Shown: piece after piece, positions 1 through 57,543 of the stretch | Position numbering within the stretch: the first letter of the stretch is position 1 | How the letters are laid out: every line of letters begins with the position of its first letter | DNA from: a virus | Lineage: Duplodnaviria; Caudoviricetes | Virus record (IMG/VR): IMGVR_UViG_3300021343_000001 | Location: 1 to 57,543 of that record | Length of the DNA stretch: 57,543 nucleotides | Direction: 5' to 3' (one strand) | The notes under the pieces: model-generated | Database searches by the model: none | What the model saw: only the letters and a program-made list of their open reading frames with translations | What the model was told of the DNA's origin: nothing | Program-made: the position numbers and the translations under genes

Positions 1-9303: not shown

Positions 9304-10014
9304 ATGACAGACGAGTTGATCGGAAGAATGAAAGAATGCAGGATCGTGGTTAACGGCGCAGAACTTCGAGGGTTCGCGTCAGGCAACCATCTGCACATTC
9401 CGCAGCGACGAGGCATCACGATCGGTGATCGCTACTTGCTGACCATTCCATTCGAGAGTGGTGACATCGCGGTTGAACTCGACCGCGAGCGAGAGGAGCC
9501 GAACGGGCGTCGGGGATGGACGTTCTATGAGGCATCGGGCGACGATGGCCGCGAGCCTACCGTGATCGGCTATCTCATGACGTGGCCTGGCATGATCGCT
9601 GATGTGCATCTGCTCGGTCAGCAATGCGCGCTTCCTGTCAACAAGCAACTCGCCATCGGCAACATCTGCGCGACGATGGTCGCGTTCGATATGATCGCTC
9701 GCGGCGAGATGCCGGTGCATATGGTCGCGGACTTCGAGCGACCGCCGCTTGGCTTGCGTATTCAGACATTCAACACGAGGCATTACGCACAGGCGAAGAT
9801 CGCGCAGCGCACCTTCGAGAGCAGTCGTCAAGATAAGTTCAGCCCTTCGACGATGCAAAGCGAGGTCGTCAGGGCGATGCATGATGCAGGGTTTAGCGTC
9901 GAACTCGGTGAGGTTGCCTATCAGGTCATGTGGAAAGCGAGCGGGGCCATGGGAGTTGTGCGCATCGAGATGAAGACCGAGCACGTTCCTGCGGGCGATG
10001 AGGTGACGATATGA
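9304..10014 (+). CDS. hypothetical protein
   Basis: AGGAGAGGAGAG-ATG start. Confidence 0.75.
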   Translation: MTDELIGRMKECRIVVNGAELRGFASGNHLHIPQRRGITIGDRYLLTIPFESGDIAVELDREREEPNGRRGWTFYEASGDDGREPTVIGYLMTWPGMIADVHLLGQQCALPVNKQLAIGNICATMVAFDMIARGEMPVHMVADFERPPLGLRIQTFNTRHYAQAKIAQRTFESSRQDKFSPSTMQSEVVRAMHDAGFSVELGEVAYQVMWKASGAMGVVRIEMKTEHVPAGDEVTI

Positions 10015-10199
10015 ACGATCCAATTGCACTTATCCTGTCGGCGTCCATGATCGCGTGGGCGATCTTCTATCATGGCTGGTTCACGAGCGGGGAGGGCTTC
10101 CAGCGCATCCCTGCTTATCAGGAGTTGGCGCTGGTGCTCACGTCGGTGGCGACGATCATTTACGGGTTGTTTCTTTTTGTCGTGAAGGTGATGGTATGA
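10011..10199 (+). CDS. small 2-TM membrane protein
   Basis: Two hydrophobic helices; ATGA coupling. Confidence 0.6.
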   Translation: MNDPIALILSASMIAWAIFYHGWFTSGEGFQRIPAYQELALVLTSVATIIYGLFLFVVKVMV

Positions 10200-10588
10200 G
10201 CAGTCAGATGTACGAAGGGATCACCGATGATGAAATCTGGGAGTTCTGCGCGACGCGCAAACTCGACCCAAGGAATGGCGTGAAGGAGATCGATGATGCG
10301 TTTGCCGATGGTTTCGCAGCGATCGAGTTTCATTTCGTGGCGTGCCAGGAGCATTCGACGGATGAGCGTCATGGATTCGAGGGGTATCCAGAGCGGGGCA
10401 CTGTTGGCGCGCCGTTGGTCGAGTCGTCATTGGAGCGGCAAATCTCCAAGATCAAGATCATTCGTAACGTAAATTCGACGCGGATGTATCCAGTGGCAGT
10501 CTTCAAGTGTGTGGAGTGTGGTAAGCCTGTCGTGATGTGCGGCAATTCGCGACCCGCTACATGGCTTTATGGGAGGGCGTGGGTATGA
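10196..10588 (+). CDS. hypothetical protein with Cys/His motifs
   Basis: CQEH, CVECG. Confidence 0.65.
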   Translation: MSSQMYEGITDDEIWEFCATRKLDPRNGVKEIDDAFADGFAAIEFHFVACQEHSTDERHGFEGYPERGTVGAPLVESSLERQISKIKIIRNVNSTRMYPVAVFKCVECGKPVVMCGNSRPATWLYGRAWV

Positions 10589-11487
10589 GCGAGACATTCA
10601 ACGTCAAATCAGCGCGTCTCGTGATCGACGATCAGGAATACGACCTGGGCGACATCCCCATCGGCATCAAGCAGGCACCGCCCGTGCAGAACTTCGAGGG
10701 TTGGGGGGAACTGCGCAGCGCGTGCGGTGAGCGAGCCTGGGGTGCAGTCACCGACATGCTGCACCTGTGGCACCCTCGCAGCGCAGATGCCGCGCACAGC
10801 CTCGCAGCGTCGCTCGGGTGGATCGCCAGCGGTATGGACGCGCGAGACCTGATCATCGCTGACGAGTACGAGTTGAGGTTTGACGATCCCGATAAAGACG
10901 AGGTTGTGAAACTGAAGAGAATCATCGGGAGCAGTGATGAGAACCACGCTCACCATTACTGGGAGGCTCGTGTCGACGACTTTCAGTTTTCGGGCTTCAG
11001 GATGAAGTTTGATGGCACGGTCTGGCTCAATGCTACGCGCACAACCATCGACGTTGATGGCTTGCGAGGCATGACCGCCATGATCGAGGCTTGTGTGTGG
11101 ATCGCTGCCGTGGTGATCGACAGGCTCAATGGTAACGAGTGGCTGCAAGATAACCTGCGCTGCCCGCTCGGCGTGAGCATCGAGGCGGTGCGCGATGATT
11201 CGATGGGTATCGATCTCGCGGATGAGGAGTCTTATTCTACGACAACTCACAGCATGACGATCAACGGCGTGGTGGTATCAGTCGAGCAGCGTCCCGGCGA
11301 GTCAACGAATGATGTTGCTCGCAGGATGACTGAGGCGATCGCCAATGAGCCTGCGCTCGCGTTCTGCACTGCAACGCCGCATATCGATGAAGACGGCGAG
11401 TTGACTGTTGATGTGCAACCGAGGATGCAGGGCTTGACGATGGAGGTCGCGGGGCCTAGTTCGTATTTGCTCGAGGAGGAAGAGTGA
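10585..11487 (+). CDS. hypothetical protein; C-terminal module resembles the decoration/sheath insertion module
   Basis: TINGVVVSV...TNDVARRMTEAIANEPALAF. Confidence 0.7.
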   Translation: MSETFNVKSARLVIDDQEYDLGDIPIGIKQAPPVQNFEGWGELRSACGERAWGAVTDMLHLWHPRSADAAHSLAASLGWIASGMDARDLIIADEYELRFDDPDKDEVVKLKRIIGSSDENHAHHYWEARVDDFQFSGFRMKFDGTVWLNATRTTIDVDGLRGMTAMIEACVWIAAVVIDRLNGNEWLQDNLRCPLGVSIEAVRDDSMGIDLADEESYSTTTHSMTINGVVVSVEQRPGESTNDVARRMTEAIANEPALAFCTATPHIDEDGELTVDVQPRMQGLTMEVAGPSSYLLEEEE

Positions 11488-11960
11488 GTGCTGCGCAGTA
11501 CAGGCGCGGGCAGCCTGTCTGGATCAAGGCAGGCGAAGGGTGGATCGAGGGCACCTTGCACCACGCGAGCATGGGCTCGACCCGCGTCCAGGTCCGCGTG
11601 GTGCTCGCTGGCGAGGCGCACATCCTCTCGGTGCCGCATGAAGGCGTCAGGCTTGACGCGCCGCCCCGAGAGGCACACACGTTCCGAGGTCACGCCATCT
11701 TTTGCCACGAGCAGGTGTGGTACTACCTCGACACCCTGGAGCCTGTGAGCAGGACATGGCACACCAGGGGGTGTGGGCGCTGCGGCAAGCAGGACACCCC
11801 CGAGGGGCACGACGGCTGCCTCGGGACGATCCTTGGTGCGCTCAACGCGTGCTGTGGGCATGGTGAGCCGGGCGACGCTTATATTCAATTCAAGGATCAC
11901 GAGCTGCGCGGACAAGCGGCGCTCGGCTATCTTCAAGCATCGAAAGAGGAGGAAGAGTGA
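11484..11960 (+). CDS. SH3/Tudor-like domain plus Cys/His-rich domain
   Basis: G.PVWI..G.GW..G; CGRCG...EGHDGCLG....NACCGHG. Confidence 0.7.
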   Translation: MSAAQYRRGQPVWIKAGEGWIEGTLHHASMGSTRVQVRVVLAGEAHILSVPHEGVRLDAPPREAHTFRGHAIFCHEQVWYYLDTLEPVSRTWHTRGCGRCGKQDTPEGHDGCLGTILGALNACCGHGEPGDAYIQFKDHELRGQAALGYLQASKEEEE

Positions 11961-12669
11961 AGGCTTACTACGTTGTCGAATGTATCGCGCCAAAAACATT
12001 CGAGGCGCATTGGGCAGGTGGTGAGTTTGGTTGCTTTCAGACCGAATACACGCTGATTGTCGATGATCCTATCGAGCGGCACGAAGGCGAGAAAATCGAC
12101 GCCATCGTTTGTGCTGATTGCGGGTCTGACGACTTGACGAGAGGTCTCCGTTGCGAGGTGTGCGGTTGTGGTCGCACTGATCATGTGGAGATATGAAGAG
12201 GAGGAAGGGTGAGCACTGCAAAGGACACAGGCTGGGTAACACCTACGGTTAACCTACTCCGCGAGGGCGGCGTGGAAGGGGCGTGCTGCCCATCGTGTGA
12301 CGAAGTGTGGGTAGGCATCAGGAGATCCAAGGAACTTGATGAGCAAGATGCCTCCGCCTATCTGGAATATCGAATGCATTACGATGGGTGGGCAGGCTGG
12401 CGAAGTTACAATAGCGCGACGAGGTGCTCGAAGTGCAAGACGGAAGTCGAGGTTTACCAGCGCATCCAACTGAAAGTGAAGGTGGCTCCATGAATGACGG
12501 ATTGAGGTTCGCCGGTATGATGATCCTCGGATCGATCGCGGTCGCGCTGATCCTCGGGTGGTTCGTCTGGCTTGGAAGTCAACACCAATCGCGCGAGGAT
12601 TTCATCGCCTGTCAGAAAAGCAACACGTTCGAGCAGTGCATCGAATGGCGCGAGCAGGGGAGGTTTTGA
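11957..12669 (+). other. three small ORFs (11957-12196 and 12209-12493 zinc-ribbon-like; 12490-12669 one TM helix)
   Basis: CxxC pairs; coupled starts and stops. Confidence 0.6.
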
Positions 12670-13343
12670 TGGACCACCTCACGCTCATGGCGGACACGCA
12701 TTGCCGCACGTTCGACATCGCCCCGGCCGAGATCCTCATCCACGCGGGCGACTTCTGCAACGCAGGCACGACGACCGAGCTGCGCGAACAGATCGAGTGG
12801 CTCGCGACCCTGCCAGCCGAGCACAAGGTTGTCATCGCCGGGAACCACGACATGTGCCTTCAGCGACCTGGGCAGCGAGAGCCGATGCTCGCGTTGTTCG
12901 AGAAGCACGGCATCACCTACCTCGAGGATTCGGGGTGCGAGGTGCTGGGATACAAGATCTGGGGCTCGCCCTACTCACCGACTTATGGGCGTTGGGCGTT
13001 CATGGAAAGCGACCAGGAACTTGTCGAGAGGTTCGCGCGCATCCCGCAAGGCATCGACATCCTGATCGTGCATGGTCCGCCCTACGGTCTCGGTGACTGG
13101 GTGCCTCGTGGCGAGCATGTCGGCTCACGAGCCCTCGTGCCACACATCGCGAGGGTCAAGCCGCGCTTGACGGTGCATGGGCATATACACGAGTGTGCGG
13201 GGCGGTGGAGGCATCCTCACGGCGGTTCGTGCGTGAATGCCTCGTGTGGGATGCGTCAGGTTTACGAGACGCACAACGGGCAGGTGTTTCGCGCGGTCGC
13301 GTGGGGCGATCCTGTCGTGTTGAGCAAGGGGGATATGCGATGA
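12669..13343 (+). CDS. calcineurin-like metallophosphoesterase (MPPED/239FB-like)
   Basis: DTH, HAGD, GNHD, HGPP, GHIHE motifs. Confidence 0.9.
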   Translation: MDHLTLMADTHCRTFDIAPAEILIHAGDFCNAGTTTELREQIEWLATLPAEHKVVIAGNHDMCLQRPGQREPMLALFEKHGITYLEDSGCEVLGYKIWGSPYSPTYGRWAFMESDQELVERFARIPQGIDILIVHGPPYGLGDWVPRGEHVGSRALVPHIARVKPRLTVHGHIHECAGRWRHPHGGSCVNASCGMRQVYETHNGQVFRAVAWGDPVVLSKGDMR

Positions 13344-13762
13344 ACATCGAGCGGACGCAACGCTGGCTTCGTCAATTTATGCGAGGCGAAATCGAGGCAT
13401 CGGAGGGTGATGTTCGCGAACTTGCAGATGCGCTTCGTGTGCTTTTTTACCGGTGGGCGGGGCTCACAGATCAGGAGCGCGCAAGCATATCTGACGAACT
13501 ATTGGAAGTCGTCGTAAGTGTTCGCGCTGAGGCAGAATGGCTTGTGCTCGAGCGTCTCGATGGTACATGTCAGCACTTACGGGCGAGTACGATTGATGAT
13601 TGGCGCGTTGTTGTTGGTGACTCCATGGGTCATGTGCCGCGACTGCCCTACATCGAGGGTGAAGGGCTGTGGATCGACATCTCGCCTCACGACATCGATG
13701 GCATCACGTCGCAATGGTTCAAGGCTATCCAGGCGGCTGATGCGTTCAGGAGGCGGCATTGA
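13340..13762 (+). CDS. hypothetical protein
   Basis: ATGA coupling; GGGGG RBS. Confidence 0.6.
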   Translation: MNIERTQRWLRQFMRGEIEASEGDVRELADALRVLFYRWAGLTDQERASISDELLEVVVSVRAEAEWLVLERLDGTCQHLRASTIDDWRVVVGDSMGHVPRLPYIEGEGLWIDISPHDIDGITSQWFKAIQAADAFRRRH

Positions 13763-15285
13763 CACTCGGTCTCGATGAATCACCACAGGAGGTGCTGCGC
13801 CGCGCGAGGGCGGCGAGGGCTCGGAGGGACTTCGGTTACTTCGTGCGCCTCGTCAAGCCTGAGTACGATGTGCAGTGGTTCCATGACGTGATCATCGAGG
13901 AACTCGCGCAGGCGACGCAGCACGAGCGCGGCGGTCGCGTCGGGCTCGCACTTCCACCAGGGCACGCCAAATCGGAGTATGCGATCCTCTATTGTGCGTG
14001 GATGGTCGCGCGAGATCCTGACATTCAGATCGCCTATGTGACCTACAACCTCGACTTCGCGAAGGTCCAGTTCAAACGGCTGAAGGATCTCGTAAGTAGT
14101 GCCCGATATGTGCACTACTTTGGCAGGCTGATCAACGACGCGCTCGCGGTCGATGCCGATGGCAAGGAAAACACAAAGGTCAAGTTCGAGATCACGAGCG
14201 GATCAGGTTGGGTTGCTGCGGCAGGCTTTGGCAGCGGGCTCGATGGTCTGCGTTGCGACCTGATCGTGATCGACGACCCGTTCAAAAAGGACGAGGCGTT
14301 TTCGCCTACGGTGCGCGAGGTGCGATGGAAGACCTACGTCGGTACGATCCTCCAGCGTCGCCGTCCTGACCGCCCATTGCACATCGTGATGCTCTTCACG
14401 CGCTGGCACCTCGACGACCTCACCGGGCGTTGCAAGAAGCATGAGCCTGATCAATGGCGATGGGTGGAGATCGAGGCGCTGCGCATGTCAGAACTCGACT
14501 CGCAGAAGGGCAGTCACATCGACGACCCGCGCGAGGATGGCGAGGCGCTCTGGGAAGCGGTCGCGACAGCGCAGGAACTCGAGGCGTACCAGACGCTCGA
14601 CGAGGGTCTGTTCTGGGCGGTGCAGCAACAGACCCCGATCCCGGCAGGCGGCGCGTTGTTCAAGAAGGACTGGTTCTCGCAGCGCTGGCAGCGTCTCACG
14701 CCGACGGGTGGCACGCTCTATCAGTCGTGGGATTTCAGGCATGGCGGCAAATCGGATGCAGGTTCGTATGCCGTGGGGCTGCTCGCGCTTCAGTTCGATC
14801 ACCAACCCGAGAAGCTCTACATCCTCTCGATGAAGCGCGCGCGGTGGTCGCCTGACGAGACGACAGATCACTTCAACGCGGCGCTGAATGACCCGCTGTG
14901 GGGCATGGCGTCGACGATCATCATCGAGAACGCGGGCGATGGAAAGAACATCCTCGCGCACTTCAAACACCGCCACAACGGGCTCGTCTCGATCAACCCG
15001 GCTGGCTCGGGCTCGAAGGTTCGACGCGCCCGCGCGACGGTGCCTTACGCCGCACGCGGGTCGGTCGTGTTGCCTGCTGTCGAGATCGCTTCGGATGAAC
15101 CATGGATCGATGCGTTCCTCGCGGAGGTGACGCTGTTCACCGACCTCGGGAGCGGCACCGGCAATGACGATATTGTCGACGCTTTGTCACAGTTGATCGA
15201 TTACGTGTATGATGCGAGCGACAGCGCCCTCGATGATCGGGGCTTGGCGCGCGAGGCTTGGAAGATCCTGATGGGGACAGCATAG
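13759..15285 (+). CDS. terL: terminase large subunit
   Basis: Walker A PPGHAKS, Walker B LIVIDDP, TRWH.DDL, nuclease QSWD and DDIVDALSQ. Confidence 0.95.
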   Translation: MTLGLDESPQEVLRRARAARARRDFGYFVRLVKPEYDVQWFHDVIIEELAQATQHERGGRVGLALPPGHAKSEYAILYCAWMVARDPDIQIAYVTYNLDFAKVQFKRLKDLVSSARYVHYFGRLINDALAVDADGKENTKVKFEITSGSGWVAAAGFGSGLDGLRCDLIVIDDPFKKDEAFSPTVREVRWKTYVGTILQRRRPDRPLHIVMLFTRWHLDDLTGRCKKHEPDQWRWVEIEALRMSELDSQKGSHIDDPREDGEALWEAVATAQELEAYQTLDEGLFWAVQQQTPIPAGGALFKKDWFSQRWQRLTPTGGTLYQSWDFRHGGKSDAGSYAVGLLALQFDHQPEKLYILSMKRARWSPDETTDHFNAALNDPLWGMASTIIIENAGDGKNILAHFKHRHNGLVSINPAGSGSKVRRARATVPYAARGSVVLPAVEIASDEPWIDAFLAEVTLFTDLGSGTGNDDIVDALSQLIDYVYDASDSALDDRGLAREAWKILMGTA

Positions 15286-15294
15286 AGGGCACAC

Positions 15295-17634
15295 ATGAGT
15301 GAGGCAGGGCAAGAGAAGGCGTTCAGGTGGGATACGGCAGCGGGTATCCTCCAGAACTTCGTAACGAAGATGGGCACGCAGCGTGCGCGCAAGCAGTCGA
15401 ACATGGTGGGCGAGCGCGTGTGGTTCACGCCTGCCCAACTCGACATCCTCGCACAACATGGTCTCGTCAAGCGCATCAACGGCGAACTCCCTGCCGACGC
15501 AGGCAGCAAGCCTGAAGTCGTCGCGAGCAATGACGTGGCTCCTGCGCTCGAACAGCAACTGCGCGACCTGAAGGTCAGGCAGAAGTTTCGCAAGGCAGGC
15601 ACCGCCGCGCGCAGGCAAGGCGGCGCGGTTGTCTGGATCACATGCGAGGGTGGCGGCGAGACATACGAGCCTCTCGATCTCTCGACGATCAAGCGAGTGA
15701 CGAACCTCGTCGTGATCGACTCGAGCGAGTTGTCTGTCGAGACGTTTAAGCCAAAGAGTGACGATGATCGCGTGCAGATCACGGCAGGTTACTACGTCGA
15801 CGAGCCACGTCGTGCGGATTATCGCGAGCCACTCGCCTACCGATACACGCCATCGCAGGGCGGTAAGGAGCGCGTGATCCATGCGTCGCGCCTGATCAAG
15901 TTCTATGGCGATGACGTGCCCGATCGCTTGCGTGATCAGTACCAGGGATGGGGAGCGCCCGCTGTCGAGGCTGTGTGGGGCACGCTCTCGTCTGCGCTGC
16001 TCGCGCTCGACGGCGGCGCTGAGATCATCTCCGAGATGGGGCTCACCGTCTTTCAGATCGACAACCTGAAAGAGATCCAGTCAGGTGGCGAGCAAGGGGG
16101 ACTCGGCTCGTGGATGGCGCTCGTGGCAGAAGCGAAGAGCACGCTTCGATCACTCCTGCTCGCTCCGGGTCAGTCCGTCGAGCGTCTCGACATGTCGGTC
16201 GCGGGATGGTCCGAGGTGTACGATCGCATCGCGCAGGAGCTGTGCGCAGAGGCGGCGATGCCTGTCACGAAGTTGTATGGTCAGGCGCCGGGCGGGCTCT
16301 CGACTGACGACGCGAGCGCGTGGCGCAACTGGTCGGCGCGCGTGAGCGATTACCAGGACGATCAGCTGATCCCCGCCTACCTCTACCTGCTCGATGTGTT
16401 GTGTGCCGCGAAGGAGGGGCCGTGCAAGGGCAAGCGCCCCGAGACGCTCGATGTGGAACTCGCGCCATACGAGGTGCCCACCGAACTCGAAGAAGCGGAG
16501 ATCGCCAACAAGTGGGGCTCGACCGTCAACACGCTCGTGCAGATGGGCATCATCGACGAGGACGAAGCGCGCGAAACGATGCGCCGCGTCAAGGGGATGC
16601 GACTGCAAGAAGAGGAGGTCGAAGACGACACGACGGGGCAAGAGACGCTCGCGGCGCTCATGGCGCAGGCGGGTGAGCAAGGCGCGACGCAGGAGCCGGG
16701 CGCACCCGTCGGTGGTGACATCGAGAAGGCTCAAGACGCGGCGCTCAACGGCGCTCAGATCACGGCTGCTGCTAACATCGTGTCGAGCGTGTATCAGGGG
16801 CTCTACCCCGCAGAGCAGGGCGCACAGCTCCTCATGCTCGGCAACCCGACGCTGACGCCCGAGCGTGCACGCGCGATCGTCGGCGCAGGCAACCCGCAGC
16901 CTGTTGATCAAGAGCAGCCTGTCGAAGACGCAATGCGCGTCGATCCCTACGCAGGCATCGACGACCCCAAACTCCCTGAGAACGTCAAGGCGCTCTCTCC
17001 CCGCAAGCGTGCCGCATTCGTCGAGGCGTTCAACAGCGCATATGAGGAGAGCGATGGTGACGAGGGCAAGGCGTTCGCCACGGGCTACGCAGCAGCGAAG
17101 CGCGTCGACTCGATGCGTCATGACTACGGCGCGCGCTCGATGTGCTTCGCGCTGATGCCAAGCGAGGAGGTCGCAGCAGCGTTCGCGCCGTTGTCCGAGA
17201 TCCCACAAGACGAATTGCACGCGACCTTGCTCTACTTGCCCGACGTGGCAGACGAGGAGGTCGATCGCGTGCTCGAGACGGTCGAGGCGTTCGCGAGCAA
17301 GCAAGCGCCCATGAGGATGCGCACATCTGGACCTGGTACGTTCATCAACGGCGACGCCATCGCGCGGATCATGCTGCTCGAGGGGCTCGGGTTGACCGAG
17401 ATGCGCACCGACCTCAAACGCGAGGTCGAGGACATCGACGCGCTCGGTCTGCAAACTCACGACTTTACGGCGCACATGACGCTCGGGTATCATGACCGCG
17501 CCGACTACCCCGCTGAGTTGCTCGCGCAGATGGCGATGGTGGAAACGGACGAATGGAGCGCAGGCGAGATCATCGCGTGGCGCAATGGCGACATCGTGGC
17601 GCACATGCCACTGAAAGGAGGAGAGGAGAGATGA
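15295..17634 (+). CDS. portal protein (DUF1073-type) fused to ChaB-like and 2H-phosphoesterase (Acb1-like) domains
   Basis: Follows terL; IHASRLI.F.G, MPVTKLYGQAPGGL; C-terminal LP..VK.LS.R....F.EAFNSAYE (ChaB-like) and HATL...HMTL (2H). Confidence 0.85.
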   Translation: MSEAGQEKAFRWDTAAGILQNFVTKMGTQRARKQSNMVGERVWFTPAQLDILAQHGLVKRINGELPADAGSKPEVVASNDVAPALEQQLRDLKVRQKFRKAGTAARRQGGAVVWITCEGGGETYEPLDLSTIKRVTNLVVIDSSELSVETFKPKSDDDRVQITAGYYVDEPRRADYREPLAYRYTPSQGGKERVIHASRLIKFYGDDVPDRLRDQYQGWGAPAVEAVWGTLSSALLALDGGAEIISEMGLTVFQIDNLKEIQSGGEQGGLGSWMALVAEAKSTLRSLLLAPGQSVERLDMSVAGWSEVYDRIAQELCAEAAMPVTKLYGQAPGGLSTDDASAWRNWSARVSDYQDDQLIPAYLYLLDVLCAAKEGPCKGKRPETLDVELAPYEVPTELEEAEIANKWGSTVNTLVQMGIIDEDEARETMRRVKGMRLQEEEVEDDTTGQETLAALMAQAGEQGATQEPGAPVGGDIEKAQDAALNGAQITAAANIVSSVYQGLYPAEQGAQLLMLGNPTLTPERARAIVGAGNPQPVDQEQPVEDAMRVDPYAGIDDPKLPENVKALSPRKRAAFVEAFNSAYEESDGDEGKAFATGYAAAKRVDSMRHDYGARSMCFALMPSEEVAAAFAPLSEIPQDELHATLLYLPDVADEEVDRVLETVEAFASKQAPMRMRTSGPGTFINGDAIARIMLLEGLGLTEMRTDLKREVEDIDALGLQTHDFTAHMTLGYHDRADYPAELLAQMAMVETDEWSAGEIIAWRNGDIVAHMPLKGGEER

Positions 17635-18107
17635 TACCAGTCATTATTGAGAGCCCGTTCGCGGGTGATGTCGAGCGAAACAAGGCGTACTTGCAGGAGT
17701 GTATCAGGCACGCGGTGCGCAATGGTGAAACGCCCTACGCATCCCACCAGATGCTCACCGACGCACTCGACGATCTCGATCCAGCAGAGCGCAAGTTGGG
17801 TATCGACGCAGGGCTCGCACTCGGCGATGTGATCGTGAGCGCGGGAGGCAAGCACATCTTTTATCTCGACCTCGAGATGTCAAACGGCATGTGCTACGCG
17901 CTCGAGCACGCAGCGTCGCTCGGGCGAACTGTCGAGTTCCGATGGCTCTCGGGGAGTCTGAGCGAATACACGATGGCTGCGGCGTTTCCTGCACGTTACA
18001 TTGTCGACGGAACGCCCATCGCCAAGACGCCGCTTTTCGGAGCTGCGCGTTCGCACTATCTCAAGGCCAAGATTCGACGAGACGCAAAGAAAGGAGGAGA
18101 GGAATGA
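17631..18107 (+). CDS. nucleoside 2-deoxyribosyltransferase-like (DUF4406/DUF7768-like) protein
   Basis: VIIESPFAGDVERN..Y, GE.PYASH, D..P.ER..G, S.GM. Confidence 0.7.
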   Translation: MIPVIIESPFAGDVERNKAYLQECIRHAVRNGETPYASHQMLTDALDDLDPAERKLGIDAGLALGDVIVSAGGKHIFYLDLEMSNGMCYALEHAASLGRTVEFRWLSGSLSEYTMAAAFPARYIVDGTPIAKTPLFGAARSHYLKAKIRRDAKKGGEE

Positions 18108-18484
18108 TCTTTGATCTGGTGTACGAAGACAGCACCGACGAACCATGCGCTCGAGCGTGCAAGTGTGCGAGCATCCCATACGATAGCGCGAGGCTCGGCA
18201 AACTGCGCAACGAACTTCGCGCGCTGCTCAGGTGGGCAGACGCGAGCGACGAGAAGTGGACCGATGCGCGCAAGGCGCAAGTCGCGCAGCAGATGCATGA
18301 CCTCGAGCGGCGCATCGAGGCATACCACGAGATGGCGTGCGAGATCGCCTCGGTGTGCCCGCTGGCGCGCGTTGACTACGGGGTGGTGCATGGTGTGGCG
18401 CGTGAGATCCCGTTGCTGTTCGAGTTGCCCGAGTGGGCGCGCGAGGACGTCGACAGTGAGGACGCAGCGAGCGAGGAGGAGTGA
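18104..18484 (+). CDS. hypothetical protein
   Basis: AGGAGG RBS; ATGA coupling. Confidence 0.65.
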   Translation: MIFDLVYEDSTDEPCARACKCASIPYDSARLGKLRNELRALLRWADASDEKWTDARKAQVAQQMHDLERRIEAYHEMACEIASVCPLARVDYGVVHGVAREIPLLFELPEWAREDVDSEDAASEEE

Positions 18485-18771
18485 TGGAAGTCGAGATCGA
18501 GGAGTATGAACGCGAGGCAATGCGATTCTTCTGCGCTGCCAAACGATGGGGCGCACACGTCAAGATGGAGGCGCACTACTCGGGCGCACACTTCAGTCAT
18601 GACTTCGTTTACATCGAGGTTGGCGAGCGGTTCTGCTGCTGCTTCGAGAGGGATGGCTCGATCACCAGTTACCCGTGGGATTACAACGATTTCGAGTACG
18701 CGCTTCAGGATGCGAAGACGAGTGCGGATCGATGGCTGGCGAAGCATGAGAAAAACGAGGAGGAAGAGTGA
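18481..18771 (+). CDS. hypothetical protein
   Basis: Coupled ORF. Confidence 0.65.
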   Translation: MMEVEIEEYEREAMRFFCAAKRWGAHVKMEAHYSGAHFSHDFVYIEVGERFCCCFERDGSITSYPWDYNDFEYALQDAKTSADRWLAKHEKNEEEE

Positions 18772-18935
18772 CGCAGGATTACGTCTATGTGCTGTGCGGC
18801 GGCAAGTGGTGCCGCGCGGAGGTGCTCACGCATGACGAGCGATCGGTTACGATCATCCTCGGTGTTGCTGGCACGCCGCATCGTTTCGTCGTGAACAAGT
18901 CGAAGGTGCGATACGAGGAGCCGGGGGATGAGTGA
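18768..18935 (+). CDS. 55-aa SH3/Tudor-like protein (below the ORF-track length cutoff)
   Basis: GTG start after GAGGAGG; MTQDYVYVLCGGKWCRAEV...VRYE. Confidence 0.65.
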   Translation: MTQDYVYVLCGGKWCRAEVLTHDERSVTIILGVAGTPHRFVVNKSKVRYEEPGDE

Positions 18936-19254
18936 CATTCTCGTGCGCGTGCCTCAAAAGGAGATCGCTCACTTTTGGGAGCCTATCTTCACCGATGAAA
19001 TAGCATGGTGGACGCTACCATGCCAGCCAGTGAGGTGCGGCAAGGGAGATCGGATCTGGTTTCAGATCGGGGATGAGGTGGTCGCGCGTGCGAGGATCTC
19101 ATGGATCGAGCACGCTACCAAGCGATGCGAATCTACCGGGCGCATCTGGCGCGGGGTGCACCTCGGATGGAGCGGCGGCGATCTGGAGCGGCTCGAGGTG
19201 CCGAGAGAAGGGAAGGGCTTGACGCGCGGCTTTATGTATTACGAGGAGGAGTAA
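18928..19254 (+). CDS. PUA/ASCH/EVE-like domain protein
   Basis: WW.L...P.....GDRIWFQ....VVA.A.I. Confidence 0.5.
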   Translation: MSDILVRVPQKEIAHFWEPIFTDEIAWWTLPCQPVRCGKGDRIWFQIGDEVVARARISWIEHATKRCESTGRIWRGVHLGWSGGDLERLEVPREGKGLTRGFMYYEEE

Positions 19255-19418
19255 TGAGCGAGGGTGATCCGGTCGAGGTGTGGACATACGGCGCGTGGCG
19301 TCCTGGCGTACTGCTCAAGCGCAGCGAGCAATGGTCTCACGTCAAGGTCATCGTTGATGATGACGAGCGCGTGTTCTGGGCAGCAAACAGGTTCGTTCGA
19401 GAAGTGGAGGTGAACTGA
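19254..19418 (+). CDS. small SH3/Tudor-like protein
   Basis: GDPVEVW..GAW.PG.L....V.V.V.....F......VR. Confidence 0.6.
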   Translation: MSEGDPVEVWTYGAWRPGVLLKRSEQWSHVKVIVDDDERVFWAANRFVREVEVN

Positions 19419-19723
19419 TGGGCGCATATTCGAGTTATGTGGTGACATGGTGCAAGATTCTTGGTGTTAAACTTCAAGTGTATGTCGAAGGCAACATGTA
19501 CGAGTTTGTCGAGATCGAGCCAAATGATTGGATGGGGCGAGATATATCGTTGCAGTTGAGGCACGACGGCAACGGTCATTTCGTCGGCTTTTCGTGGGGG
19601 CACGCACCGGGTGAAAAGTACGAGTGGGAAGGAGCGTACAAACGCGCTGAACTTGAGGCGTGGTTTATCGAGAACGGCTTGCCCGATGGCACCGAAGTTG
19701 TCTCGATCGATTGGAGTCTTTGA
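19418..19723 (+). CDS. hypothetical protein
   Basis: GGAGGT RBS; TGATG coupling. Confidence 0.65.
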   Translation: MGAYSSYVVTWCKILGVKLQVYVEGNMYEFVEIEPNDWMGRDISLQLRHDGNGHFVGFSWGHAPGEKYEWEGAYKRAELEAWFIENGLPDGTEVVSIDWSL

Positions 19724-19725
19724 CC

Positions 19726-20472
19726 ATGCCACGTCGCAAGCCTCCCGCGCGCGAACTGACGAAGACCATCGAGCAGCAGTTCGCGCGCGACATTCTCAAA
19801 CTCATGACGCCCGCTCGCCAGCTCATGCGCGCGATGAAGGCAGCCGAGCGCCAGCGCAACGACGCGCTCGGTGATTCGGTCCGCGACCTCTCGAGCGCCA
19901 TCACCTCGTGGTTGCAAGGCATGATCAGCGACAAGGCCGCGCGCGCTGTCGCAGAGCGTCAGATGAAGCGCGTGGAGCGGTTCGGTCGACTCGACTTCGA
20001 GCGGTGGTCCGAGATGGTCGGCATTGATCCGAGAGAGGCGAAGGGGCGCGCTGCTGTTGCCGTCGATGCGATGATGGAGAACGCCATCCTCGAGTCCATG
20101 GGTTACATCAAGGACATCCCGGTGCAACTCGCGCAGCAGGTGAGCGATGAGTTCTCCAACGCGCTCCTGCTCGGGCAACGCGGCAAGTCGCTCGCCACGA
20201 TCTTCGAGGAGCGCCTCGGTGTCGCGGAGTCGAGGGCGAAACTGATCGCGAGAGACCAGAGCACGAAGGCGCTCGGCAACATGCAGAAGGCACGTCAGCA
20301 AGCGCTTGGCGTGACGAGGTATGAGTGGGTAACGGCGGGTGATGAGAGGGTGCGACCCTCGCACGCAGCGCTGAATGGCAAGGTGTTCGACTGGAACGAC
20401 CCGCCGCCCGAGGGGCACCCAGGCGAACCCGTTGCTTGCAGGTGCGTGGCTGCTCCGATCCTCGACGACTAG
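19726..20472 (+). CDS. head morphogenesis protein (SPP1 gp7 / MuF family)
   Basis: RAKLIARDQ, Y.W.TAGDERVR.SH..LNG, HPG...CRC. Confidence 0.92.
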   Translation: MPRRKPPARELTKTIEQQFARDILKLMTPARQLMRAMKAAERQRNDALGDSVRDLSSAITSWLQGMISDKAARAVAERQMKRVERFGRLDFERWSEMVGIDPREAKGRAAVAVDAMMENAILESMGYIKDIPVQLAQQVSDEFSNALLLGQRGKSLATIFEERLGVAESRAKLIARDQSTKALGNMQKARQQALGVTRYEWVTAGDERVRPSHAALNGKVFDWNDPPPEGHPGEPVACRCVAAPILDD

Positions 20473-20972
20473 AGTACTGATGCTGCCAGCAGTCGGGCAA
20501 GTGCTGCGCCGCCGTGCGAGCCAGGCAAGACCCCTCTCCTCTTCCATGTGTCGATGCACGTGTGTGTGCATCCCATGAACTCCGATGCGTGCCAGCCGAG
20601 TTTGCGCTCGAGCTTCTGCACGGTCTCGAAAGGTTCGTCATCCGGTGACATGTCCTCGAAGTCGATCTCGCCCGCGATAAGTTCGTTGACGAGCGGCACC
20701 CAGCAGGATGTCTCGCCCATGCCTGCGCCCTCCCACTTCTTCCACCTCGTGGGCGCTTGCAATCGCACGTTCATCTCCTCGATCGTCGGATAGGGCGGCC
20801 CGTTCTTCCCGACCTTGCCAATGCGCTGCTCCCTGATTGCCATCTCCTCTTCGTTGAGGTCGAGCCCCTCCCTGAATGCTCGAAGTTGCTCGCGCGTTGG
20901 TGGACGCCAGGAGAATCCCCAAATCTCCTCTGCTCGAATGATGCAACTGCGGATGTTACGAATCACGCCCAT
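20469..20972 (-). CDS. putative HTH regulator (two HTH-like segments)
   Basis: PT.EQLRAFREGLDL.EEEMA...WKKWE; ASEFMG.....IDTWKRRG. Confidence 0.5.
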   Translation of the reverse strand: MGVIRNIRSCIIRAEEIWGFSWRPPTREQLRAFREGLDLNEEEMAIREQRIGKVGKNGPPYPTIEEMNVRLQAPTRWKKWEGAGMGETSCWVPLVNELIAGEIDFEDMSPDDEPFETVQKLERKLGWHASEFMGCTHTCIDTWKRRGVLPGSHGGAALARLLAASVL

Positions 20973-21349
20973 GACACTTCCTCCAGCCCTCGCGTCCTGT
21001 CGCTCTCGATGGTCGCCACGCATTGTGCGTGCGCTGCCTTGACGAATTGGCGCTCACGCGCAGCGCAGTCAGCGATCTCGTACCAGTGCGCACGCGTCTT
21101 GCCCCAGGTAGATTCCGCGAGCGCGACCGCCTCGCGCCTGCGACGGTCGAGGAAGTCGGCGTACTTGTCGAGCCCCACAACGCACCCGTCCGGGTCGTCG
21201 AAGATCGTCGTCGAGCACACGGCCATGATGCCGCCCCAGCCCTTGCGATAGTGGCGCTCGCGCGTTGCCTTGCTCGCAGGCTCTCCCATCGTCTGCACCC
21301 ACGCTTGCACGCGCTCCCTGATGCATGTCGTCAATTCAGCGTTTCTCAT
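20963..21349 (-). CDS. hypothetical early protein
   Basis: GGAGAGG RBS; coupled. Confidence 0.65.
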   Translation of the reverse strand: MRNAELTTCIRERVQAWVQTMGEPASKATRERHYRKGWGGIMAVCSTTIFDDPDGCVVGLDKYADFLDRRRREAVALAESTWGKTRAHWYEIADCAARERQFVKAAHAQCVATIESDRTRGLEEVSWA

Positions 21350-21570
21350 GTTGTCCTCTCCTTGTAGTACCTCGCGCGAGACCAGAATGCCTTGCCTTGC
21401 TTGTTGATGGCATCGACCTTCGCACGCTTGCGAGTGATGGTATCGTAAATCCTCATGCCCCCTCGAGCTTGCGCGACGCACTCCGAGAGGCTATCGCTGC
21501 TCATGACATCGACCCAGCGCCACGCATTGTTTAGCGCGCGGCGCTGGAGAATGAATCGTTCACCAGTCAT
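21346..21570 (-). CDS. small hypothetical early protein
   Basis: GGAG RBS; coupled. Confidence 0.55.
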   Translation of the reverse strand: MTGERFILQRRALNNAWRWVDVMSSDSLSECVAQARGGMRIYDTITRKRAKVDAINKQGKAFWSRARYYKERTT

Positions 21571-21925
21571 CGCGTCGGCTCTCCATCTCCTGCACGTATG
21601 CTTCGTGCGCGATCCTGTCGGCTTCGAGTTCCGCTCGGTGCCATTCGTTGAGGTTGCGATCATACTCTCGTGAGTCCTCGCGATCCTGCCTCGTCTGCTT
21701 GCCGTATCCCTGGCACGCTCCGCATTCGATCCCGTAGTCGTGCCTCGCGCCGCCGCACACCTCACATTCACGGATCTCGAACGCCTTGGTGATTTTCCTG
21801 ATGGCATGTGTCTTGATGGCGTCGTCTTTGACTTCCTCGAGCCATTCGAGCGCCTCGAGCGGGTTGCCTTGCTCGAACGCTTCGTCGAGCGCGTCTTTGA
21901 TGATGTCTTTGTCTTGCTTGCTCAT
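21560..21925 (-). CDS. acidic protein with CxxCxG zinc motifs
   Basis: CEVCGG...CGACQGYG; conserved 16-nt RBS element. Confidence 0.75.
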   Translation of the reverse strand: MSKQDKDIIKDALDEAFEQGNPLEALEWLEEVKDDAIKTHAIRKITKAFEIRECEVCGGARHDYGIECGACQGYGKQTRQDREDSREYDRNLNEWHRAELEADRIAHEAYVQEMESRRDDW

Positions 21926-21926
21926 G

Positions 21927-21942
21927 TCTCGCTCCTTCGAGT
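21927..21942 (-). promoter_or_regulatory. RBS hairpin ACTCGAAGGAGCGAGA, copy 1 of 4
   Basis: Identical at 22313-22328, 49100-49115 and 49455-49470. Confidence 0.85.
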
Positions 21943-21947
21943 GTGGT

Positions 21948-21986
21948 TGCACCTCAAAAGCCCGCCGGGCTTGCGCCGGGCGGGCT
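21948..21986 (-). terminator. conserved hairpin (terminator/attenuator-like), paralogous to 49130-49168
   Basis: AGCCCGCC...GCAA...GGCGGGCT-TTTGAGGTGCA. Confidence 0.6.
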
Positions 21987-22010
21987 AGTGCTGGTCTGGT
22001 CTGGTCTGGC

Positions 22011-22310
22011 TCACGCCGCCGTAAGGCAGTTGATGAAGTCTCGGTGCGCTTCGCTGTGTGCGTAGGCGCGAGCCATGGTGTAGAGGTCGCCCGCCTTGCC
22101 GGTGAAGGCGATGTCGGTGAAGACCGCCTCGAAGGTCTCGAGCGCCGTGTTGTAGTTGTCCTCGAGGCGGCTGTCGAAGTTGTCAGCGCAGTAAACGGCG
22201 GATGCCTCGCGAGCGGTGCGGAAATAGAGCCCTTCGTTCGCGCAATCGCGGAGGTAGGTGATTGCTTCGGTGCGGATTGCTTCGAGTGCTGCGGTAAGTT
22301 CGTTGTTCAT
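22011..22310 (-). CDS. small acidic early protein (first gene of leftward cassette 1)
   Basis: Conserved RBS element; promoter directly upstream. Confidence 0.75.
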   Translation of the reverse strand: MNNELTAALEAIRTEAITYLRDCANEGLYFRTAREASAVYCADNFDSRLEDNYNTALETFEAVFTDIAFTGKAGDLYTMARAYAHSEAHRDFINCLTAA

Positions 22311-22312
22311 TT

Positions 22313-22328
22313 TCTCGCTCCTTCGAGT
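22313..22328 (-). promoter_or_regulatory. RBS hairpin ACTCGAAGGAGCGAGA, copy 2
   Basis: 16/16 identity with the other copies. Confidence 0.85.
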
Positions 22329-22362
22329 TGTTGCGTGGGTCATTCCCTCGCTGACAAGAACC

Positions 22363-22402
22363 AACTTAGAGCACCTCCCCTCATGCGTCAATATAAAAAA
22401 CA
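22363..22402 (-). promoter_or_regulatory. sigma70-type leftward promoter with AT-rich upstream tract
   Basis: TTGACG-17nt-TAAGTT; TGTTTTTTATATTGACG nearly identical to 49526-49543. Confidence 0.65.
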
Positions 22403-22440
22403 TCAACCCATGATAAAAAATATCGACCGATCATGAGGAG

Positions 22441-22479
22441 GGGCAATCTGTTGCCCGTATGTCGTGGCACCCCTATTTT
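22441..22479 (+). promoter_or_regulatory. putative rightward promoter for head genes, with a palindrome over the -35
   Basis: GGGCAA-TCTG-TTGCCC; TTGCCC-17nt-TATTTT. Confidence 0.45.
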
Positions 22480-22511
22480 GCATGAGGGAAAGTCATCGCT
22501 CCGAGGGATGC

Positions 22512-23834
22512 ATGAATCGAGTTCATAGGTACGATCAAGGCACGCTGCGCAAGCCGCACCGCACCGAGGAGGGCTTCCTCTATTTCGAGTGCGTCGCGAC
22601 TCGTGCGGGTGTGTTCGAGTATCGCCGCGCCGATGGCTCCATACGGCGCGAGTGGCGACCACGGGAAGAGGTCGCGCGCGCTGATAGCCTCGCGACCCTC
22701 GGTCGTAAGCCTGTCACGCTCACGCACCCTGAAGAGGGCGGCGTGCCTGTCCTCGTGACGCCTGGCAACGCGAAGCAATTCGCAGCGGGCGCAGTTGGCG
22801 AAGAGGTCGAGGTGATCGACCGCGCCGACGACCTGACCGAAGAAGAGGGTCCATACGTCCGCGTGACTGGCAGCGTGTACCGCTCGGACGCCATCGACGC
22901 GATCGAGTCAGGTATGCGCGCTGTCTCGTGCGGATACGAATGCGACCTCGAAGAGAAGGCGGGCACCACGCCCACGGGCGAGCGATACGACTGCATCCAA
23001 CGCAACATCACATACAATCACCTCGCGATCGTCCCTCGTGGTCGAGCGGGAGATGTCGCCGTCCTTCGCGCTGACACAGATGATGCTGTGCAGTGGGGCG
23101 GAATCACACCACAGCACAGCCAAAAGGTGACGCATATGAAGCGCAAGAACCTTCGCGGGGACGAATACGAGATCCCCGCCGATCAGTCTGCCCTCGCTGA
23201 ACTCCTCCTCTCCGATGTCCGCACGCTTAAGGCGGATATGGAAGAGATGAAAGAGGACATCGACGGCATGGAAGAGGAACTGAAGAAAGAGGACGCCGAC
23301 CCTTACGCCGATCGCATCGACGCCATGCAAGAGAAGATGGACGCTCAGGGCGAGATGCTCGACAAGATCGTCAAGATGCTCGCATCCATGGGCGGCGAGG
23401 AACTCGAGGAAGCAGGCGAGATGGAGCGCGAGGACCGCGCCGACGCATTCAAGAATATGGATGACGGCGCGCTGAAAGCTCACCTCGAGAAGGTCCGCGC
23501 CGACGCCAAGGCTGAAGCGCTCGCGCGCCTCGAACTCGAAGGCAAGGCGACCGCGCTCAAGATCGACGGCATCGACAAGCTCGACGACCGCAAGTTGCTC
23601 GAGGCAGTCGCCGCGAAAGCGACCGGCACCGAGGTCCGCGCCGACGCTTCCGATGACTACCTGCGTGGCATGATCGCCAACGTGCGCATCGACGACGGCG
23701 CGAGTCAGGAAGGCGCGTCCTACCTTGGCACGGGCAACCGTCAGGTCAACACCGACGGCGCGCTCTCGGGCAAGGATCTCATGCTCGCCAACCTCGCGAA
23801 AGCGCGTCAGGCACGCCTCGACGCTCAACAGTGA
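22512..23834 (+). CDS. prohead protease/scaffold (DUF2213 family)
   Basis: T.EGFL, R.GV..Y, PVT..HP, VSCGY.C, Q..I.YNHLAIV.RGRAG; acidic coiled-coil C-terminus. Confidence 0.9.
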   Translation: MNRVHRYDQGTLRKPHRTEEGFLYFECVATRAGVFEYRRADGSIRREWRPREEVARADSLATLGRKPVTLTHPEEGGVPVLVTPGNAKQFAAGAVGEEVEVIDRADDLTEEEGPYVRVTGSVYRSDAIDAIESGMRAVSCGYECDLEEKAGTTPTGERYDCIQRNITYNHLAIVPRGRAGDVAVLRADTDDAVQWGGITPQHSQKVTHMKRKNLRGDEYEIPADQSALAELLLSDVRTLKADMEEMKEDIDGMEEELKKEDADPYADRIDAMQEKMDAQGEMLDKIVKMLASMGGEELEEAGEMEREDRADAFKNMDDGALKAHLEKVRADAKAEALARLELEGKATALKIDGIDKLDDRKLLEAVAAKATGTEVRADASDDYLRGMIANVRIDDGASQEGASYLGTGNRQVNTDGALSGKDLMLANLAKARQARLDAQQ

Positions 23835-23870
23835 AATCACGCCGCAAGGCTTACCGCATAGGAGAACACC

Positions 23871-24965
23871 ATGCCTCAAGTGTCTGCACCTTACCCGTTG
23901 CCCGCTGGGCTCGACGGCGATTGGTACGATAGCAACTTCTTCAAGGACAGCATCACGCTCGTCAACGCCGACCCTCAAGCCGTGCAGATCAGCACGCTCA
24001 CGGTCAGCGCCGCGACGAACGACAAGACCTACACGGTCTACATTCAGAACATCCCGGTGTCCTTCACCGCCGATGGCAGCGCGACCACGGCTGAGATCGC
24101 CACGGGTCTCGGCGCTGCGATCGAGGCAGAGAGCGCGCTCGCGTTTATCGACGTGTCGGTCGCCTCGAACGTCGTAACCCTCACCGGTCGTCAAGAGGGG
24201 CTCGTCTTCACGCTCGTGGAGAACGACGCGCAACTTGCCTTCGCGACCTCGCAAAGCGCAGCGGATGCCGCTGTCGTGAACTTCGGTCGCTTCATCGTCC
24301 GCGCGGCTGACGCCTCGGACGGCACCAAGCAAGGTCGCCTGATCAACGGCACCGACCTCGACGGCGCGAGCGCGACGCTCTCCTTCACCGCCGATAACTC
24401 GCAGCCCTACTCGGGCACGATCACCATCGACGGCGTGGGTTACGACTTCACGTTCACCTCGGATGGCAGCGCGACCGCGAACGAGATCGCCACGGGCCTG
24501 AAGGCTGCGATCGATGCGCTCTCCCTCGACGTGACCACGGCGCTCGACACTGATGATCTCGTGATCACCGGCGACGAGGGCGTGAACTTCGTCCTCTCGA
24601 ACCTCGCCGCTGGTGGCGCTGGCGCGATCTCGCTCGACGCCTACAGCGCAGCCTCGACGCTCTCCGAGTGTCTGGTTGCTGTCCGCAGCGACGCGCGCAC
24701 GCAAACCTCGAGCGGCATCGTCAACGGCTACGCGCCAAACAGCAACATGGCAGCCGGTCGCAAGGGGCGCGTTCGCGTGCCCACCGAGGCGCTCGTGAGC
24801 GCAGGAGATCCTGTCTACGTGCGCTACGCCGCTGATGGCTCGCTCGATCAACTCGGCGTCTTCAGCAACGCCGCAGGCACCGGGCTCGTGCGCATCGACA
24901 ACCTTTTCAACGTCAGTTGGTACGAGGGGTCTTCGCAGCAACAGGGCGTCCTTCAACTTGGCTGA
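23871..24965 (+). CDS. head decoration/cement protein with a duplicated internal module
   Basis: Between scaffold and capsid; V.FGR, GR.RV..E..V.AGDPVYVR; two FT.DGSAT..EIATGL.AAI repeats. Confidence 0.7.
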   Translation: MPQVSAPYPLPAGLDGDWYDSNFFKDSITLVNADPQAVQISTLTVSAATNDKTYTVYIQNIPVSFTADGSATTAEIATGLGAAIEAESALAFIDVSVASNVVTLTGRQEGLVFTLVENDAQLAFATSQSAADAAVVNFGRFIVRAADASDGTKQGRLINGTDLDGASATLSFTADNSQPYSGTITIDGVGYDFTFTSDGSATANEIATGLKAAIDALSLDVTTALDTDDLVITGDEGVNFVLSNLAAGGAGAISLDAYSAASTLSECLVAVRSDARTQTSSGIVNGYAPNSNMAAGRKGRVRVPTEALVSAGDPVYVRYAADGSLDQLGVFSNAAGTGLVRIDNLFNVSWYEGSSQQQGVLQLG

Positions 24966-25015
24966 AACCAACATCGCCGCCGTTGATGGCGGCTTGAAAG
25001 CATAGGAGCATTCAC

Positions 25016-25927
25016 ATGCCGACCACGCAAATCAACGGCCTCTCCGCCTTTACCGGAGAACAGCTCATCTCGCACGCGAACCGCGTGTATGAGGAGGTCT
25101 TGCCTCCGCTCAACAGCGACAAGGTGATGACCCCCACCGGGTCCGAGCACAAGTTCATGGCGCAGATCGAGAAGCTCGTCTCGCAGCACGTCGGGCAGGC
25201 TGATTGGGTCAGTGACGACGGGCGCGACATTCCTCGCGCCAACAGCGTCACGATCCGCGACCTCTACAACAACGCGCTCTTCGGTTGCTCCTACGGGTTC
25301 AACTACAGCGAGCAAGGCGCAGCGCAGAAGGTCGGGCTCGGTCTCCTCGATCGCCGCGCTCGCGCATGTCGCCGCGCGATGGAGTCGTTTCGCAATGAGG
25401 TCTTCTTCGTCGGCTCGACCGCGAAGCAGATCTACGGCGTGAGCAACAACCCGTATGTCCCTCGCATCACCATCGACGCGACGGACTTCCAGGCAGGCGC
25501 AGATCCAGACAACACGCTCGCCGCGTTGCATGGGATGGAGAACCAGGTTGACGAGCAGAGCAACCAGGCGTTCCAGCCTGACGTGCTCGCGATGCCGCAG
25601 ACCTACTACAACTTCATCGCGACGGCGCGCGCGTCGACGCTCAACAGCGAGACGATCCTCACGGTCTTCCTGCGCAACGCGCAGTGGATCAAGTCGGTCA
25701 TCTCGATCCGCGAGTTCAACACCGCTGGTCCTGCCGGGCTGCCAATCATGGTCGCGCTCTCGACGCAATCGCCCGACTTCATCGAGAACATCGTGCCCGA
25801 GGAACTCGAGATCCTCGCGCCGCTGCGCACCTCTCCGCTCGAGACTACCGTCTCGATGGTCGGTGAGACTGCAGGCATGATCACCGAATACCCGATCGGG
25901 CACCTGATCGGCGAGTTCGACGAGTGA
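25016..25927 (+). CDS. major capsid protein (DUF2184-type, HK97 fold)
   Basis: Position; N.V.F.G......YG..NNP, PD.LAMP, TIL..FL.N. Confidence 0.85.
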   Translation: MPTTQINGLSAFTGEQLISHANRVYEEVLPPLNSDKVMTPTGSEHKFMAQIEKLVSQHVGQADWVSDDGRDIPRANSVTIRDLYNNALFGCSYGFNYSEQGAAQKVGLGLLDRRARACRRAMESFRNEVFFVGSTAKQIYGVSNNPYVPRITIDATDFQAGADPDNTLAALHGMENQVDEQSNQAFQPDVLAMPQTYYNFIATARASTLNSETILTVFLRNAQWIKSVISIREFNTAGPAGLPIMVALSTQSPDFIENIVPEELEILAPLRTSPLETTVSMVGETAGMITEYPIGHLIGEFDE

Positions 25928-25934
25928 TGACCAC

Positions 25935-25964
25935 GCGGGCGCTGGCAATCCGGTCAGCGCCCGC
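25935..25964 (+). terminator. GC-rich hairpin after the capsid gene
   Basis: GCGGGCGCTG/CAGCGCCCGC stem; no U tract. Confidence 0.4.
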
Positions 25965-25996
25965 ACGCACCTTCCATACGAGATAGGAGAGAAGAG

Positions 25997-26512
25997 ATGA
26001 CGAACCGACGAGGAAAGAGCAAGGGTGAAACGCAGGTCGAGCTGGCAGACGGGAGCCCGCAGAGCAACGATGATGTGCTCGTGTGGTCGAGCCTGTCTTA
26101 CCCCTACACCTTGCGTGTGATCACCTCGCGTTACAACCCGAAGAAGATCGGGGAGTACGCAGACGGCAACTGGGACAAGGCAGACGCCGTGCTCAAGCCC
26201 GGCCCAAACCGCGTACCCAAAGAGATCTGGGATGCGCACAAGGACAACCCCAACGTGGTCAAGCGCCTCGATCTGAACGTGCTCAGTGTCGGCAAGGAAC
26301 CAAAGCGAGAGATCTCACGTCAGCTCGCAGCGTACCAGGCGGGCAACGCCATGAGCGCCGTCGAGGTGATCGACATCCACAGCGAAGTGACGCACGCACC
26401 GGAGACACGCTTCGAGCAACAGGTGCGTCAGCAGGGCAACATCCCGATCGTCGGCAAGGCGTCCAACGCGGCAACCGCTGCGCTCGGCGCTCCCATCGTC
26501 GCAGGAGGCTGA
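25997..26512 (+). CDS. hypothetical head-associated protein
   Basis: Position; L.PG.N.V....W motif. Confidence 0.7.
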   Translation: MTNRRGKSKGETQVELADGSPQSNDDVLVWSSLSYPYTLRVITSRYNPKKIGEYADGNWDKADAVLKPGPNRVPKEIWDAHKDNPNVVKRLDLNVLSVGKEPKREISRQLAAYQAGNAMSAVEVIDIHSEVTHAPETRFEQQVRQQGNIPIVGKASNAATAALGAPIVAGG

Positions 26513-26515
26513 CCC

Positions 26516-26929
26516 ATGGCGACGACGCTCGAACTCGTGCGCGTCTACTATCCCGCCTATGACGCGGTGGCAGACGCGACGGTCAACATCCTGATCGAGC
26601 AAGCAGCGCTCGAGATCGGTTCGGCGTCGTCGACGTGGGGCATCTTCTACCAACGCGCCGTGGTCGCGCTCACCGCGCACGCGCTCGAACTGAGAGCGCG
26701 TAGCGCGTCGAGCGGGGCAGGCGGGACGGCATCGGGGATGACCGCCATGGGCACGGCGACCTCGATCAAGACTGGCGACCTGAGCCTGTCAGTGTCGGAC
26801 AACACCGGCACGATCGCCGGGGGCTTTGTCGCAGGATCGGACAAGATCTATGCCCAGACCCAGGGCGGTCAAGATTATCTGCGCCTTCGAGAGAGGGTGC
26901 CTGAATTTGGAATCGCGGTGACGCAATGA
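26516..26929 (+). CDS. head-tail adaptor (DUF4054-like)
   Basis: YP.Y..V.D, L.AH.L, S...GDLS.S, TQGGQ.YLRL. Confidence 0.8.
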   Translation: MATTLELVRVYYPAYDAVADATVNILIEQAALEIGSASSTWGIFYQRAVVALTAHALELRARSASSGAGGTASGMTAMGTATSIKTGDLSLSVSDNTGTIAGGFVAGSDKIYAQTQGGQDYLRLRERVPEFGIAVTQ

Positions 26930-27390
26930 GCGCCAAGATCATCAAAAACCTGAGCAACTTCAACCGCGTCATCGGGCAAATGCAAGATGCAGGTCGGTTG
27001 CGCGTGGTGGTCGGCGCTCCTGGCACGCCGCACGGTGACGGGCTCACCGACGGTCAACTGCTCGCGATCCACGAGTACGGGAACCAGTGGACGCCCGAGC
27101 GCTCGGTGCTCCGCTCGACGCTTCGAGAGGAGCGCAAGGCTGTCCTGAAGCAGCTCGCGAAGGACAACCGAAAGGTCGCGCGAGGCTCGATGACGGTGCG
27201 CCAGTCCCTCGGGCGCGCGGGGCTCTACCTCGAAGGGCAAGTCAAGCGCAAGTTTGGCAGCAGCGAACTCGCGCCGCTCGCGCCCTCGACGATCGAGGCG
27301 AAGGGCTCGAGCGCGCCGCTGATCGACACAGGGCGCTTGCGCGCATCCATCACGAGCAAGATCGTGGACAAGAGGGAGGTGGACGAATGA
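26926..27390 (+). CDS. neck / tail-completion protein
   Basis: IHEYG...PERS.LR; APSTI.AKGSS.PLIDTG.LR.SI. Confidence 0.8.
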   Translation: MSAKIIKNLSNFNRVIGQMQDAGRLRVVVGAPGTPHGDGLTDGQLLAIHEYGNQWTPERSVLRSTLREERKAVLKQLAKDNRKVARGSMTVRQSLGRAGLYLEGQVKRKFGSSELAPLAPSTIEAKGSSAPLIDTGRLRASITSKIVDKREVDE

Positions 27391-27782
27391 TCGCACTCGC
27401 ACCCCTCCTCGGGGCAGACACATACACGGTGACGCGGCGCGAGAAGTCGACGCGCGTCAAGATGGATGTCACGCGCGGTGCGGAGTCCACCTTCGAGATC
27501 TACGCGAGCGTGCAGCCGATGTCTGGCGATGAACTCCAGCGCGAGGCACAAGGCTTGCGCGCGACGCACGGCATCAAGATTTACGCGCGCCTCGATACGA
27601 TCCTGCGCACGGTCGAGGAACCAGGCGCAGGGGCGGACGCAGGCTTGCCCGCTGACATCCTGACGTGGGAGGGGCGCGACTACCAGATCCAGCGCATCTC
27701 GCCATGGACGAACGTCGCTCTCTTGCCGCACCGCAAATACATCGCGTTCGCGCCCTCGACGGGCAGGGAGGTCGCGCCATGA
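27387..27782 (+). CDS. head closure protein
   Basis: ASVQP....L......G.R; D...WEG..Y.I; position. Confidence 0.7.
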   Translation: MIALAPLLGADTYTVTRREKSTRVKMDVTRGAESTFEIYASVQPMSGDELQREAQGLRATHGIKIYARLDTILRTVEEPGAGADAGLPADILTWEGRDYQIQRISPWTNVALLPHRKYIAFAPSTGREVAP

Positions 27783-28324
27783 GCTACAACGCGACTGCCA
27801 TCGAGAACACGATCTTTGACGCGGTGACGTTGCTCCTGCCAGGGGTGATCATCATCCCCGCAGATCAGGACATCGCGCGACCGACGAGCGACACATACGT
27901 CACGCTCAAGTGCACGAGCGACACCGGACAGGGCTTGCGCGAGTACAACCTGACGGACACCGCAGGCGCGAGCGCGGGCGAGTACGTGATGGAGGTCCAG
28001 CGCTTCCGCGAGATCGTGCTCAGTGTGCAGGCATTTGGGCCTGACGCTTACGGCACCCTGCGCGACATGGAGGCAAGGCTCGACGAGCCAGAACTCAACG
28101 CCTCCATCGATGCGCTCGGCGTGGTGCTCGCGGACTCCTCGGGCGTCTCTCGCCTGCCCGCGTACCTGAACACCGAGACCGAGGACCGCGCGGTCGTGAC
28201 ATACAACGTGCGCTATGTGCGCACCACCACACCGGAGGTCAAGGCGCTCGACAAGATCGTCGCGACGCCGGTCATCGACGACGTACCACAACCGCCCATC
28301 ACGATTGACGGGCTTGACGCATAA
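27779..28324 (+). CDS. tail terminator/completion protein
   Basis: Position before the sheath; Q...RP...YV, SVQAFG, E.RA. Confidence 0.65.
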   Translation: MSYNATAIENTIFDAVTLLLPGVIIIPADQDIARPTSDTYVTLKCTSDTGQGLREYNLTDTAGASAGEYVMEVQRFREIVLSVQAFGPDAYGTLRDMEARLDEPELNASIDALGVVLADSSGVSRLPAYLNTETEDRAVVTYNVRYVRTTTPEVKALDKIVATPVIDDVPQPPITIDGLDA

Positions 28325-28339
28325 AGGAGGCAGCAGACG

Positions 28340-29743
28340 ATGCCAGCAAACTTCAACGAAAACGTGCAGATCACGGTGACGGCTGACGCCGCGCCGGTCG
28401 GTCGCGCAGGCTTTGGCGTGCCCATCGTGGGCGACGCGGCGGGCATGTCCGAGCGCGTGCAGTATTTCACGGGCGTCTCGGGCGCATCGGCTGCGCAAAC
28501 CGCAGGCGACATCACCAGCGCGCAGCTCGCCGCGATCACCGCAGCGTTCGCGCAGAACCCTCGCCCGGCTCGCGTCGGCGCAGCGCGCACCTCCTTTACT
28601 GACGTGGCGCAAGTCGACACCGTGACCGTGGGCGGCACGCTCGCAGGCGGTGGCGGCGAGGACTTCACCGTCACCATCAACGGCACGGACTTCACGTACA
28701 CGACCGCTCCATCCGATGCGATCTCGGACGTGATCGCCGGGCTCGAGTCACTCATCAACGCAGGCAGCGAGCCTGTCACCGCTGCCGACGCATCACCCAA
28801 CCTCACGCTGACCGCTGACGTGGCGGGCGATGCCTTCACGACCGCTGTCTCGACGGACGCGGCGAGCGGCACGATCGTCTTCGTGAACACGACCGCGAAC
28901 CAATCCGTCGCGACCGAGTTGCAAGCCGTGCTCGACGAGAACAGTGATTGGTACGGCTTCACGCTCGTCTCTCGCGCTGACAAGGACGTGCGACGCGCTG
29001 CGGAGTGGGTCGAGTCGGCAAACCGCATCTACGTCGCACAGTCGAGCACGGCGGGCGTCCTGACGACCTCGACGAGTGACATCATGAGCGAGTTGCAGGA
29101 TGCGTCCTACAACCGAACGGCGTTGCTCTACTACAGCGACGACAGCGAATACGCTGACCTCGCGTGGCTCGCCACGAAGTTGGCTTGCGACCTCGATGTG
29201 AAAACGACCGTTTGGTACAACAAGACCCTTCAAGGGATTCCGGTCGATGACGCCAACGTTACGACGACGCAAAAGAACAACGCGGAAGGGAAGAACGCGA
29301 ACCTCTACCTCACGCTCGGGTCGCAAGGTTCGACAGGGCAAGGCAAGATGGCGAGCGGTCGCTTTATCGACGTGACCACCACGGTCGATTGGTACGCTGC
29401 GCGAGTGCGAGAGGAGATCCAGCAACTCTTCCTCAACGCGTCGAACCGCAACAGCAAGATCCCGTTCACCGATGACGGCTTTACTCAGGTCGAGAGCAAG
29501 GTGCGCAAGGTCTCGAATGCGGGCGTACTCGCCGGTCACTTCGAGACGACGAGCGATGGGTCGAGCCCGTTCTGTAACATGCCGCTTCGCTCCGAGGTGC
29601 TCTCGGCTGATGTGAGCGCGAGGCGTCTTCGCTTCGACTTTGGCGCGTTGCTCTCGGGCGGCATTCTCCTCGCAGTCGGTTCCGGCTACGTTTCTGACGA
29701 CACTGACACGATCACGCTGCTTGCTGGCGTGGTGGAGGCTTGA
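28340..29743 (+). CDS. contractile tail sheath (DUF3383-like)
   Basis: F.QNPRP, WY.F, W..KTL.G, G.MASG.FID....DW, KIPFTD.G. Confidence 0.9.
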   Translation: MPANFNENVQITVTADAAPVGRAGFGVPIVGDAAGMSERVQYFTGVSGASAAQTAGDITSAQLAAITAAFAQNPRPARVGAARTSFTDVAQVDTVTVGGTLAGGGGEDFTVTINGTDFTYTTAPSDAISDVIAGLESLINAGSEPVTAADASPNLTLTADVAGDAFTTAVSTDAASGTIVFVNTTANQSVATELQAVLDENSDWYGFTLVSRADKDVRRAAEWVESANRIYVAQSSTAGVLTTSTSDIMSELQDASYNRTALLYYSDDSEYADLAWLATKLACDLDVKTTVWYNKTLQGIPVDDANVTTTQKNNAEGKNANLYLTLGSQGSTGQGKMASGRFIDVTTTVDWYAARVREEIQQLFLNASNRNSKIPFTDDGFTQVESKVRKVSNAGVLAGHFETTSDGSSPFCNMPLRSEVLSADVSARRLRFDFGALLSGGILLAVGSGYVSDDTDTITLLAGVVEA

Positions 29744-29745
29744 AC

Positions 29746-30177
29746 ATGAGTTTTCCTTACGACTTGAAGCGCGTCGCGGTCATCGTCAACGGCGTACCCC
29801 TCACGGGCGCAGCCGACGGAGACTTCGTGACGTGGACGCCAAACGGCAACGTGCACGAGAAGACGCCAGGTGCGCGCGGCGAATACGCGGTCTCTCGCAC
29901 AAACGACGAGGGCGGCACGATCGCCTTCAGCGTGTGGCAAGGCGCGCGAGGTCCAGCGGTCACGCTCGATGCGATCGTCGAGTTGCAGAAGAGCGCGGGG
30001 CTCTCGGCGGCGACGTTCGTCGAGATCCAGATCAAGGACTTGCAGACCGGCGAGCATCTCGTGTTCCCGCAGTGCTGGATCGAGACCGAGCCGACGCGCG
30101 CATTCGGTGCGACGCAGCAGGCTCGCGAGTACGTGTTCGCGTGCGATACGCATGTGGTCGTGCCTCGCACGCCATGA
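29746..30177 (+). CDS. tail tube protein (DUF3277-like)
   Basis: YD.K.V.V.VNG...TG..DG.F, GA.GE, G.I; follows the sheath. Confidence 0.85.
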   Translation: MSFPYDLKRVAVIVNGVPLTGAADGDFVTWTPNGNVHEKTPGARGEYAVSRTNDEGGTIAFSVWQGARGPAVTLDAIVELQKSAGLSAATFVEIQIKDLQTGEHLVFPQCWIETEPTRAFGATQQAREYVFACDTHVVVPRTP

Positions 30178-30237
30178 TCAACGGCGCAGGTGGCACACTC
30201 GCCGCCTGCGCCTTCTACACATCGAAGAGGAGAGAAG

Positions 30238-30816
30238 ATGGAGCAAGCACCAGATCAGAACAAGTACGGCGTCAAGACCGTACACAGGCGCACGATCGAC
30301 GGACACGAGTACACGACAACGCTTTACCCTGCGGGGTTTGGATTCGATCAGTTGCCGATGATCCTCGACCTCGCAGGCGGACCGGCAGCGCTCGCGCTCG
30401 AGTCTATGCAAGCACTTATGGGCTTGCAGTCAGGCGAGCATGTCAGCGGCACCGTGCTCAAGGAAGCAATGCGCGACCTCGCGACCGCGCTCGTCAAGCA
30501 TGGCGGCTCGAGCAAGGCTCGCGAGCTTCTCGAGCACACCGAGATTCGAGGACCGCACGGCGTGCAGCGCGTGAGTGATGCGTTCGACGCTTGCTTTCAG
30601 GGGAGATACGACACGCTGTTCAAGGTGCTAGGGTTCGTCCTGGAGGTGAACTTCGTCCCTTTTTGGCGAGACGCCCTCTCGGGCGTCTCCTCCCGATGGA
30701 CCGAGATCATGCAAGGCTATCTGCGAGGCTCGAACCCATCATCGCCCGAAGCAACGTCGGCGGATGGGATTCGAGCCTCCTCAGAATCTCCAAGAAATTC
30801 GGCACCGACCCCGTAA
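30238..30816 (+). CDS. tail assembly chaperone (gpG-like)
   Basis: Between tube and tape measure; FD..F.G.Y..L..V..F.LEVNF.PF. Confidence 0.8.
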   Translation: MEQAPDQNKYGVKTVHRRTIDGHEYTTTLYPAGFGFDQLPMILDLAGGPAALALESMQALMGLQSGEHVSGTVLKEAMRDLATALVKHGGSSKARELLEHTEIRGPHGVQRVSDAFDACFQGRYDTLFKVLGFVLEVNFVPFWRDALSGVSSRWTEIMQGYLRGSNPSSPEATSADGIRASSESPRNSAPTP

Positions 30817-30920
30817 GAATCCGCCAGTCGTGGACGCTTTACGACGTGCTTAACGCGCTCGAGGATCTCGACATCGAGCAAGCCGTGCAGCAAATCGCGA
30901 GGGAAGCAAACAGCAGATGA
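30657..30920 (+). CDS. -1 frameshift extension of the tail assembly chaperone (gpGT-like)
   Basis: In-frame slippery heptamer C-CCT-TTT at 30657-30663; -1 frame open to 30920 (WTLYDVLNALEDLD). Confidence 0.75.
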   Translation, partial: PFLARRPLGRLLPMDRDHARLSARLEPIIARSNVGGWDSSLLRISKKFGTDPVRIRQSWTLYDVLNALEDLDIEQAVQQIAREANSR

Positions 30921-32536
30921 TCGCTGACTCACTCTACATCGCCTTCGGGCTCCAGCCTGACAAGCAGTCGATCCGCAACGCGCGCGGTGCGATCTCGAGG
31001 TTTGCCAGTGACGCGCGCCAGCGTATCGGGCAGATCGCCACGATCGGCGCTGCTGCTGTCGCGGCTGGTGCGGTCGCGGCTGGTGCTGCGTTGAAAGAAG
31101 CGCTCGACACCGCAGACGATGCAGCAAAGGCCGCGCGTCGCGTCGGCGTGACGACCGAGGCGTTGCAAGAGTTGGAGTATGCGGCGGGGCTCTCGGGCGT
31201 CGCCGTCGAGGATTTGCGCAACGGCGTGACGAAGTTGTCTGCCCGCGTCAACGACGCCGCGAAAGGCAACAAGGAACTCGTCAAGACCTTTCGAGAACTG
31301 AACCTCGACGCGAAGGAACTCGACAAGTTGTCGCCGGATCAGCAGTTCGAGAAGGTCGCCGGTGCGTTGAACAACATCGACAACCAGGGCAAGCGCACGC
31401 GCCTCACGATGAAACTGCTCGAAGAGATGGGGCCGAAGTTCGCGAGCATGTTCGCCGCAGGAGAGGAGGGCATTCGAGCCATGCGCGAGGAAGCGCAACG
31501 GCTCGGGCTCATCATCAGCGACGATCAGGCGCAAGCGGCCGAGAAGTTCAACGACCGACTGAGCAAGATTCAGCAAGTCGGGCAGGCGATGATTCGCCAG
31601 TTCTTCTTGCGGCTGCTGCCCGAGCTGAGCATGTTCCTCGATGCCTTCAAGTCCTTTAACGACCGCGAGGGGAGCGAGTTCGTCGATCTCCTCTCGGGCT
31701 CGGTGCGCATCGGCAGCAAGTTTATCCAGACCATGGCGTTTATCGTCAAGGGGATGGATCGCATCAGCAACGCCATCGGTGATTCGCGAGAGCAGTTGCT
31801 CGTGTTCGCGGCGACCTTCGGGACCGCGATGGCGATCTTCATGCCGCAAGTCACGCTGTTTGTCGGCGCGCTCGTCGCCGCGCTCGTGATCCTCGACGAC
31901 ATTCGCGCGTGGAGTGAGGGCAACCCGTCGGTGCTCGGTCAACTCGTCGGTGAGTATGACCCTGACGGCGAGGTCGCGAAGGCAGCAGCGGGCATCAAGG
32001 ATCTCTTCAAGGGTGCGCAGGATGAGACCGAGGACTTCTTCACCTTCCTGCTAAACGCGGGCAGCGAGTTCGAGAAGTGGAAGCGCGATGTTTCAAACAT
32101 CGACCTGCTCGGGGAGAACGCCGCGCAGGAATGGGAGTTGTATACGATCCAGGCCACGAACCTGTGGAACGAGATGACGGACAACCTCGCGGAAGATTTT
32201 GGCGAGTTGATCGACGACATCACGCGCAAACTCGAGCAGTTCATTGGCATCCTGAAACAGCCGCTCGATATGGCGCGCGGTGTGCTCGGGCGTGTGCAGG
32301 GTGGAGCATCTCGGCTCGCTCAAGAGGTATCATCAGGGGCGACAAGTCAGCGACTCCTGACGGGAGCGTCGAACGTCATCAACAACGCAGGGCGCTCGAT
32401 CAGTCAATCGATCTCGATGCCTATCAGCGTCGATGTCACGGGCATGACCCCGGAAGAGGCGACGAACGTCGTGCGCGGCGGCATCACGACCGCGTGGGCA
32501 GACATTCGCGACGCTTACCAGGGCGGGGAGGACTGA
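30917..32536 (+). CDS. tape measure protein
   Basis: Ala-rich helical protein; A.RVGVTTEALQEL.YAA.LSG; central hydrophobic segment. Confidence 0.88.
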   Translation: MIADSLYIAFGLQPDKQSIRNARGAISRFASDARQRIGQIATIGAAAVAAGAVAAGAALKEALDTADDAAKAARRVGVTTEALQELEYAAGLSGVAVEDLRNGVTKLSARVNDAAKGNKELVKTFRELNLDAKELDKLSPDQQFEKVAGALNNIDNQGKRTRLTMKLLEEMGPKFASMFAAGEEGIRAMREEAQRLGLIISDDQAQAAEKFNDRLSKIQQVGQAMIRQFFLRLLPELSMFLDAFKSFNDREGSEFVDLLSGSVRIGSKFIQTMAFIVKGMDRISNAIGDSREQLLVFAATFGTAMAIFMPQVTLFVGALVAALVILDDIRAWSEGNPSVLGQLVGEYDPDGEVAKAAAGIKDLFKGAQDETEDFFTFLLNAGSEFEKWKRDVSNIDLLGENAAQEWELYTIQATNLWNEMTDNLAEDFGELIDDITRKLEQFIGILKQPLDMARGVLGRVQGGASRLAQEVSSGATSQRLLTGASNVINNAGRSISQSISMPISVDVTGMTPEEATNVVRGGITTAWADIRDAYQGGED

Positions 32537-32537
32537 C

Positions 32538-33128
32538 ATGGCATCACCACCCATCGTGATCGAACCTCGCGCGACGCGCGGCATGACCATCCTCGACGAC
32601 AACCTCGAGGTGATCCTCGTGTGTGACGCGACCGTGCAAGAGAAGCACAACGCGAAGGCTCGCATCACGCAATACCCTCGCGAGGACCGCAGCCCGGCGA
32701 GCGACCATATCCAGCCCGAGCAACTCATGCTCGACGCTGACATCATCGTCTCGCCTACAAGCCTGATTCCAGGCGAGGCTCGACGCGGGCGCGACCGTGA
32801 CGCATACGAAGTGCTGCGCGCGCTCCAGACGCAGGGCCGCACCGTCACGCTCGTAACGTCGCTGCGCGTTTACACCGGCATGGCGCTCGGCTCGTGCATC
32901 GCGACACGCACGAGCCAGACGGGGCAGGTGCTCGAGGCGGCGACATCCTGGCAACAGATCGAGGTCGCCAACACGCAGGCGACGACCATCCCCGCGAGCG
33001 TGATCGCCGCTGTCGCTCGCTCGAGCGGCAAGGGTAAGGACAAGACAAAGGATCAGGTCTCTCAGGAAGAGGCCGAGATCGACCAGGGCAGCCTCGCCTA
33101 TGATGTGTTCTATGGAGGTGGCGAATGA
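32538..33128 (+). CDS. baseplate/tube initiator (Dit-like)
   Basis: E.H.....IT.YP.E....SDH....P; T.LRVY..M. Confidence 0.75.
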   Translation: MASPPIVIEPRATRGMTILDDNLEVILVCDATVQEKHNAKARITQYPREDRSPASDHIQPEQLMLDADIIVSPTSLIPGEARRGRDRDAYEVLRALQTQGRTVTLVTSLRVYTGMALGSCIATRTSQTGQVLEAATSWQQIEVANTQATTIPASVIAAVARSSGKGKDKTKDQVSQEEAEIDQGSLAYDVFYGGGE

Positions 33129-33532
33129 TCCTGAGTTTGATCACATTGCGTCCCTCGCTGCTCGCGTACCAAACAGAGGTTGTCATCGAGGGCGTGACGC
33201 TGATTCTCGATGTCGAGTATCGTGCGCGCACAAACGATTGGTTCCTCTCGGTGTACGATGTCGCGCTCTCCCCGATCGTCGAGGGCGTGCGCGTCAACTC
33301 GAACACCGACCTGTTTCGAGGGCTACGCGATAGCAGGATGCCTGATGGCGTCTTTATCGCGCTGAGTGCCCCCGAGATCACCACGCCTCGTATCGGTCAA
33401 CTCGGTGATGCGGCAAAGCTCTACTTCGCATCTCAGGATGCGATCGACGCGCTGCGCGAGGCTGACGCAGACGGCTGGCGCGCGCTCATCACGCCGCAAG
33501 CGATCAAGTCCGTGACCCCGGTGGTGCCATGA
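33125..33532 (+). CDS. baseplate protein
   Basis: Position; Y..R...W.L...D.....I..G. Confidence 0.65.
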   Translation: MILSLITLRPSLLAYQTEVVIEGVTLILDVEYRARTNDWFLSVYDVALSPIVEGVRVNSNTDLFRGLRDSRMPDGVFIALSAPEITTPRIGQLGDAAKLYFASQDAIDALREADADGWRALITPQAIKSVTPVVP

Positions 33533-34380
33533 GCAGGATTTTTGGCAGGACATACCGCCTCGTTATCGGCAAGTCCGGGCAACGCGGCGTCGAGATCACG
33601 GGGCTGCGCATCTCATTTCGCGTCGAGAAATTCGACGGGAGCACGCCCAACGTTGGCGAGATCAAGGTGTGGAACCTCTCGCAGACGACGCGAGCACTGG
33701 CGCGCGAGCCTGATACGCTCGTACAGTTGTACGCAGGCTATCAGGATGTCACGCCATTGATCTTCCTCGGCGCGGTCACTCGCGTGTCTGTCGAGGATGA
33801 TGGCGTCGACAGCGTGACGACGATCACGAGCGGCAAGCAGACGACGCAGGCGCTCCCCATCGCGCAGTCTTTCAAGGGTCAGCAAAAACTAGGAGGCTTG
33901 CTCACCAAAGTTGCCGAGCGTTACGCACCTGAAGGGGTCGACCTGAGCGCGATTCAGGACATTCCCGCGAGCGGCCCGCGCGGCATCACGCTCTCGGGTG
34001 AGCCCACGGACGTGCTCAACAAACTGACGCGCGCGAACAACCTCGATTGGTTCATCGAAGACGGTATCGTCAAGGTCGTGCCACGCGGCGCGAGCACACA
34101 GGACACCGCGTTTATCCTCTCGCCATCGTCAGGGCTCGAGGGCTCACCGCGAGCGCTCAAGCCATCTGCCAGCGTGGGAGGCTCTCGCCTGTCTGTCGAG
34201 GCTACAGCGCGCCTCAACGGCGAACTGCGCACGCGGCGTCTCGTGCAGATCGCAGGCACCACAGATCATGCCGGTTGGTATTTGATACGGCGCGTGTTGC
34301 ACGAGGGCGACCTGTGGGGCACGGGCGCGAAGAGCTGGAGCACGACCATCGAGGCAACGCCGATCGAGGAGGTAGCATGA
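33529..34380 (+). CDS. baseplate hub protein
   Basis: LRI.F.VEK....PN...I.VWNL, L.AGY, IF.G, W.I.DG, GL.GSP. Confidence 0.8.
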   Translation: MSRIFGRTYRLVIGKSGQRGVEITGLRISFRVEKFDGSTPNVGEIKVWNLSQTTRALAREPDTLVQLYAGYQDVTPLIFLGAVTRVSVEDDGVDSVTTITSGKQTTQALPIAQSFKGQQKLGGLLTKVAERYAPEGVDLSAIQDIPASGPRGITLSGEPTDVLNKLTRANNLDWFIEDGIVKVVPRGASTQDTAFILSPSSGLEGSPRALKPSASVGGSRLSVEATARLNGELRTRRLVQIAGTTDHAGWYLIRRVLHEGDLWGTGAKSWSTTIEATPIEEVA

Positions 34381-35186
34381 CGGACACCATCGACAAACGA
34401 ACGCCGAGCGCGGCGGAGGCGATCGGCTACGTCGCCAGGAAGGAGATCGCTAAGGTGCGCACGCGCGTTCCTGGCGTGATCCAGGCTTACGACGCGAGCG
34501 AGCAATCGTGCGAAGTCAAGGTTGGCATCAAGCGCAGGCTCGAGGACGGCACCTTCTTTGAAGACCCTGTGCTTGTGAATGTCCCGGTGATGTTCCCCCA
34601 GGGCGGCGGCTTCTGTATGCACTTCCCGCTCGAGTCAGGCGACCCCGTCATGGTCGAGTTCTGCGAGCGCTCTGTTGACGAGTGGCTGCTCGCCTCGTCG
34701 GTGATCACCAACGCCGAGCCGAGCGACCCGCGACGCTTCGACGTGAGCGACGCGACCGTCACCGCAGGGCTCTCGATCTTCGCGGACCCGATGCCCGCAG
34801 CGATGGCAAAAACAGACGCCATCACGATCGGCGTGCGCAGCGGAGACACGCGCGTCGAGATCAAATCGAGCGGCGCGATCGACATCATCAGCGATGGCGG
34901 CACGCAAATCAGCATGGCGCTCGATGGCTCGATCACGCTGACCTCGACCTCGTTCGCGAACCTTGGCGGCGCGGCGGCTTCACTGCTCGCGAAGGCAGCG
35001 GAGACGATGACCAACTTCACGAACATCGCAGCGATCATCAATGAGTTCGCATCGCTCTATGCGATCGCGCTCGCCGCTGCAAACACCGCAGGCTCGGCAG
35101 TACCTATCGTTGTCGAGCCAGGCGGGATAACGGTTCCCGCGTACACGCCAACGCCAGTCACGACCACGAAAGCGAGGGGCGTATAA
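34377..35186 (+). CDS. baseplate spike (Gp138/gpV-like)
   Basis: PG.I..YD, L.NVPV.FP.GGG....FP...GD...V.F.ER..D.W, R.FD.SDA. Confidence 0.85.
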   Translation: MTDTIDKRTPSAAEAIGYVARKEIAKVRTRVPGVIQAYDASEQSCEVKVGIKRRLEDGTFFEDPVLVNVPVMFPQGGGFCMHFPLESGDPVMVEFCERSVDEWLLASSVITNAEPSDPRRFDVSDATVTAGLSIFADPMPAAMAKTDAITIGVRSGDTRVEIKSSGAIDIISDGGTQISMALDGSITLTSTSFANLGGAAASLLAKAAETMTNFTNIAAIINEFASLYAIALAAANTAGSAVPIVVEPGGITVPAYTPTPVTTTKARGV

Positions 35187-35620
35187 TGGATCTGCTCATC
35201 GACCAGAGCACGAACGCCTTGACGCTCGTCAACGGCGACCTGGTGTTAACCTCGCCCGGCGTCGAGACCGTGGGGCAGCGCGTGTTGCTGCGCCTCGCGC
35301 TCTACCTTGGCGAATGGTTCCTGAATCAGAGCGAGGGCACACCGTGGCGCGAGTCGATCCTCGTGCGTCCGGTGGACCTCGAGTCTGTGCGCTCGATCCT
35401 CGCGACACGCATCGCGACATGCCCCGGCATCGACTCGGTGGCAGAGCTGAACCTCACGCTCGAGCGCGCGACGCGGCGGCTCTCGTTTGACTTCACGGCG
35501 CTTATCACGCAAGGCGCGCCGGGATTCGAGGATCAATCGACAATCAGCGCATCGGGGCTGATCGCGCTCGACGACTCCGAATTGCTCTGCCTTGTGGAAA
35601 TGGGAGGCGGCTACTTATGA
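35186..35620 (+). CDS. sheath initiator / wedge (gp25/DUF2634-like)
   Basis: Q....RL..Y.GEWFL....G.PW. Confidence 0.8.
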   Translation: MDLLIDQSTNALTLVNGDLVLTSPGVETVGQRVLLRLALYLGEWFLNQSEGTPWRESILVRPVDLESVRSILATRIATCPGIDSVAELNLTLERATRRLSFDFTALITQGAPGFEDQSTISASGLIALDDSELLCLVEMGGGYL

Positions 35621-36813
35621 GCGGACTGACTTCAACAGGCTTCACGACGAGGCGACTGCAAGAGATCCTCGACGCGATCGACGCGGAGCTGCTCGCGAAC
35701 GTGTCGGATCAACTCAACCTCGACGGCGAGGAGAGCGTGATCGGGCAGATTCGCGGGGTGCTCGCGCAAGAGATCTCGCTCGTGTGGGAATCTCTCGCAG
35801 ACCTTTACCGCGCGCTCGATCCAAACAGCGCGGTCGGTGAGCAGCTCGACATCATCGGGCGGTTCAACGGGCTGACACGCCTTGGCGCTGCGCGAGGCAT
35901 CGGCACCATCACGGCGACCGGTACGCCCGGCACGATCATCCCCGCTGGCTCGCGCGCATCGAACAGCACGACGCAAGTCATCGTCGAGACCTCCTCCGAT
36001 GCGACCATCGGCGGGGGTGGTACGGTGTCTATCCCCGTGCGCAGCGTCGAAGCGGCGCTCGTTGTCTCGGGGGTCGACGGCATCGACACCATCGTCACGC
36101 CGGTCGCAGGGTGGGCGAGCATCAGCGCTTCGAGCGCGTTGACCGGCTCGCGTGATCAGGAGAGTGACGCGGACTATCGCGCGCGCCTCGCGTCCATTCG
36201 GGCGATCGTGGCGAGCGTCGAGGGGGCGATTCGCGCGCGACTGCTCGAAGTCGATGGCGTCGACGAGTGCCTCGTGATCAGCAACCGCACGAGCGTGACA
36301 GACAGCAACTCGACGCCGCCGCACTCGGCGCGCATCGTGATTTCGCCTGATCTCGAAGGACAAACCGCCATCGAGGAAGCCATCGCGGCGGCGATCTTCG
36401 AGACGCTCCCCGCTGGCATTGACTCGTATGGCGTGGGCTCAGAGGCGCAAGAGGCGACCGTTGTCGATGCGCAAGGGTATGATCAGACAGTGCGCTGGGA
36501 GTACGGCGAGCAGGTCGATATTTACGTGACCATGGATGTAAGCGTCAGGGTGCAAGACACGCTGCTCTCGCAATCCGAGGCAGAGACCGCGATCCGCGAG
36601 GGCATCGAGGACTACATCAATGCGCTCGATCTGGGTGACGACGTGCGCCCCTCTGCGCTGCAAGGCATCGCAGAAGATGTGGTCCCGATCTGGAGCGTCG
36701 ATACGCTCAACCTTGGCACATCGCCCGGACCGAGCGGAACGGGCTCGATCAACCTCCTGTTCAACCAGTTTGCAAACGCGGACACGGTGACAATCTCGGT
36801 GACGCTGATATGA
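35617..36813 (+). CDS. baseplate J-like wedge protein
   Basis: A.G.QLD.....G..R..A, GT.IPAG, G.D.ESD..YR.R, PPHS. Confidence 0.9.
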   Translation: MSGLTSTGFTTRRLQEILDAIDAELLANVSDQLNLDGEESVIGQIRGVLAQEISLVWESLADLYRALDPNSAVGEQLDIIGRFNGLTRLGAARGIGTITATGTPGTIIPAGSRASNSTTQVIVETSSDATIGGGGTVSIPVRSVEAALVVSGVDGIDTIVTPVAGWASISASSALTGSRDQESDADYRARLASIRAIVASVEGAIRARLLEVDGVDECLVISNRTSVTDSNSTPPHSARIVISPDLEGQTAIEEAIAAAIFETLPAGIDSYGVGSEAQEATVVDAQGYDQTVRWEYGEQVDIYVTMDVSVRVQDTLLSQSEAETAIREGIEDYINALDLGDDVRPSALQGIAEDVVPIWSVDTLNLGTSPGPSGTGSINLLFNQFANADTVTISVTLI

Positions 36814-37373
36814 CAACCTACATCGCAGACCATCCACAGCGCGCGCGCGACCTGCTCGGGAGCAAGGTCAAGTCGGTTGACCACGTGCAGGAGATCGTCA
36901 GCGCCATCGCTGACGAGGTGCAGGTCGTCGAGGACTCGACATACGATGTCGCGCTCTCGCGCTCGGTGGAGTTCGCCACAGGCGATCAGCTCGACAAGCT
37001 CGGCGCGCTCGTCGGTGAGCGACGCGACACGCTCGACGACAACACCTATCGACGCTTTATCGCAGGCGCGATCCAGATCAAGCGATCGCTCGGCACTGCG
37101 CCGCAGATGATCGAACTCGTTTCGACGCTCACGGGCTCGCCAGACGTTCGCCTGATCGGCACGTATCCCGCAGCGTTTGCCGTCGGGTATGTCGTGCCAG
37201 AGGCGTTCTCCTCGAGCCTGCGCGCGCGCATCAAGGATCGTGTCTTGCGAGGTGCGCCCGCTGGCGTCGAGGTGCAGTTGATCGAATCCGTTGGTACAAT
37301 GCGCGAGGGTGACACGCTCTTGCTCGACGTGACGCCCGGATTTGACGGGCCTGGCATGGGAGATCTCTACTGA
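36810..37373 (+). CDS. baseplate wedge 2 (DUF2612/gp48-like)
   Basis: A.G.QLD.LG..VG..R..LDD..YR, PAGV. Confidence 0.8.
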   Translation: MTTYIADHPQRARDLLGSKVKSVDHVQEIVSAIADEVQVVEDSTYDVALSRSVEFATGDQLDKLGALVGERRDTLDDNTYRRFIAGAIQIKRSLGTAPQMIELVSTLTGSPDVRLIGTYPAAFAVGYVVPEAFSSSLRARIKDRVLRGAPAGVEVQLIESVGTMREGDTLLLDVTPGFDGPGMGDLY

Positions 37374-37374
37374 T

Positions 37375-38310
37375 ATGGCGACGAAACCAACATTTGCAAC
37401 CTGGAATTACGAGTGGGCAACGGCTGCCGCAGCGGGGCGCGTGACAGATCCGAGCGCCTTTCGCGCAGGCGGCTGGCCTTTCGAGAATGAGTTCCCATCG
37501 AACGCCGCGAACTACCACTTTCGCACGCTCGGTTTGTGGACCGCGTTCTTTGACGACATGTTCGGCTCCGCCGGGACGCTCACGCTCGACGCATCGAACA
37601 CCTACCTCGAGGTCACGACCGATGGCGCGAGCGCGCAGGTGTGGACCTTCGTCGGCGCAGGCACAGACTGCGAGGTCGTGAGCGACTCTTTCAACGGGAC
37701 CACCTACCTGCTCGGCGGGACAGGCTTGCGCGTGCAGACCGGAGGCACTGGCACCGAGGATGACGGCGACCTCGAATGGTTTGGATCGAACGCGGTTGAT
37801 GCCGCGGTCGGTCGCATGAACCTCTCTCGCAAGGCTGGTCATTCGACGATCACAGACGTGGGACTGAACGTCCCTTGCATGCGCCTGACCTACGCCGACG
37901 CTGATGACGCAACCGCTCCAACGGGCGACTTCGCCACGGTCTTTCCTCGCGATGAGACGTTGTATATCGACAACCTCGCCAAGGCGGTCGTCGAGATCAA
38001 CGGCTCATGGGATTCGGGGACCGGCGTGTTTTCGCTCGATTCTTATGACGGCTACAACGTCTCGAGCGTGACGCTCAACACCGCGGGCACACCGAATCAA
38101 CTCGACATTTCGGTCGCGAACACGTTCACCGCCAGCGCGATCTTCGCCACCATCCTCGATTCGGGCAATGATCCGATCATCGTCAAGGCAGGACTGAGCA
38201 AACAGATTCAGGCGACCGCGTTCAACGGAACCAACTGGGTCGATGCGTTCGATACAGTGGCATCCTTCACGGGCGGGAAGAACTGCACGATCAGCGTCGT
38301 CATCTACTGA
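37375..38310 (+). CDS. tail fibre/spike-like virion protein
   Basis: Follows the wedge genes; P......GW.....P.A..NY motif; beta-rich. Confidence 0.6.
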   Translation: MATKPTFATWNYEWATAAAAGRVTDPSAFRAGGWPFENEFPSNAANYHFRTLGLWTAFFDDMFGSAGTLTLDASNTYLEVTTDGASAQVWTFVGAGTDCEVVSDSFNGTTYLLGGTGLRVQTGGTGTEDDGDLEWFGSNAVDAAVGRMNLSRKAGHSTITDVGLNVPCMRLTYADADDATAPTGDFATVFPRDETLYIDNLAKAVVEINGSWDSGTGVFSLDSYDGYNVSSVTLNTAGTPNQLDISVANTFTASAIFATILDSGNDPIIVKAGLSKQIQATAFNGTNWVDAFDTVASFTGGKNCTISVVIY

Positions 38311-38322
38311 CAAGGAGGAATC

Positions 38323-38742
38323 ATGACCGTCACGACACAACAGATACGCGAGATCCAGGCGTCACTCTCGGGGCGTTCCCCGCAGTGGGTACAGCAAGGG
38401 GGTGCAGCGATCACGAGCGCGAACGGTGTGCCATCGGGAGCATCAGCAGGGGTGAGCGTGCTGAACAGCGTTGATCTGAGCGCGATCTTCACGACCGTCG
38501 CCATCGTCAAGGGCGCGAGCGTCACGGACTACGCCGGGCGCTGGTGGGGCTACAACCCCGCGCTCGGCTCGGGGACGTGGGGGCTGCTCGACAACTCCTC
38601 GCGCACCGGGCTCACGACCTCATGGCAGCAGCAGATCGCCAGCGGTTCGATCACGCGCGTCTACTTCGAGTTGACCGCGATCACAGACAGCGGATCGGAT
38701 GGCGTCGGCGCGTGGGTCGGTCCCTGCGATCCGAGCGCGTGA
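38323..38742 (+). CDS. putative virion protein
   Basis: AAGGAGG RBS; beta-rich. Confidence 0.65.
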   Translation: MTVTTQQIREIQASLSGRSPQWVQQGGAAITSANGVPSGASAGVSVLNSVDLSAIFTTVAIVKGASVTDYAGRWWGYNPALGSGTWGLLDNSSRTGLTTSWQQQIASGSITRVYFELTAITDSGSDGVGAWVGPCDPSA

Positions 38743-38751
38743 GGTGATGCG

Positions 38752-38946
38752 ATGAGACCATTCTTCAACAGCGGTTACTTCCCGCCCGAGAACGTCGACC
38801 CTCAGACCGAGGACAGCGCGGGGCGGATTCAGATCGCAGACGACTACCTCGACACCGAGTATGAGGCTGCCTACCAGGCAGACCAGCAGATCGAAGTGCT
38901 CGACGGACCACCGGATAACGCGATTCAGATCGCAGACGACTACTGA
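38752..38946 (+). CDS. 64-aa acidic peptide with duplicated IQIADDY
   Basis: GAGGT RBS; 22-bp direct repeat at 38826-38847 and 38922-38943. Confidence 0.6.
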   Translation: MRPFFNSGYFPPENVDPQTEDSAGRIQIADDYLDTEYEAAYQADQQIEVLDGPPDNAIQIADDY

Positions 38947-38961
38947 TAAGGAGGCGACGCC

Positions 38962-39822
38962 ATGGCGATCGTGCCAACAATTCCAGACTGCGCATCGGCG
39001 GCTGCCGGTGGCACCGCGATCGGTGATTACTCGCAGCAACTCTATTCTTTCTTCAGCGCGCAGGTTGGATTCTTCGCGCTCCAGAATGTCGTGGGCGGTC
39101 CTTCCGCCGTCACGTCATTCACCGCCACGCACACCGATGGATGGCAGATCAACTTCCGCGTCTCGGGCGGCGCGATCCTGACCATGATCGACCCTGACGG
39201 CACGATCGCGGACAGCGCCTCGCCGGGCTCTCCGACGAACGCGAGCGCAGAGGTGACGTTCATCCCGTCACCCTCGGGCGTGTCTGCCAACTGCTTTTAC
39301 GCGCAGTACGGTGACGCGGTGATGTTTGGCGTCAAGGACTCGGGCAACACCTTCCCGCAGTACTGCTGCCAGATCGGCAAGATCATCCAGACAGACAACG
39401 CGAGCGATCCCGAGGTCTTCGTCGACGGGCTCGCGATCCTCGCCTACCTCCCGAACGAATCGCCGTCGTCAGGCGTCGGAGACTGGGGCTGCGTGTCGAG
39501 CGCGAATAGCCAGTGCTTTGTACGTGTCGGTGAGGCGGATTGGCAGGCATACACGTTCGGCAACACGGGCGCTGTCACGGACACGTCAGGCAATATCCGC
39601 TTCTCCTCGATCAACATCTTCGCACCCTCGACGGGTTCGCCGTCAGCTACGAATGATCCGAGCATCGGTGAGTTTCGCTTCTTGCGCATCGATGGATCTG
39701 TCGACGCAGCGCCGCTCAACGTGATCCCCTCGAGCGCGTCGAACCAGGCACAAGTTCGCCTGAACGATGTCGCGAGCGATACGCGCATGGTCGCGCTCTG
39801 GAACAAGACCGTCACGCCATAA
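38962..39822 (+). CDS. putative virion/tail-associated protein
   Basis: AAGGAGG RBS; S/G/T-rich. Confidence 0.7.
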   Translation: MAIVPTIPDCASAAAGGTAIGDYSQQLYSFFSAQVGFFALQNVVGGPSAVTSFTATHTDGWQINFRVSGGAILTMIDPDGTIADSASPGSPTNASAEVTFIPSPSGVSANCFYAQYGDAVMFGVKDSGNTFPQYCCQIGKIIQTDNASDPEVFVDGLAILAYLPNESPSSGVGDWGCVSSANSQCFVRVGEADWQAYTFGNTGAVTDTSGNIRFSSINIFAPSTGSPSATNDPSIGEFRFLRIDGSVDAAPLNVIPSSASNQAQVRLNDVASDTRMVALWNKTVTP

Positions 39823-39831
39823 GGAGGCATC

Positions 39832-40170
39832 ATGAGCACCACCGCACAATACGTAGGACTCCCCATCACCGTCACGGCGGACACGACGCCAGCGCTGATC
39901 CCGCTGCCTGACCCGGCAACCAACCCGAGGCTCGGGAGCGATCAGATCGTGCGCCTGTTCGTGCACGAGAGCGCAGGCGTGACGGAACTCGTGAGCAACA
40001 CCGCCGCGACAAAGGGGCTCACGATCACGACCGTGGCGGCGACTGATGCCAACTTCGAGCTTGGCGCGTGGCGTCTCGGGGGCGACCTCGCCCTCTACCT
40101 CTACGCCAGTTCGAGCACAGCAGTGACGATCATTCCGGTCTACGAATCGCGAGCCGCAGCGCAGGAGTGA
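39832..40170 (+). CDS. putative virion protein
   Basis: AAGGAGG RBS. Confidence 0.65.
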   Translation: MSTTAQYVGLPITVTADTTPALIPLPDPATNPRLGSDQIVRLFVHESAGVTELVSNTAATKGLTITTVAATDANFELGAWRLGGDLALYLYASSSTAVTIIPVYESRAAAQE

Positions 40171-40373
40171 TCGTGCCGGGCTATCGATTCGACAACTCGA
40201 GCCCGAGAGATCAGAGCTTCACCTATGGATCGCGCGCGAAGGGCGAAGGCGGATCACGCGATCCGCTGGATGTTGACGTGCCGGATGTGCTCGATGTCGC
40301 GCGAGACACACTTGACCCCGCCCTGAGCGGCGAAATCGCGCTCGATTTGCGAGCGCCCAGAGAGCAGATATGA
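40167..40373 (+). CDS. small acidic hypothetical protein
   Basis: GTGA and ATGA overlaps; fills the gap exactly. Confidence 0.5.
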   Translation: MIVPGYRFDNSSPRDQSFTYGSRAKGEGGSRDPLDVDVPDVLDVARDTLDPALSGEIALDLRAPREQI

Positions 40374-41581
40374 GCATCGACCCAGCATCGTTCGCCTACG
40401 GACAGCCCGGTTTCGGGCAGCCGACATACAAGGGCAGCACATTCTTCGTCTCGCGCAAGGACCACTTCCCGCAGCCTGTCGCTGGCGTGATCACGCTGCC
40501 CGCTGACAGCACGTGGGTGATCTGTGATGACGTGGACCTGACGGGCGACGCGATCGTCTGCGATGGCGTCGCGACGATCGTTGGTTTCGGGCAGGAGACC
40601 TGCAAACTCTCCTCGAGCGGCAAGACGAGCGGACAGTTGATCTCGACCACCTCGACACTCACGCTGGCCTCGCTCGCCATCACCACAGCGGGAACCGCGT
40701 TCGGAGCGCGCGTCGATGGGAGCGCCGCCACGGGAGGCGATCGCCCGGCGTGCGACTGGCACAACGTGAACTTTTTCGGCGGACCGGGGGCTTACCTGAT
40801 CAACTGCGCCAACGCGGTGATGAGTATCATGGGCTTCTTCGGATCAGCAGGCATGTTCATCCAGACGGGCATCGACACGTTGGCGATCACCGAGACGATC
40901 TTCACGCCTTCGAGCGGATTCGCAGGGCTCAATTTCATCCCGGGAGGCTCGTGGAACCGGCGCATCAGGATTCAAAACTGCGCGTTCGTGGTCGAGTCCG
41001 GCGCTACGGGCGTCAGCGTACAGGCTGCCGACGTGCAGGAGAGCGAGGGGTATATCCTCGAGTTTTGCAACTTCTCTGGCGCAGGCACCTACACCGCTGG
41101 CGCGACCGTGGGCTCCGAGGTATCGCGCTGGCAGGAGAACCGAGGCATCGAAAACAGCTCCAGGCTCGGCTCGCTCTACATGACAGGCAACGCCACGGTC
41201 ACGCCAATCGCCGTGATAGGCACGCCCGTCAAGGTCGCAGGCACGACCACTGCTGGCGATCTTATTCAGCGGTTTACAGCAACCGACAATCGCCTGACAT
41301 GCGATTCGGAACTCGCCGCGAACTTTTCGATCTCCGGCGTCGCCTCGATCTCGGGCGGGAACAACAACCAGATCGCGCTCTACCTCTACAAGAACGGCTC
41401 ACCGATCAACGGACACCGCACCTTGATCACACTCAACAGCGCAGGCAGGGTGGAGAACGCGGTGTTTAACGCGCTGGTCTTGCTCGAGCAAGACGACTAC
41501 ATCGAGGTGTGGGTGAGCAACGAGACGAGCACGACAGACCCGACCGTCGAGGAACTGCATCTACAGCTCCATGCGGTGTGA
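40370..41581 (+). CDS. beta-helix plus C1q/TNF-like virion protein (possible receptor-binding protein)
   Basis: Beta-rich repeats; C-terminal LY.NG......L...DYIEVWV.N. Confidence 0.6.
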   Translation: MSIDPASFAYGQPGFGQPTYKGSTFFVSRKDHFPQPVAGVITLPADSTWVICDDVDLTGDAIVCDGVATIVGFGQETCKLSSSGKTSGQLISTTSTLTLASLAITTAGTAFGARVDGSAATGGDRPACDWHNVNFFGGPGAYLINCANAVMSIMGFFGSAGMFIQTGIDTLAITETIFTPSSGFAGLNFIPGGSWNRRIRIQNCAFVVESGATGVSVQAADVQESEGYILEFCNFSGAGTYTAGATVGSEVSRWQENRGIENSSRLGSLYMTGNATVTPIAVIGTPVKVAGTTTAGDLIQRFTATDNRLTCDSELAANFSISGVASISGGNNNQIALYLYKNGSPINGHRTLITLNSAGRVENAVFNALVLLEQDDYIEVWVSNETSTTDPTVEELHLQLHAV

Positions 41582-41639
41582 GTCGAGATCTGGTAGGGTG
41601 CTCTCTCGCTGCCAATTTGACACACGAGAGAGCATCGAT

Positions 41640-42326
41640 ATGATACATGCAGCAGCATTGCTCACAGCAATCACGGCGCTCGCCGCGCCGCCATATGGAG
41701 ACGAGCCCATGTCATTCTATGAAGTCAAGCCCGAGATCCTCGCGTGGTTGCCAGCGATTCACCGCGTGCGCGACGACATGGGGCTCTCCTCGGTCAAGTA
41801 CAGCGACGCGCTCGTGATGGCGTTCCTGCATCGCGAGACGCACCCCATCGGGCGCGCGGACTCGCATCGCGATGGCGCTCCCTTCTACACCGCGTTTCAG
41901 TTCGCCAATCCTTACCTGAAGGACGCGCTCGTTTACCTCGACGACGAGGAGATGCCCACGCAGGCGCGTGACTACCATGGCAAGGTTGACCCCGCGATCC
42001 GCGTGTTCCTCGGGCACATGGAGAAGTACAAGGGCACACACCTTTACGAGCCCTCGATGATGGCGGTGATCCACAAGGCAGGCATCGGCTCGGCGGTGAA
42101 GGTGCGCAGGCTGCTCGATCAAGGCAAGGTCGCCACGCCGCTCGAAGCGCTCGAGAAGCACATCAACATCCACAACGACGCGAAGTATCTCTCGACGTGG
42201 CAACGCCTCCTGACGGTCTATGCGCAGTGGGTGCACGACGAGAACGCGAAGTTGCATGTGTGCTCGACGCAATACCTTGGTGAGTTTGGCGAGGACTGGC
42301 CCGAGATTCCGGGGGTGATCGAGTGA
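41640..42326 (+). CDS. divergent lytic transglycosylase (SLT-like), probable endolysin
   Basis: W.P.I, LVMAFLHRET (catalytic Glu position), YTAFQF (GLMQ-like), AVIHKAG.G (AYNAG-like); hydrophobic N-terminus. Confidence 0.6.
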   Translation: MIHAAALLTAITALAAPPYGDEPMSFYEVKPEILAWLPAIHRVRDDMGLSSVKYSDALVMAFLHRETHPIGRADSHRDGAPFYTAFQFANPYLKDALVYLDDEEMPTQARDYHGKVDPAIRVFLGHMEKYKGTHLYEPSMMAVIHKAGIGSAVKVRRLLDQGKVATPLEALEKHINIHNDAKYLSTWQRLLTVYAQWVHDENAKLHVCSTQYLGEFGEDWPEIPGVIE

Positions 42327-42763
42327 GACGCTGGCCTTTGCTTATCCTCGCGCTCGCGTCGTGTGCCCCCGTGCCGCGCGTGCCAGATCATCTGCCCGAG
42401 CCTCGCCAGACATGGGCGCGCGCCGCGTGGGTGTACGATAACCGCGCGCGCGTGCGCGAAGGTGAAGCGCTGCTCTCGCGCGTCGTGAGCGTGCAGATCC
42501 TCGCGCGTCCTGGGATGCACTCGATCTGCCCCGAACCGCTCGGCAACTGCACCGTCTTTCACGGCGGCGGCGAGTACACGGTGTTTTGGAACGCGATGCT
42601 TGGCGAGGACGCCTTGTGTCACGAGTTGCTGCACATCTTGCTCGATCAGGCTGGCACGATGGAGAGGTCGGAGCATCACGCATGGATGCTCGAGCACAAC
42701 GCTTACTACTGCGACGAAACGATCAGTTGGTATCTCGCGAAGGAGAAGAGTCATGACAGATGA
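42323..42763 (+). CDS. lipoprotein with HEXXH zinc-peptidase motif
   Basis: Lipobox LASC; CHELLH...H. Confidence 0.7.
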   Translation: MRRWPLLILALASCAPVPRVPDHLPEPRQTWARAAWVYDNRARVREGEALLSRVVSVQILARPGMHSICPEPLGNCTVFHGGGEYTVFWNAMLGEDALCHELLHILLDQAGTMERSEHHAWMLEHNAYYCDETISWYLAKEKSHDR

Positions 42764-42983
42764 AGTGATCAGGGGCAAGTGGCGACAGTCGGACCTGATG
42801 GGATTTTTAATCCTGACGATCTCGACGATCCTGTTTGCCTATGGCGTCGAGGGATTCAACCAGTGGGGATGGGTCGCGTCTGCTGCGATGGCAGCGGGGC
42901 TCGTCGTCTACGGTCGCGTCATCTCGATCAAGGTCAACAAGGATGGCGCGGAGTTGGACGGGGGACGCGGTGACGACAGATGA
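42753..42983 (+). CDS. holin-like 2-TM protein
   Basis: Two TM helices, charged tail, lysis-cassette position. Confidence 0.55.
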   Translation: MTDEVIRGKWRQSDLMGFLILTISTILFAYGVEGFNQWGWVASAAMAAGLVVYGRVISIKVNKDGAELDGGRGDDR

Positions 42984-43341
42984 CATGAAAGAGACGGTCC
43001 GAGGAATCGTGATGCCGGTCATTGCGGCTGTGCTCGTCTCGGGCGGGTCATCCTGGCTCGGTGTCGAGATCGGGATCAGCCGACTCGAAATAAGCCTGAA
43101 GGCCGCAGAGGCGCGAATCACCGCGATCGAGAACACCGAGGATGCCAACGACAAGCGACTGCGCAAGATCGAGAGCGACCTCTCGCACCTCGCCGCGAAG
43201 TTCGACGCGCTCGACCGCAACACGAAGATCGCCGCGAACGAAGCGCTCGACAACGGAAAGAAGATCGACGACCTGTCACGCGACCTCAACCGCCTGATCG
43301 GCGCGTTCGAGGGTGGCGGACGCAACCGAACAAAGGAGTAA
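42970..43341 (+). CDS. TM-anchored coiled-coil protein
   Basis: N-terminal TM helix; heptad-rich remainder. Confidence 0.65.
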   Translation: MTTDDMKETVRGIVMPVIAAVLVSGGSSWLGVEIGISRLEISLKAAEARITAIENTEDANDKRLRKIESDLSHLAAKFDALDRNTKIAANEALDNGKKIDDLSRDLNRLIGAFEGGGRNRTKE

Positions 43342-43343
43342 CC

Positions 43344-43832
43344 TTGTCACTCGACAACCTCGACATGAGCGGGTGGGCGCTGCTCTACCCCGCGACCGGA
43401 AAATTCAACTACTGCGATGGCGCGCCGACCGCGTGCGGCCCTCAGCCTGACCCGCCAGACCCTGATCCCGGCGATCCCGATCCTGACCCGCCAGATCCCG
43501 ACAACCCCGAGCCCGATCCGCCAGACCCCGAGGAGTCGTATTGCGGCATCTCGTTCGCAGACAAGAGCGCCGTCCTGGTGAGCAACTGGAACTATGCGCG
43601 CGTCGACATCACGGAATCATGGGATGAGTTTCTGGGCAGTGATGATGGGGATGACCTCTGGGATAATGACCCCGAGCAATTGCTCGTCGATTGGATGGAC
43701 TACCTCTCCGACATCGTGCTTAACGACACGCAGGAGCCTACCTTCTTCGTCAAGGTCTCGAGCCTCCCGATCTATGCGCAATACGGCGCGGTGGGCTGGG
43801 CGCGCAGCAAACCTTACTATGTGATCGACTGA
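43344..43832 (+). CDS. acidic protein with Pro-Asp linker repeats
   Basis: AAGGAG RBS; PDPPDP repeats. Confidence 0.65.
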   Translation: MSLDNLDMSGWALLYPATGKFNYCDGAPTACGPQPDPPDPDPGDPDPDPPDPDNPEPDPPDPEESYCGISFADKSAVLVSNWNYARVDITESWDEFLGSDDGDDLWDNDPEQLLVDWMDYLSDIVLNDTQEPTFFVKVSSLPIYAQYGAVGWARSKPYYVID

Positions 43833-44200
43833 TGACACATCTCGAGATTTACGCGGTCGCGCTCGTCGGCGTCGTGCTCGGCGCGCTCGCTTATTTGTGG
43901 TGGGTCTCGCCCTCGCGTCGTGCTATCCTCTCACCCATCATCGCGGGATTGCTTGGCTTTCTCGCGGCGATAGGCTTGCGCTCGCGGCGTGCGACTCCTC
44001 GAAAGGAAGAGGCATCGCCCGAGCCCGAGCAAGAGGCACCCACGCGCGCGCCAGAGATCGGCGCGCCCATTGACTTCGAGGTAAACGATGAGACGACTCC
44101 TGACGGTGATAGCGTTCCTGATCGCCCTCCTGACAGTGCCAGCGACGAGCGACGCGCAAGCGAAGCCATCGACTGGTGGAATACGCACAACTGGGACTGA
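43832..44200 (+). CDS. 2-TM protein with disordered tail (spanin-region candidate)
   Basis: Hydrophobic N-terminus; overlaps the next gene. Confidence 0.55.
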   Translation: MTHLEIYAVALVGVVLGALAYLWWVSPSRRAILSPIIAGLLGFLAAIGLRSRRATPRKEEASPEPEQEAPTRAPEIGAPIDFEVNDETTPDGDSVPDRPPDSASDERRASEAIDWWNTHNWD

Positions 44201-44513
44201 CGGGGCGTGCGCACCGATCGTGTGCCCTCCTGACGTGAGCGCGTGCGAGTGCGCCGCGCGCTCCCTCAAACAAGCGTCATTCTGCGCGAACGGGCAGGCG
44301 GCGCAGATCGCGCTGCTGCAATCCCAACTCGACGCTGAGAAGCGCGCGCACATCGACGACGTGGCGAGCGAGCGCGTGCAGCGCGAGAAGGATCGCGCTG
44401 AATCGACGCGCGAACTGGAGAAGCAACGGCGCAAGGCGTTCGCCCTTGGTGGCGTCGCTGGCGCTGCTGTCGCCATCGTCGTGCGCATCATCATCAAACT
44501 CGCGGCAAACTGA
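44088..44513 (+). CDS. signal peptide plus Cys-rich/coiled-coil plus C-terminal TM protein (spanin-like)
   Basis: GAGGT RBS; AQA cleavage motif; C-terminal hydrophobic helix. Confidence 0.55.
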   Translation: MRRLLTVIAFLIALLTVPATSDAQAKPSTGGIRTTGTDGACAPIVCPPDVSACECAARSLKQASFCANGQAAQIALLQSQLDAEKRAHIDDVASERVQREKDRAESTRELEKQRRKAFALGGVAGAAVAIVVRIIIKLAAN

Positions 44514-44521
44514 GGGGAAGC

Positions 44522-46012
44522 ATGAGCCTTGCAGACAAGGTGCGCGGGTGGCTCGCAGAGCACGACCCGACGCTCGAGAAGTACGCAGACAAGAGCAGCG
44601 CCGATGTAGCGCGCATGATCGCAGACGATGGGGTGATCCCTCACGCGAGCGTGCAAAGCGCCGCGCGAGCGTATCGAAAGATGCTCGCTGGCGAGATTCC
44701 CGCACCAGTTCAGGACGATGGCGAGGATCGCGAAGGGGTCGAGGAGGTCGACGCCGACGCGCCAGACACCGGCGATACCGTCGCGCTCGACTGGGACAAC
44801 AACAGGTATCTGTTCTCGTTTGTCGAGAAGGGCAGCGCGACGCCATGGGATGCCGACTTCAAAGAGATCAGCGAGTGGGCTTGGTGGTACACACACCAGG
44901 GCGAGAACCGCACCGCTCGAGACTGCTGCAACCTCGCTTACGAGGAGCACGGGCGCACGATCACAGAGGCGTGGTTCAGGCGCGCGATGCGCATCCTCGG
45001 GCTGCTCAAATCCTCGCCACCGCTCGCGCCTCACGAACTCGAGAAGTATCCTCGAGCCGAGCAGCAAGAGCGCATCATCTTCCAGCGCAGGCAGGCGCGC
45101 GCGCAACGGGCAATCACCTCGAGCGAGCGAAGGCAGTGGAGGCGCATCGCGGAGCAAGCGCAACGCGACCTCGAAGACCAAGACCGCGCGATCGAGCTGC
45201 TCGCCGGACTCGTCAACAGCGCCCCAGTGCGAGAGATCGCCTACACCTACCCCGAGAAGACCTCGCCCTACCTCGCCGTCGCGGGTGCGTTCGATGTCCA
45301 CATCGGCAAACGCACGGACACGGGCGGGCTCGACGCGACGATCGAAGACTTCCTCACGGCTGGCGAGAAGCTCGCGCGGCGCATCGCGATGTGCGGCACA
45401 CCCGAGAAGATCCTCGTCGCGTTCGGCGGCGACTACTTTCATGTTGACACGAAGGAAGGCACGACCACGGCGGGCACGAGACAGGACGTTGACGCGAGCA
45501 CCGCGCGCATCATCAACTCTGGCACGCACGCTGCCATCGAATACATCGAGATCATGCGCGAGGTCGCACCGGTCGAGGTGATCGTGATCGCTGGCAACCA
45601 TGACGCGACCCTGACGGCAGGGCTCGCGACCGCGCTGGAGATCCGCTACGCGCACATCAACGCGGTGGAGTTCACCTTCTGCGCAGACACGATGCAATAC
45701 GCGCGGTTTGGCGACTGCCTGCTCGCCTTCGAGCACGGCGACGGCCCGAAGCAAAAAGACCTCGCGAACCTCATGTCACACGACGCGAGGCAGCGAGGCT
45801 GGTTGTGGAAGAAAGGGTTTGCGTTCGTCGGACACCTGCATCACGAGCACGCTTACGACATCGGCGGCGTGACGGTGCTCCAGTGCCCCTCGCTCGCGCA
45901 CGCGGACGCCTGGCACGCAAAGAAGGGATTTCGCATGTCGACGCCCTCGCACGCGGCTTACCTGTTCGATCGCGAGGAGGGGCTGATAGGCGCGCTACGC
46001 GCTACGCTGTAG
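44522..46012 (+). CDS. N-terminal helical domain plus metallophosphoesterase
   Basis: DVHIG, GGD.FH.D, GNHD, HGD, GHLHH. Confidence 0.85.
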   Translation: MSLADKVRGWLAEHDPTLEKYADKSSADVARMIADDGVIPHASVQSAARAYRKMLAGEIPAPVQDDGEDREGVEEVDADAPDTGDTVALDWDNNRYLFSFVEKGSATPWDADFKEISEWAWWYTHQGENRTARDCCNLAYEEHGRTITEAWFRRAMRILGLLKSSPPLAPHELEKYPRAEQQERIIFQRRQARAQRAITSSERRQWRRIAEQAQRDLEDQDRAIELLAGLVNSAPVREIAYTYPEKTSPYLAVAGAFDVHIGKRTDTGGLDATIEDFLTAGEKLARRIAMCGTPEKILVAFGGDYFHVDTKEGTTTAGTRQDVDASTARIINSGTHAAIEYIEIMREVAPVEVIVIAGNHDATLTAGLATALEIRYAHINAVEFTFCADTMQYARFGDCLLAFEHGDGPKQKDLANLMSHDARQRGWLWKKGFAFVGHLHHEHAYDIGGVTVLQCPSLAHADAWHAKKGFRMSTPSHAAYLFDREEGLIGALRATL

Positions 46013-46474
46013 CCACGGCGCGAGGCATTCGTCTGTGAGGTAGGGGCAGTTTACTCGCGCTTGGTGACCCGAGTTCGAGCGATCACTCATCCCCAGGTTG
46101 TCGTAAGGCAGAATGCTGTTTGCAAGCAAAGGCTCGAAGTATCGTGCGAACCAGAGGAACCTGCCTGCACCAAGCCCAATGGTAGCAAGAAATCCCGAGC
46201 CTCCGATCAGCCCAAGCCACCAAGCCACACTCACCGCCTGATCGACGCTCGAGCCATCCTCCCCGATCGACAGCACACACCATTCGACCGCATCCCCCAG
46301 CGTGAGCAGGTCATCCCACGCGAGCAGCACGTCGAGCCGACGTTTTGCCAGGTCGAGCGCGCTCGCCTGCAAATGCTCAGGCAACCTCGCCCACGCCTTG
46401 ACCACGAGCCCGATCGCCTCGGGCGTCCTGCGCGCGTGCTCCACGATCTCTCGAAACGCTCCGTAATCCATCAC
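45995..46474 (-). CDS. hypothetical protein
   Basis: GAGGAGG RBS; GTGA coupling. Confidence 0.55.
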   Translation of the reverse strand: MMDYGAFREIVEHARRTPEAIGLVVKAWARLPEHLQASALDLAKRRLDVLLAWDDLLTLGDAVEWCVLSIGEDGSSVDQAVSVAWWLGLIGGSGFLATIGLGAGRFLWFARYFEPLLANSILPYDNLGMSDRSNSGHQARVNCPYLTDECLAPWLQRSA

Positions 46475-46839
46475 TCCTCCTCACCATCATTGATGATCTT
46501 GACGAATCGTTCACCGTCAATCCAGACTTCCTCCCATCCGCCAAGATAAATGTGCTGCTCGAGGTCAAACTTGTCACCCATGGCTTCCTCTGTCATCGGG
46601 TAGAGTCGATCCCACGTCGTCTGAAAGGCGACCGGCAAGTCCTTTCTGAACGCTGCCAACCCTTCTTCGAGGAACATGGGGTAATGACGCACATGCGCCG
46701 TCCCGATAAACTCCACCATCGCTACAGCAACCAGCGCTTCTCTCGGAGTTTTGAACTTAACCCATCTCACATCAAGGCCCTCACCGATCACGAACGCAAT
46801 GACCCATGGACGTTCACCCTTATCGCCAAGATAAATCAC
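46471..46839 (-). CDS. hypothetical protein
   Basis: GGAGG RBS; coupled. Confidence 0.6.
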   Translation of the reverse strand: MIYLGDKGERPWVIAFVIGEGLDVRWVKFKTPREALVAVAMVEFIGTAHVRHYPMFLEEGLAAFRKDLPVAFQTTWDRLYPMTEEAMGDKFDLEQHIYLGGWEEVWIDGERFVKIINDGEEE

Positions 46840-47333
46840 TTGTCACCCTCCTTCCTCTCACCGTCGATCCAAGCCTGAACGCTCTTGCGGTCCATGTCGT
46901 GAGGCAACCACTTTGCGCACACCTCGAGCAGCGCGAGCGCATCCTCGAGAGCCTTGCGTGTGTCGCCCTCTGCTGGACAGTAGTCGCGCGTTTGCTGACG
47001 CTCGATCGCAGACGCGACGAGTTGGCGCACGCCGAACATCGGATCACTCAGGTCAACCTGGGCATCTTCGATCAGCCCGCGAATGCCGATGTAGGTTTCG
47101 CACGATGCGAGGCTGATCACCATGCACCGATGCTTCACGAGCAACGCGAAGCGCTCCCCCTTGTCGGTGCACGTCTTGATCTCCTCTCGGATTTGCCCGA
47201 TGCGCTCCGCGAGGTCGACCGCCTTCGCAGACCATTCCTCTTGTGTGGCATCCATGGCTTGCGCCATCATCATCGGCACGATCGCCTCGACGCGCACGTC
47301 CACGATCACCTTGTCCTGCTTCTCTTCTGTCAT
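46836..47333 (-). CDS. hypothetical protein
   Basis: AGGAGAGGAGAG-ATG. Confidence 0.7.
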   Translation of the reverse strand: MTEEKQDKVIVDVRVEAIVPMMMAQAMDATQEEWSAKAVDLAERIGQIREEIKTCTDKGERFALLVKHRCMVISLASCETYIGIRGLIEDAQVDLSDPMFGVRQLVASAIERQQTRDYCPAEGDTRKALEDALALLEVCAKWLPHDMDRKSVQAWIDGERKEGDK

Positions 47334-47419
47334 CTCTCCTCTCCTGTTTGACGGTCCTTTCATCAATGCTACAATGAGCGCGACCCAACTCCTCGGGTCG
47401 CGTCACCTCTCCTCGACGC

Positions 47420-47461
47420 GCGAGCCCCGCCAACCTCTACTGGCGGGGCTCGCTTTGTTTT
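47420..47461 (+). terminator. intrinsic terminator on the + strand
   Basis: 13-bp stem GCGAGCCCCGCCA/TGGCGGGGCTCGC followed by TTTGTTTT. Confidence 0.7.
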
Positions 47462-48154
47462 AACCTTCTGCGAACTCGATGATCCACGGGCCTTCCTCGA
47501 AATCACCGAGCGACGCGAGCTTGCCGAGCACCCACCCGAGCGCGCTGCCTGAGAGCTGCTCGGGGTTTTTCACCTTGCCCTTCTCACACAACTTCACGAG
47601 AAACTTCTCCTTGACCTTGCCATCGACGTGCTTGAGCAGCTCGCGTTCAACCTCTGCGAGCGTAGCCTCTTCGGGTCCAGGCGCGGGCTTGCTCGGCTTC
47701 TGCCTCGTCTTCTCACGCCTCGGTGGTCGCTGAATCGAGTCTTGCTCGGGGTCATCGCCCATCGGCAACATGAAAGCCTTCAGGAGCGCCGTGCGCAGCG
47801 CGCTCGTGGTTGCCTTGGCGACTGCCTTGTCTCCTCGGTCCTGCCCCTGCCCAACCCACGAAAAGGAGCGTTCCTCGCCAGTCACACCGTCGATGAAGGT
47901 GACGCACATCTCGAGTGTCACCGTGTCACCGTGTCACCTTTGGCTTCGTGCTGCGTCACACTCGGCAACATGATCACCTGCCTCGACGCGAGCGGTGCGC
48001 GAATGGCATCGAACACCGCATCGATGCTCGCATACTTCATGCGGATGTGATCGACGCTCTTGTCTGTCGCGACTTTCTCCACCTCGAGCATGACCTCTGC
48101 GATCATGCGTGCGAGGCGGCGTGTGGGTTGCTCTTGCTTTGCTTCTTCTGTCAT
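47460..48154 (-). pseudogene. erf: ERF-family ssDNA annealing protein, frameshifted by an extra 8-bp repeat unit
   Basis: KYASIDAV..AIR..L in the 5' half; G.GQD.GDKA..KA.T.A.R..L...F.LP.GDDP in the 3' half; halves rejoin with 2 instead of 3 GGTGACAC units. Confidence 0.85.
47915..47938. repeat. (GTGTCACC)x3 tandem repeat
   Basis: Read directly from the sequence. Confidence 0.95.
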
Positions 48155-48459
48155 TCTCCAACTCCATCTCTAAGGATCAGCACCTCTCGCGGTGCGTCGA
48201 AATGCATCGAGGACACTGCGCCCTCGCTCCTGTACGTGATCCGCGCGCTCACATGCGCGACGTGCTCACCGAGCCTGATCGCCATGTGCGGCGACTGCCT
48301 CGACTCGGTGACAGCGCGAACCGCCCCGCTCTCGTCGAGTGCCGCGAATCTCATTCGGTTGCGGCGCGCGTTCACCTCGATCATCTCGACGCGCACGCTC
48401 TCGCCATCACACGAGAGAGTCACGCCCTCTCCCTGGCTCACTGTCAGTTTCAATCCCAT
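48151..48459 (-). CDS. CsrA/RsmA-like protein, apparently a tandem single-chain form
   Basis: LKLTVSQGEGVTL resembles LILTR..GE...I; FDAPREVLILR resembles I.AP.EV.I.R. Confidence 0.6.
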   Translation of the reverse strand: MGLKLTVSQGEGVTLSCDGESVRVEMIEVNARRNRMRFAALDESGAVRAVTESRQSPHMAIRLGEHVAHVSARITYRSEGAVSSMHFDAPREVLILRDGVGE

Positions 48460-49097
48460 CACTTCACCTTCTTGCGCCAGACGCGCTTGCCTGCCCTGAA
48501 CGCGAACCCTCGACATCGATCCTCATCGTCGACGAGATGCACGCCATGTGGTTTCTCGAACTCGCCAGCAAACTCGACACCTTCGACCGTCCAGCGCTTG
48601 CGCTCGTGCAACACAATGTCGCCTCGCATGAGGTCTGCGACCGGGACGTGATCGACGCACGTCGCGTTCAAGCAGAAGGCGTCACGTCGATACATCGACC
48701 CGCACTCATGGCAGGTGTCATGCGTCGGCGCTTGCTCGGGGATGTCGTCGAACTCGAACGGTCGGCGCGCGTCGAGCGAGACGACGTTGCGCTCTTGCTC
48801 TGCGCGATCCCTCGCCTCCTCCCTGATGTCTGCGGGCAGCCTCGCGAGGATCTGTTGCCACGCTTGCGCGATCTCCTCGTCCGTCGCGAGCTTGGGCAGG
48901 TCGTGCCCCGCCTCGCTCAAGATCGACTTGAACGCGGTCACGTCCATGCAGTCGCCCACGAAGATCTGCGGGATGTCTGCACACATCTTCTCGAGCACCT
49001 CGAGTGAGGTGTGCGCGCTGTAATGCCTGGTGATGGTGAGGATGGTTGGTGTGATAGGGTCGGGATATGCGATCCCTTCGTGCATGTACTTCTTCAT
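48459..49097 (-). CDS. early protein with zinc ribbon
   Basis: CHECG...C.NATC; conserved RBS element. Confidence 0.7.
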   Translation of the reverse strand: MKKYMHEGIAYPDPITPTILTITRHYSAHTSLEVLEKMCADIPQIFVGDCMDVTAFKSILSEAGHDLPKLATDEEIAQAWQQILARLPADIREEARDRAEQERNVVSLDARRPFEFDDIPEQAPTHDTCHECGSMYRRDAFCLNATCVDHVPVADLMRGDIVLHERKRWTVEGVEFAGEFEKPHGVHLVDDEDRCRGFAFRAGKRVWRKKVK

Positions 49098-49099
49098 TG

Positions 49100-49115
49100 T
49101 CTCGCTCCTTCGAGT
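49100..49115 (-). promoter_or_regulatory. RBS hairpin ACTCGAAGGAGCGAGA, copy 3
   Basis: 16/16 identity with the other copies. Confidence 0.85.
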
Positions 49116-49129
49116 TGTTGTTTCGTGCC

Positions 49130-49168
49130 TGCACCTCGAAAGCCCGCCGAGCTTGCTCCGGGCGGGCT
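49130..49168 (-). terminator. conserved hairpin, paralogous to 21948-21986
   Basis: AGCCCGCC...GCAAGC...GGCGGGCT-TTCGAGGTGCA. Confidence 0.55.
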
Positions 49169-49186
49169 GGTGTGAGTGAGGGTGCG

Positions 49187-49453
49187 TTAGCCTTCCTGAT
49201 TCGCTTCCTCTTCGAGTTGCTCCTTCGCGAGCCTGAAGCCTTGCTCGATGTCCCACTCGTCTGCGAAGTCTGGAGCCTCCCACTCTTCGATGCCCGCCAT
49301 GATGGTGGCGGCGTCCGTGGTGTCAATCTCGCTCATGTACTCGAGCGCCTCAGTAGCATCGTTGCTCCCGCAGGCCGTGAAGTAGTCATAAAAGAACGCC
49401 TCCATGGCGCGTGCTGCGGTGGGGTAGAGGATTCCGGCGTGTTGGCAGTTCAT
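49187..49453 (-). CDS. small, highly acidic early protein (first gene of leftward cassette 2)
   Basis: 88 aa, D/E-rich; conserved RBS element. Confidence 0.75.
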   Translation of the reverse strand: MNCQHAGILYPTAARAMEAFFYDYFTACGSNDATEALEYMSEIDTTDAATIMAGIEEWEAPDFADEWDIEQGFRLAKEQLEEEANQEG

Positions 49454-49454
49454 A

Positions 49455-49470
49455 TCTCGCTCCTTCGAGT
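49455..49470 (-). promoter_or_regulatory. RBS hairpin ACTCGAAGGAGCGAGA, copy 4
   Basis: 16/16 identity with the other copies. Confidence 0.85.
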
Positions 49471-49502
49471 GGTGACGCTCATGCGTCGTTGATGTGCTTC
49501 AA

Positions 49503-49576
49503 TCTTTAACCACCCTTTCACCACACGTCAATATAAAAAAACACGACTTGACGTTTTTTATCATCGCGCTCATAGT
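49503..49576. promoter_or_regulatory. back-to-back divergent promoters
   Basis: Leftward TTGACG-17-TAAAGA; rightward TTGACG(49548)-17-CATAGT; A/T tracts. Confidence 0.6.
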
Positions 49577-49604
49577 CATCTGGACTTCAACGAAAGGAGA
49601 GACC

Positions 49605-49928
49605 ATGGCGAAGCAAGACAAATCAGAACTGAGGCAGACCATCAGCGACGCGCTCGAGCGCGCGAGGCTCGAGGAGCTGCGTTGCAGCGCGAGGAGTTTC
49701 GATCGCGCGACCGGGATTCCGATCGGCACCGCCTACATGATCACCAAACGCGCGGGTAACATCACGCTCGACAACCTCCACGCCATCGCGCAGGCGTTCG
49801 GGCTCGAGCACGCGGGCATCCTGATCGACCGCGCGCTCGCAGGCGCACCGCTCGTCGAGAACGGCGCGCCGATCCACGACGCGCTCGTGCAAGAGCTTAT
49901 CGACCGCTACAGCAAGGATGAAGCATGA
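49605..49928 (+). CDS. XRE/Cro-C1 HTH regulator
   Basis: S.RSF.RATGI...T.Y.I......NITLDNL..IA.AFG. Confidence 0.8.
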   Translation: MAKQDKSELRQTISDALERARLEELRCSARSFDRATGIPIGTAYMITKRAGNITLDNLHAIAQAFGLEHAGILIDRALAGAPLVENGAPIHDALVQELIDRYSKDEA

Positions 49929-50125
49929 AACACTACACACTCGAACACCGCCGCGCGCCATACACTTGGATCGCCATCGCATCAGACGACAACCTCGAGG
50001 TGATCCTCGACTACGCGAAAGAGCACGGCGACCTCGACGACCTGCGCGTGATGAACATCCGCGCGAAACGACTGACACCCGTGCGCGAGCTGATCGCGCG
50101 CAGCACACGCAAGGAGAAACCATGA
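49925..50125 (+). CDS. hypothetical protein
   Basis: ATGA coupling on both sides. Confidence 0.6.
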   Translation: MKHYTLEHRRAPYTWIAIASDDNLEVILDYAKEHGDLDDLRVMNIRAKRLTPVRELIARSTRKEKP

Positions 50126-51078
50126 CTCAGTTAACCGCGCCCTTCGTTTATTTCGGCGGGAAGCGCCTCATCGCCCCGGTGGTGTGGGAGAGGCTTGGCA
50201 ATGTCAACAACTACATCGAACCTTTCGCGGGCAGCGCAGCGGTGTTGCTCGCGAGACCTCACACCTTGCGCCCCTACCAAATGGAACTGTTGAATGATCT
50301 CGACGGTGAGATCTGCAATTTCTGGCGCAGCATCAAGACTGATCCCGAGGGTGTGATCGATGGAGCCGATCACATCTGCTCGGAACTCGACATGCACGCC
50401 AGATCGCACCGCATTGCGGACACGCGCGAGGAGATCGTTGAACGCCTGCGCATGGATATGGACTTTTGCGACCCCGTGCGCGCAGGGTGGTGGCTCTATG
50501 GCGTGTGCCTCGCGATCGGCTCTGACTTCGAGAACGCTCGCCATTCATTGCCCAGCTATGGCAATAAGGGGCGTGGCATTCATCGTCACACGCCAGATGC
50601 GCGCTATTCTCGCGACACCATCGCGCACCACCTGCAAGGTGTGATCGATCGTATGCGCGCGGTGCGCATCGCGTGTGGATCGTGGGAGCGGGTGCTGACT
50701 GATTCGTTGATGTTTCCTTGCGCAACGTACAAAAGCCACAGACCTCCATGCGGCGTGTTCCTCGATCCCCCATACCTCGAAGGAAATCAGCAATATGCGG
50801 CAGGCGGCACGGGCACCTCGCTCGCTCATGACGTGCTCGAATGGTGCATCGAGCGCGGCGATACCCCGCAAATCCGCATCGCCTTGTGTGGCTACACAGG
50901 ACACTATGACGCGCTCGCAGAGCATGGCTGGGAGTGTATCAACTGGAAAGCGAACGGTGGGTACGCGAGCACCGCAAACCGCAAGGGCAGCAACGCCACA
51001 GCATACGAAAACAGCAAACGTGAGGTGATCTGGTTCTCACCTCACTGCCTTGGCAAAGCGCAGACCACACTTTTCTAG
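50122..51078 (+). CDS. DNA N6-adenine methyltransferase (Dam/D12 class)
   Basis: F.YFGGK, YIEPFAGS.AV, LNDLD, FLDPPY. Confidence 0.92.
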   Translation: MTQLTAPFVYFGGKRLIAPVVWERLGNVNNYIEPFAGSAAVLLARPHTLRPYQMELLNDLDGEICNFWRSIKTDPEGVIDGADHICSELDMHARSHRIADTREEIVERLRMDMDFCDPVRAGWWLYGVCLAIGSDFENARHSLPSYGNKGRGIHRHTPDARYSRDTIAHHLQGVIDRMRAVRIACGSWERVLTDSLMFPCATYKSHRPPCGVFLDPPYLEGNQQYAAGGTGTSLAHDVLEWCIERGDTPQIRIALCGYTGHYDALAEHGWECINWKANGGYASTANRKGSNATAYENSKREVIWFSPHCLGKAQTTLF

Positions 51079-51163
51079 GAGAGGATAGATGGTCGCCTGG
51101 TTCAACCGCATCGCGAGGCGCAAGATCCTCGCTCAACCCGGCTCGCTTCTTTGAGGAGATAAC

Positions 51164-51616
51164 ATGGCAATCACACTTGGATTCGATCGCGTGCTCGCGC
51201 TCCCTGACGACAGGTTCGCGAGAGGCTGGCAGCGCGAATGCGCGCGCACACGATGCGGCAACGCGATCATCAACGGCATCAACGATCAGGACTTCCCCGA
51301 CGAGGAGATAAACGAATGGTGGTCGAATGTGTTCTTTGACCTCGCGATGTATGTTCGTCGCGTGCCTGAAACCTGCGATCCCTTCTACAGCAAGTCAGGG
51401 CTCACGACGCCGGTCAACGTCGTGGCGTGCTCGACGCTCACACTCGCGCAGCCTCCAGACGCGCTCGTGCGCCGCACGCTGACATTGTTCAATCTCGGGC
51501 GCGCGCTGCGTAACCTGACCTCGGACGATCGAACGGACTGGCTCTTTGCGACCGAGCACGGCAACGCCGTCGATGTCGTGCAACATGCTTTCAAACAACT
51601 GCCCGACAGGAGATAA
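51164..51616 (+). CDS. hypothetical protein
   Basis: GAGGAG RBS. Confidence 0.65.
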   Translation: MAITLGFDRVLALPDDRFARGWQRECARTRCGNAIINGINDQDFPDEEINEWWSNVFFDLAMYVRRVPETCDPFYSKSGLTTPVNVVACSTLTLAQPPDALVRRTLTLFNLGRALRNLTSDDRTDWLFATEHGNAVDVVQHAFKQLPDRR

Positions 51617-51617
51617 C

Positions 51618-51941
51618 ATGAAGGAACTCGACATCATCATCAGCAACCTCACAAACCAGGGCTACTCCTGTTGCATGGTCAGCGACGGCAAAGGGTACGA
51701 GGAAAACCAGCGACGACACAGGATGCGCTTGAATGGTTCGCGAGGGCCGATCTACTCGATCGACCACGGCGGCGCGCGTTATCCAACCTTCTACATCAGC
51801 GCTCGTGATGCCGCATTCGCGCTCGGCTCGTTTGGCGTTTATGCCAAACGCATCTCATGGAGCAACGTCGAGAGCGTCGTCGCGGAGGCGTTCGACGAGA
51901 AGGCAGCTCGCCGTCGCGCCATCGGAACCGCATTGCGCTGA
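51618..51941 (+). CDS. hypothetical protein
   Basis: AGGAG RBS before MKELDIII. Confidence 0.65.
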   Translation: MKELDIIISNLTNQGYSCCMVSDGKGYEENQRRHRMRLNGSRGPIYSIDHGGARYPTFYISARDAAFALGSFGVYAKRISWSNVESVVAEAFDEKAARRRAIGTALR

Positions 51942-51976
51942 AACAACAAGAGCCCGATGCGTTGCGCATCGGGCTC
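51941..51976 (-). terminator. intrinsic terminator after the tRNA
   Basis: 12-bp perfect stem GAGCCCGATGCG/CGCATCGGGCTC followed by TTGTTGTTT on the - strand. Confidence 0.75.
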
Positions 51977-51978
51977 CA

Positions 51979-52051
51979 TGGAGAATCGGGGACTCGAACC
52001 CCGGACCTACGCAGTGCGAGTGCGTCGCTCTCCCATCTGAGCTAATCCCCC
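51979..52051 (-). tRNA. tRNA-Ala(CGC), CCA not encoded
   Basis: 73-nt cloverleaf GGGGGAT-TA-GCTC..GAGC-G-ACGCA-CTCGCAC-TGCGT-AGGTC-CGGGG-TTCGAGT-CCCCG-ATTCTCC-A; G3:U70 and A73. Confidence 0.95.
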
Positions 52052-52231
52052 TCACCCCTTGCCTACGGCGGCTTTGACTCCAACCGTCACCCGCGCCTTT
52101 CTTCGTGTTACAGCACGAGCACGGGTGTGGAAACACAAGGGGCTGCGCTGCCAGGATCGGTGGGTTGGGTTATGAGCCCGTCACCGGCTCCAGGCAGCCA
52201 CGATCCAGCGTAAGCAGGAGGTCAACCCGCG

Positions 52232-52690
52232 TCAAGCGTCGGGTTGTTCCTCGACATGCTCGAAGGTGAACTCGTCGAGCGTCTTGCGAACGACAGCATC
52301 CTCGACAGACCCCATCGTCAAGACGGCGCGAAGGTGTGCCTTGAAACGACGCTCGAAGGTGCTCGAGTCGCACGCGAACGCGCCGCCAGTCATCGGCCAT
52401 GGGTATGCCTCGCCATCCTCGACAGCAAACAGCGTCGTAACGTAGGTGTCCTCGCCACCATCGAAGTTCTGCGCGACTTGAACGAAGCGCTTCTCGTCAA
52501 CCTGGTGCGATTCGACAACACCCATCGGAGTAAACTCACCATCGAACGCATCGCGGTTGATGTGCAGTTCTGCGCCACCTGCAAAGTCCGCCAGGTGGAT
52601 CACGTCACCGATCGACTTCACGAGCCACACGTCGCCATCGCGATGCTCGTATGCCATGCCTGGAATGGGTTGAATGCCTTGCTTGCTCAT
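52232..52690 (-). CDS. hypothetical protein (DUF1653/SH3-like N-terminus)
   Basis: GAGGAGAG RBS; PG..Y.H..G..W.V. Confidence 0.6.
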   Translation of the reverse strand: MSKQGIQPIPGMAYEHRDGDVWLVKSIGDVIHLADFAGGAELHINRDAFDGEFTPMGVVESHQVDEKRFVQVAQNFDGGEDTYVTTLFAVEDGEAYPWPMTGGAFACDSSTFERRFKAHLRAVLTMGSVEDAVVRKTLDEFTFEHVEEQPDA

Positions 52691-52776
52691 ACTCTCTCCT
52701 CTTGTTATGGCGCTCGCCTCGAGCGCGCACCTATCAAACCACAGCGCACCATCAACGGTCAATCCATTTCTCACGC

Positions 52777-52841
52777 TTGACTCGCCCGAACAATCGGCTT
52801 ACAAACGAAGAGCCCCCGGTGCGTAGGAACACCGAGGGCTC
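52777..52841 (+). promoter_or_regulatory. putative promoter and leader hairpin of the replication operon
   Basis: TTGACT-17-TACAAA; GAGCCCCCGGT/ACCGAGGGCTC stem. Confidence 0.45.
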
Positions 52842-52878
52842 ATAAATCATCACCCAACTAAACCCAGGAGGTGACGAC

Positions 52879-53880
52879 ATGGACGATCCTACGTCCCATG
52901 ATGCCTCGCGTCAATGCGAGAGTAGCAACACACCAAAAAACAGGAGGGTCTCTGTGAATGACTTCATGCGGTTCATTCACTTCGAGTCCGGTTTGTCTCA
53001 CTACGCACGATGCGCAGCGAGCGCGTTGTCGTATCACGCCGACTTCAAGACCGGCGAAAACGCCTATTGCAGCGTCTCGACGATGGCGTCCTTCTGGGAC
53101 TGCTCGGCTCGATCGATTCAGCGAGGCTTGCGCGAACTCGAAGAGCGCGACCTGATCGACAAGATCGAACGAGTCGGACGCACGACGCTCTACAAACTCG
53201 TACATCCAGACCTCTCGAACGAGGTGGATAGTGAACCTTCCACCCATGACTCACAGTCACAGGGGGGTGACTCACAGTCAGGGGAGGGGGTGACTCACAG
53301 TCAGGGGGGGCATGACTCACAGTCACCCAACCCTTTAGAGACCCTTCCTTCTAACCATTCCCTTACCCCTTTAGAGCAAGAGGAGTCGATCGAGGGGGAG
53401 GTGCAAGATATAAACGTATCGCAAATTGCAAGTGTCGTGCCAGAGTCCTCGTCGATCGAGAAAGATTCAATCACTGAAGATCAACAAGAAGGTGAGGAGG
53501 TAGACGACAGGTTGCCGCACGAGGTCATCAGGGATGCCATGATCGATTACCTGATGATCGAAGATGTGCAACTCGCCATGATGTCGTACACGACGAGGGA
53601 GGACAGGAAGAGGCTCAAACTGGGAACCATCAGCGCATCACTGGCAGCATTGCTTGGTGGTAAGTACACAGTCGAGATGCTCGCGCAGTGGGCGACACAC
53701 AAGGTCGGTGAGTTGATCTCGAGGGAAGTGCACACGAGGCACTGGCAAAAAGCGATTGCCAACCAGGGCGACTTGATTGCATATTTTGCAGACATCGAAG
53801 CAAGGGCGGCGCGAGGAACAGGCAAGGCAGTAGAGGGCCAGCCTGTCGATAACAGTGACCTCGCGAACATGCTCGCTTGA
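52879..53880 (+). CDS. replication initiator (HTH_36 / lambda O-like)
   Basis: L..HAD..TG.NAY.S..T.A.....S.RSIQR.L.ELE...LI; internal iterons. Confidence 0.85.
   Translation: MDDPTSHDASRQCESSNTPKNRRVSVNDFMRFIHFESGLSHYARCAASALSYHADFKTGENAYCSVSTMASFWDCSARSIQRGLRELEERDLIDKIERVGRTTLYKLVHPDLSNEVDSEPSTHDSQSQGGDSQSGEGVTHSQGGHDSQSPNPLETLPSNHSLTPLEQEESIEGEVQDINVSQIASVVPESSSIEKDSITEDQQEGEEVDDRLPHEVIRDAMIDYLMIEDVQLAMMSYTTREDRKRLKLGTISASLAALLGGKYTVEMLAQWATHKVGELISREVHTRHWQKAIANQGDLIAYFADIEARAARGTGKAVEGQPVDNSDLANMLA
53247..53325. repeat. four iterons TGACTCACAGTCA (probable origin of replication)
   Basis: Copies at 53247, 53268, 53291 and 53313, separated by G tracts. Confidence 0.85.
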
Positions 53881-53891
53881 GGAGGAGAGGA

Positions 53892-54656
53892 ATGAGCTGG
53901 AATCCAGACGACAAGATCGACTTCGGGGCAAAGCGCGCGCAGTGCAGACAGTGCGGCGCGCCGACGACCTCGAAGACGGCGACGATGAAGGGCCCCTTCG
54001 GGGAGATGATGACCGTGACGATGCGTAGCGCATACTGCTCTGAGGAGTGCGAGCGCATCTATGATGCTCGTCTCGCTGCGCACGCGGCACGCACAGCCAC
54101 GCTAGGCGTTTTTATGGGCGCAGGTGTGTCCGAGAGAATGCAACGCGAATACGAGGACGTGAGGGACGATGTGATCGTGCCTCCAGAGTTGCGCGATCTC
54201 ATCGACCCGGAGCACCGCCGCCGCGCGGTGCACATCCATGGCAGACCATGCACGGGGAAAACAACGCTCGCGTTGTACGCGCTCGACAGGATGGCGCAGG
54301 GCAAGCAGATCGCGAACGCGGTCTACACGCTCGAGGCAGACATGCTGCGTGACCTGAAACCCTTTGGCGAGCGGCTCGAGCATTACATCAGCGCGGACCT
54401 TCTTATCATCGACCGTTGCGGCATCGTCGCTGCGTCGGTCAAGGATATCGAACTGATCGATACGCTCATCTATCACCGCGAGGCGCGCGGCGCGTACACC
54501 ATCACGATCAGCCGCATGACGCTGAAGCAGCTCATGCAGGACACAGAGCGTGGGCTTTACAGCGAGAGCGTGATTCAACGCCTCGTGAAACTCGCGGGCT
54601 CGGTGCGTCAGCTCGAAACGGCGAACAATAACTTCGTGCTCGCGGGGTTGAAATGA
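53892..54656 (+). CDS. DnaC/IstB-like helicase loader
   Basis: CxxC...CxxxC; Walker A GRPCTGKT; Walker B-like DLLIID; ..QRL. Confidence 0.8.
   Translation: MSWNPDDKIDFGAKRAQCRQCGAPTTSKTATMKGPFGEMMTVTMRSAYCSEECERIYDARLAAHAARTATLGVFMGAGVSERMQREYEDVRDDVIVPPELRDLIDPEHRRRAVHIHGRPCTGKTTLALYALDRMAQGKQIANAVYTLEADMLRDLKPFGERLEHYISADLLIIDRCGIVAASVKDIELIDTLIYHREARGAYTITISRMTLKQLMQDTERGLYSESVIQRLVKLAGSVRQLETANNNFVLAGLK

Positions 54657-57543: not shown

Follow-up and report, generated by a model that had tools for sequence, protein, structure and literature searches.

A phage portal protein with a C-terminal 2H phosphoesterase domain: a candidate head-borne counter-defence effector

A portal gene with additional modules

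The window analysed here, a stretch of 57,543 nucleotides, is the complete 57.5-kb genome of a marine tailed phage, tail sheath gene included. Its head module contains a single open frame of 779 amino acids on the plus strand (ATG at 15295, stop at 17632-17634), whose product we call P0001. The frame starts 10 nt past the stop of the large terminase gene terL (15285), and the genes for a MuF-family minor head protein, a head maturation protease and the major head protein lie downstream (Table 1).

Table 1. Features of the P0001 gene and of other genes in the head module (positions in the window)
Feature	Positions	Strand	Evidence
terL (large terminase), directly upstream of the P0001 gene	13759..15285	+	phrog_38 E 2.1e-76
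Whole portal-NGAQ-ChaB-like-2H gene (P0001), 779 aa plus stop	15295..17634	+	open reading frame, Pfam, contigs
Portal core (DUF1073 / Phage_portal_3), residues 39-438	15409..16608	+	PF06381, phrog_146, 8hds, model
Acidic linker, residues 439-481	16609..16737	+	mostly low confidence; acidic sequence
Three-helix NGAQ module, residues 482-532	16738..16890	+	model helices; NGAQ motif
ChaB-like helical hairpin, residues 547-607, from in-frame Met547	16933..17115	+	PF06150 below cut-off; profile; model
2H phosphoesterase, LigT/ThpR type, residues 608-776	17116..17622	+	PF13563, PF02834, model, 5h7e
First HxT motif, H642-A-T644	17218..17226	+	invariant 24/24 and 14/14
Second HxT motif, H727-M-T729	17473..17481	+	invariant 24/24 and 14/14
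MuF-family minor head protein, separate gene	19660..20472	+	PF04233 E 7.4e-24
Head maturation protease (DUF2213)	22464..23834	+	phrog_530 E 1e-69; PF09979 E 8e-35
Major head protein	25016..25927	+	phrog_264 E 2.8e-44

A first-pass annotation, made from the sequence alone, had described a DUF1073-type portal following terL. This is borne out by the position of the gene, by PF06381 (residues 49-407, E 6.8e-52, 176.8 bits against a cut-off of 33.8) and by the portal family phrog_146 (E 6e-77). Furthermore, the portal sequence matches the solved portals of Pam3 (8hds, E 1e-14) and E217 (8fvh), and the full-length model is mostly confident over the core, with block means of about 56-77 at residues 151-170 and 241-310. 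The acidic linker and the helical NGAQ module of the same annotation are likewise found in both sequence and model. In the linker, pLDDT lies below 50 at residues 439-452 and 458-481. Low-confidence stretches (439-481 and 533-547) lie on either side of a confident three-helix unit (helices 486-500, 506-516 and 522-529, pLDDT about 87-89), whose NGAQ motif, ALNGAQ in P0001, is common to nine of the 14 portal fusions.

For the ChaB-like segment the earlier assignment stands in part. P0001 itself remains below the PF06150 cut-off (E 0.0067, 17.5 bits against 27), whereas two close homologues of the segment exceed it (P0072, 31.0 bits; P0068, 32.7 bits), and a profile of four ChaB-like segments has E. 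coli ChaB as its best PDB match (1sg7, E 0.0057, 20.4 bits). The model predicts a hairpin of two helices (569-585 and 590-607, pLDDT about 90). This hairpin forms the extreme C-terminus of nine DUF1073 portals, and in at least 15 head-associated proteins other than portals it lies at residues 1-11; always terminal in such proteins, it is an unexplained module, and a literature search for ChaB turned up only baculovirus genome papers and one cyanophage 'omics paper. Free-standing homologues begin at the point equivalent to Met547. No clear Shine-Dalgarno sequence is present in the 25 nt before the ATG of this residue (16933), and a separate ChaB-2H product starting there is neither supported nor excluded by the sequence.

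We compared the gene with contigs of four seawater-metagenome runs and found no differing letter and no indel where it was covered. The stop codon between the domains that the first-pass annotation had considered does not occur in these contigs wherever they cover the gene. Two of the four covering runs are a possible source of the record itself, and the linker region 16712-16866 is covered solely by these two, which leaves some room for a misassembly or a frameshifted gene pair; the cover of the gene in runs X3 and X4 has gaps, which carry no meaning. Such an artefact, or a degenerate domain serving as a structural head plug in place of an enzyme, is nonetheless hardly credible and largely refuted already, given the clean contigs, an identical copy of the protein recorded from four contigs, the same C-terminal 2H domain on 14 further DUF1073 portals, and its invariant catalytic residues. 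The portal-2H fusion is real and recurrent.

Among isolated phages, tblastn with the whole of P0001 against 50,697 phage records matched 594 of them in the portal half only, none with a cover of at least 80%, and megablast of positions 13000-19000 gave no match. Since close relatives were also absent from IMG/VR (searched with peptide patterns) and from GTDB genomes, the seawater metagenome is the sole clue to the host.

The 2H domain and its relation to Acb1

The C-terminal domain was recognised by two Pfam families, PF13563 (residues 636-759, E 4.9e-10, 40.1 bits against a cut-off of 27) and PF02834 (E 9.5e-7, 29.4 bits against 23.3). Its two HxT motifs lie exactly where the first-pass annotation had placed them, HATL as H642-L645 from nucleotide 17218 and HMTL as H727-L730 from nucleotide 17473. 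The fold check proposed at that time gave a confident 2H model (pLDDT 93) with ThpR/LigT cyclic phosphodiesterases as nearest structures and fold matches in the range of Z 16-19. The best of these was the D. radiodurans CPDase 5h7e (Z 18.9, rmsd 2.4, 160 residues aligned), followed by TT0787 (1iuh, Z 18.0), PH0099 (1vdx, 17.4) and E. coli LigT (5ldi, 16.9). Usb1 reached Z 14.2, and a phosphodiesterase of Burkholderia phage BCSR5 (9q2g), on which a literature search found no paper, reached 10.8. H642, T644, H727 and T729 are invariant in all 24 aligned 2H domains and in all 14 portal-2H fusions, the latter at 22-44% identity. As judged from the alignment, this invariance is far beyond chance. 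The domain is apparently a catalytically competent 2H phosphoesterase and, in all likelihood, an active enzyme.

The description of the domain as Acb1-like does not hold if it is taken to mean membership of the Acb1 family. A search at E <= 1 with the Acb1 model PF23474 found no match on P0001 or elsewhere in the complete genome. Acb1 itself (7t26) ranked 42nd among the structural matches (Z 10.0, rmsd 3.4, 128 residues), well below LigT and ThpR. A bona fide Acb1 domain does exist within the same DUF1073 portal family (P0026, PF23474 E 1e-37, 129.5 bits); the 2H profile matched it weakly (probability 1.9%, E 0.026). Because the fold is nearest to ThpR/LigT, Acb1 is distant and the Acb1 Pfam model is silent, sequence and model together identify the P0001 domain as a 2H enzyme from outside the Acb1 family.

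The same structural ranking raises the question of whether the domain acts on RNA and not on small signals. Where anticodon nucleases or HEPN RNases of the host have produced 2',3'-cyclic phosphate ends, it might open these and so allow tRNA or mRNA to be resealed by host enzymes, or it might trim or cleave host RNA in the fashion of Usb1. Its best structural matches, 5h7e, 1iuh, 1vdx and LigT, with Usb1 further down, would suit this function, and PF13563 and PF02834 are LigT-type families. An RNase role is also one of two options offered for the 2H domains of polyvalent proteins in the text of Iyer et al. 2017 (PMC5512222). According to that text, however, 2H versions of polyvalent proteins never occur with RNA ligases. 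The complete genome gave no match for RNA_ligase (PF09414), Tpt1/KptA, an AAA_33-type kinase or RtcB, and the partners of the domain elsewhere include Acb1-scoring and Tad3 domains. We regard a role in RNA-end processing or RNA cleavage as rather unlikely.

An RNA repair operon was rejected, as the complete genome lacks ligase (PF09414), kinase, Tpt1 and RtcB. One observation speaks against a counter-signal role: among solved structures, the domain comes closest to RNA-end and 2',3'-cyclic phosphodiesterases and not to nucleases of cyclic oligonucleotides.

Recurrence of the domain on head proteins

A word-based search with residues 540-779 returned the query alone, and relatives were found by an exhaustive HMMER search, of which the best 150 of 535 matches were taken. 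Seven of 27 portal relatives carry 2H Pfam domains. In the collected set, 141 of 174 proteins contain this 2H domain, joined to a DUF1073 portal in 15 cases, MuF in 16, an HK97-type portal in four and an XkdF protease in four; these partner labels were assigned by phmmer with single query sequences, and the counts are lower bounds. Free-standing proteins number 25. Another 80 bear no label, and this number of 2H proteins lacking a recognised partner speaks against the proposed role.

Several architectures were verified with Pfam: HK97 portal, 2H and MuF (P0051); ChaB, 2H and XkdF (P0085); 2H and HK97 capsid (P0093); S78 prohead protease and 2H (L007 and L008); and MuF and 2H (L010). Candidate head-protein/2H fusions from cultivable phages are proteins of Gordonia and Microbacterium phages. 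Three IMG/VR loci are portal-2H fusions (L002, L003 and L009), and in L002 and L009 a MuF gene comes next. A tree of the 2H domains places P0001 together with P0002 and P0003 (support 95) and sets DUF1073-fused domains apart from those fused to MuF, HK97 portals and XkdF. This tree was built with FastTree only, has many weak forks and long-branch warnings, and omits one row that covered fewer than 110 profile positions.

Links to counter-defence were seen in four proteins of the set: the portal with the Acb1 domain (P0026), the Thoeris inhibitor domain Tad3 (E 6e-30) joined to 2H (P0097), a ChaB-like segment and 2H joined to a DRAT-like ADP-ribosyltransferase (P0045), and a portal joined to NUDIX (P0027).

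One 2H clade recurs on capsid-interior proteins, with three portal families, MuF, prohead proteases and capsid proteins as its carriers. This recurrence speaks for packaging in the head, and we consider it very probable that the 2H domain of P0001 is built into the particle. The fusion to head proteins is informative about the location of the domain, not about its function.

Location in the head need not mean delivery. The domain may act solely in the producing cell, late in infection, on portal protein that is perhaps still unassembled, when structural proteins trigger signalling defences; the copies locked in the head would then be a by-product. In line with this, neither a cleavage site nor a separate product is evident, and no clear ribosome-binding site precedes the in-frame ATG at 16933. 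Portals can act in the cytoplasm, as a review describes for the T7 portal, which moonlights late in infection against RelA/SpoT (PMC13728456), and according to a preprint phage structural-protein mutations allow escape from type I CBASS (10.1101/2023.05.21.541620). However, co-expression does not require a gene fusion, and the same enzyme clade sits on at least five different capsid-interior anchors, which is more easily explained by selection for packaging. An activity confined to the producing cell appears quite unlikely.

The proposed role and known systems

In portals, the C-terminus is part of the crown and is turned towards the inside of the capsid. For this reason, up to 12 copies of the 2H enzyme would be built into every head, with flexible linkers after the portal core stringing the NGAQ unit, the ChaB-like hairpin and the 2H domain like beads. 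The enzyme would be a metal-independent phosphoesterase and a counter-defence effector. Its substrates would be host nucleotide signals, either cyclic oligonucleotides or 2'-5'-linked or 2',3'-cyclic-phosphate species. Two routes of action can be envisaged. In the first, the head maturation protease would free the 2H domain from the portal, and the domain would exit together with the DNA; in the second, it would act while new portal protein builds up late in infection. The first route entails proteolysis, since the domain is covalently tied to the portal and must be cut off to leave the capsid. The DUF2213 protease of the same head module is a candidate for cutting the linkers, in which no cleavage site was identified.

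Taken as a whole, sequence and models make an active 2H counter-defence effector carried by the portal the best explanation, and a moderately probable one. Immune nucleotide signals as the substrate are a plausible part of this proposal, although somewhat short of probable, and injection of the domain into the next cell is a more tentative part still.

A bolder version treats the ChaB-like hairpin and the 2H domain (residues 547-779) as a mobile head-cargo cassette. The hairpin would serve to dock or target the cassette to the capsid interior, and the 2H domain, freed by the protease and injected with the DNA, could destroy immune signals from the very first seconds onwards. Among these might be 2'-5'-linked signals, with which Acb1 may cope poorly. 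The enzyme would then be a pre-loaded, transcription-independent counterpart of Acb1. We consider this version improbable.

Acb1 and Apyc1, phage proteins that destroy immune signals, have been described as free proteins produced once infection has begun. If a portal-built enzyme is delivered, or is active during assembly, counter-defence would enter the cell ahead of gene expression, and the view of timing in CBASS, type III CRISPR and related signalling defences would change.

The idea of a head-packaged, signal-degrading 2H domain is an already published computational prediction and is not new here. Iyer et al. 2017 (PMC5512222) and Iyer et al. 2022 (PMC9503650, section 3.4.5) report 2H domains that occur in fusion with MuF or portal domains, and propose that these are packaged and injected and degrade the nucleotide signals of host immunity. 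This prediction dates from 2017, and literature searches found no test of it, nor biochemical or virion data on P0001 or its relatives. The present analysis adds starting points: a complete phage genome, 15 portal fusions with invariant catalytic residues, the portal-Acb1 fusion and the Tad3-2H fusion.

Compared with the fusions of Iyer and colleagues, described as polyvalent proteins or MuF/portal effectors, P0001 likewise carries 2H on a portal domain and has no RNA ligase partner. It resembles the predicted head-packaged effector fusions in that a putative effector domain is joined to a head morphogenesis domain, here the portal. It differs in the order of its modules, portal-NGAQ-ChaB-like-2H: the passages of the 2017 and 2022 papers on such fusions name neither this exact order nor P0001 or its marine lineage, although portal-2H accessions, perhaps from this very lineage, may be found in their figures or supplements, and ChaB has no occurrence in the 2017 text (PMC5512222). 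Toxin and enzyme fusions of MuF (SPP1 gp7 / Mu gp30) and packaged internal proteins, among them T4 Alt and IPI, are proposed to pass into the host together with the DNA (PMC5512222); they share with P0001 a cargo that is linked to a capsid-interior protein or directed by one. In contrast to these, the anchor of P0001 is the portal, a fixed structural ring, so that release would need proteolysis. Moreover, the MuF gene of this phage is separate and unfused, unlike in MuF-cargo fusions.

Among enzymes, the ThpR/LigT 2',3'-cyclic phosphodiesterases (5h7e, 1iuh, 1vdx and 5ldi) share with P0001 the two HxT motifs, PF13563, PF02834 and the fold (Z 16.9-18.9, rmsd 2.2-2.6 over 153-160 residues) at 14-26% identity. 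However, they are free-standing cellular enzymes of about 180 amino acids, whereas in P0001 the 2H domain stands at the end of a structural protein of the virion. Rotavirus VP3, through its C-terminal domain, and coronavirus ns2 break down a host immune oligonucleotide. The 2',5'-phosphodiesterase of VP3 (4rpt, 5af2 and 6o3v) matches the P0001 domain at Z 13.7 with 14-15% identity, and ns2 (4z5v) at Z 12.4 with 10% identity. Here the likeness is a 2H domain at the end of a virion-associated viral protein; in contrast, these are proteins of eukaryotic RNA viruses, and the carrier is a capping enzyme instead of a portal. Acb1 (T4 gp57B; FBB1 7t26; PF23474) and P0001 are both phage-encoded members of the 2H superfamily with two catalytic histidines. 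Hobbs et al. 2022 (PMC9117128) describe Acb1 as a compact free protein of about 150 amino acids that has a lid at its C-terminus and holds the ligand with aromatic residues, whereas the 2H domain of P0001 is fused to a portal and has no PF23474 match. In the portal relative P0026, it is an Acb1 domain that occupies the position equivalent to that of 2H in P0001.

Gene neighbourhood and architecture of the portal fusion

The 57,543-bp virus record has direct terminal repeats and a completeness rating of 100%, and the public runs containing this stretch are labelled seawater metagenomes. The ORF of P0001, the portal fused to a ChaB-like segment and a 2H (two-HxT phosphoesterase) domain, starts 10 nt past the stop of the large terminase. 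With the terminase upstream and head and tail sheath genes downstream, P0001 is thus the portal protein of a tailed phage whose genome includes a sheath gene. A cement-like gene lies between the protease and major head genes. The five small ORFs behind the portal gene gave no significant Pfam match, nor did the two of them that were scanned against PHROGs match there. Since the MuF gene directly follows the portal in the IMG/VR loci L002 and L009, without intervening small ORFs, they look like an accessory-gene insertion.

Features of the window, of P0001 and of IMG/VR locus L010
Feature	Position	Strand	Evidence or remark
Large terminase	13759-15285	+	phrog_38, E 2e-76
Portal-2H gene (P0001)	15295-17634	+	single 779-aa frame
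ChaB-like module	16933-17115	+	
Five small ORFs (61, 197, 109, 108, 101 aa)	17647-19723	+	between portal and MuF genes
Separate MuF gene	19660-20472	+	PF04233, E 7e-24
DUF2213 head maturation protease	22464-23834	+	
Structural cement-like protein, 364 aa	23871-24965	+	PF22758 (E217 gp24 / Pam3 gp6 family), 27.6 bits vs cut-off 27
Major head protein	25016-25927	+	
Tail sheath	28340-29743	+	
tRNA-Ala, anticodon CGC	51979-52051	-	single tRNA gene in the phage genome
P0001 portal core	residues 39-438		AlphaFold2 model
P0001 acidic linker	residues 439-481		AlphaFold2 model, low confidence
P0001 three-helix unit ('LNGAQI' module)	residues 482-532		AlphaFold2 model, confident
P0001 second linker	residues 533-547		AlphaFold2 model, low confidence
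P0001 ChaB-like helical hairpin	residues 562-607		AlphaFold2 model
P0001 alpha/beta domain	residues 608-776		AlphaFold2 model
L010 MuF-2H, with intein match below cut-off	2246-4786		Pfam

Pfam placed Phage_portal_3, the DUF1073 portal family, at residues 49-407 of P0001 (E 6.8e-52) and 2_5_RNA_ligase2 at residues 636-759 (E 4.9e-10, 40.1 bits versus a cut-off of 27); LigT_PEase scored 29.4 bits versus 23.3. An alignment of 34 portal relatives underlay the full-length AlphaFold2 model, which has a mean pLDDT of 80 and resembles beads on a string.

The fusion reported in the first-pass annotation was confirmed: it is a single frame, contigs of four runs agree where they cover it, and it recurs. 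Wherever they cover 15200-17700, these contigs contained zero differing letters and zero indels. Two of the runs span the whole interval and may be the record's own source; the other two belong to different studies and cover the ChaB-like segment, the 2H domain and the greater part of the portal core, leaving 16712-16866 uncovered. A protein identical to P0001 is recorded from 4 contigs. Recurrence of the fusion is stronger evidence of its reality than the agreement of contigs.

Recurrence of 2H domains on head proteins

Of 27 portal relatives from a word-based search, 7 had 2H Pfam domains, one (P0026) had Acb1 and one (P0027) had NUDIX. Exhaustive HMMER searching with residues 540-779 gave 535 matches at E <= 1e-3, and among the best 150 of these the top ranks were mostly further DUF1073 portals. 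Three full-length portal-2H loci were found in IMG/VR (L002, L003, L009). Within the collected set, 141 of 174 proteins contained a 2H domain of this type. Under conservative labels its partner was a DUF1073 portal in 15 proteins, MuF in 16, an HK97-type portal in 4 and an XkdF-type protease in 4; 25 were free-standing (<=230 aa) and 80 were unlabelled. Individual Pfam architectures comprised HK97 portal, 2H and MuF (P0051), ChaB, 2H and XkdF protease (P0085), ChaB and HK97 capsid (P0068), 2H and HK97 capsid (P0093), S78 prohead protease and 2H (L007, L008), and 2H and MuF with or without a zincin (P0039 and P0081, respectively, both starting with a ChaB-like module according to a local profile). 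The intein-splicing match between MuF and 2H in L010 scored 28.6 bits, below the cut-off of 35.8, and a Portal_Mu-2H fusion was present in the Pfam tally only. Because these anchors all share a place inside the procapsid, packaging is the most economical reason for these fusions.

In a weakly supported FastTree phylogeny of 140 2H domains, P0001 clustered with P0002 and P0003 (support 95), all 15 DUF1073-fused domains fell into one part together with free-standing forms, and the MuF-, HK97-portal- and XkdF-fused domains lay apart from them. This pattern suggests that the fusion in the DUF1073 portal lineage is old and that separate fusions took place elsewhere.

Module order varies among the portal-2H proteins. 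A further shared module, recognisable by a '...RARQL...' stretch and the motif 'WGGD', lies between portal and 2H in P0002, P0003, P0022, P0024, P0029 and P0034, and a DUF5824-like piece occurs in P0002, P0003 and P0028 (with Pfam matches for the first two only). One of 48 Pfam-tallied proteins, possibly the 917-aa P0100, had a Kringle-domain match (E 3.6e-225). In the HMMER search, P0100 matched through 5 short segments that align with the ChaB-like region; the Kringle match looks spurious and repeat-driven, and the protein appears to be no relative.

The ChaB-like module and the 2H domain

The ChaB-like assignment is confirmed in part: P0001 itself stays below the Pfam cut-off (residues 560-602, E 0.0067, 17.5 bits versus 27). 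Close homologues exceed it (P0072, 31.0 bits; P0068, 32.7 bits), and E. coli ChaB (1sg7) was the best PDB match of a four-segment profile (E 0.0057). By the local profile, 39 of 174 proteins contain the module, and its position is strikingly almost always protein-terminal: at the extreme C-terminus in 9 DUF1073 portals and at residues 1-11 in at least 15 non-portal multidomain proteins. Tandem arrays of 2-3 copies occur in P0040, P0056, P0137 and P0149. The in-frame Met547 of P0001 looks like a fusion scar, since it sits exactly where proteins beginning with the module start; no clear ribosome-binding site was seen upstream of its codon. Speculatively, the module might be a docking or targeting unit.

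Folded alone (24 sequences), the 2H domain gave a pLDDT of 93 and a pTM of 0.87. Using VIA-align, its closest structures were D. radiodurans CPDase (5h7e; Z 18.9, rmsd 2.4, 160 residues), T. thermophilus TT0787 (1iuh; Z 18.0), PH0099 (1vdx; Z 17.4) and E. coli LigT (Z 16.9), followed by AKAP18 (14.8), Usb1 (14.2), rotavirus VP3 phosphodiesterase (13.7), MHV ns2 (12.4) and the Burkholderia phage BCSR5 phosphodiesterase (10.8); Foldseek put the same families on top. Residues H642, T644, H727 and T729 show no exchange in 24 of 24 aligned 2H domains, nor in 14 of 14 portal fusions sharing only 22-44% identity with P0001. The first-pass annotation was thus right about both HxT motifs and their positions, and the motifs are under selection. 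The term 'Acb1-like', after the phage anti-CBASS nuclease, is not supported as a family assignment: PF23474 gave no match at E <= 1 in P0001 and none across the genome, and Acb1 (7t26) ranked 42nd (Z 10.0). When its profile was compared with the Acb1 domain of another portal, P0026, both HxT motifs aligned but the match was weak (probability 1.9%, E 0.026). Within the superfamily, the P0001 domain falls in the LigT/ThpR branch, outside the Acb1 family.

Candidate functions and published precedent

Portal C-termini lie in the crown, facing the capsid interior, so that each head would carry as many as 12 copies of the enzyme, provided the portal is untrimmed. A tethered enzyme would exit the head only after proteolysis, which linker flexibility and the nearby maturation protease would make possible. 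A realistic alternative is that the enzyme acts in the producer cell; a review ascribes a late cytoplasmic anti-stringent-response role to the T7 portal (PMC13728456).

As to substrate, the nearest solved structures favour activity on RNA ends. However, the complete genome contains no RNA-repair partner genes, and two architectures, those of P0097 and P0045, tie the 2H domain, by domain content, to putative counter-defence. The metagenomic P0026 (620 aa) combines a DUF1073 portal (E 6e-102) with Acb1 at 473-618 (PF23474, E 1e-37) and is a genuine portal-Acb1 fusion, of which we found no mention in the literature searched. P0097 (801 aa) carries Tad3 (138-251, E 6.3e-30) and a LigT-type 2H domain (314-415) in one polypeptide; Tad3 is a validated ThsB inhibitor in type I Thoeris according to the same review (PMC13728456). 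In P0045 the 2H domain, fused to a DRAT-like ADP-ribosyltransferase, additionally scores above the Acb1 cut-off (28.2 versus 27). The NCBI-derived P0027 (1091 aa), with a DUF1073 portal, NUDIX at 549-654 and an HExxH-like motif in its long C-terminal region, is another enzyme-carrying portal. NUDIX fusions to MuF, portal and capsid-processing peptidase were described by Iyer et al. 2022 (PMC9503650). The portal-Acb1 and Tad3-2H fusions and the ChaB-like terminal module are the most useful by-products of this analysis.

Iyer et al. 2017 (PMC5512222) described fusions of 2H domains with MuF or portal domains, stated that these versions were never found with RNA ligases, and proposed them as RNases or as degraders of the nucleotides of nucleotide-activated defence systems. 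Between them, this paper and that of 2022 (PMC9503650) proposed that such domains are packaged, injected and destroy immune nucleotide signals. This comparative analysis, the missing RNA-repair partner and the portal-Acb1 and Tad3-2H architectures favour a counter-signalling role. The literature searched yielded no experimental test of a portal- or virion-fused 2H or Acb1. The proposal of anti-defence cargo is partly supported, by the repeated placement of 2H on capsid-interior anchors; its Acb1 membership is not supported, and it was already in print as a prediction. By its domain composition, P0001 is a new, clean member of the published, computationally predicted fusions of head proteins with 2H domains.

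Follow-up and report, generated by a model that had tools for sequence, protein, structure and literature searches.

The window, that is, the whole stretch of 57,543 nt of phage DNA that was analysed, contains two leftward operons in which each of the first two cistrons is preceded by the same 16-mer, ACTCGAAGGAGCGAGA (Table 1). All four copies are exact and lie on the - strand; a search of the window that allowed up to 2 mismatches, together with direct reading, agrees with a preliminary description of this DNA on their positions and on their distance of 1-2 nt from the ATG. Given this gap, the GGAG of each copy ends 6-7 nt upstream of the start codon. The chance expectation for such matches is 0.10, and none of 100 shuffles gave four. 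A scan of the window with the 14-nt core of the 16-mer found no copies with 1 mismatch, and the 29 matches with 2-3 mismatches (among 33 matches in total) are unrelated.

The genes served by the 16-mer (2a and 2b in one operon, 1a and 1b in the other) show no similarity when compared with each other and are not paralogous, and searches of IMG/VR with 2b and 1b found no relatives. The gene that follows 2b encodes a protein called P0001 here. Its stop overlaps the following ATG (ATGA), and the later cistrons of both operons mostly overlap the cistron that precedes them. Because P0001 is translationally coupled to 2b, a gene that is itself served by the 16-mer, the wiring for a feedback loop is, in principle, in place. 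To judge from its sequence, the 107-aa protein that is encoded divergently from the operon at 46-49.5 kb is likely a transcriptional regulator of the shared promoter region.

Table 1. Positions in the window of the 16-mer copies, the genes around them, and the other blocks shared by the two leftward operons
Feature	Position	Strand	Remarks
16-mer, copy 1	49455..49470	-	1 nt before ATG 49453; promoter-proximal leader of left operon at 46-49.5 kb
16-mer, copy 2	49100..49115	-	2 nt before ATG 49097; 14 nt after terminator-like block
16-mer, copy 3	22313..22328	-	2 nt before ATG 22310; promoter-proximal leader of left operon at 20.5-22.4 kb
16-mer, copy 4	21927..21942	-	1 nt before ATG 21925; 5 nt after terminator-like block
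Gene 2a	49187..49453	-	88-aa acidic ORFan; first cistron
Gene 2b	48459..49097	-	212-aa ORFan; stop shares one base with ATG of P0001 (TGATG)
P0001	48151..48459	-	102 aa; all-beta model; weak CsrA-like termini; start coupled to 2b
Gene 1a	22011..22310	-	99-aa ORFan; first cistron in the left operon at 20.5-22.4 kb
Gene 1b	21560..21925	-	121-aa ORFan with CxxC..CxxC motif
Divergent 107-aa protein	49605..49928	+	weak Cro/C1-type HTH matches, below cut-off
Putative promoter block TTTTTTATATTGACG	49526..49540	-	T-rich tract and -35-like TTGACG; -10-like TAAAGA 17 nt downstream
Putative promoter block, second exact copy	22386..22400	-	TTGACG, 17 nt, TAAGTT
Terminator-like hairpin AGCCCGCC..GGCGGGCT, tail TTCGAGGTGCA	49130..49168	-	conserved between both operons
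Terminator-like hairpin, second copy, tail TTTGAGGTGCA	21948..21986	-	C-to-U difference from the copy at 49130..49168

Besides the 16-mer, both operons contain a 15-nt promoter block and a terminator block of roughly 39 nt, and the order is the same in each: promoter block, a leader of ~30 nt, 16-mer, cistron 1, terminator-like hairpin, 16-mer, and cistron 2. The 15-nt blocks probably function as promoters, to go by their sequence; a consensus promoter scan called neither of them. The hairpin blocks, likewise, would function as terminators. It is possible that CUUUCGAG in the hairpin at 49130..49168 pairs with CUCGAAGG of the 16-mer and so acts as an anti-SD; with the C-to-U change in the tail of the other copy, the pairing to G is retained as a G-U pair. 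The spacers between the conserved blocks differ between the operons and include a 9-nt indel. Since the promoter and terminator blocks are duplicated along with the 16-mer, the whole regulatory kit has been copied. (Two other readings of the 16-mer were considered and rejected. A nut site or antitermination is at odds with the location of two copies downstream of the terminators and with the acidic nature of the first-cistron products; for a trans-encoded antisense RNA, there is no other complementary copy at up to 2 mismatches.)

When the 16-mer is folded alone, it forms the hairpin CUCG[AAGGAG]CGAG,.((((......))))., at -3.9 kcal/mol, which is the fold that had been proposed for it and in which four pairs close a hexaloop that contains the whole 6-nt SD (AAGGAG); of 200 shuffles, 6 gave a fold that was as good. 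The predicted hairpin is present in the minimum-energy fold of three of the four contexts when 56 nt are folded and of two of the four when 81-106 nt are folded. The predicted accessibility of the SD at the four sites is ordinary, with ranks of 13, 15, 17, and 35 among 52 starts. The shape of the hairpin also bears out the suggestion that it resembles a CsrA/RsmE site: in high-affinity sites of this type, GGA lies within an ANGGAN hexaloop on a stem of no more than 4 pairs (PMC7652899), and the 16-mer places its GGA in such a loop, over the SD, on a stem of 4 pairs. When compared by eye with the SELEX consensus RUACARGGAUGU, as quoted in the same paper, the 16-mer matches 6 of the 12 positions (U, A, R, and GGA) and lacks the ACA and GU parts. 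As the four copies are identical, there is no covariation among them.

Taken together, these results indicate that the 16-mer is a real start module, similar to the start-associated sequences (SAS) of mycobacteriophages that are discussed below, and that it is best read as acting in RNA. Tentatively, we favour the view that this module in the mRNA is most likely also the operator for a trans-acting RNA-binding factor that recognizes a GGA hexaloop, because all 16 positions are invariant across the four copies, only 6 of them can pair with 16S rRNA, and the flanking sequence has diverged. In this view the 16-mer is where ribosomes load onto cistrons 1 and 2 of each leftward operon, and a trans-acting factor would read the GGA hexaloop of the hairpin and throttle both operons jointly after an early burst. 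This factor may be encoded by the phage, in which case the coupled 102-aa P0001 would be the best candidate; alternatively, it could be a CsrA-type protein of the host. We infer both that a protein binds the hairpin and the direction in which it exerts control; a translational feedback circuit at the 16-mer is plausible but unproven.

There is a serious possibility that nothing dedicated binds the 16-mer and that it is an optimised but otherwise plain start module. Its strong SD would be insulated from neighbouring structure by a small loop, and recombination or gene conversion would have copied it from one operon to the other along with the promoter and terminator blocks. The same phage contains a second invariant RBS, the 15-mer AGGAGAGGAGAGATG, which is found in 5 exact copies and 2 copies with one mismatch, on both strands and before unrelated genes, and which has no hairpin potential; ATG 47333, the start of a later cistron of the 46-49.5 kb operon, uses this module. 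Long invariant start modules can thus exist here without a factor that reads a hairpin, and the 15-mer offers a plainer reading of the repetition of the 16-mer. A plain module is also in keeping with the duplication of the promoter and terminator blocks, with the ordinary accessibility of the SD at the four sites, and with the frequent use of AAGGAG as an SD by this phage. However, it is harder to reconcile with spacers that have diverged, with indels, around four copies that remain identical at 16 of 16 positions, with the 10 of 16 positions that have no pairing to 16S rRNA, and with the absence of decayed copies of the 16-mer.

Searches for relatives of the phage or of the 16-mer element (IMG/VR, phage, genome, and metagenome searches) found none. 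P0001 has one relative, P0002, among 1.84 billion representatives. A word-indexed protein search returned only P0001 itself and then only P0001 and P0002; no match was found by tblastn of P0001 against phages at E 0.01 or at E 10, no relatives were found in IMG/VR or in genome and metagenome scans with the P0001 alignment, and searches of PHROGs and NCBIfam gave nothing useful. The DNA from 47000-52000 had no match among phages, and six loci with distant ERF genes contained no P0001-like ORF (best E 1.6). The 16-mer is present at three loci in IMG/VR, all in coding-looking sequence with no ATG behind it. When followed by ATG, it is present at 11 metagenome and 5 genome loci, none of them related to the window; this count is about the number expected by chance (estimated by hand). 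In four seawater metagenome DNA runs, two of which are possibly the source of the window DNA, the region 45900-50200 has 0 differing letters; no RNA run is listed as containing this DNA. An Rfam scan gave a tRNA and a tRNA-like match only and no Csr/Rsm sponge RNA.

The preliminary description had regarded P0001 as CsrA-like at both termini and as long enough to hold two fused CsrA-like units. The terminal similarity does exist, at a level below the Pfam cut-off: P0001 weakly resembles CsrA at its N- and C-termini, in collinear order and at the positions of the RNA-binding strands of CsrA, and residues L5 and R97, which are kept in P0002, align with L4 (strand 1) and R44 (strand 5), the critical RNA-binding residues of CsrA. 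These alignments are weak and therefore a pointer to CsrA, not proof. Against Pfam CsrA (PF02599), for which the gathering cut-off is 27 bits, P0001 reaches 19.2 bits (E 0.0012), without any one stretch that passes, and P0002 reaches 14.6 bits (E 0.033); a PF02599 scan of the phage record itself gave no match. A PDB profile search with P0001 gave two matches only, RsmF and RsmN, both of which align in two collinear segments and with an E of about 1. An hhalign comparison of the P0001 profile with 9 CsrA sequences gave a probability of 2.4%, over residues 80-100 only, with P0001-side profiles that are shallow (2 sequences). The 9-sequence CsrA alignment, whose canonical members are 52-78 aa long, has 11 invariant columns, of which P0001 matches 7 (counted by eye). 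As for two fused units, the length of 102 aa allows for them and either half can be aligned, in collinear order, to most of CsrA, but a search for an internal repeat was negative, neither half matches CsrA when searched singly against Pfam, and the hhalign probabilities of the halves are 0.7% and 5.4%. The central HVSARIxYRxEG segment of P0001, which has three conserved His, is without a counterpart in CsrA.

The AF2 model of P0001 (pLDDT 85.4, pTM 0.75) is a compact all-beta monomer of 9 strands with no helix, in contrast to the CsrA chain, which has ~55-75 aa, five strands, and a C-terminal helix. Neither this prediction nor the sequence scores uphold P0001 as a member of the CsrA family. 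As far as a model can tell, its compactness and confidence fit a self-contained fold, and it settles nothing about a dimer. A Foldseek search of the PDB with the model gave no match at E <= 0.001, and a VIA structure search gave a best Z of 8.3 (a fusexin domain), with no CsrA chain among the 50 matches listed; because CsrA is an intertwined homodimer with two RNA-binding faces, a single chain of which is a poor target for a monomer, its absence from these matches is inconclusive. Viral proteins of 96 and 102 aa in BFVD share the fold of P0001 (TM 0.63-0.70; the BFVD matches include A0A6G5YD98, A0A088F6N9, and A0A2I7QSD7), and its ESM Atlas neighbours are viral CsrA-labelled clusters of ~88-100 aa, with scores that are leads only. 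The kinship of P0001 to CsrA is, likewise, a lead only.

It is thus unlikely that P0001 has a CsrA fold, possibly made of two fused units, and that by binding to the four hairpins it stops the expression of the early cistrons and, through its coupling to 2b, of itself. The Pfam and PDB profile signals, the aligned L5 and R97, the collinear halves, the viral neighbours in the Atlas and BFVD, and the start that is coupled to 2b would all agree with such a circuit, but every one of the sequence signals is below threshold, and the missing repeat, the helix-free 9-strand model, and the central segment peculiar to P0001 argue against it. Of the negative-feedback circuit proposed earlier, the wiring has support, in that P0001 is coupled to a gene served by the 16-mer; the CsrA identity of P0001 is unsupported. 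A more speculative version, which we hold to be rather improbable, is that P0001 and P0002 represent a new CsrA-derived fold of ~100 aa, all-beta and made of one chain, and that such a protein serves as a RegA-like shut-off factor at the 16-mer hairpins. In such a protein the N-terminal strand (with L5) and the C-terminal strand (with R97) would form one RNA-binding face, a one-site pseudo-dimer, and P0001 would limit its own synthesis through its coupling to 2b.

We consider it quite improbable that CsrA or RsmA of the host binds the hairpins and ties the early operons to host physiology, with P0001 being unrelated. The shape of the hairpin would suit this, and the nearest relatives of the phage capsid protein and helicase come from phages of Pseudomonadota. 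However, the phage is from seawater metagenomes, and many marine lineages do not have CsrA. The match to the SELEX consensus at half of its positions also speaks against it, and, unlike many CsrA targets, which have two or more sites (PMC7652899), each 16-mer start has a single GGA hairpin. Finally, the imperfect palindrome CTCG-N6-CGAG is very unlikely to be a DNA operator, for example for the divergent HTH protein. In favour of this reading are its dyad symmetry, the HTH gene next to one of the operons, and the preference for DNA-binding proteins of the authors who described extended SAS repeats (PMC3203893). Against it, all four copies point the same way at a set distance (1-2 nt) from an ATG, two of them are within the operons and far from the promoters, and the arms are just 4 bp.

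The phage, a marine one that is unrelated to the mycobacteriophages with SAS, provides a compact SAS-like case: its two operons have four identical sites that are predicted to form a hairpin, and the gene of the candidate protein is coupled to one that these sites serve. The size of the system, a 16-nt RNA and one small protein, is suited to testing. If P0001 binds, a monomeric branch would be added to the CsrA world, and the phage would be applying CsrA-type recognition to its own early mRNAs and not to host targets; should the single-chain reading of P0001 be true, SAS would gain a cognate protein. If P0001 does not bind, the modular reuse of kits of promoter, terminator, and start module before unrelated genes is still documented.

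The closest known parallel in description is the SAS, known in Cluster K mycobacteriophages since 2011 (PMC3203893). Both SAS and the 16-mer are short asymmetric repeats that lie a few nt before start codons in one orientation, and both have an AGGAG core with conserved flanks that do not pair with 16S rRNA, a feature of SAS that its authors used as an argument (PMC3203893). The outer parts are symmetric in each (GGG..CCC in SAS, CTCG..CGAG in the 16-mer), and each is found at non-structural genes of unrelated families. The 16-mer therefore agrees with SAS in repetition, SD core, flanks, orientation, and the non-structural genes served. The sequences do not agree: SAS is GGGATAGGAGCCC, of 13 bp, versus 16 nt for the 16-mer. 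SAS have 11-19 copies per genome, compared with 4, and the host is Mycobacterium, compared with a marine host here. Unlike SAS, the 16-mer is confined to cistrons 1 and 2 of two operons and is accompanied by shared promoter and terminator blocks; extended-SAS repeats were not seen in this phage. On the evidence of its sequence, the 16-mer is an analogue of SAS that belongs to another repeat family. The accessible text of PMC3203893 does not give a binder or mechanism for SAS.

Repression by CsrA/RsmE is similar in that it uses a GGA hexaloop on a 4-pair stem that overlaps the SD, and CsrA regulates its own synthesis, as P0001 would in the proposed loop (PMC7652899). Unlike CsrA systems, this phage has no protein that falls within the family definition. 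CsrA homologues encoded by phages have been reported in 30 of 2517 phages (PMC7366521), and include gp47 of the Bcep22-like phage JC1, with 64 aa (PMC9144972), and a homologue of 123 aa in the P. aeruginosa phage Bci (PMC7546807); our own count is 88 of 50,697 phage records, and the matches listed share 48-100% identity with E. coli CsrA. Like these homologues, P0001 is small, phage-encoded, and putatively a regulator that binds RNA, but they are clear members of the family and P0001 is not detectably so. They have been discussed as acting on the host (PMC7366521, PMC9144972, PMC7546807), and the accessible text of this literature contains no report that any of them targets dedicated hairpins within mRNAs of its own phage. 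(PMC13418256 deals with csrA-tldR loci of hosts and has no bearing on P0001.) Vibrio phage VvAW1 has a canonical csrA in an early-left operon comparable to that of P0001, where it adjoins a recombination gene and is divergent from a Cro/C1-type regulator; a scan of the 40 annotated starts of this single example found no repeated GGA-loop hairpin.

Two further phage systems resemble the proposed circuit in its logic. T4 RegA is a translational repressor of several early mRNAs that binds their initiation regions and limits its own synthesis. The shut-off of early cistrons and the self-limitation are what is proposed for P0001; the fold of RegA is unrelated, and it recognizes AU-rich start regions that are defined only loosely and are not known to share one invariant hairpin. 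Aca repressors of anti-CRISPR operons, with which the circuit was first compared, are, like the regulator in the proposed loop, encoded in the operon that they control, and they hold down the highly expressed early genes at its head by negative feedback. They act through an HTH domain on promoter DNA, and, unlike such targets, the 16-mer is positioned for control at the level of RNA.

The 16-mer ACTCGAAGGAGCGAGA, a repeated start-site element, is real and non-random: it occurs four times in the window, always exact and always on the - strand, against an expectation of 0.10, and none of 100 shuffles reaches four copies. No one-mismatch copy of its 14-nt core is present in the window. Each copy stops 1 or 2 nt 5' of an ATG, as the preliminary description had observed, and therefore the GGAG end lies 6-7 nt from the start codon. 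The Shine-Dalgarno (SD) hairpin proposed there also agrees with prediction: folded alone, the 16-mer forms a 4-pair stem with an AAGGAG hexaloop (-3.9 kcal/mol), and an equally good fold is found in 6 of 200 shuffles. This hairpin belongs to the minimum-energy structure in three of four 56-nt contexts and in two of four contexts of 81-106 nt; of the remaining two, one has it in the centroid only and the other loses it to pairing with an upstream CUUUCGAG. NNGGAN hexaloop hairpins with at least 4 pairs number 28 on the two strands of the window, and the only repeated ones are the four 16-mer copies. AAGGAG is a common SD in this phage, and predicted SD accessibility at the 16-mer sites (0.66, 0.65, 0.64, and 0.37; ranks 13, 15, 17, and 35 of 52 starts) is ordinary.

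Complete as an IMG/VR virus record, the window has 60.9% G+C and a direct terminal repeat of 127 nt. Its gene products include a portal protein, a major capsid protein, a DnaB-type helicase, a D12-class DNA methyltransferase, and an ERF-type recombinase. The closest isolated phages, mostly phages of Pseudomonadota, are very distant (capsid identity at most 28.5%, helicase 36%). Most genes run rightward; two leftward blocks span roughly 20.5-22.4 kb and 46.0-49.5 kb.

Both leftward operons are headed by the 15-nt block TTTTTTATATTGACG (two exact copies; one further 3-mismatch match is unrelated), with a -10-like hexamer 17 nt 3' of it. These blocks are putative promoters, judged from sequence; a simple promoter scan calls neither site. 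Next comes a leader, different in the two operons through divergence, then the 16-mer and the first cistron, 3' of which both operons carry the same G+C-rich hairpin with its short U tract, plus the tail GAGGUGCA (two copies). After a spacer with a 9-nt indel between operons come the second 16-mer and the second cistron. The four proteins served (88 and 212 aa; 99 and 121 aa) show no detectable similarity to one another and no family matches, save that the 121-aa protein has two weak PHROG matches of unknown function. Most later cistrons share a few bases with the preceding one (TGATG between the 212-aa gene and the gene for P0001, a 102-aa protein; ATGA between P0001 and the next; then GTGA); the exception is ATG 47333, which lies downstream of another hairpin and is served by a different repeated start module. 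Conservation is thus punctuated, with discrete blocks retained and spacers and coding regions unrelated, which favors function or block copying and disfavors recent wholesale duplication. The 16-mer is best interpreted as a class-specific module for starting translation, one that works in RNA. In addition, at the two intra-operon copies a conserved CUUUYGAG stands right after the terminator-like stem and is able to pair with CUCGAAGG in the 16-mer; the copies differ by one C/U substitution, which retains the pairing as G-C or G-U. This pairing is predicted only, with low ensemble frequencies, and a possible anti-SD role for CUUUYGAG is a lead.

Several other features of the window deserve mention (see table). 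With head-morphogenesis genes on one side (portal region to about 20.5 kb) and the genes before cement/capsid on the other (22.5 kb onward), one leftward operon resembles a moron cassette that has a promoter and terminator of its own; a short run of the pentanucleotide CCAGA (about 3.5 copies) is found between its first gene's stop and the terminator-like hairpin. In both promoter regions, back-to-back TTGACG motifs stand between T tracts (TTTTTTAT), and a + strand promoter-like site for an HTH gene reads TTGACG-17-CATAGT; the motifs could be shared operators of a Cro/C1-type regulator. The portal protein (Phage_portal_3, E 6.8e-52) carries at residues 636-759 a 2'-5' RNA ligase/LigT-like 2H phosphoesterase domain (E 4.9e-10), an unusual fusion. 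A tRNA-Ala(CGC) is called by both ARAGORN and Rfam, and a 116-nt tRNA-like Rfam match (39.9 bits), where ARAGORN makes no call, may represent an interrupted or aberrant tRNA. The recombinase of ERF type is divided between two ORFs, which match the N- and C-terminal parts of ERF profiles, the second starting at the GTGA overlap. The break falls inside a perfect tandem repeat (3 x 8 nt; GTGTCACC as read on the + strand), found in the identical 3-copy form in one contig in two runs. A switch prone to slippage, a site of frameshifting, or a broken gene could account for it.

Coordinates of the start modules and other features in the window
Feature	Position	Strand
16-mer copies	21927-21942, 22313-22328, 49100-49115, 49455-49470	-
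AGGAGAGGAGAGATG, exact	3385-3399, 9292-9306, 17619-17633, 56480-56494	
AGGAGAGGAGAGATG, exact	47331-47345	-
AGGAGAGGAGAGATG, one mismatch	25985-25999, 51077-51091	
P0001 ORF	48151-48459	-
P0001 histidine stretch	about 48220-48294	-
Terminal repeat	1-127 = 57417-57543	
Moron-like operon	20469-22406	-
CCAGA run	about 21990-22012	-
TTGACG promoter regions	22386-22440, 49526-49600	
Portal protein	15295-17634	+
tRNA-like match	3253-3368	+
tRNA-Ala(CGC)	51979-52051	-
ERF ORFs	47918-48154, 47460-47921	-
ERF tandem repeat	47915-47938	+

That the 16-mer is in addition an operator for a factor that reads GGA hairpins is a tentative reading, held at rather less than an even chance. A plain reused start module that has no binder is only slightly less probable. 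The same genome contains a second invariant start module, AGGAGAGGAGAGATG, with five exact and two one-mismatch copies against an expectation of 0.00. It is found on both strands before unrelated genes, often with an ATGA stop/start overlap, and no inverted repeat is seen within it. Long invariant start modules are therefore habitual in this genome, and invariance alone becomes a weaker pointer to a hairpin-reading protein.

If the 16-mer is such an operator, P0001 is the leading candidate for the factor. Its Pfam CsrA match (E 0.0012, 19.2 bits) lies below the cut-off of 27; the best stretch places residues 85-100 on profile positions 32-47, and no single stretch passes. HMMER over 1,835,955,588 representatives (E <= 0.001) returns two proteins: P0001 and a 100-aa relative, P0002 (43% identical, E 9.2e-15), which matches Pfam CsrA weakly (14.6 bits). 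When PDB sequences are searched with a profile of the pair, the sole matches are RsmF and RsmN, with E values of 1 and 1.3; in both, two separate segments align collinearly, residues 3-19 with strands 1-2 and residues 80-99 with strands 4-5. BLASTP with E. coli CsrA aligns DAPREVLILRD on NAPKEVSVHRE, with R97 opposite R44; L5 and R97 are kept in P0002, and L4 and R44 of CsrA are named as critical for RNA binding (PMC7652899). Telling against kinship, hhalign gives the pair 2.4% probability when compared with nine aligned CsrA sequences, one from E. coli and eight from phages. The likeness to CsrA claimed for the termini thus persists as weak matches at both ends, but short of the Pfam cut-off. 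The proposal of two fused CsrA-like units is not upheld: no similarity was found between the halves, and neither alone matches Pfam CsrA. Each half is nonetheless collinear with most of CsrA, though at probabilities of only 0.7% and 5.4%. The best conserved stretch relative to P0002, residues 56-80 (SPH..H..HVSARIxYRxEG, with three invariant histidines), has no equivalent in CsrA and may bind a metal or ligand.

The AlphaFold2 model of P0001, built on the two-sequence alignment, is a confident compact monomer (pLDDT 85.4, pTM 0.75) with nine strands and no helix; Foldseek finds nothing in the PDB at E <= 0.001, and a VIA-align comparison with 48,161 chains yields generic beta-sandwiches (best Z 8.3, inside the tool's quoted background), with no CsrA chain among the best 50 matches listed. 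In BFVD the fold recurs in unnamed viral proteins, 96 and 102 aa long (TM 0.63-0.70; E 1.5e-4 and 4.6e-4). Neighbors in the ESM Atlas are clusters labelled CsrA, with lengths of about 88-100 aa and several mostly viral, at scores (0.84 for whole P0001, 0.75 for its N-terminal half) that are leads only by the tool's calibration. Descent of P0001 from CsrA is possible, at somewhat less than even odds, and a putative pseudo-dimer whose N- and C-terminal strands form one RNA-binding face is compatible with the data. The full circuit as first proposed, in which a CsrA-like P0001 represses the leading early genes of both cassettes through the hairpins, is unlikely; host CsrA alone, or a DNA operator, is more improbable still.

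Searches of phage, IMG/VR, genome, and metagenome collections found no relatives of the early genes, the P0001 neighborhood, or the 16-mer. The region under study is present in four seawater metagenome runs, two of which may be the source of the window DNA, and is identical where compared. Phage csrA genes are described in 30 of 2517 phages (PMC7366521), and separately for JC1 (gp47; PMC9144972) and for Bci (PMC7546807); 88 of 50,697 phage records surveyed here carry one. Several P. aeruginosa phages (records L029, L031, and L032) encode a 123-aa protein (annotated CDS 372 nt) with an N-terminal CsrA domain and a C-terminal extension of about 70 aa. In Vibrio phage VvAW1, csrA belongs to an early-left operon, with an exonuclease gene next to it and a Cro/C1-type regulator in divergent orientation, a setting comparable to that of P0001; no repeated start hairpin occurs at its 40 annotated starts. 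In the literature searched, no CsrA-type protein of a phage is reported to act through dedicated hairpins on that phage's own mRNAs. The main interest of the system is that, with one RNA and one protein, it is small enough for a bench test. The closest known cis-element is the start-associated sequence (SAS) of Cluster K mycobacteriophages, described as 13 bp with an AGGAG core and conserved non-pairing flanks with outer symmetry, located 3-7 bp 5' of the start codons of non-structural genes, and for which no binder is named (PMC3203893). The 16-mer is an SAS-like element, and P0001 a candidate phage CsrA-like protein.
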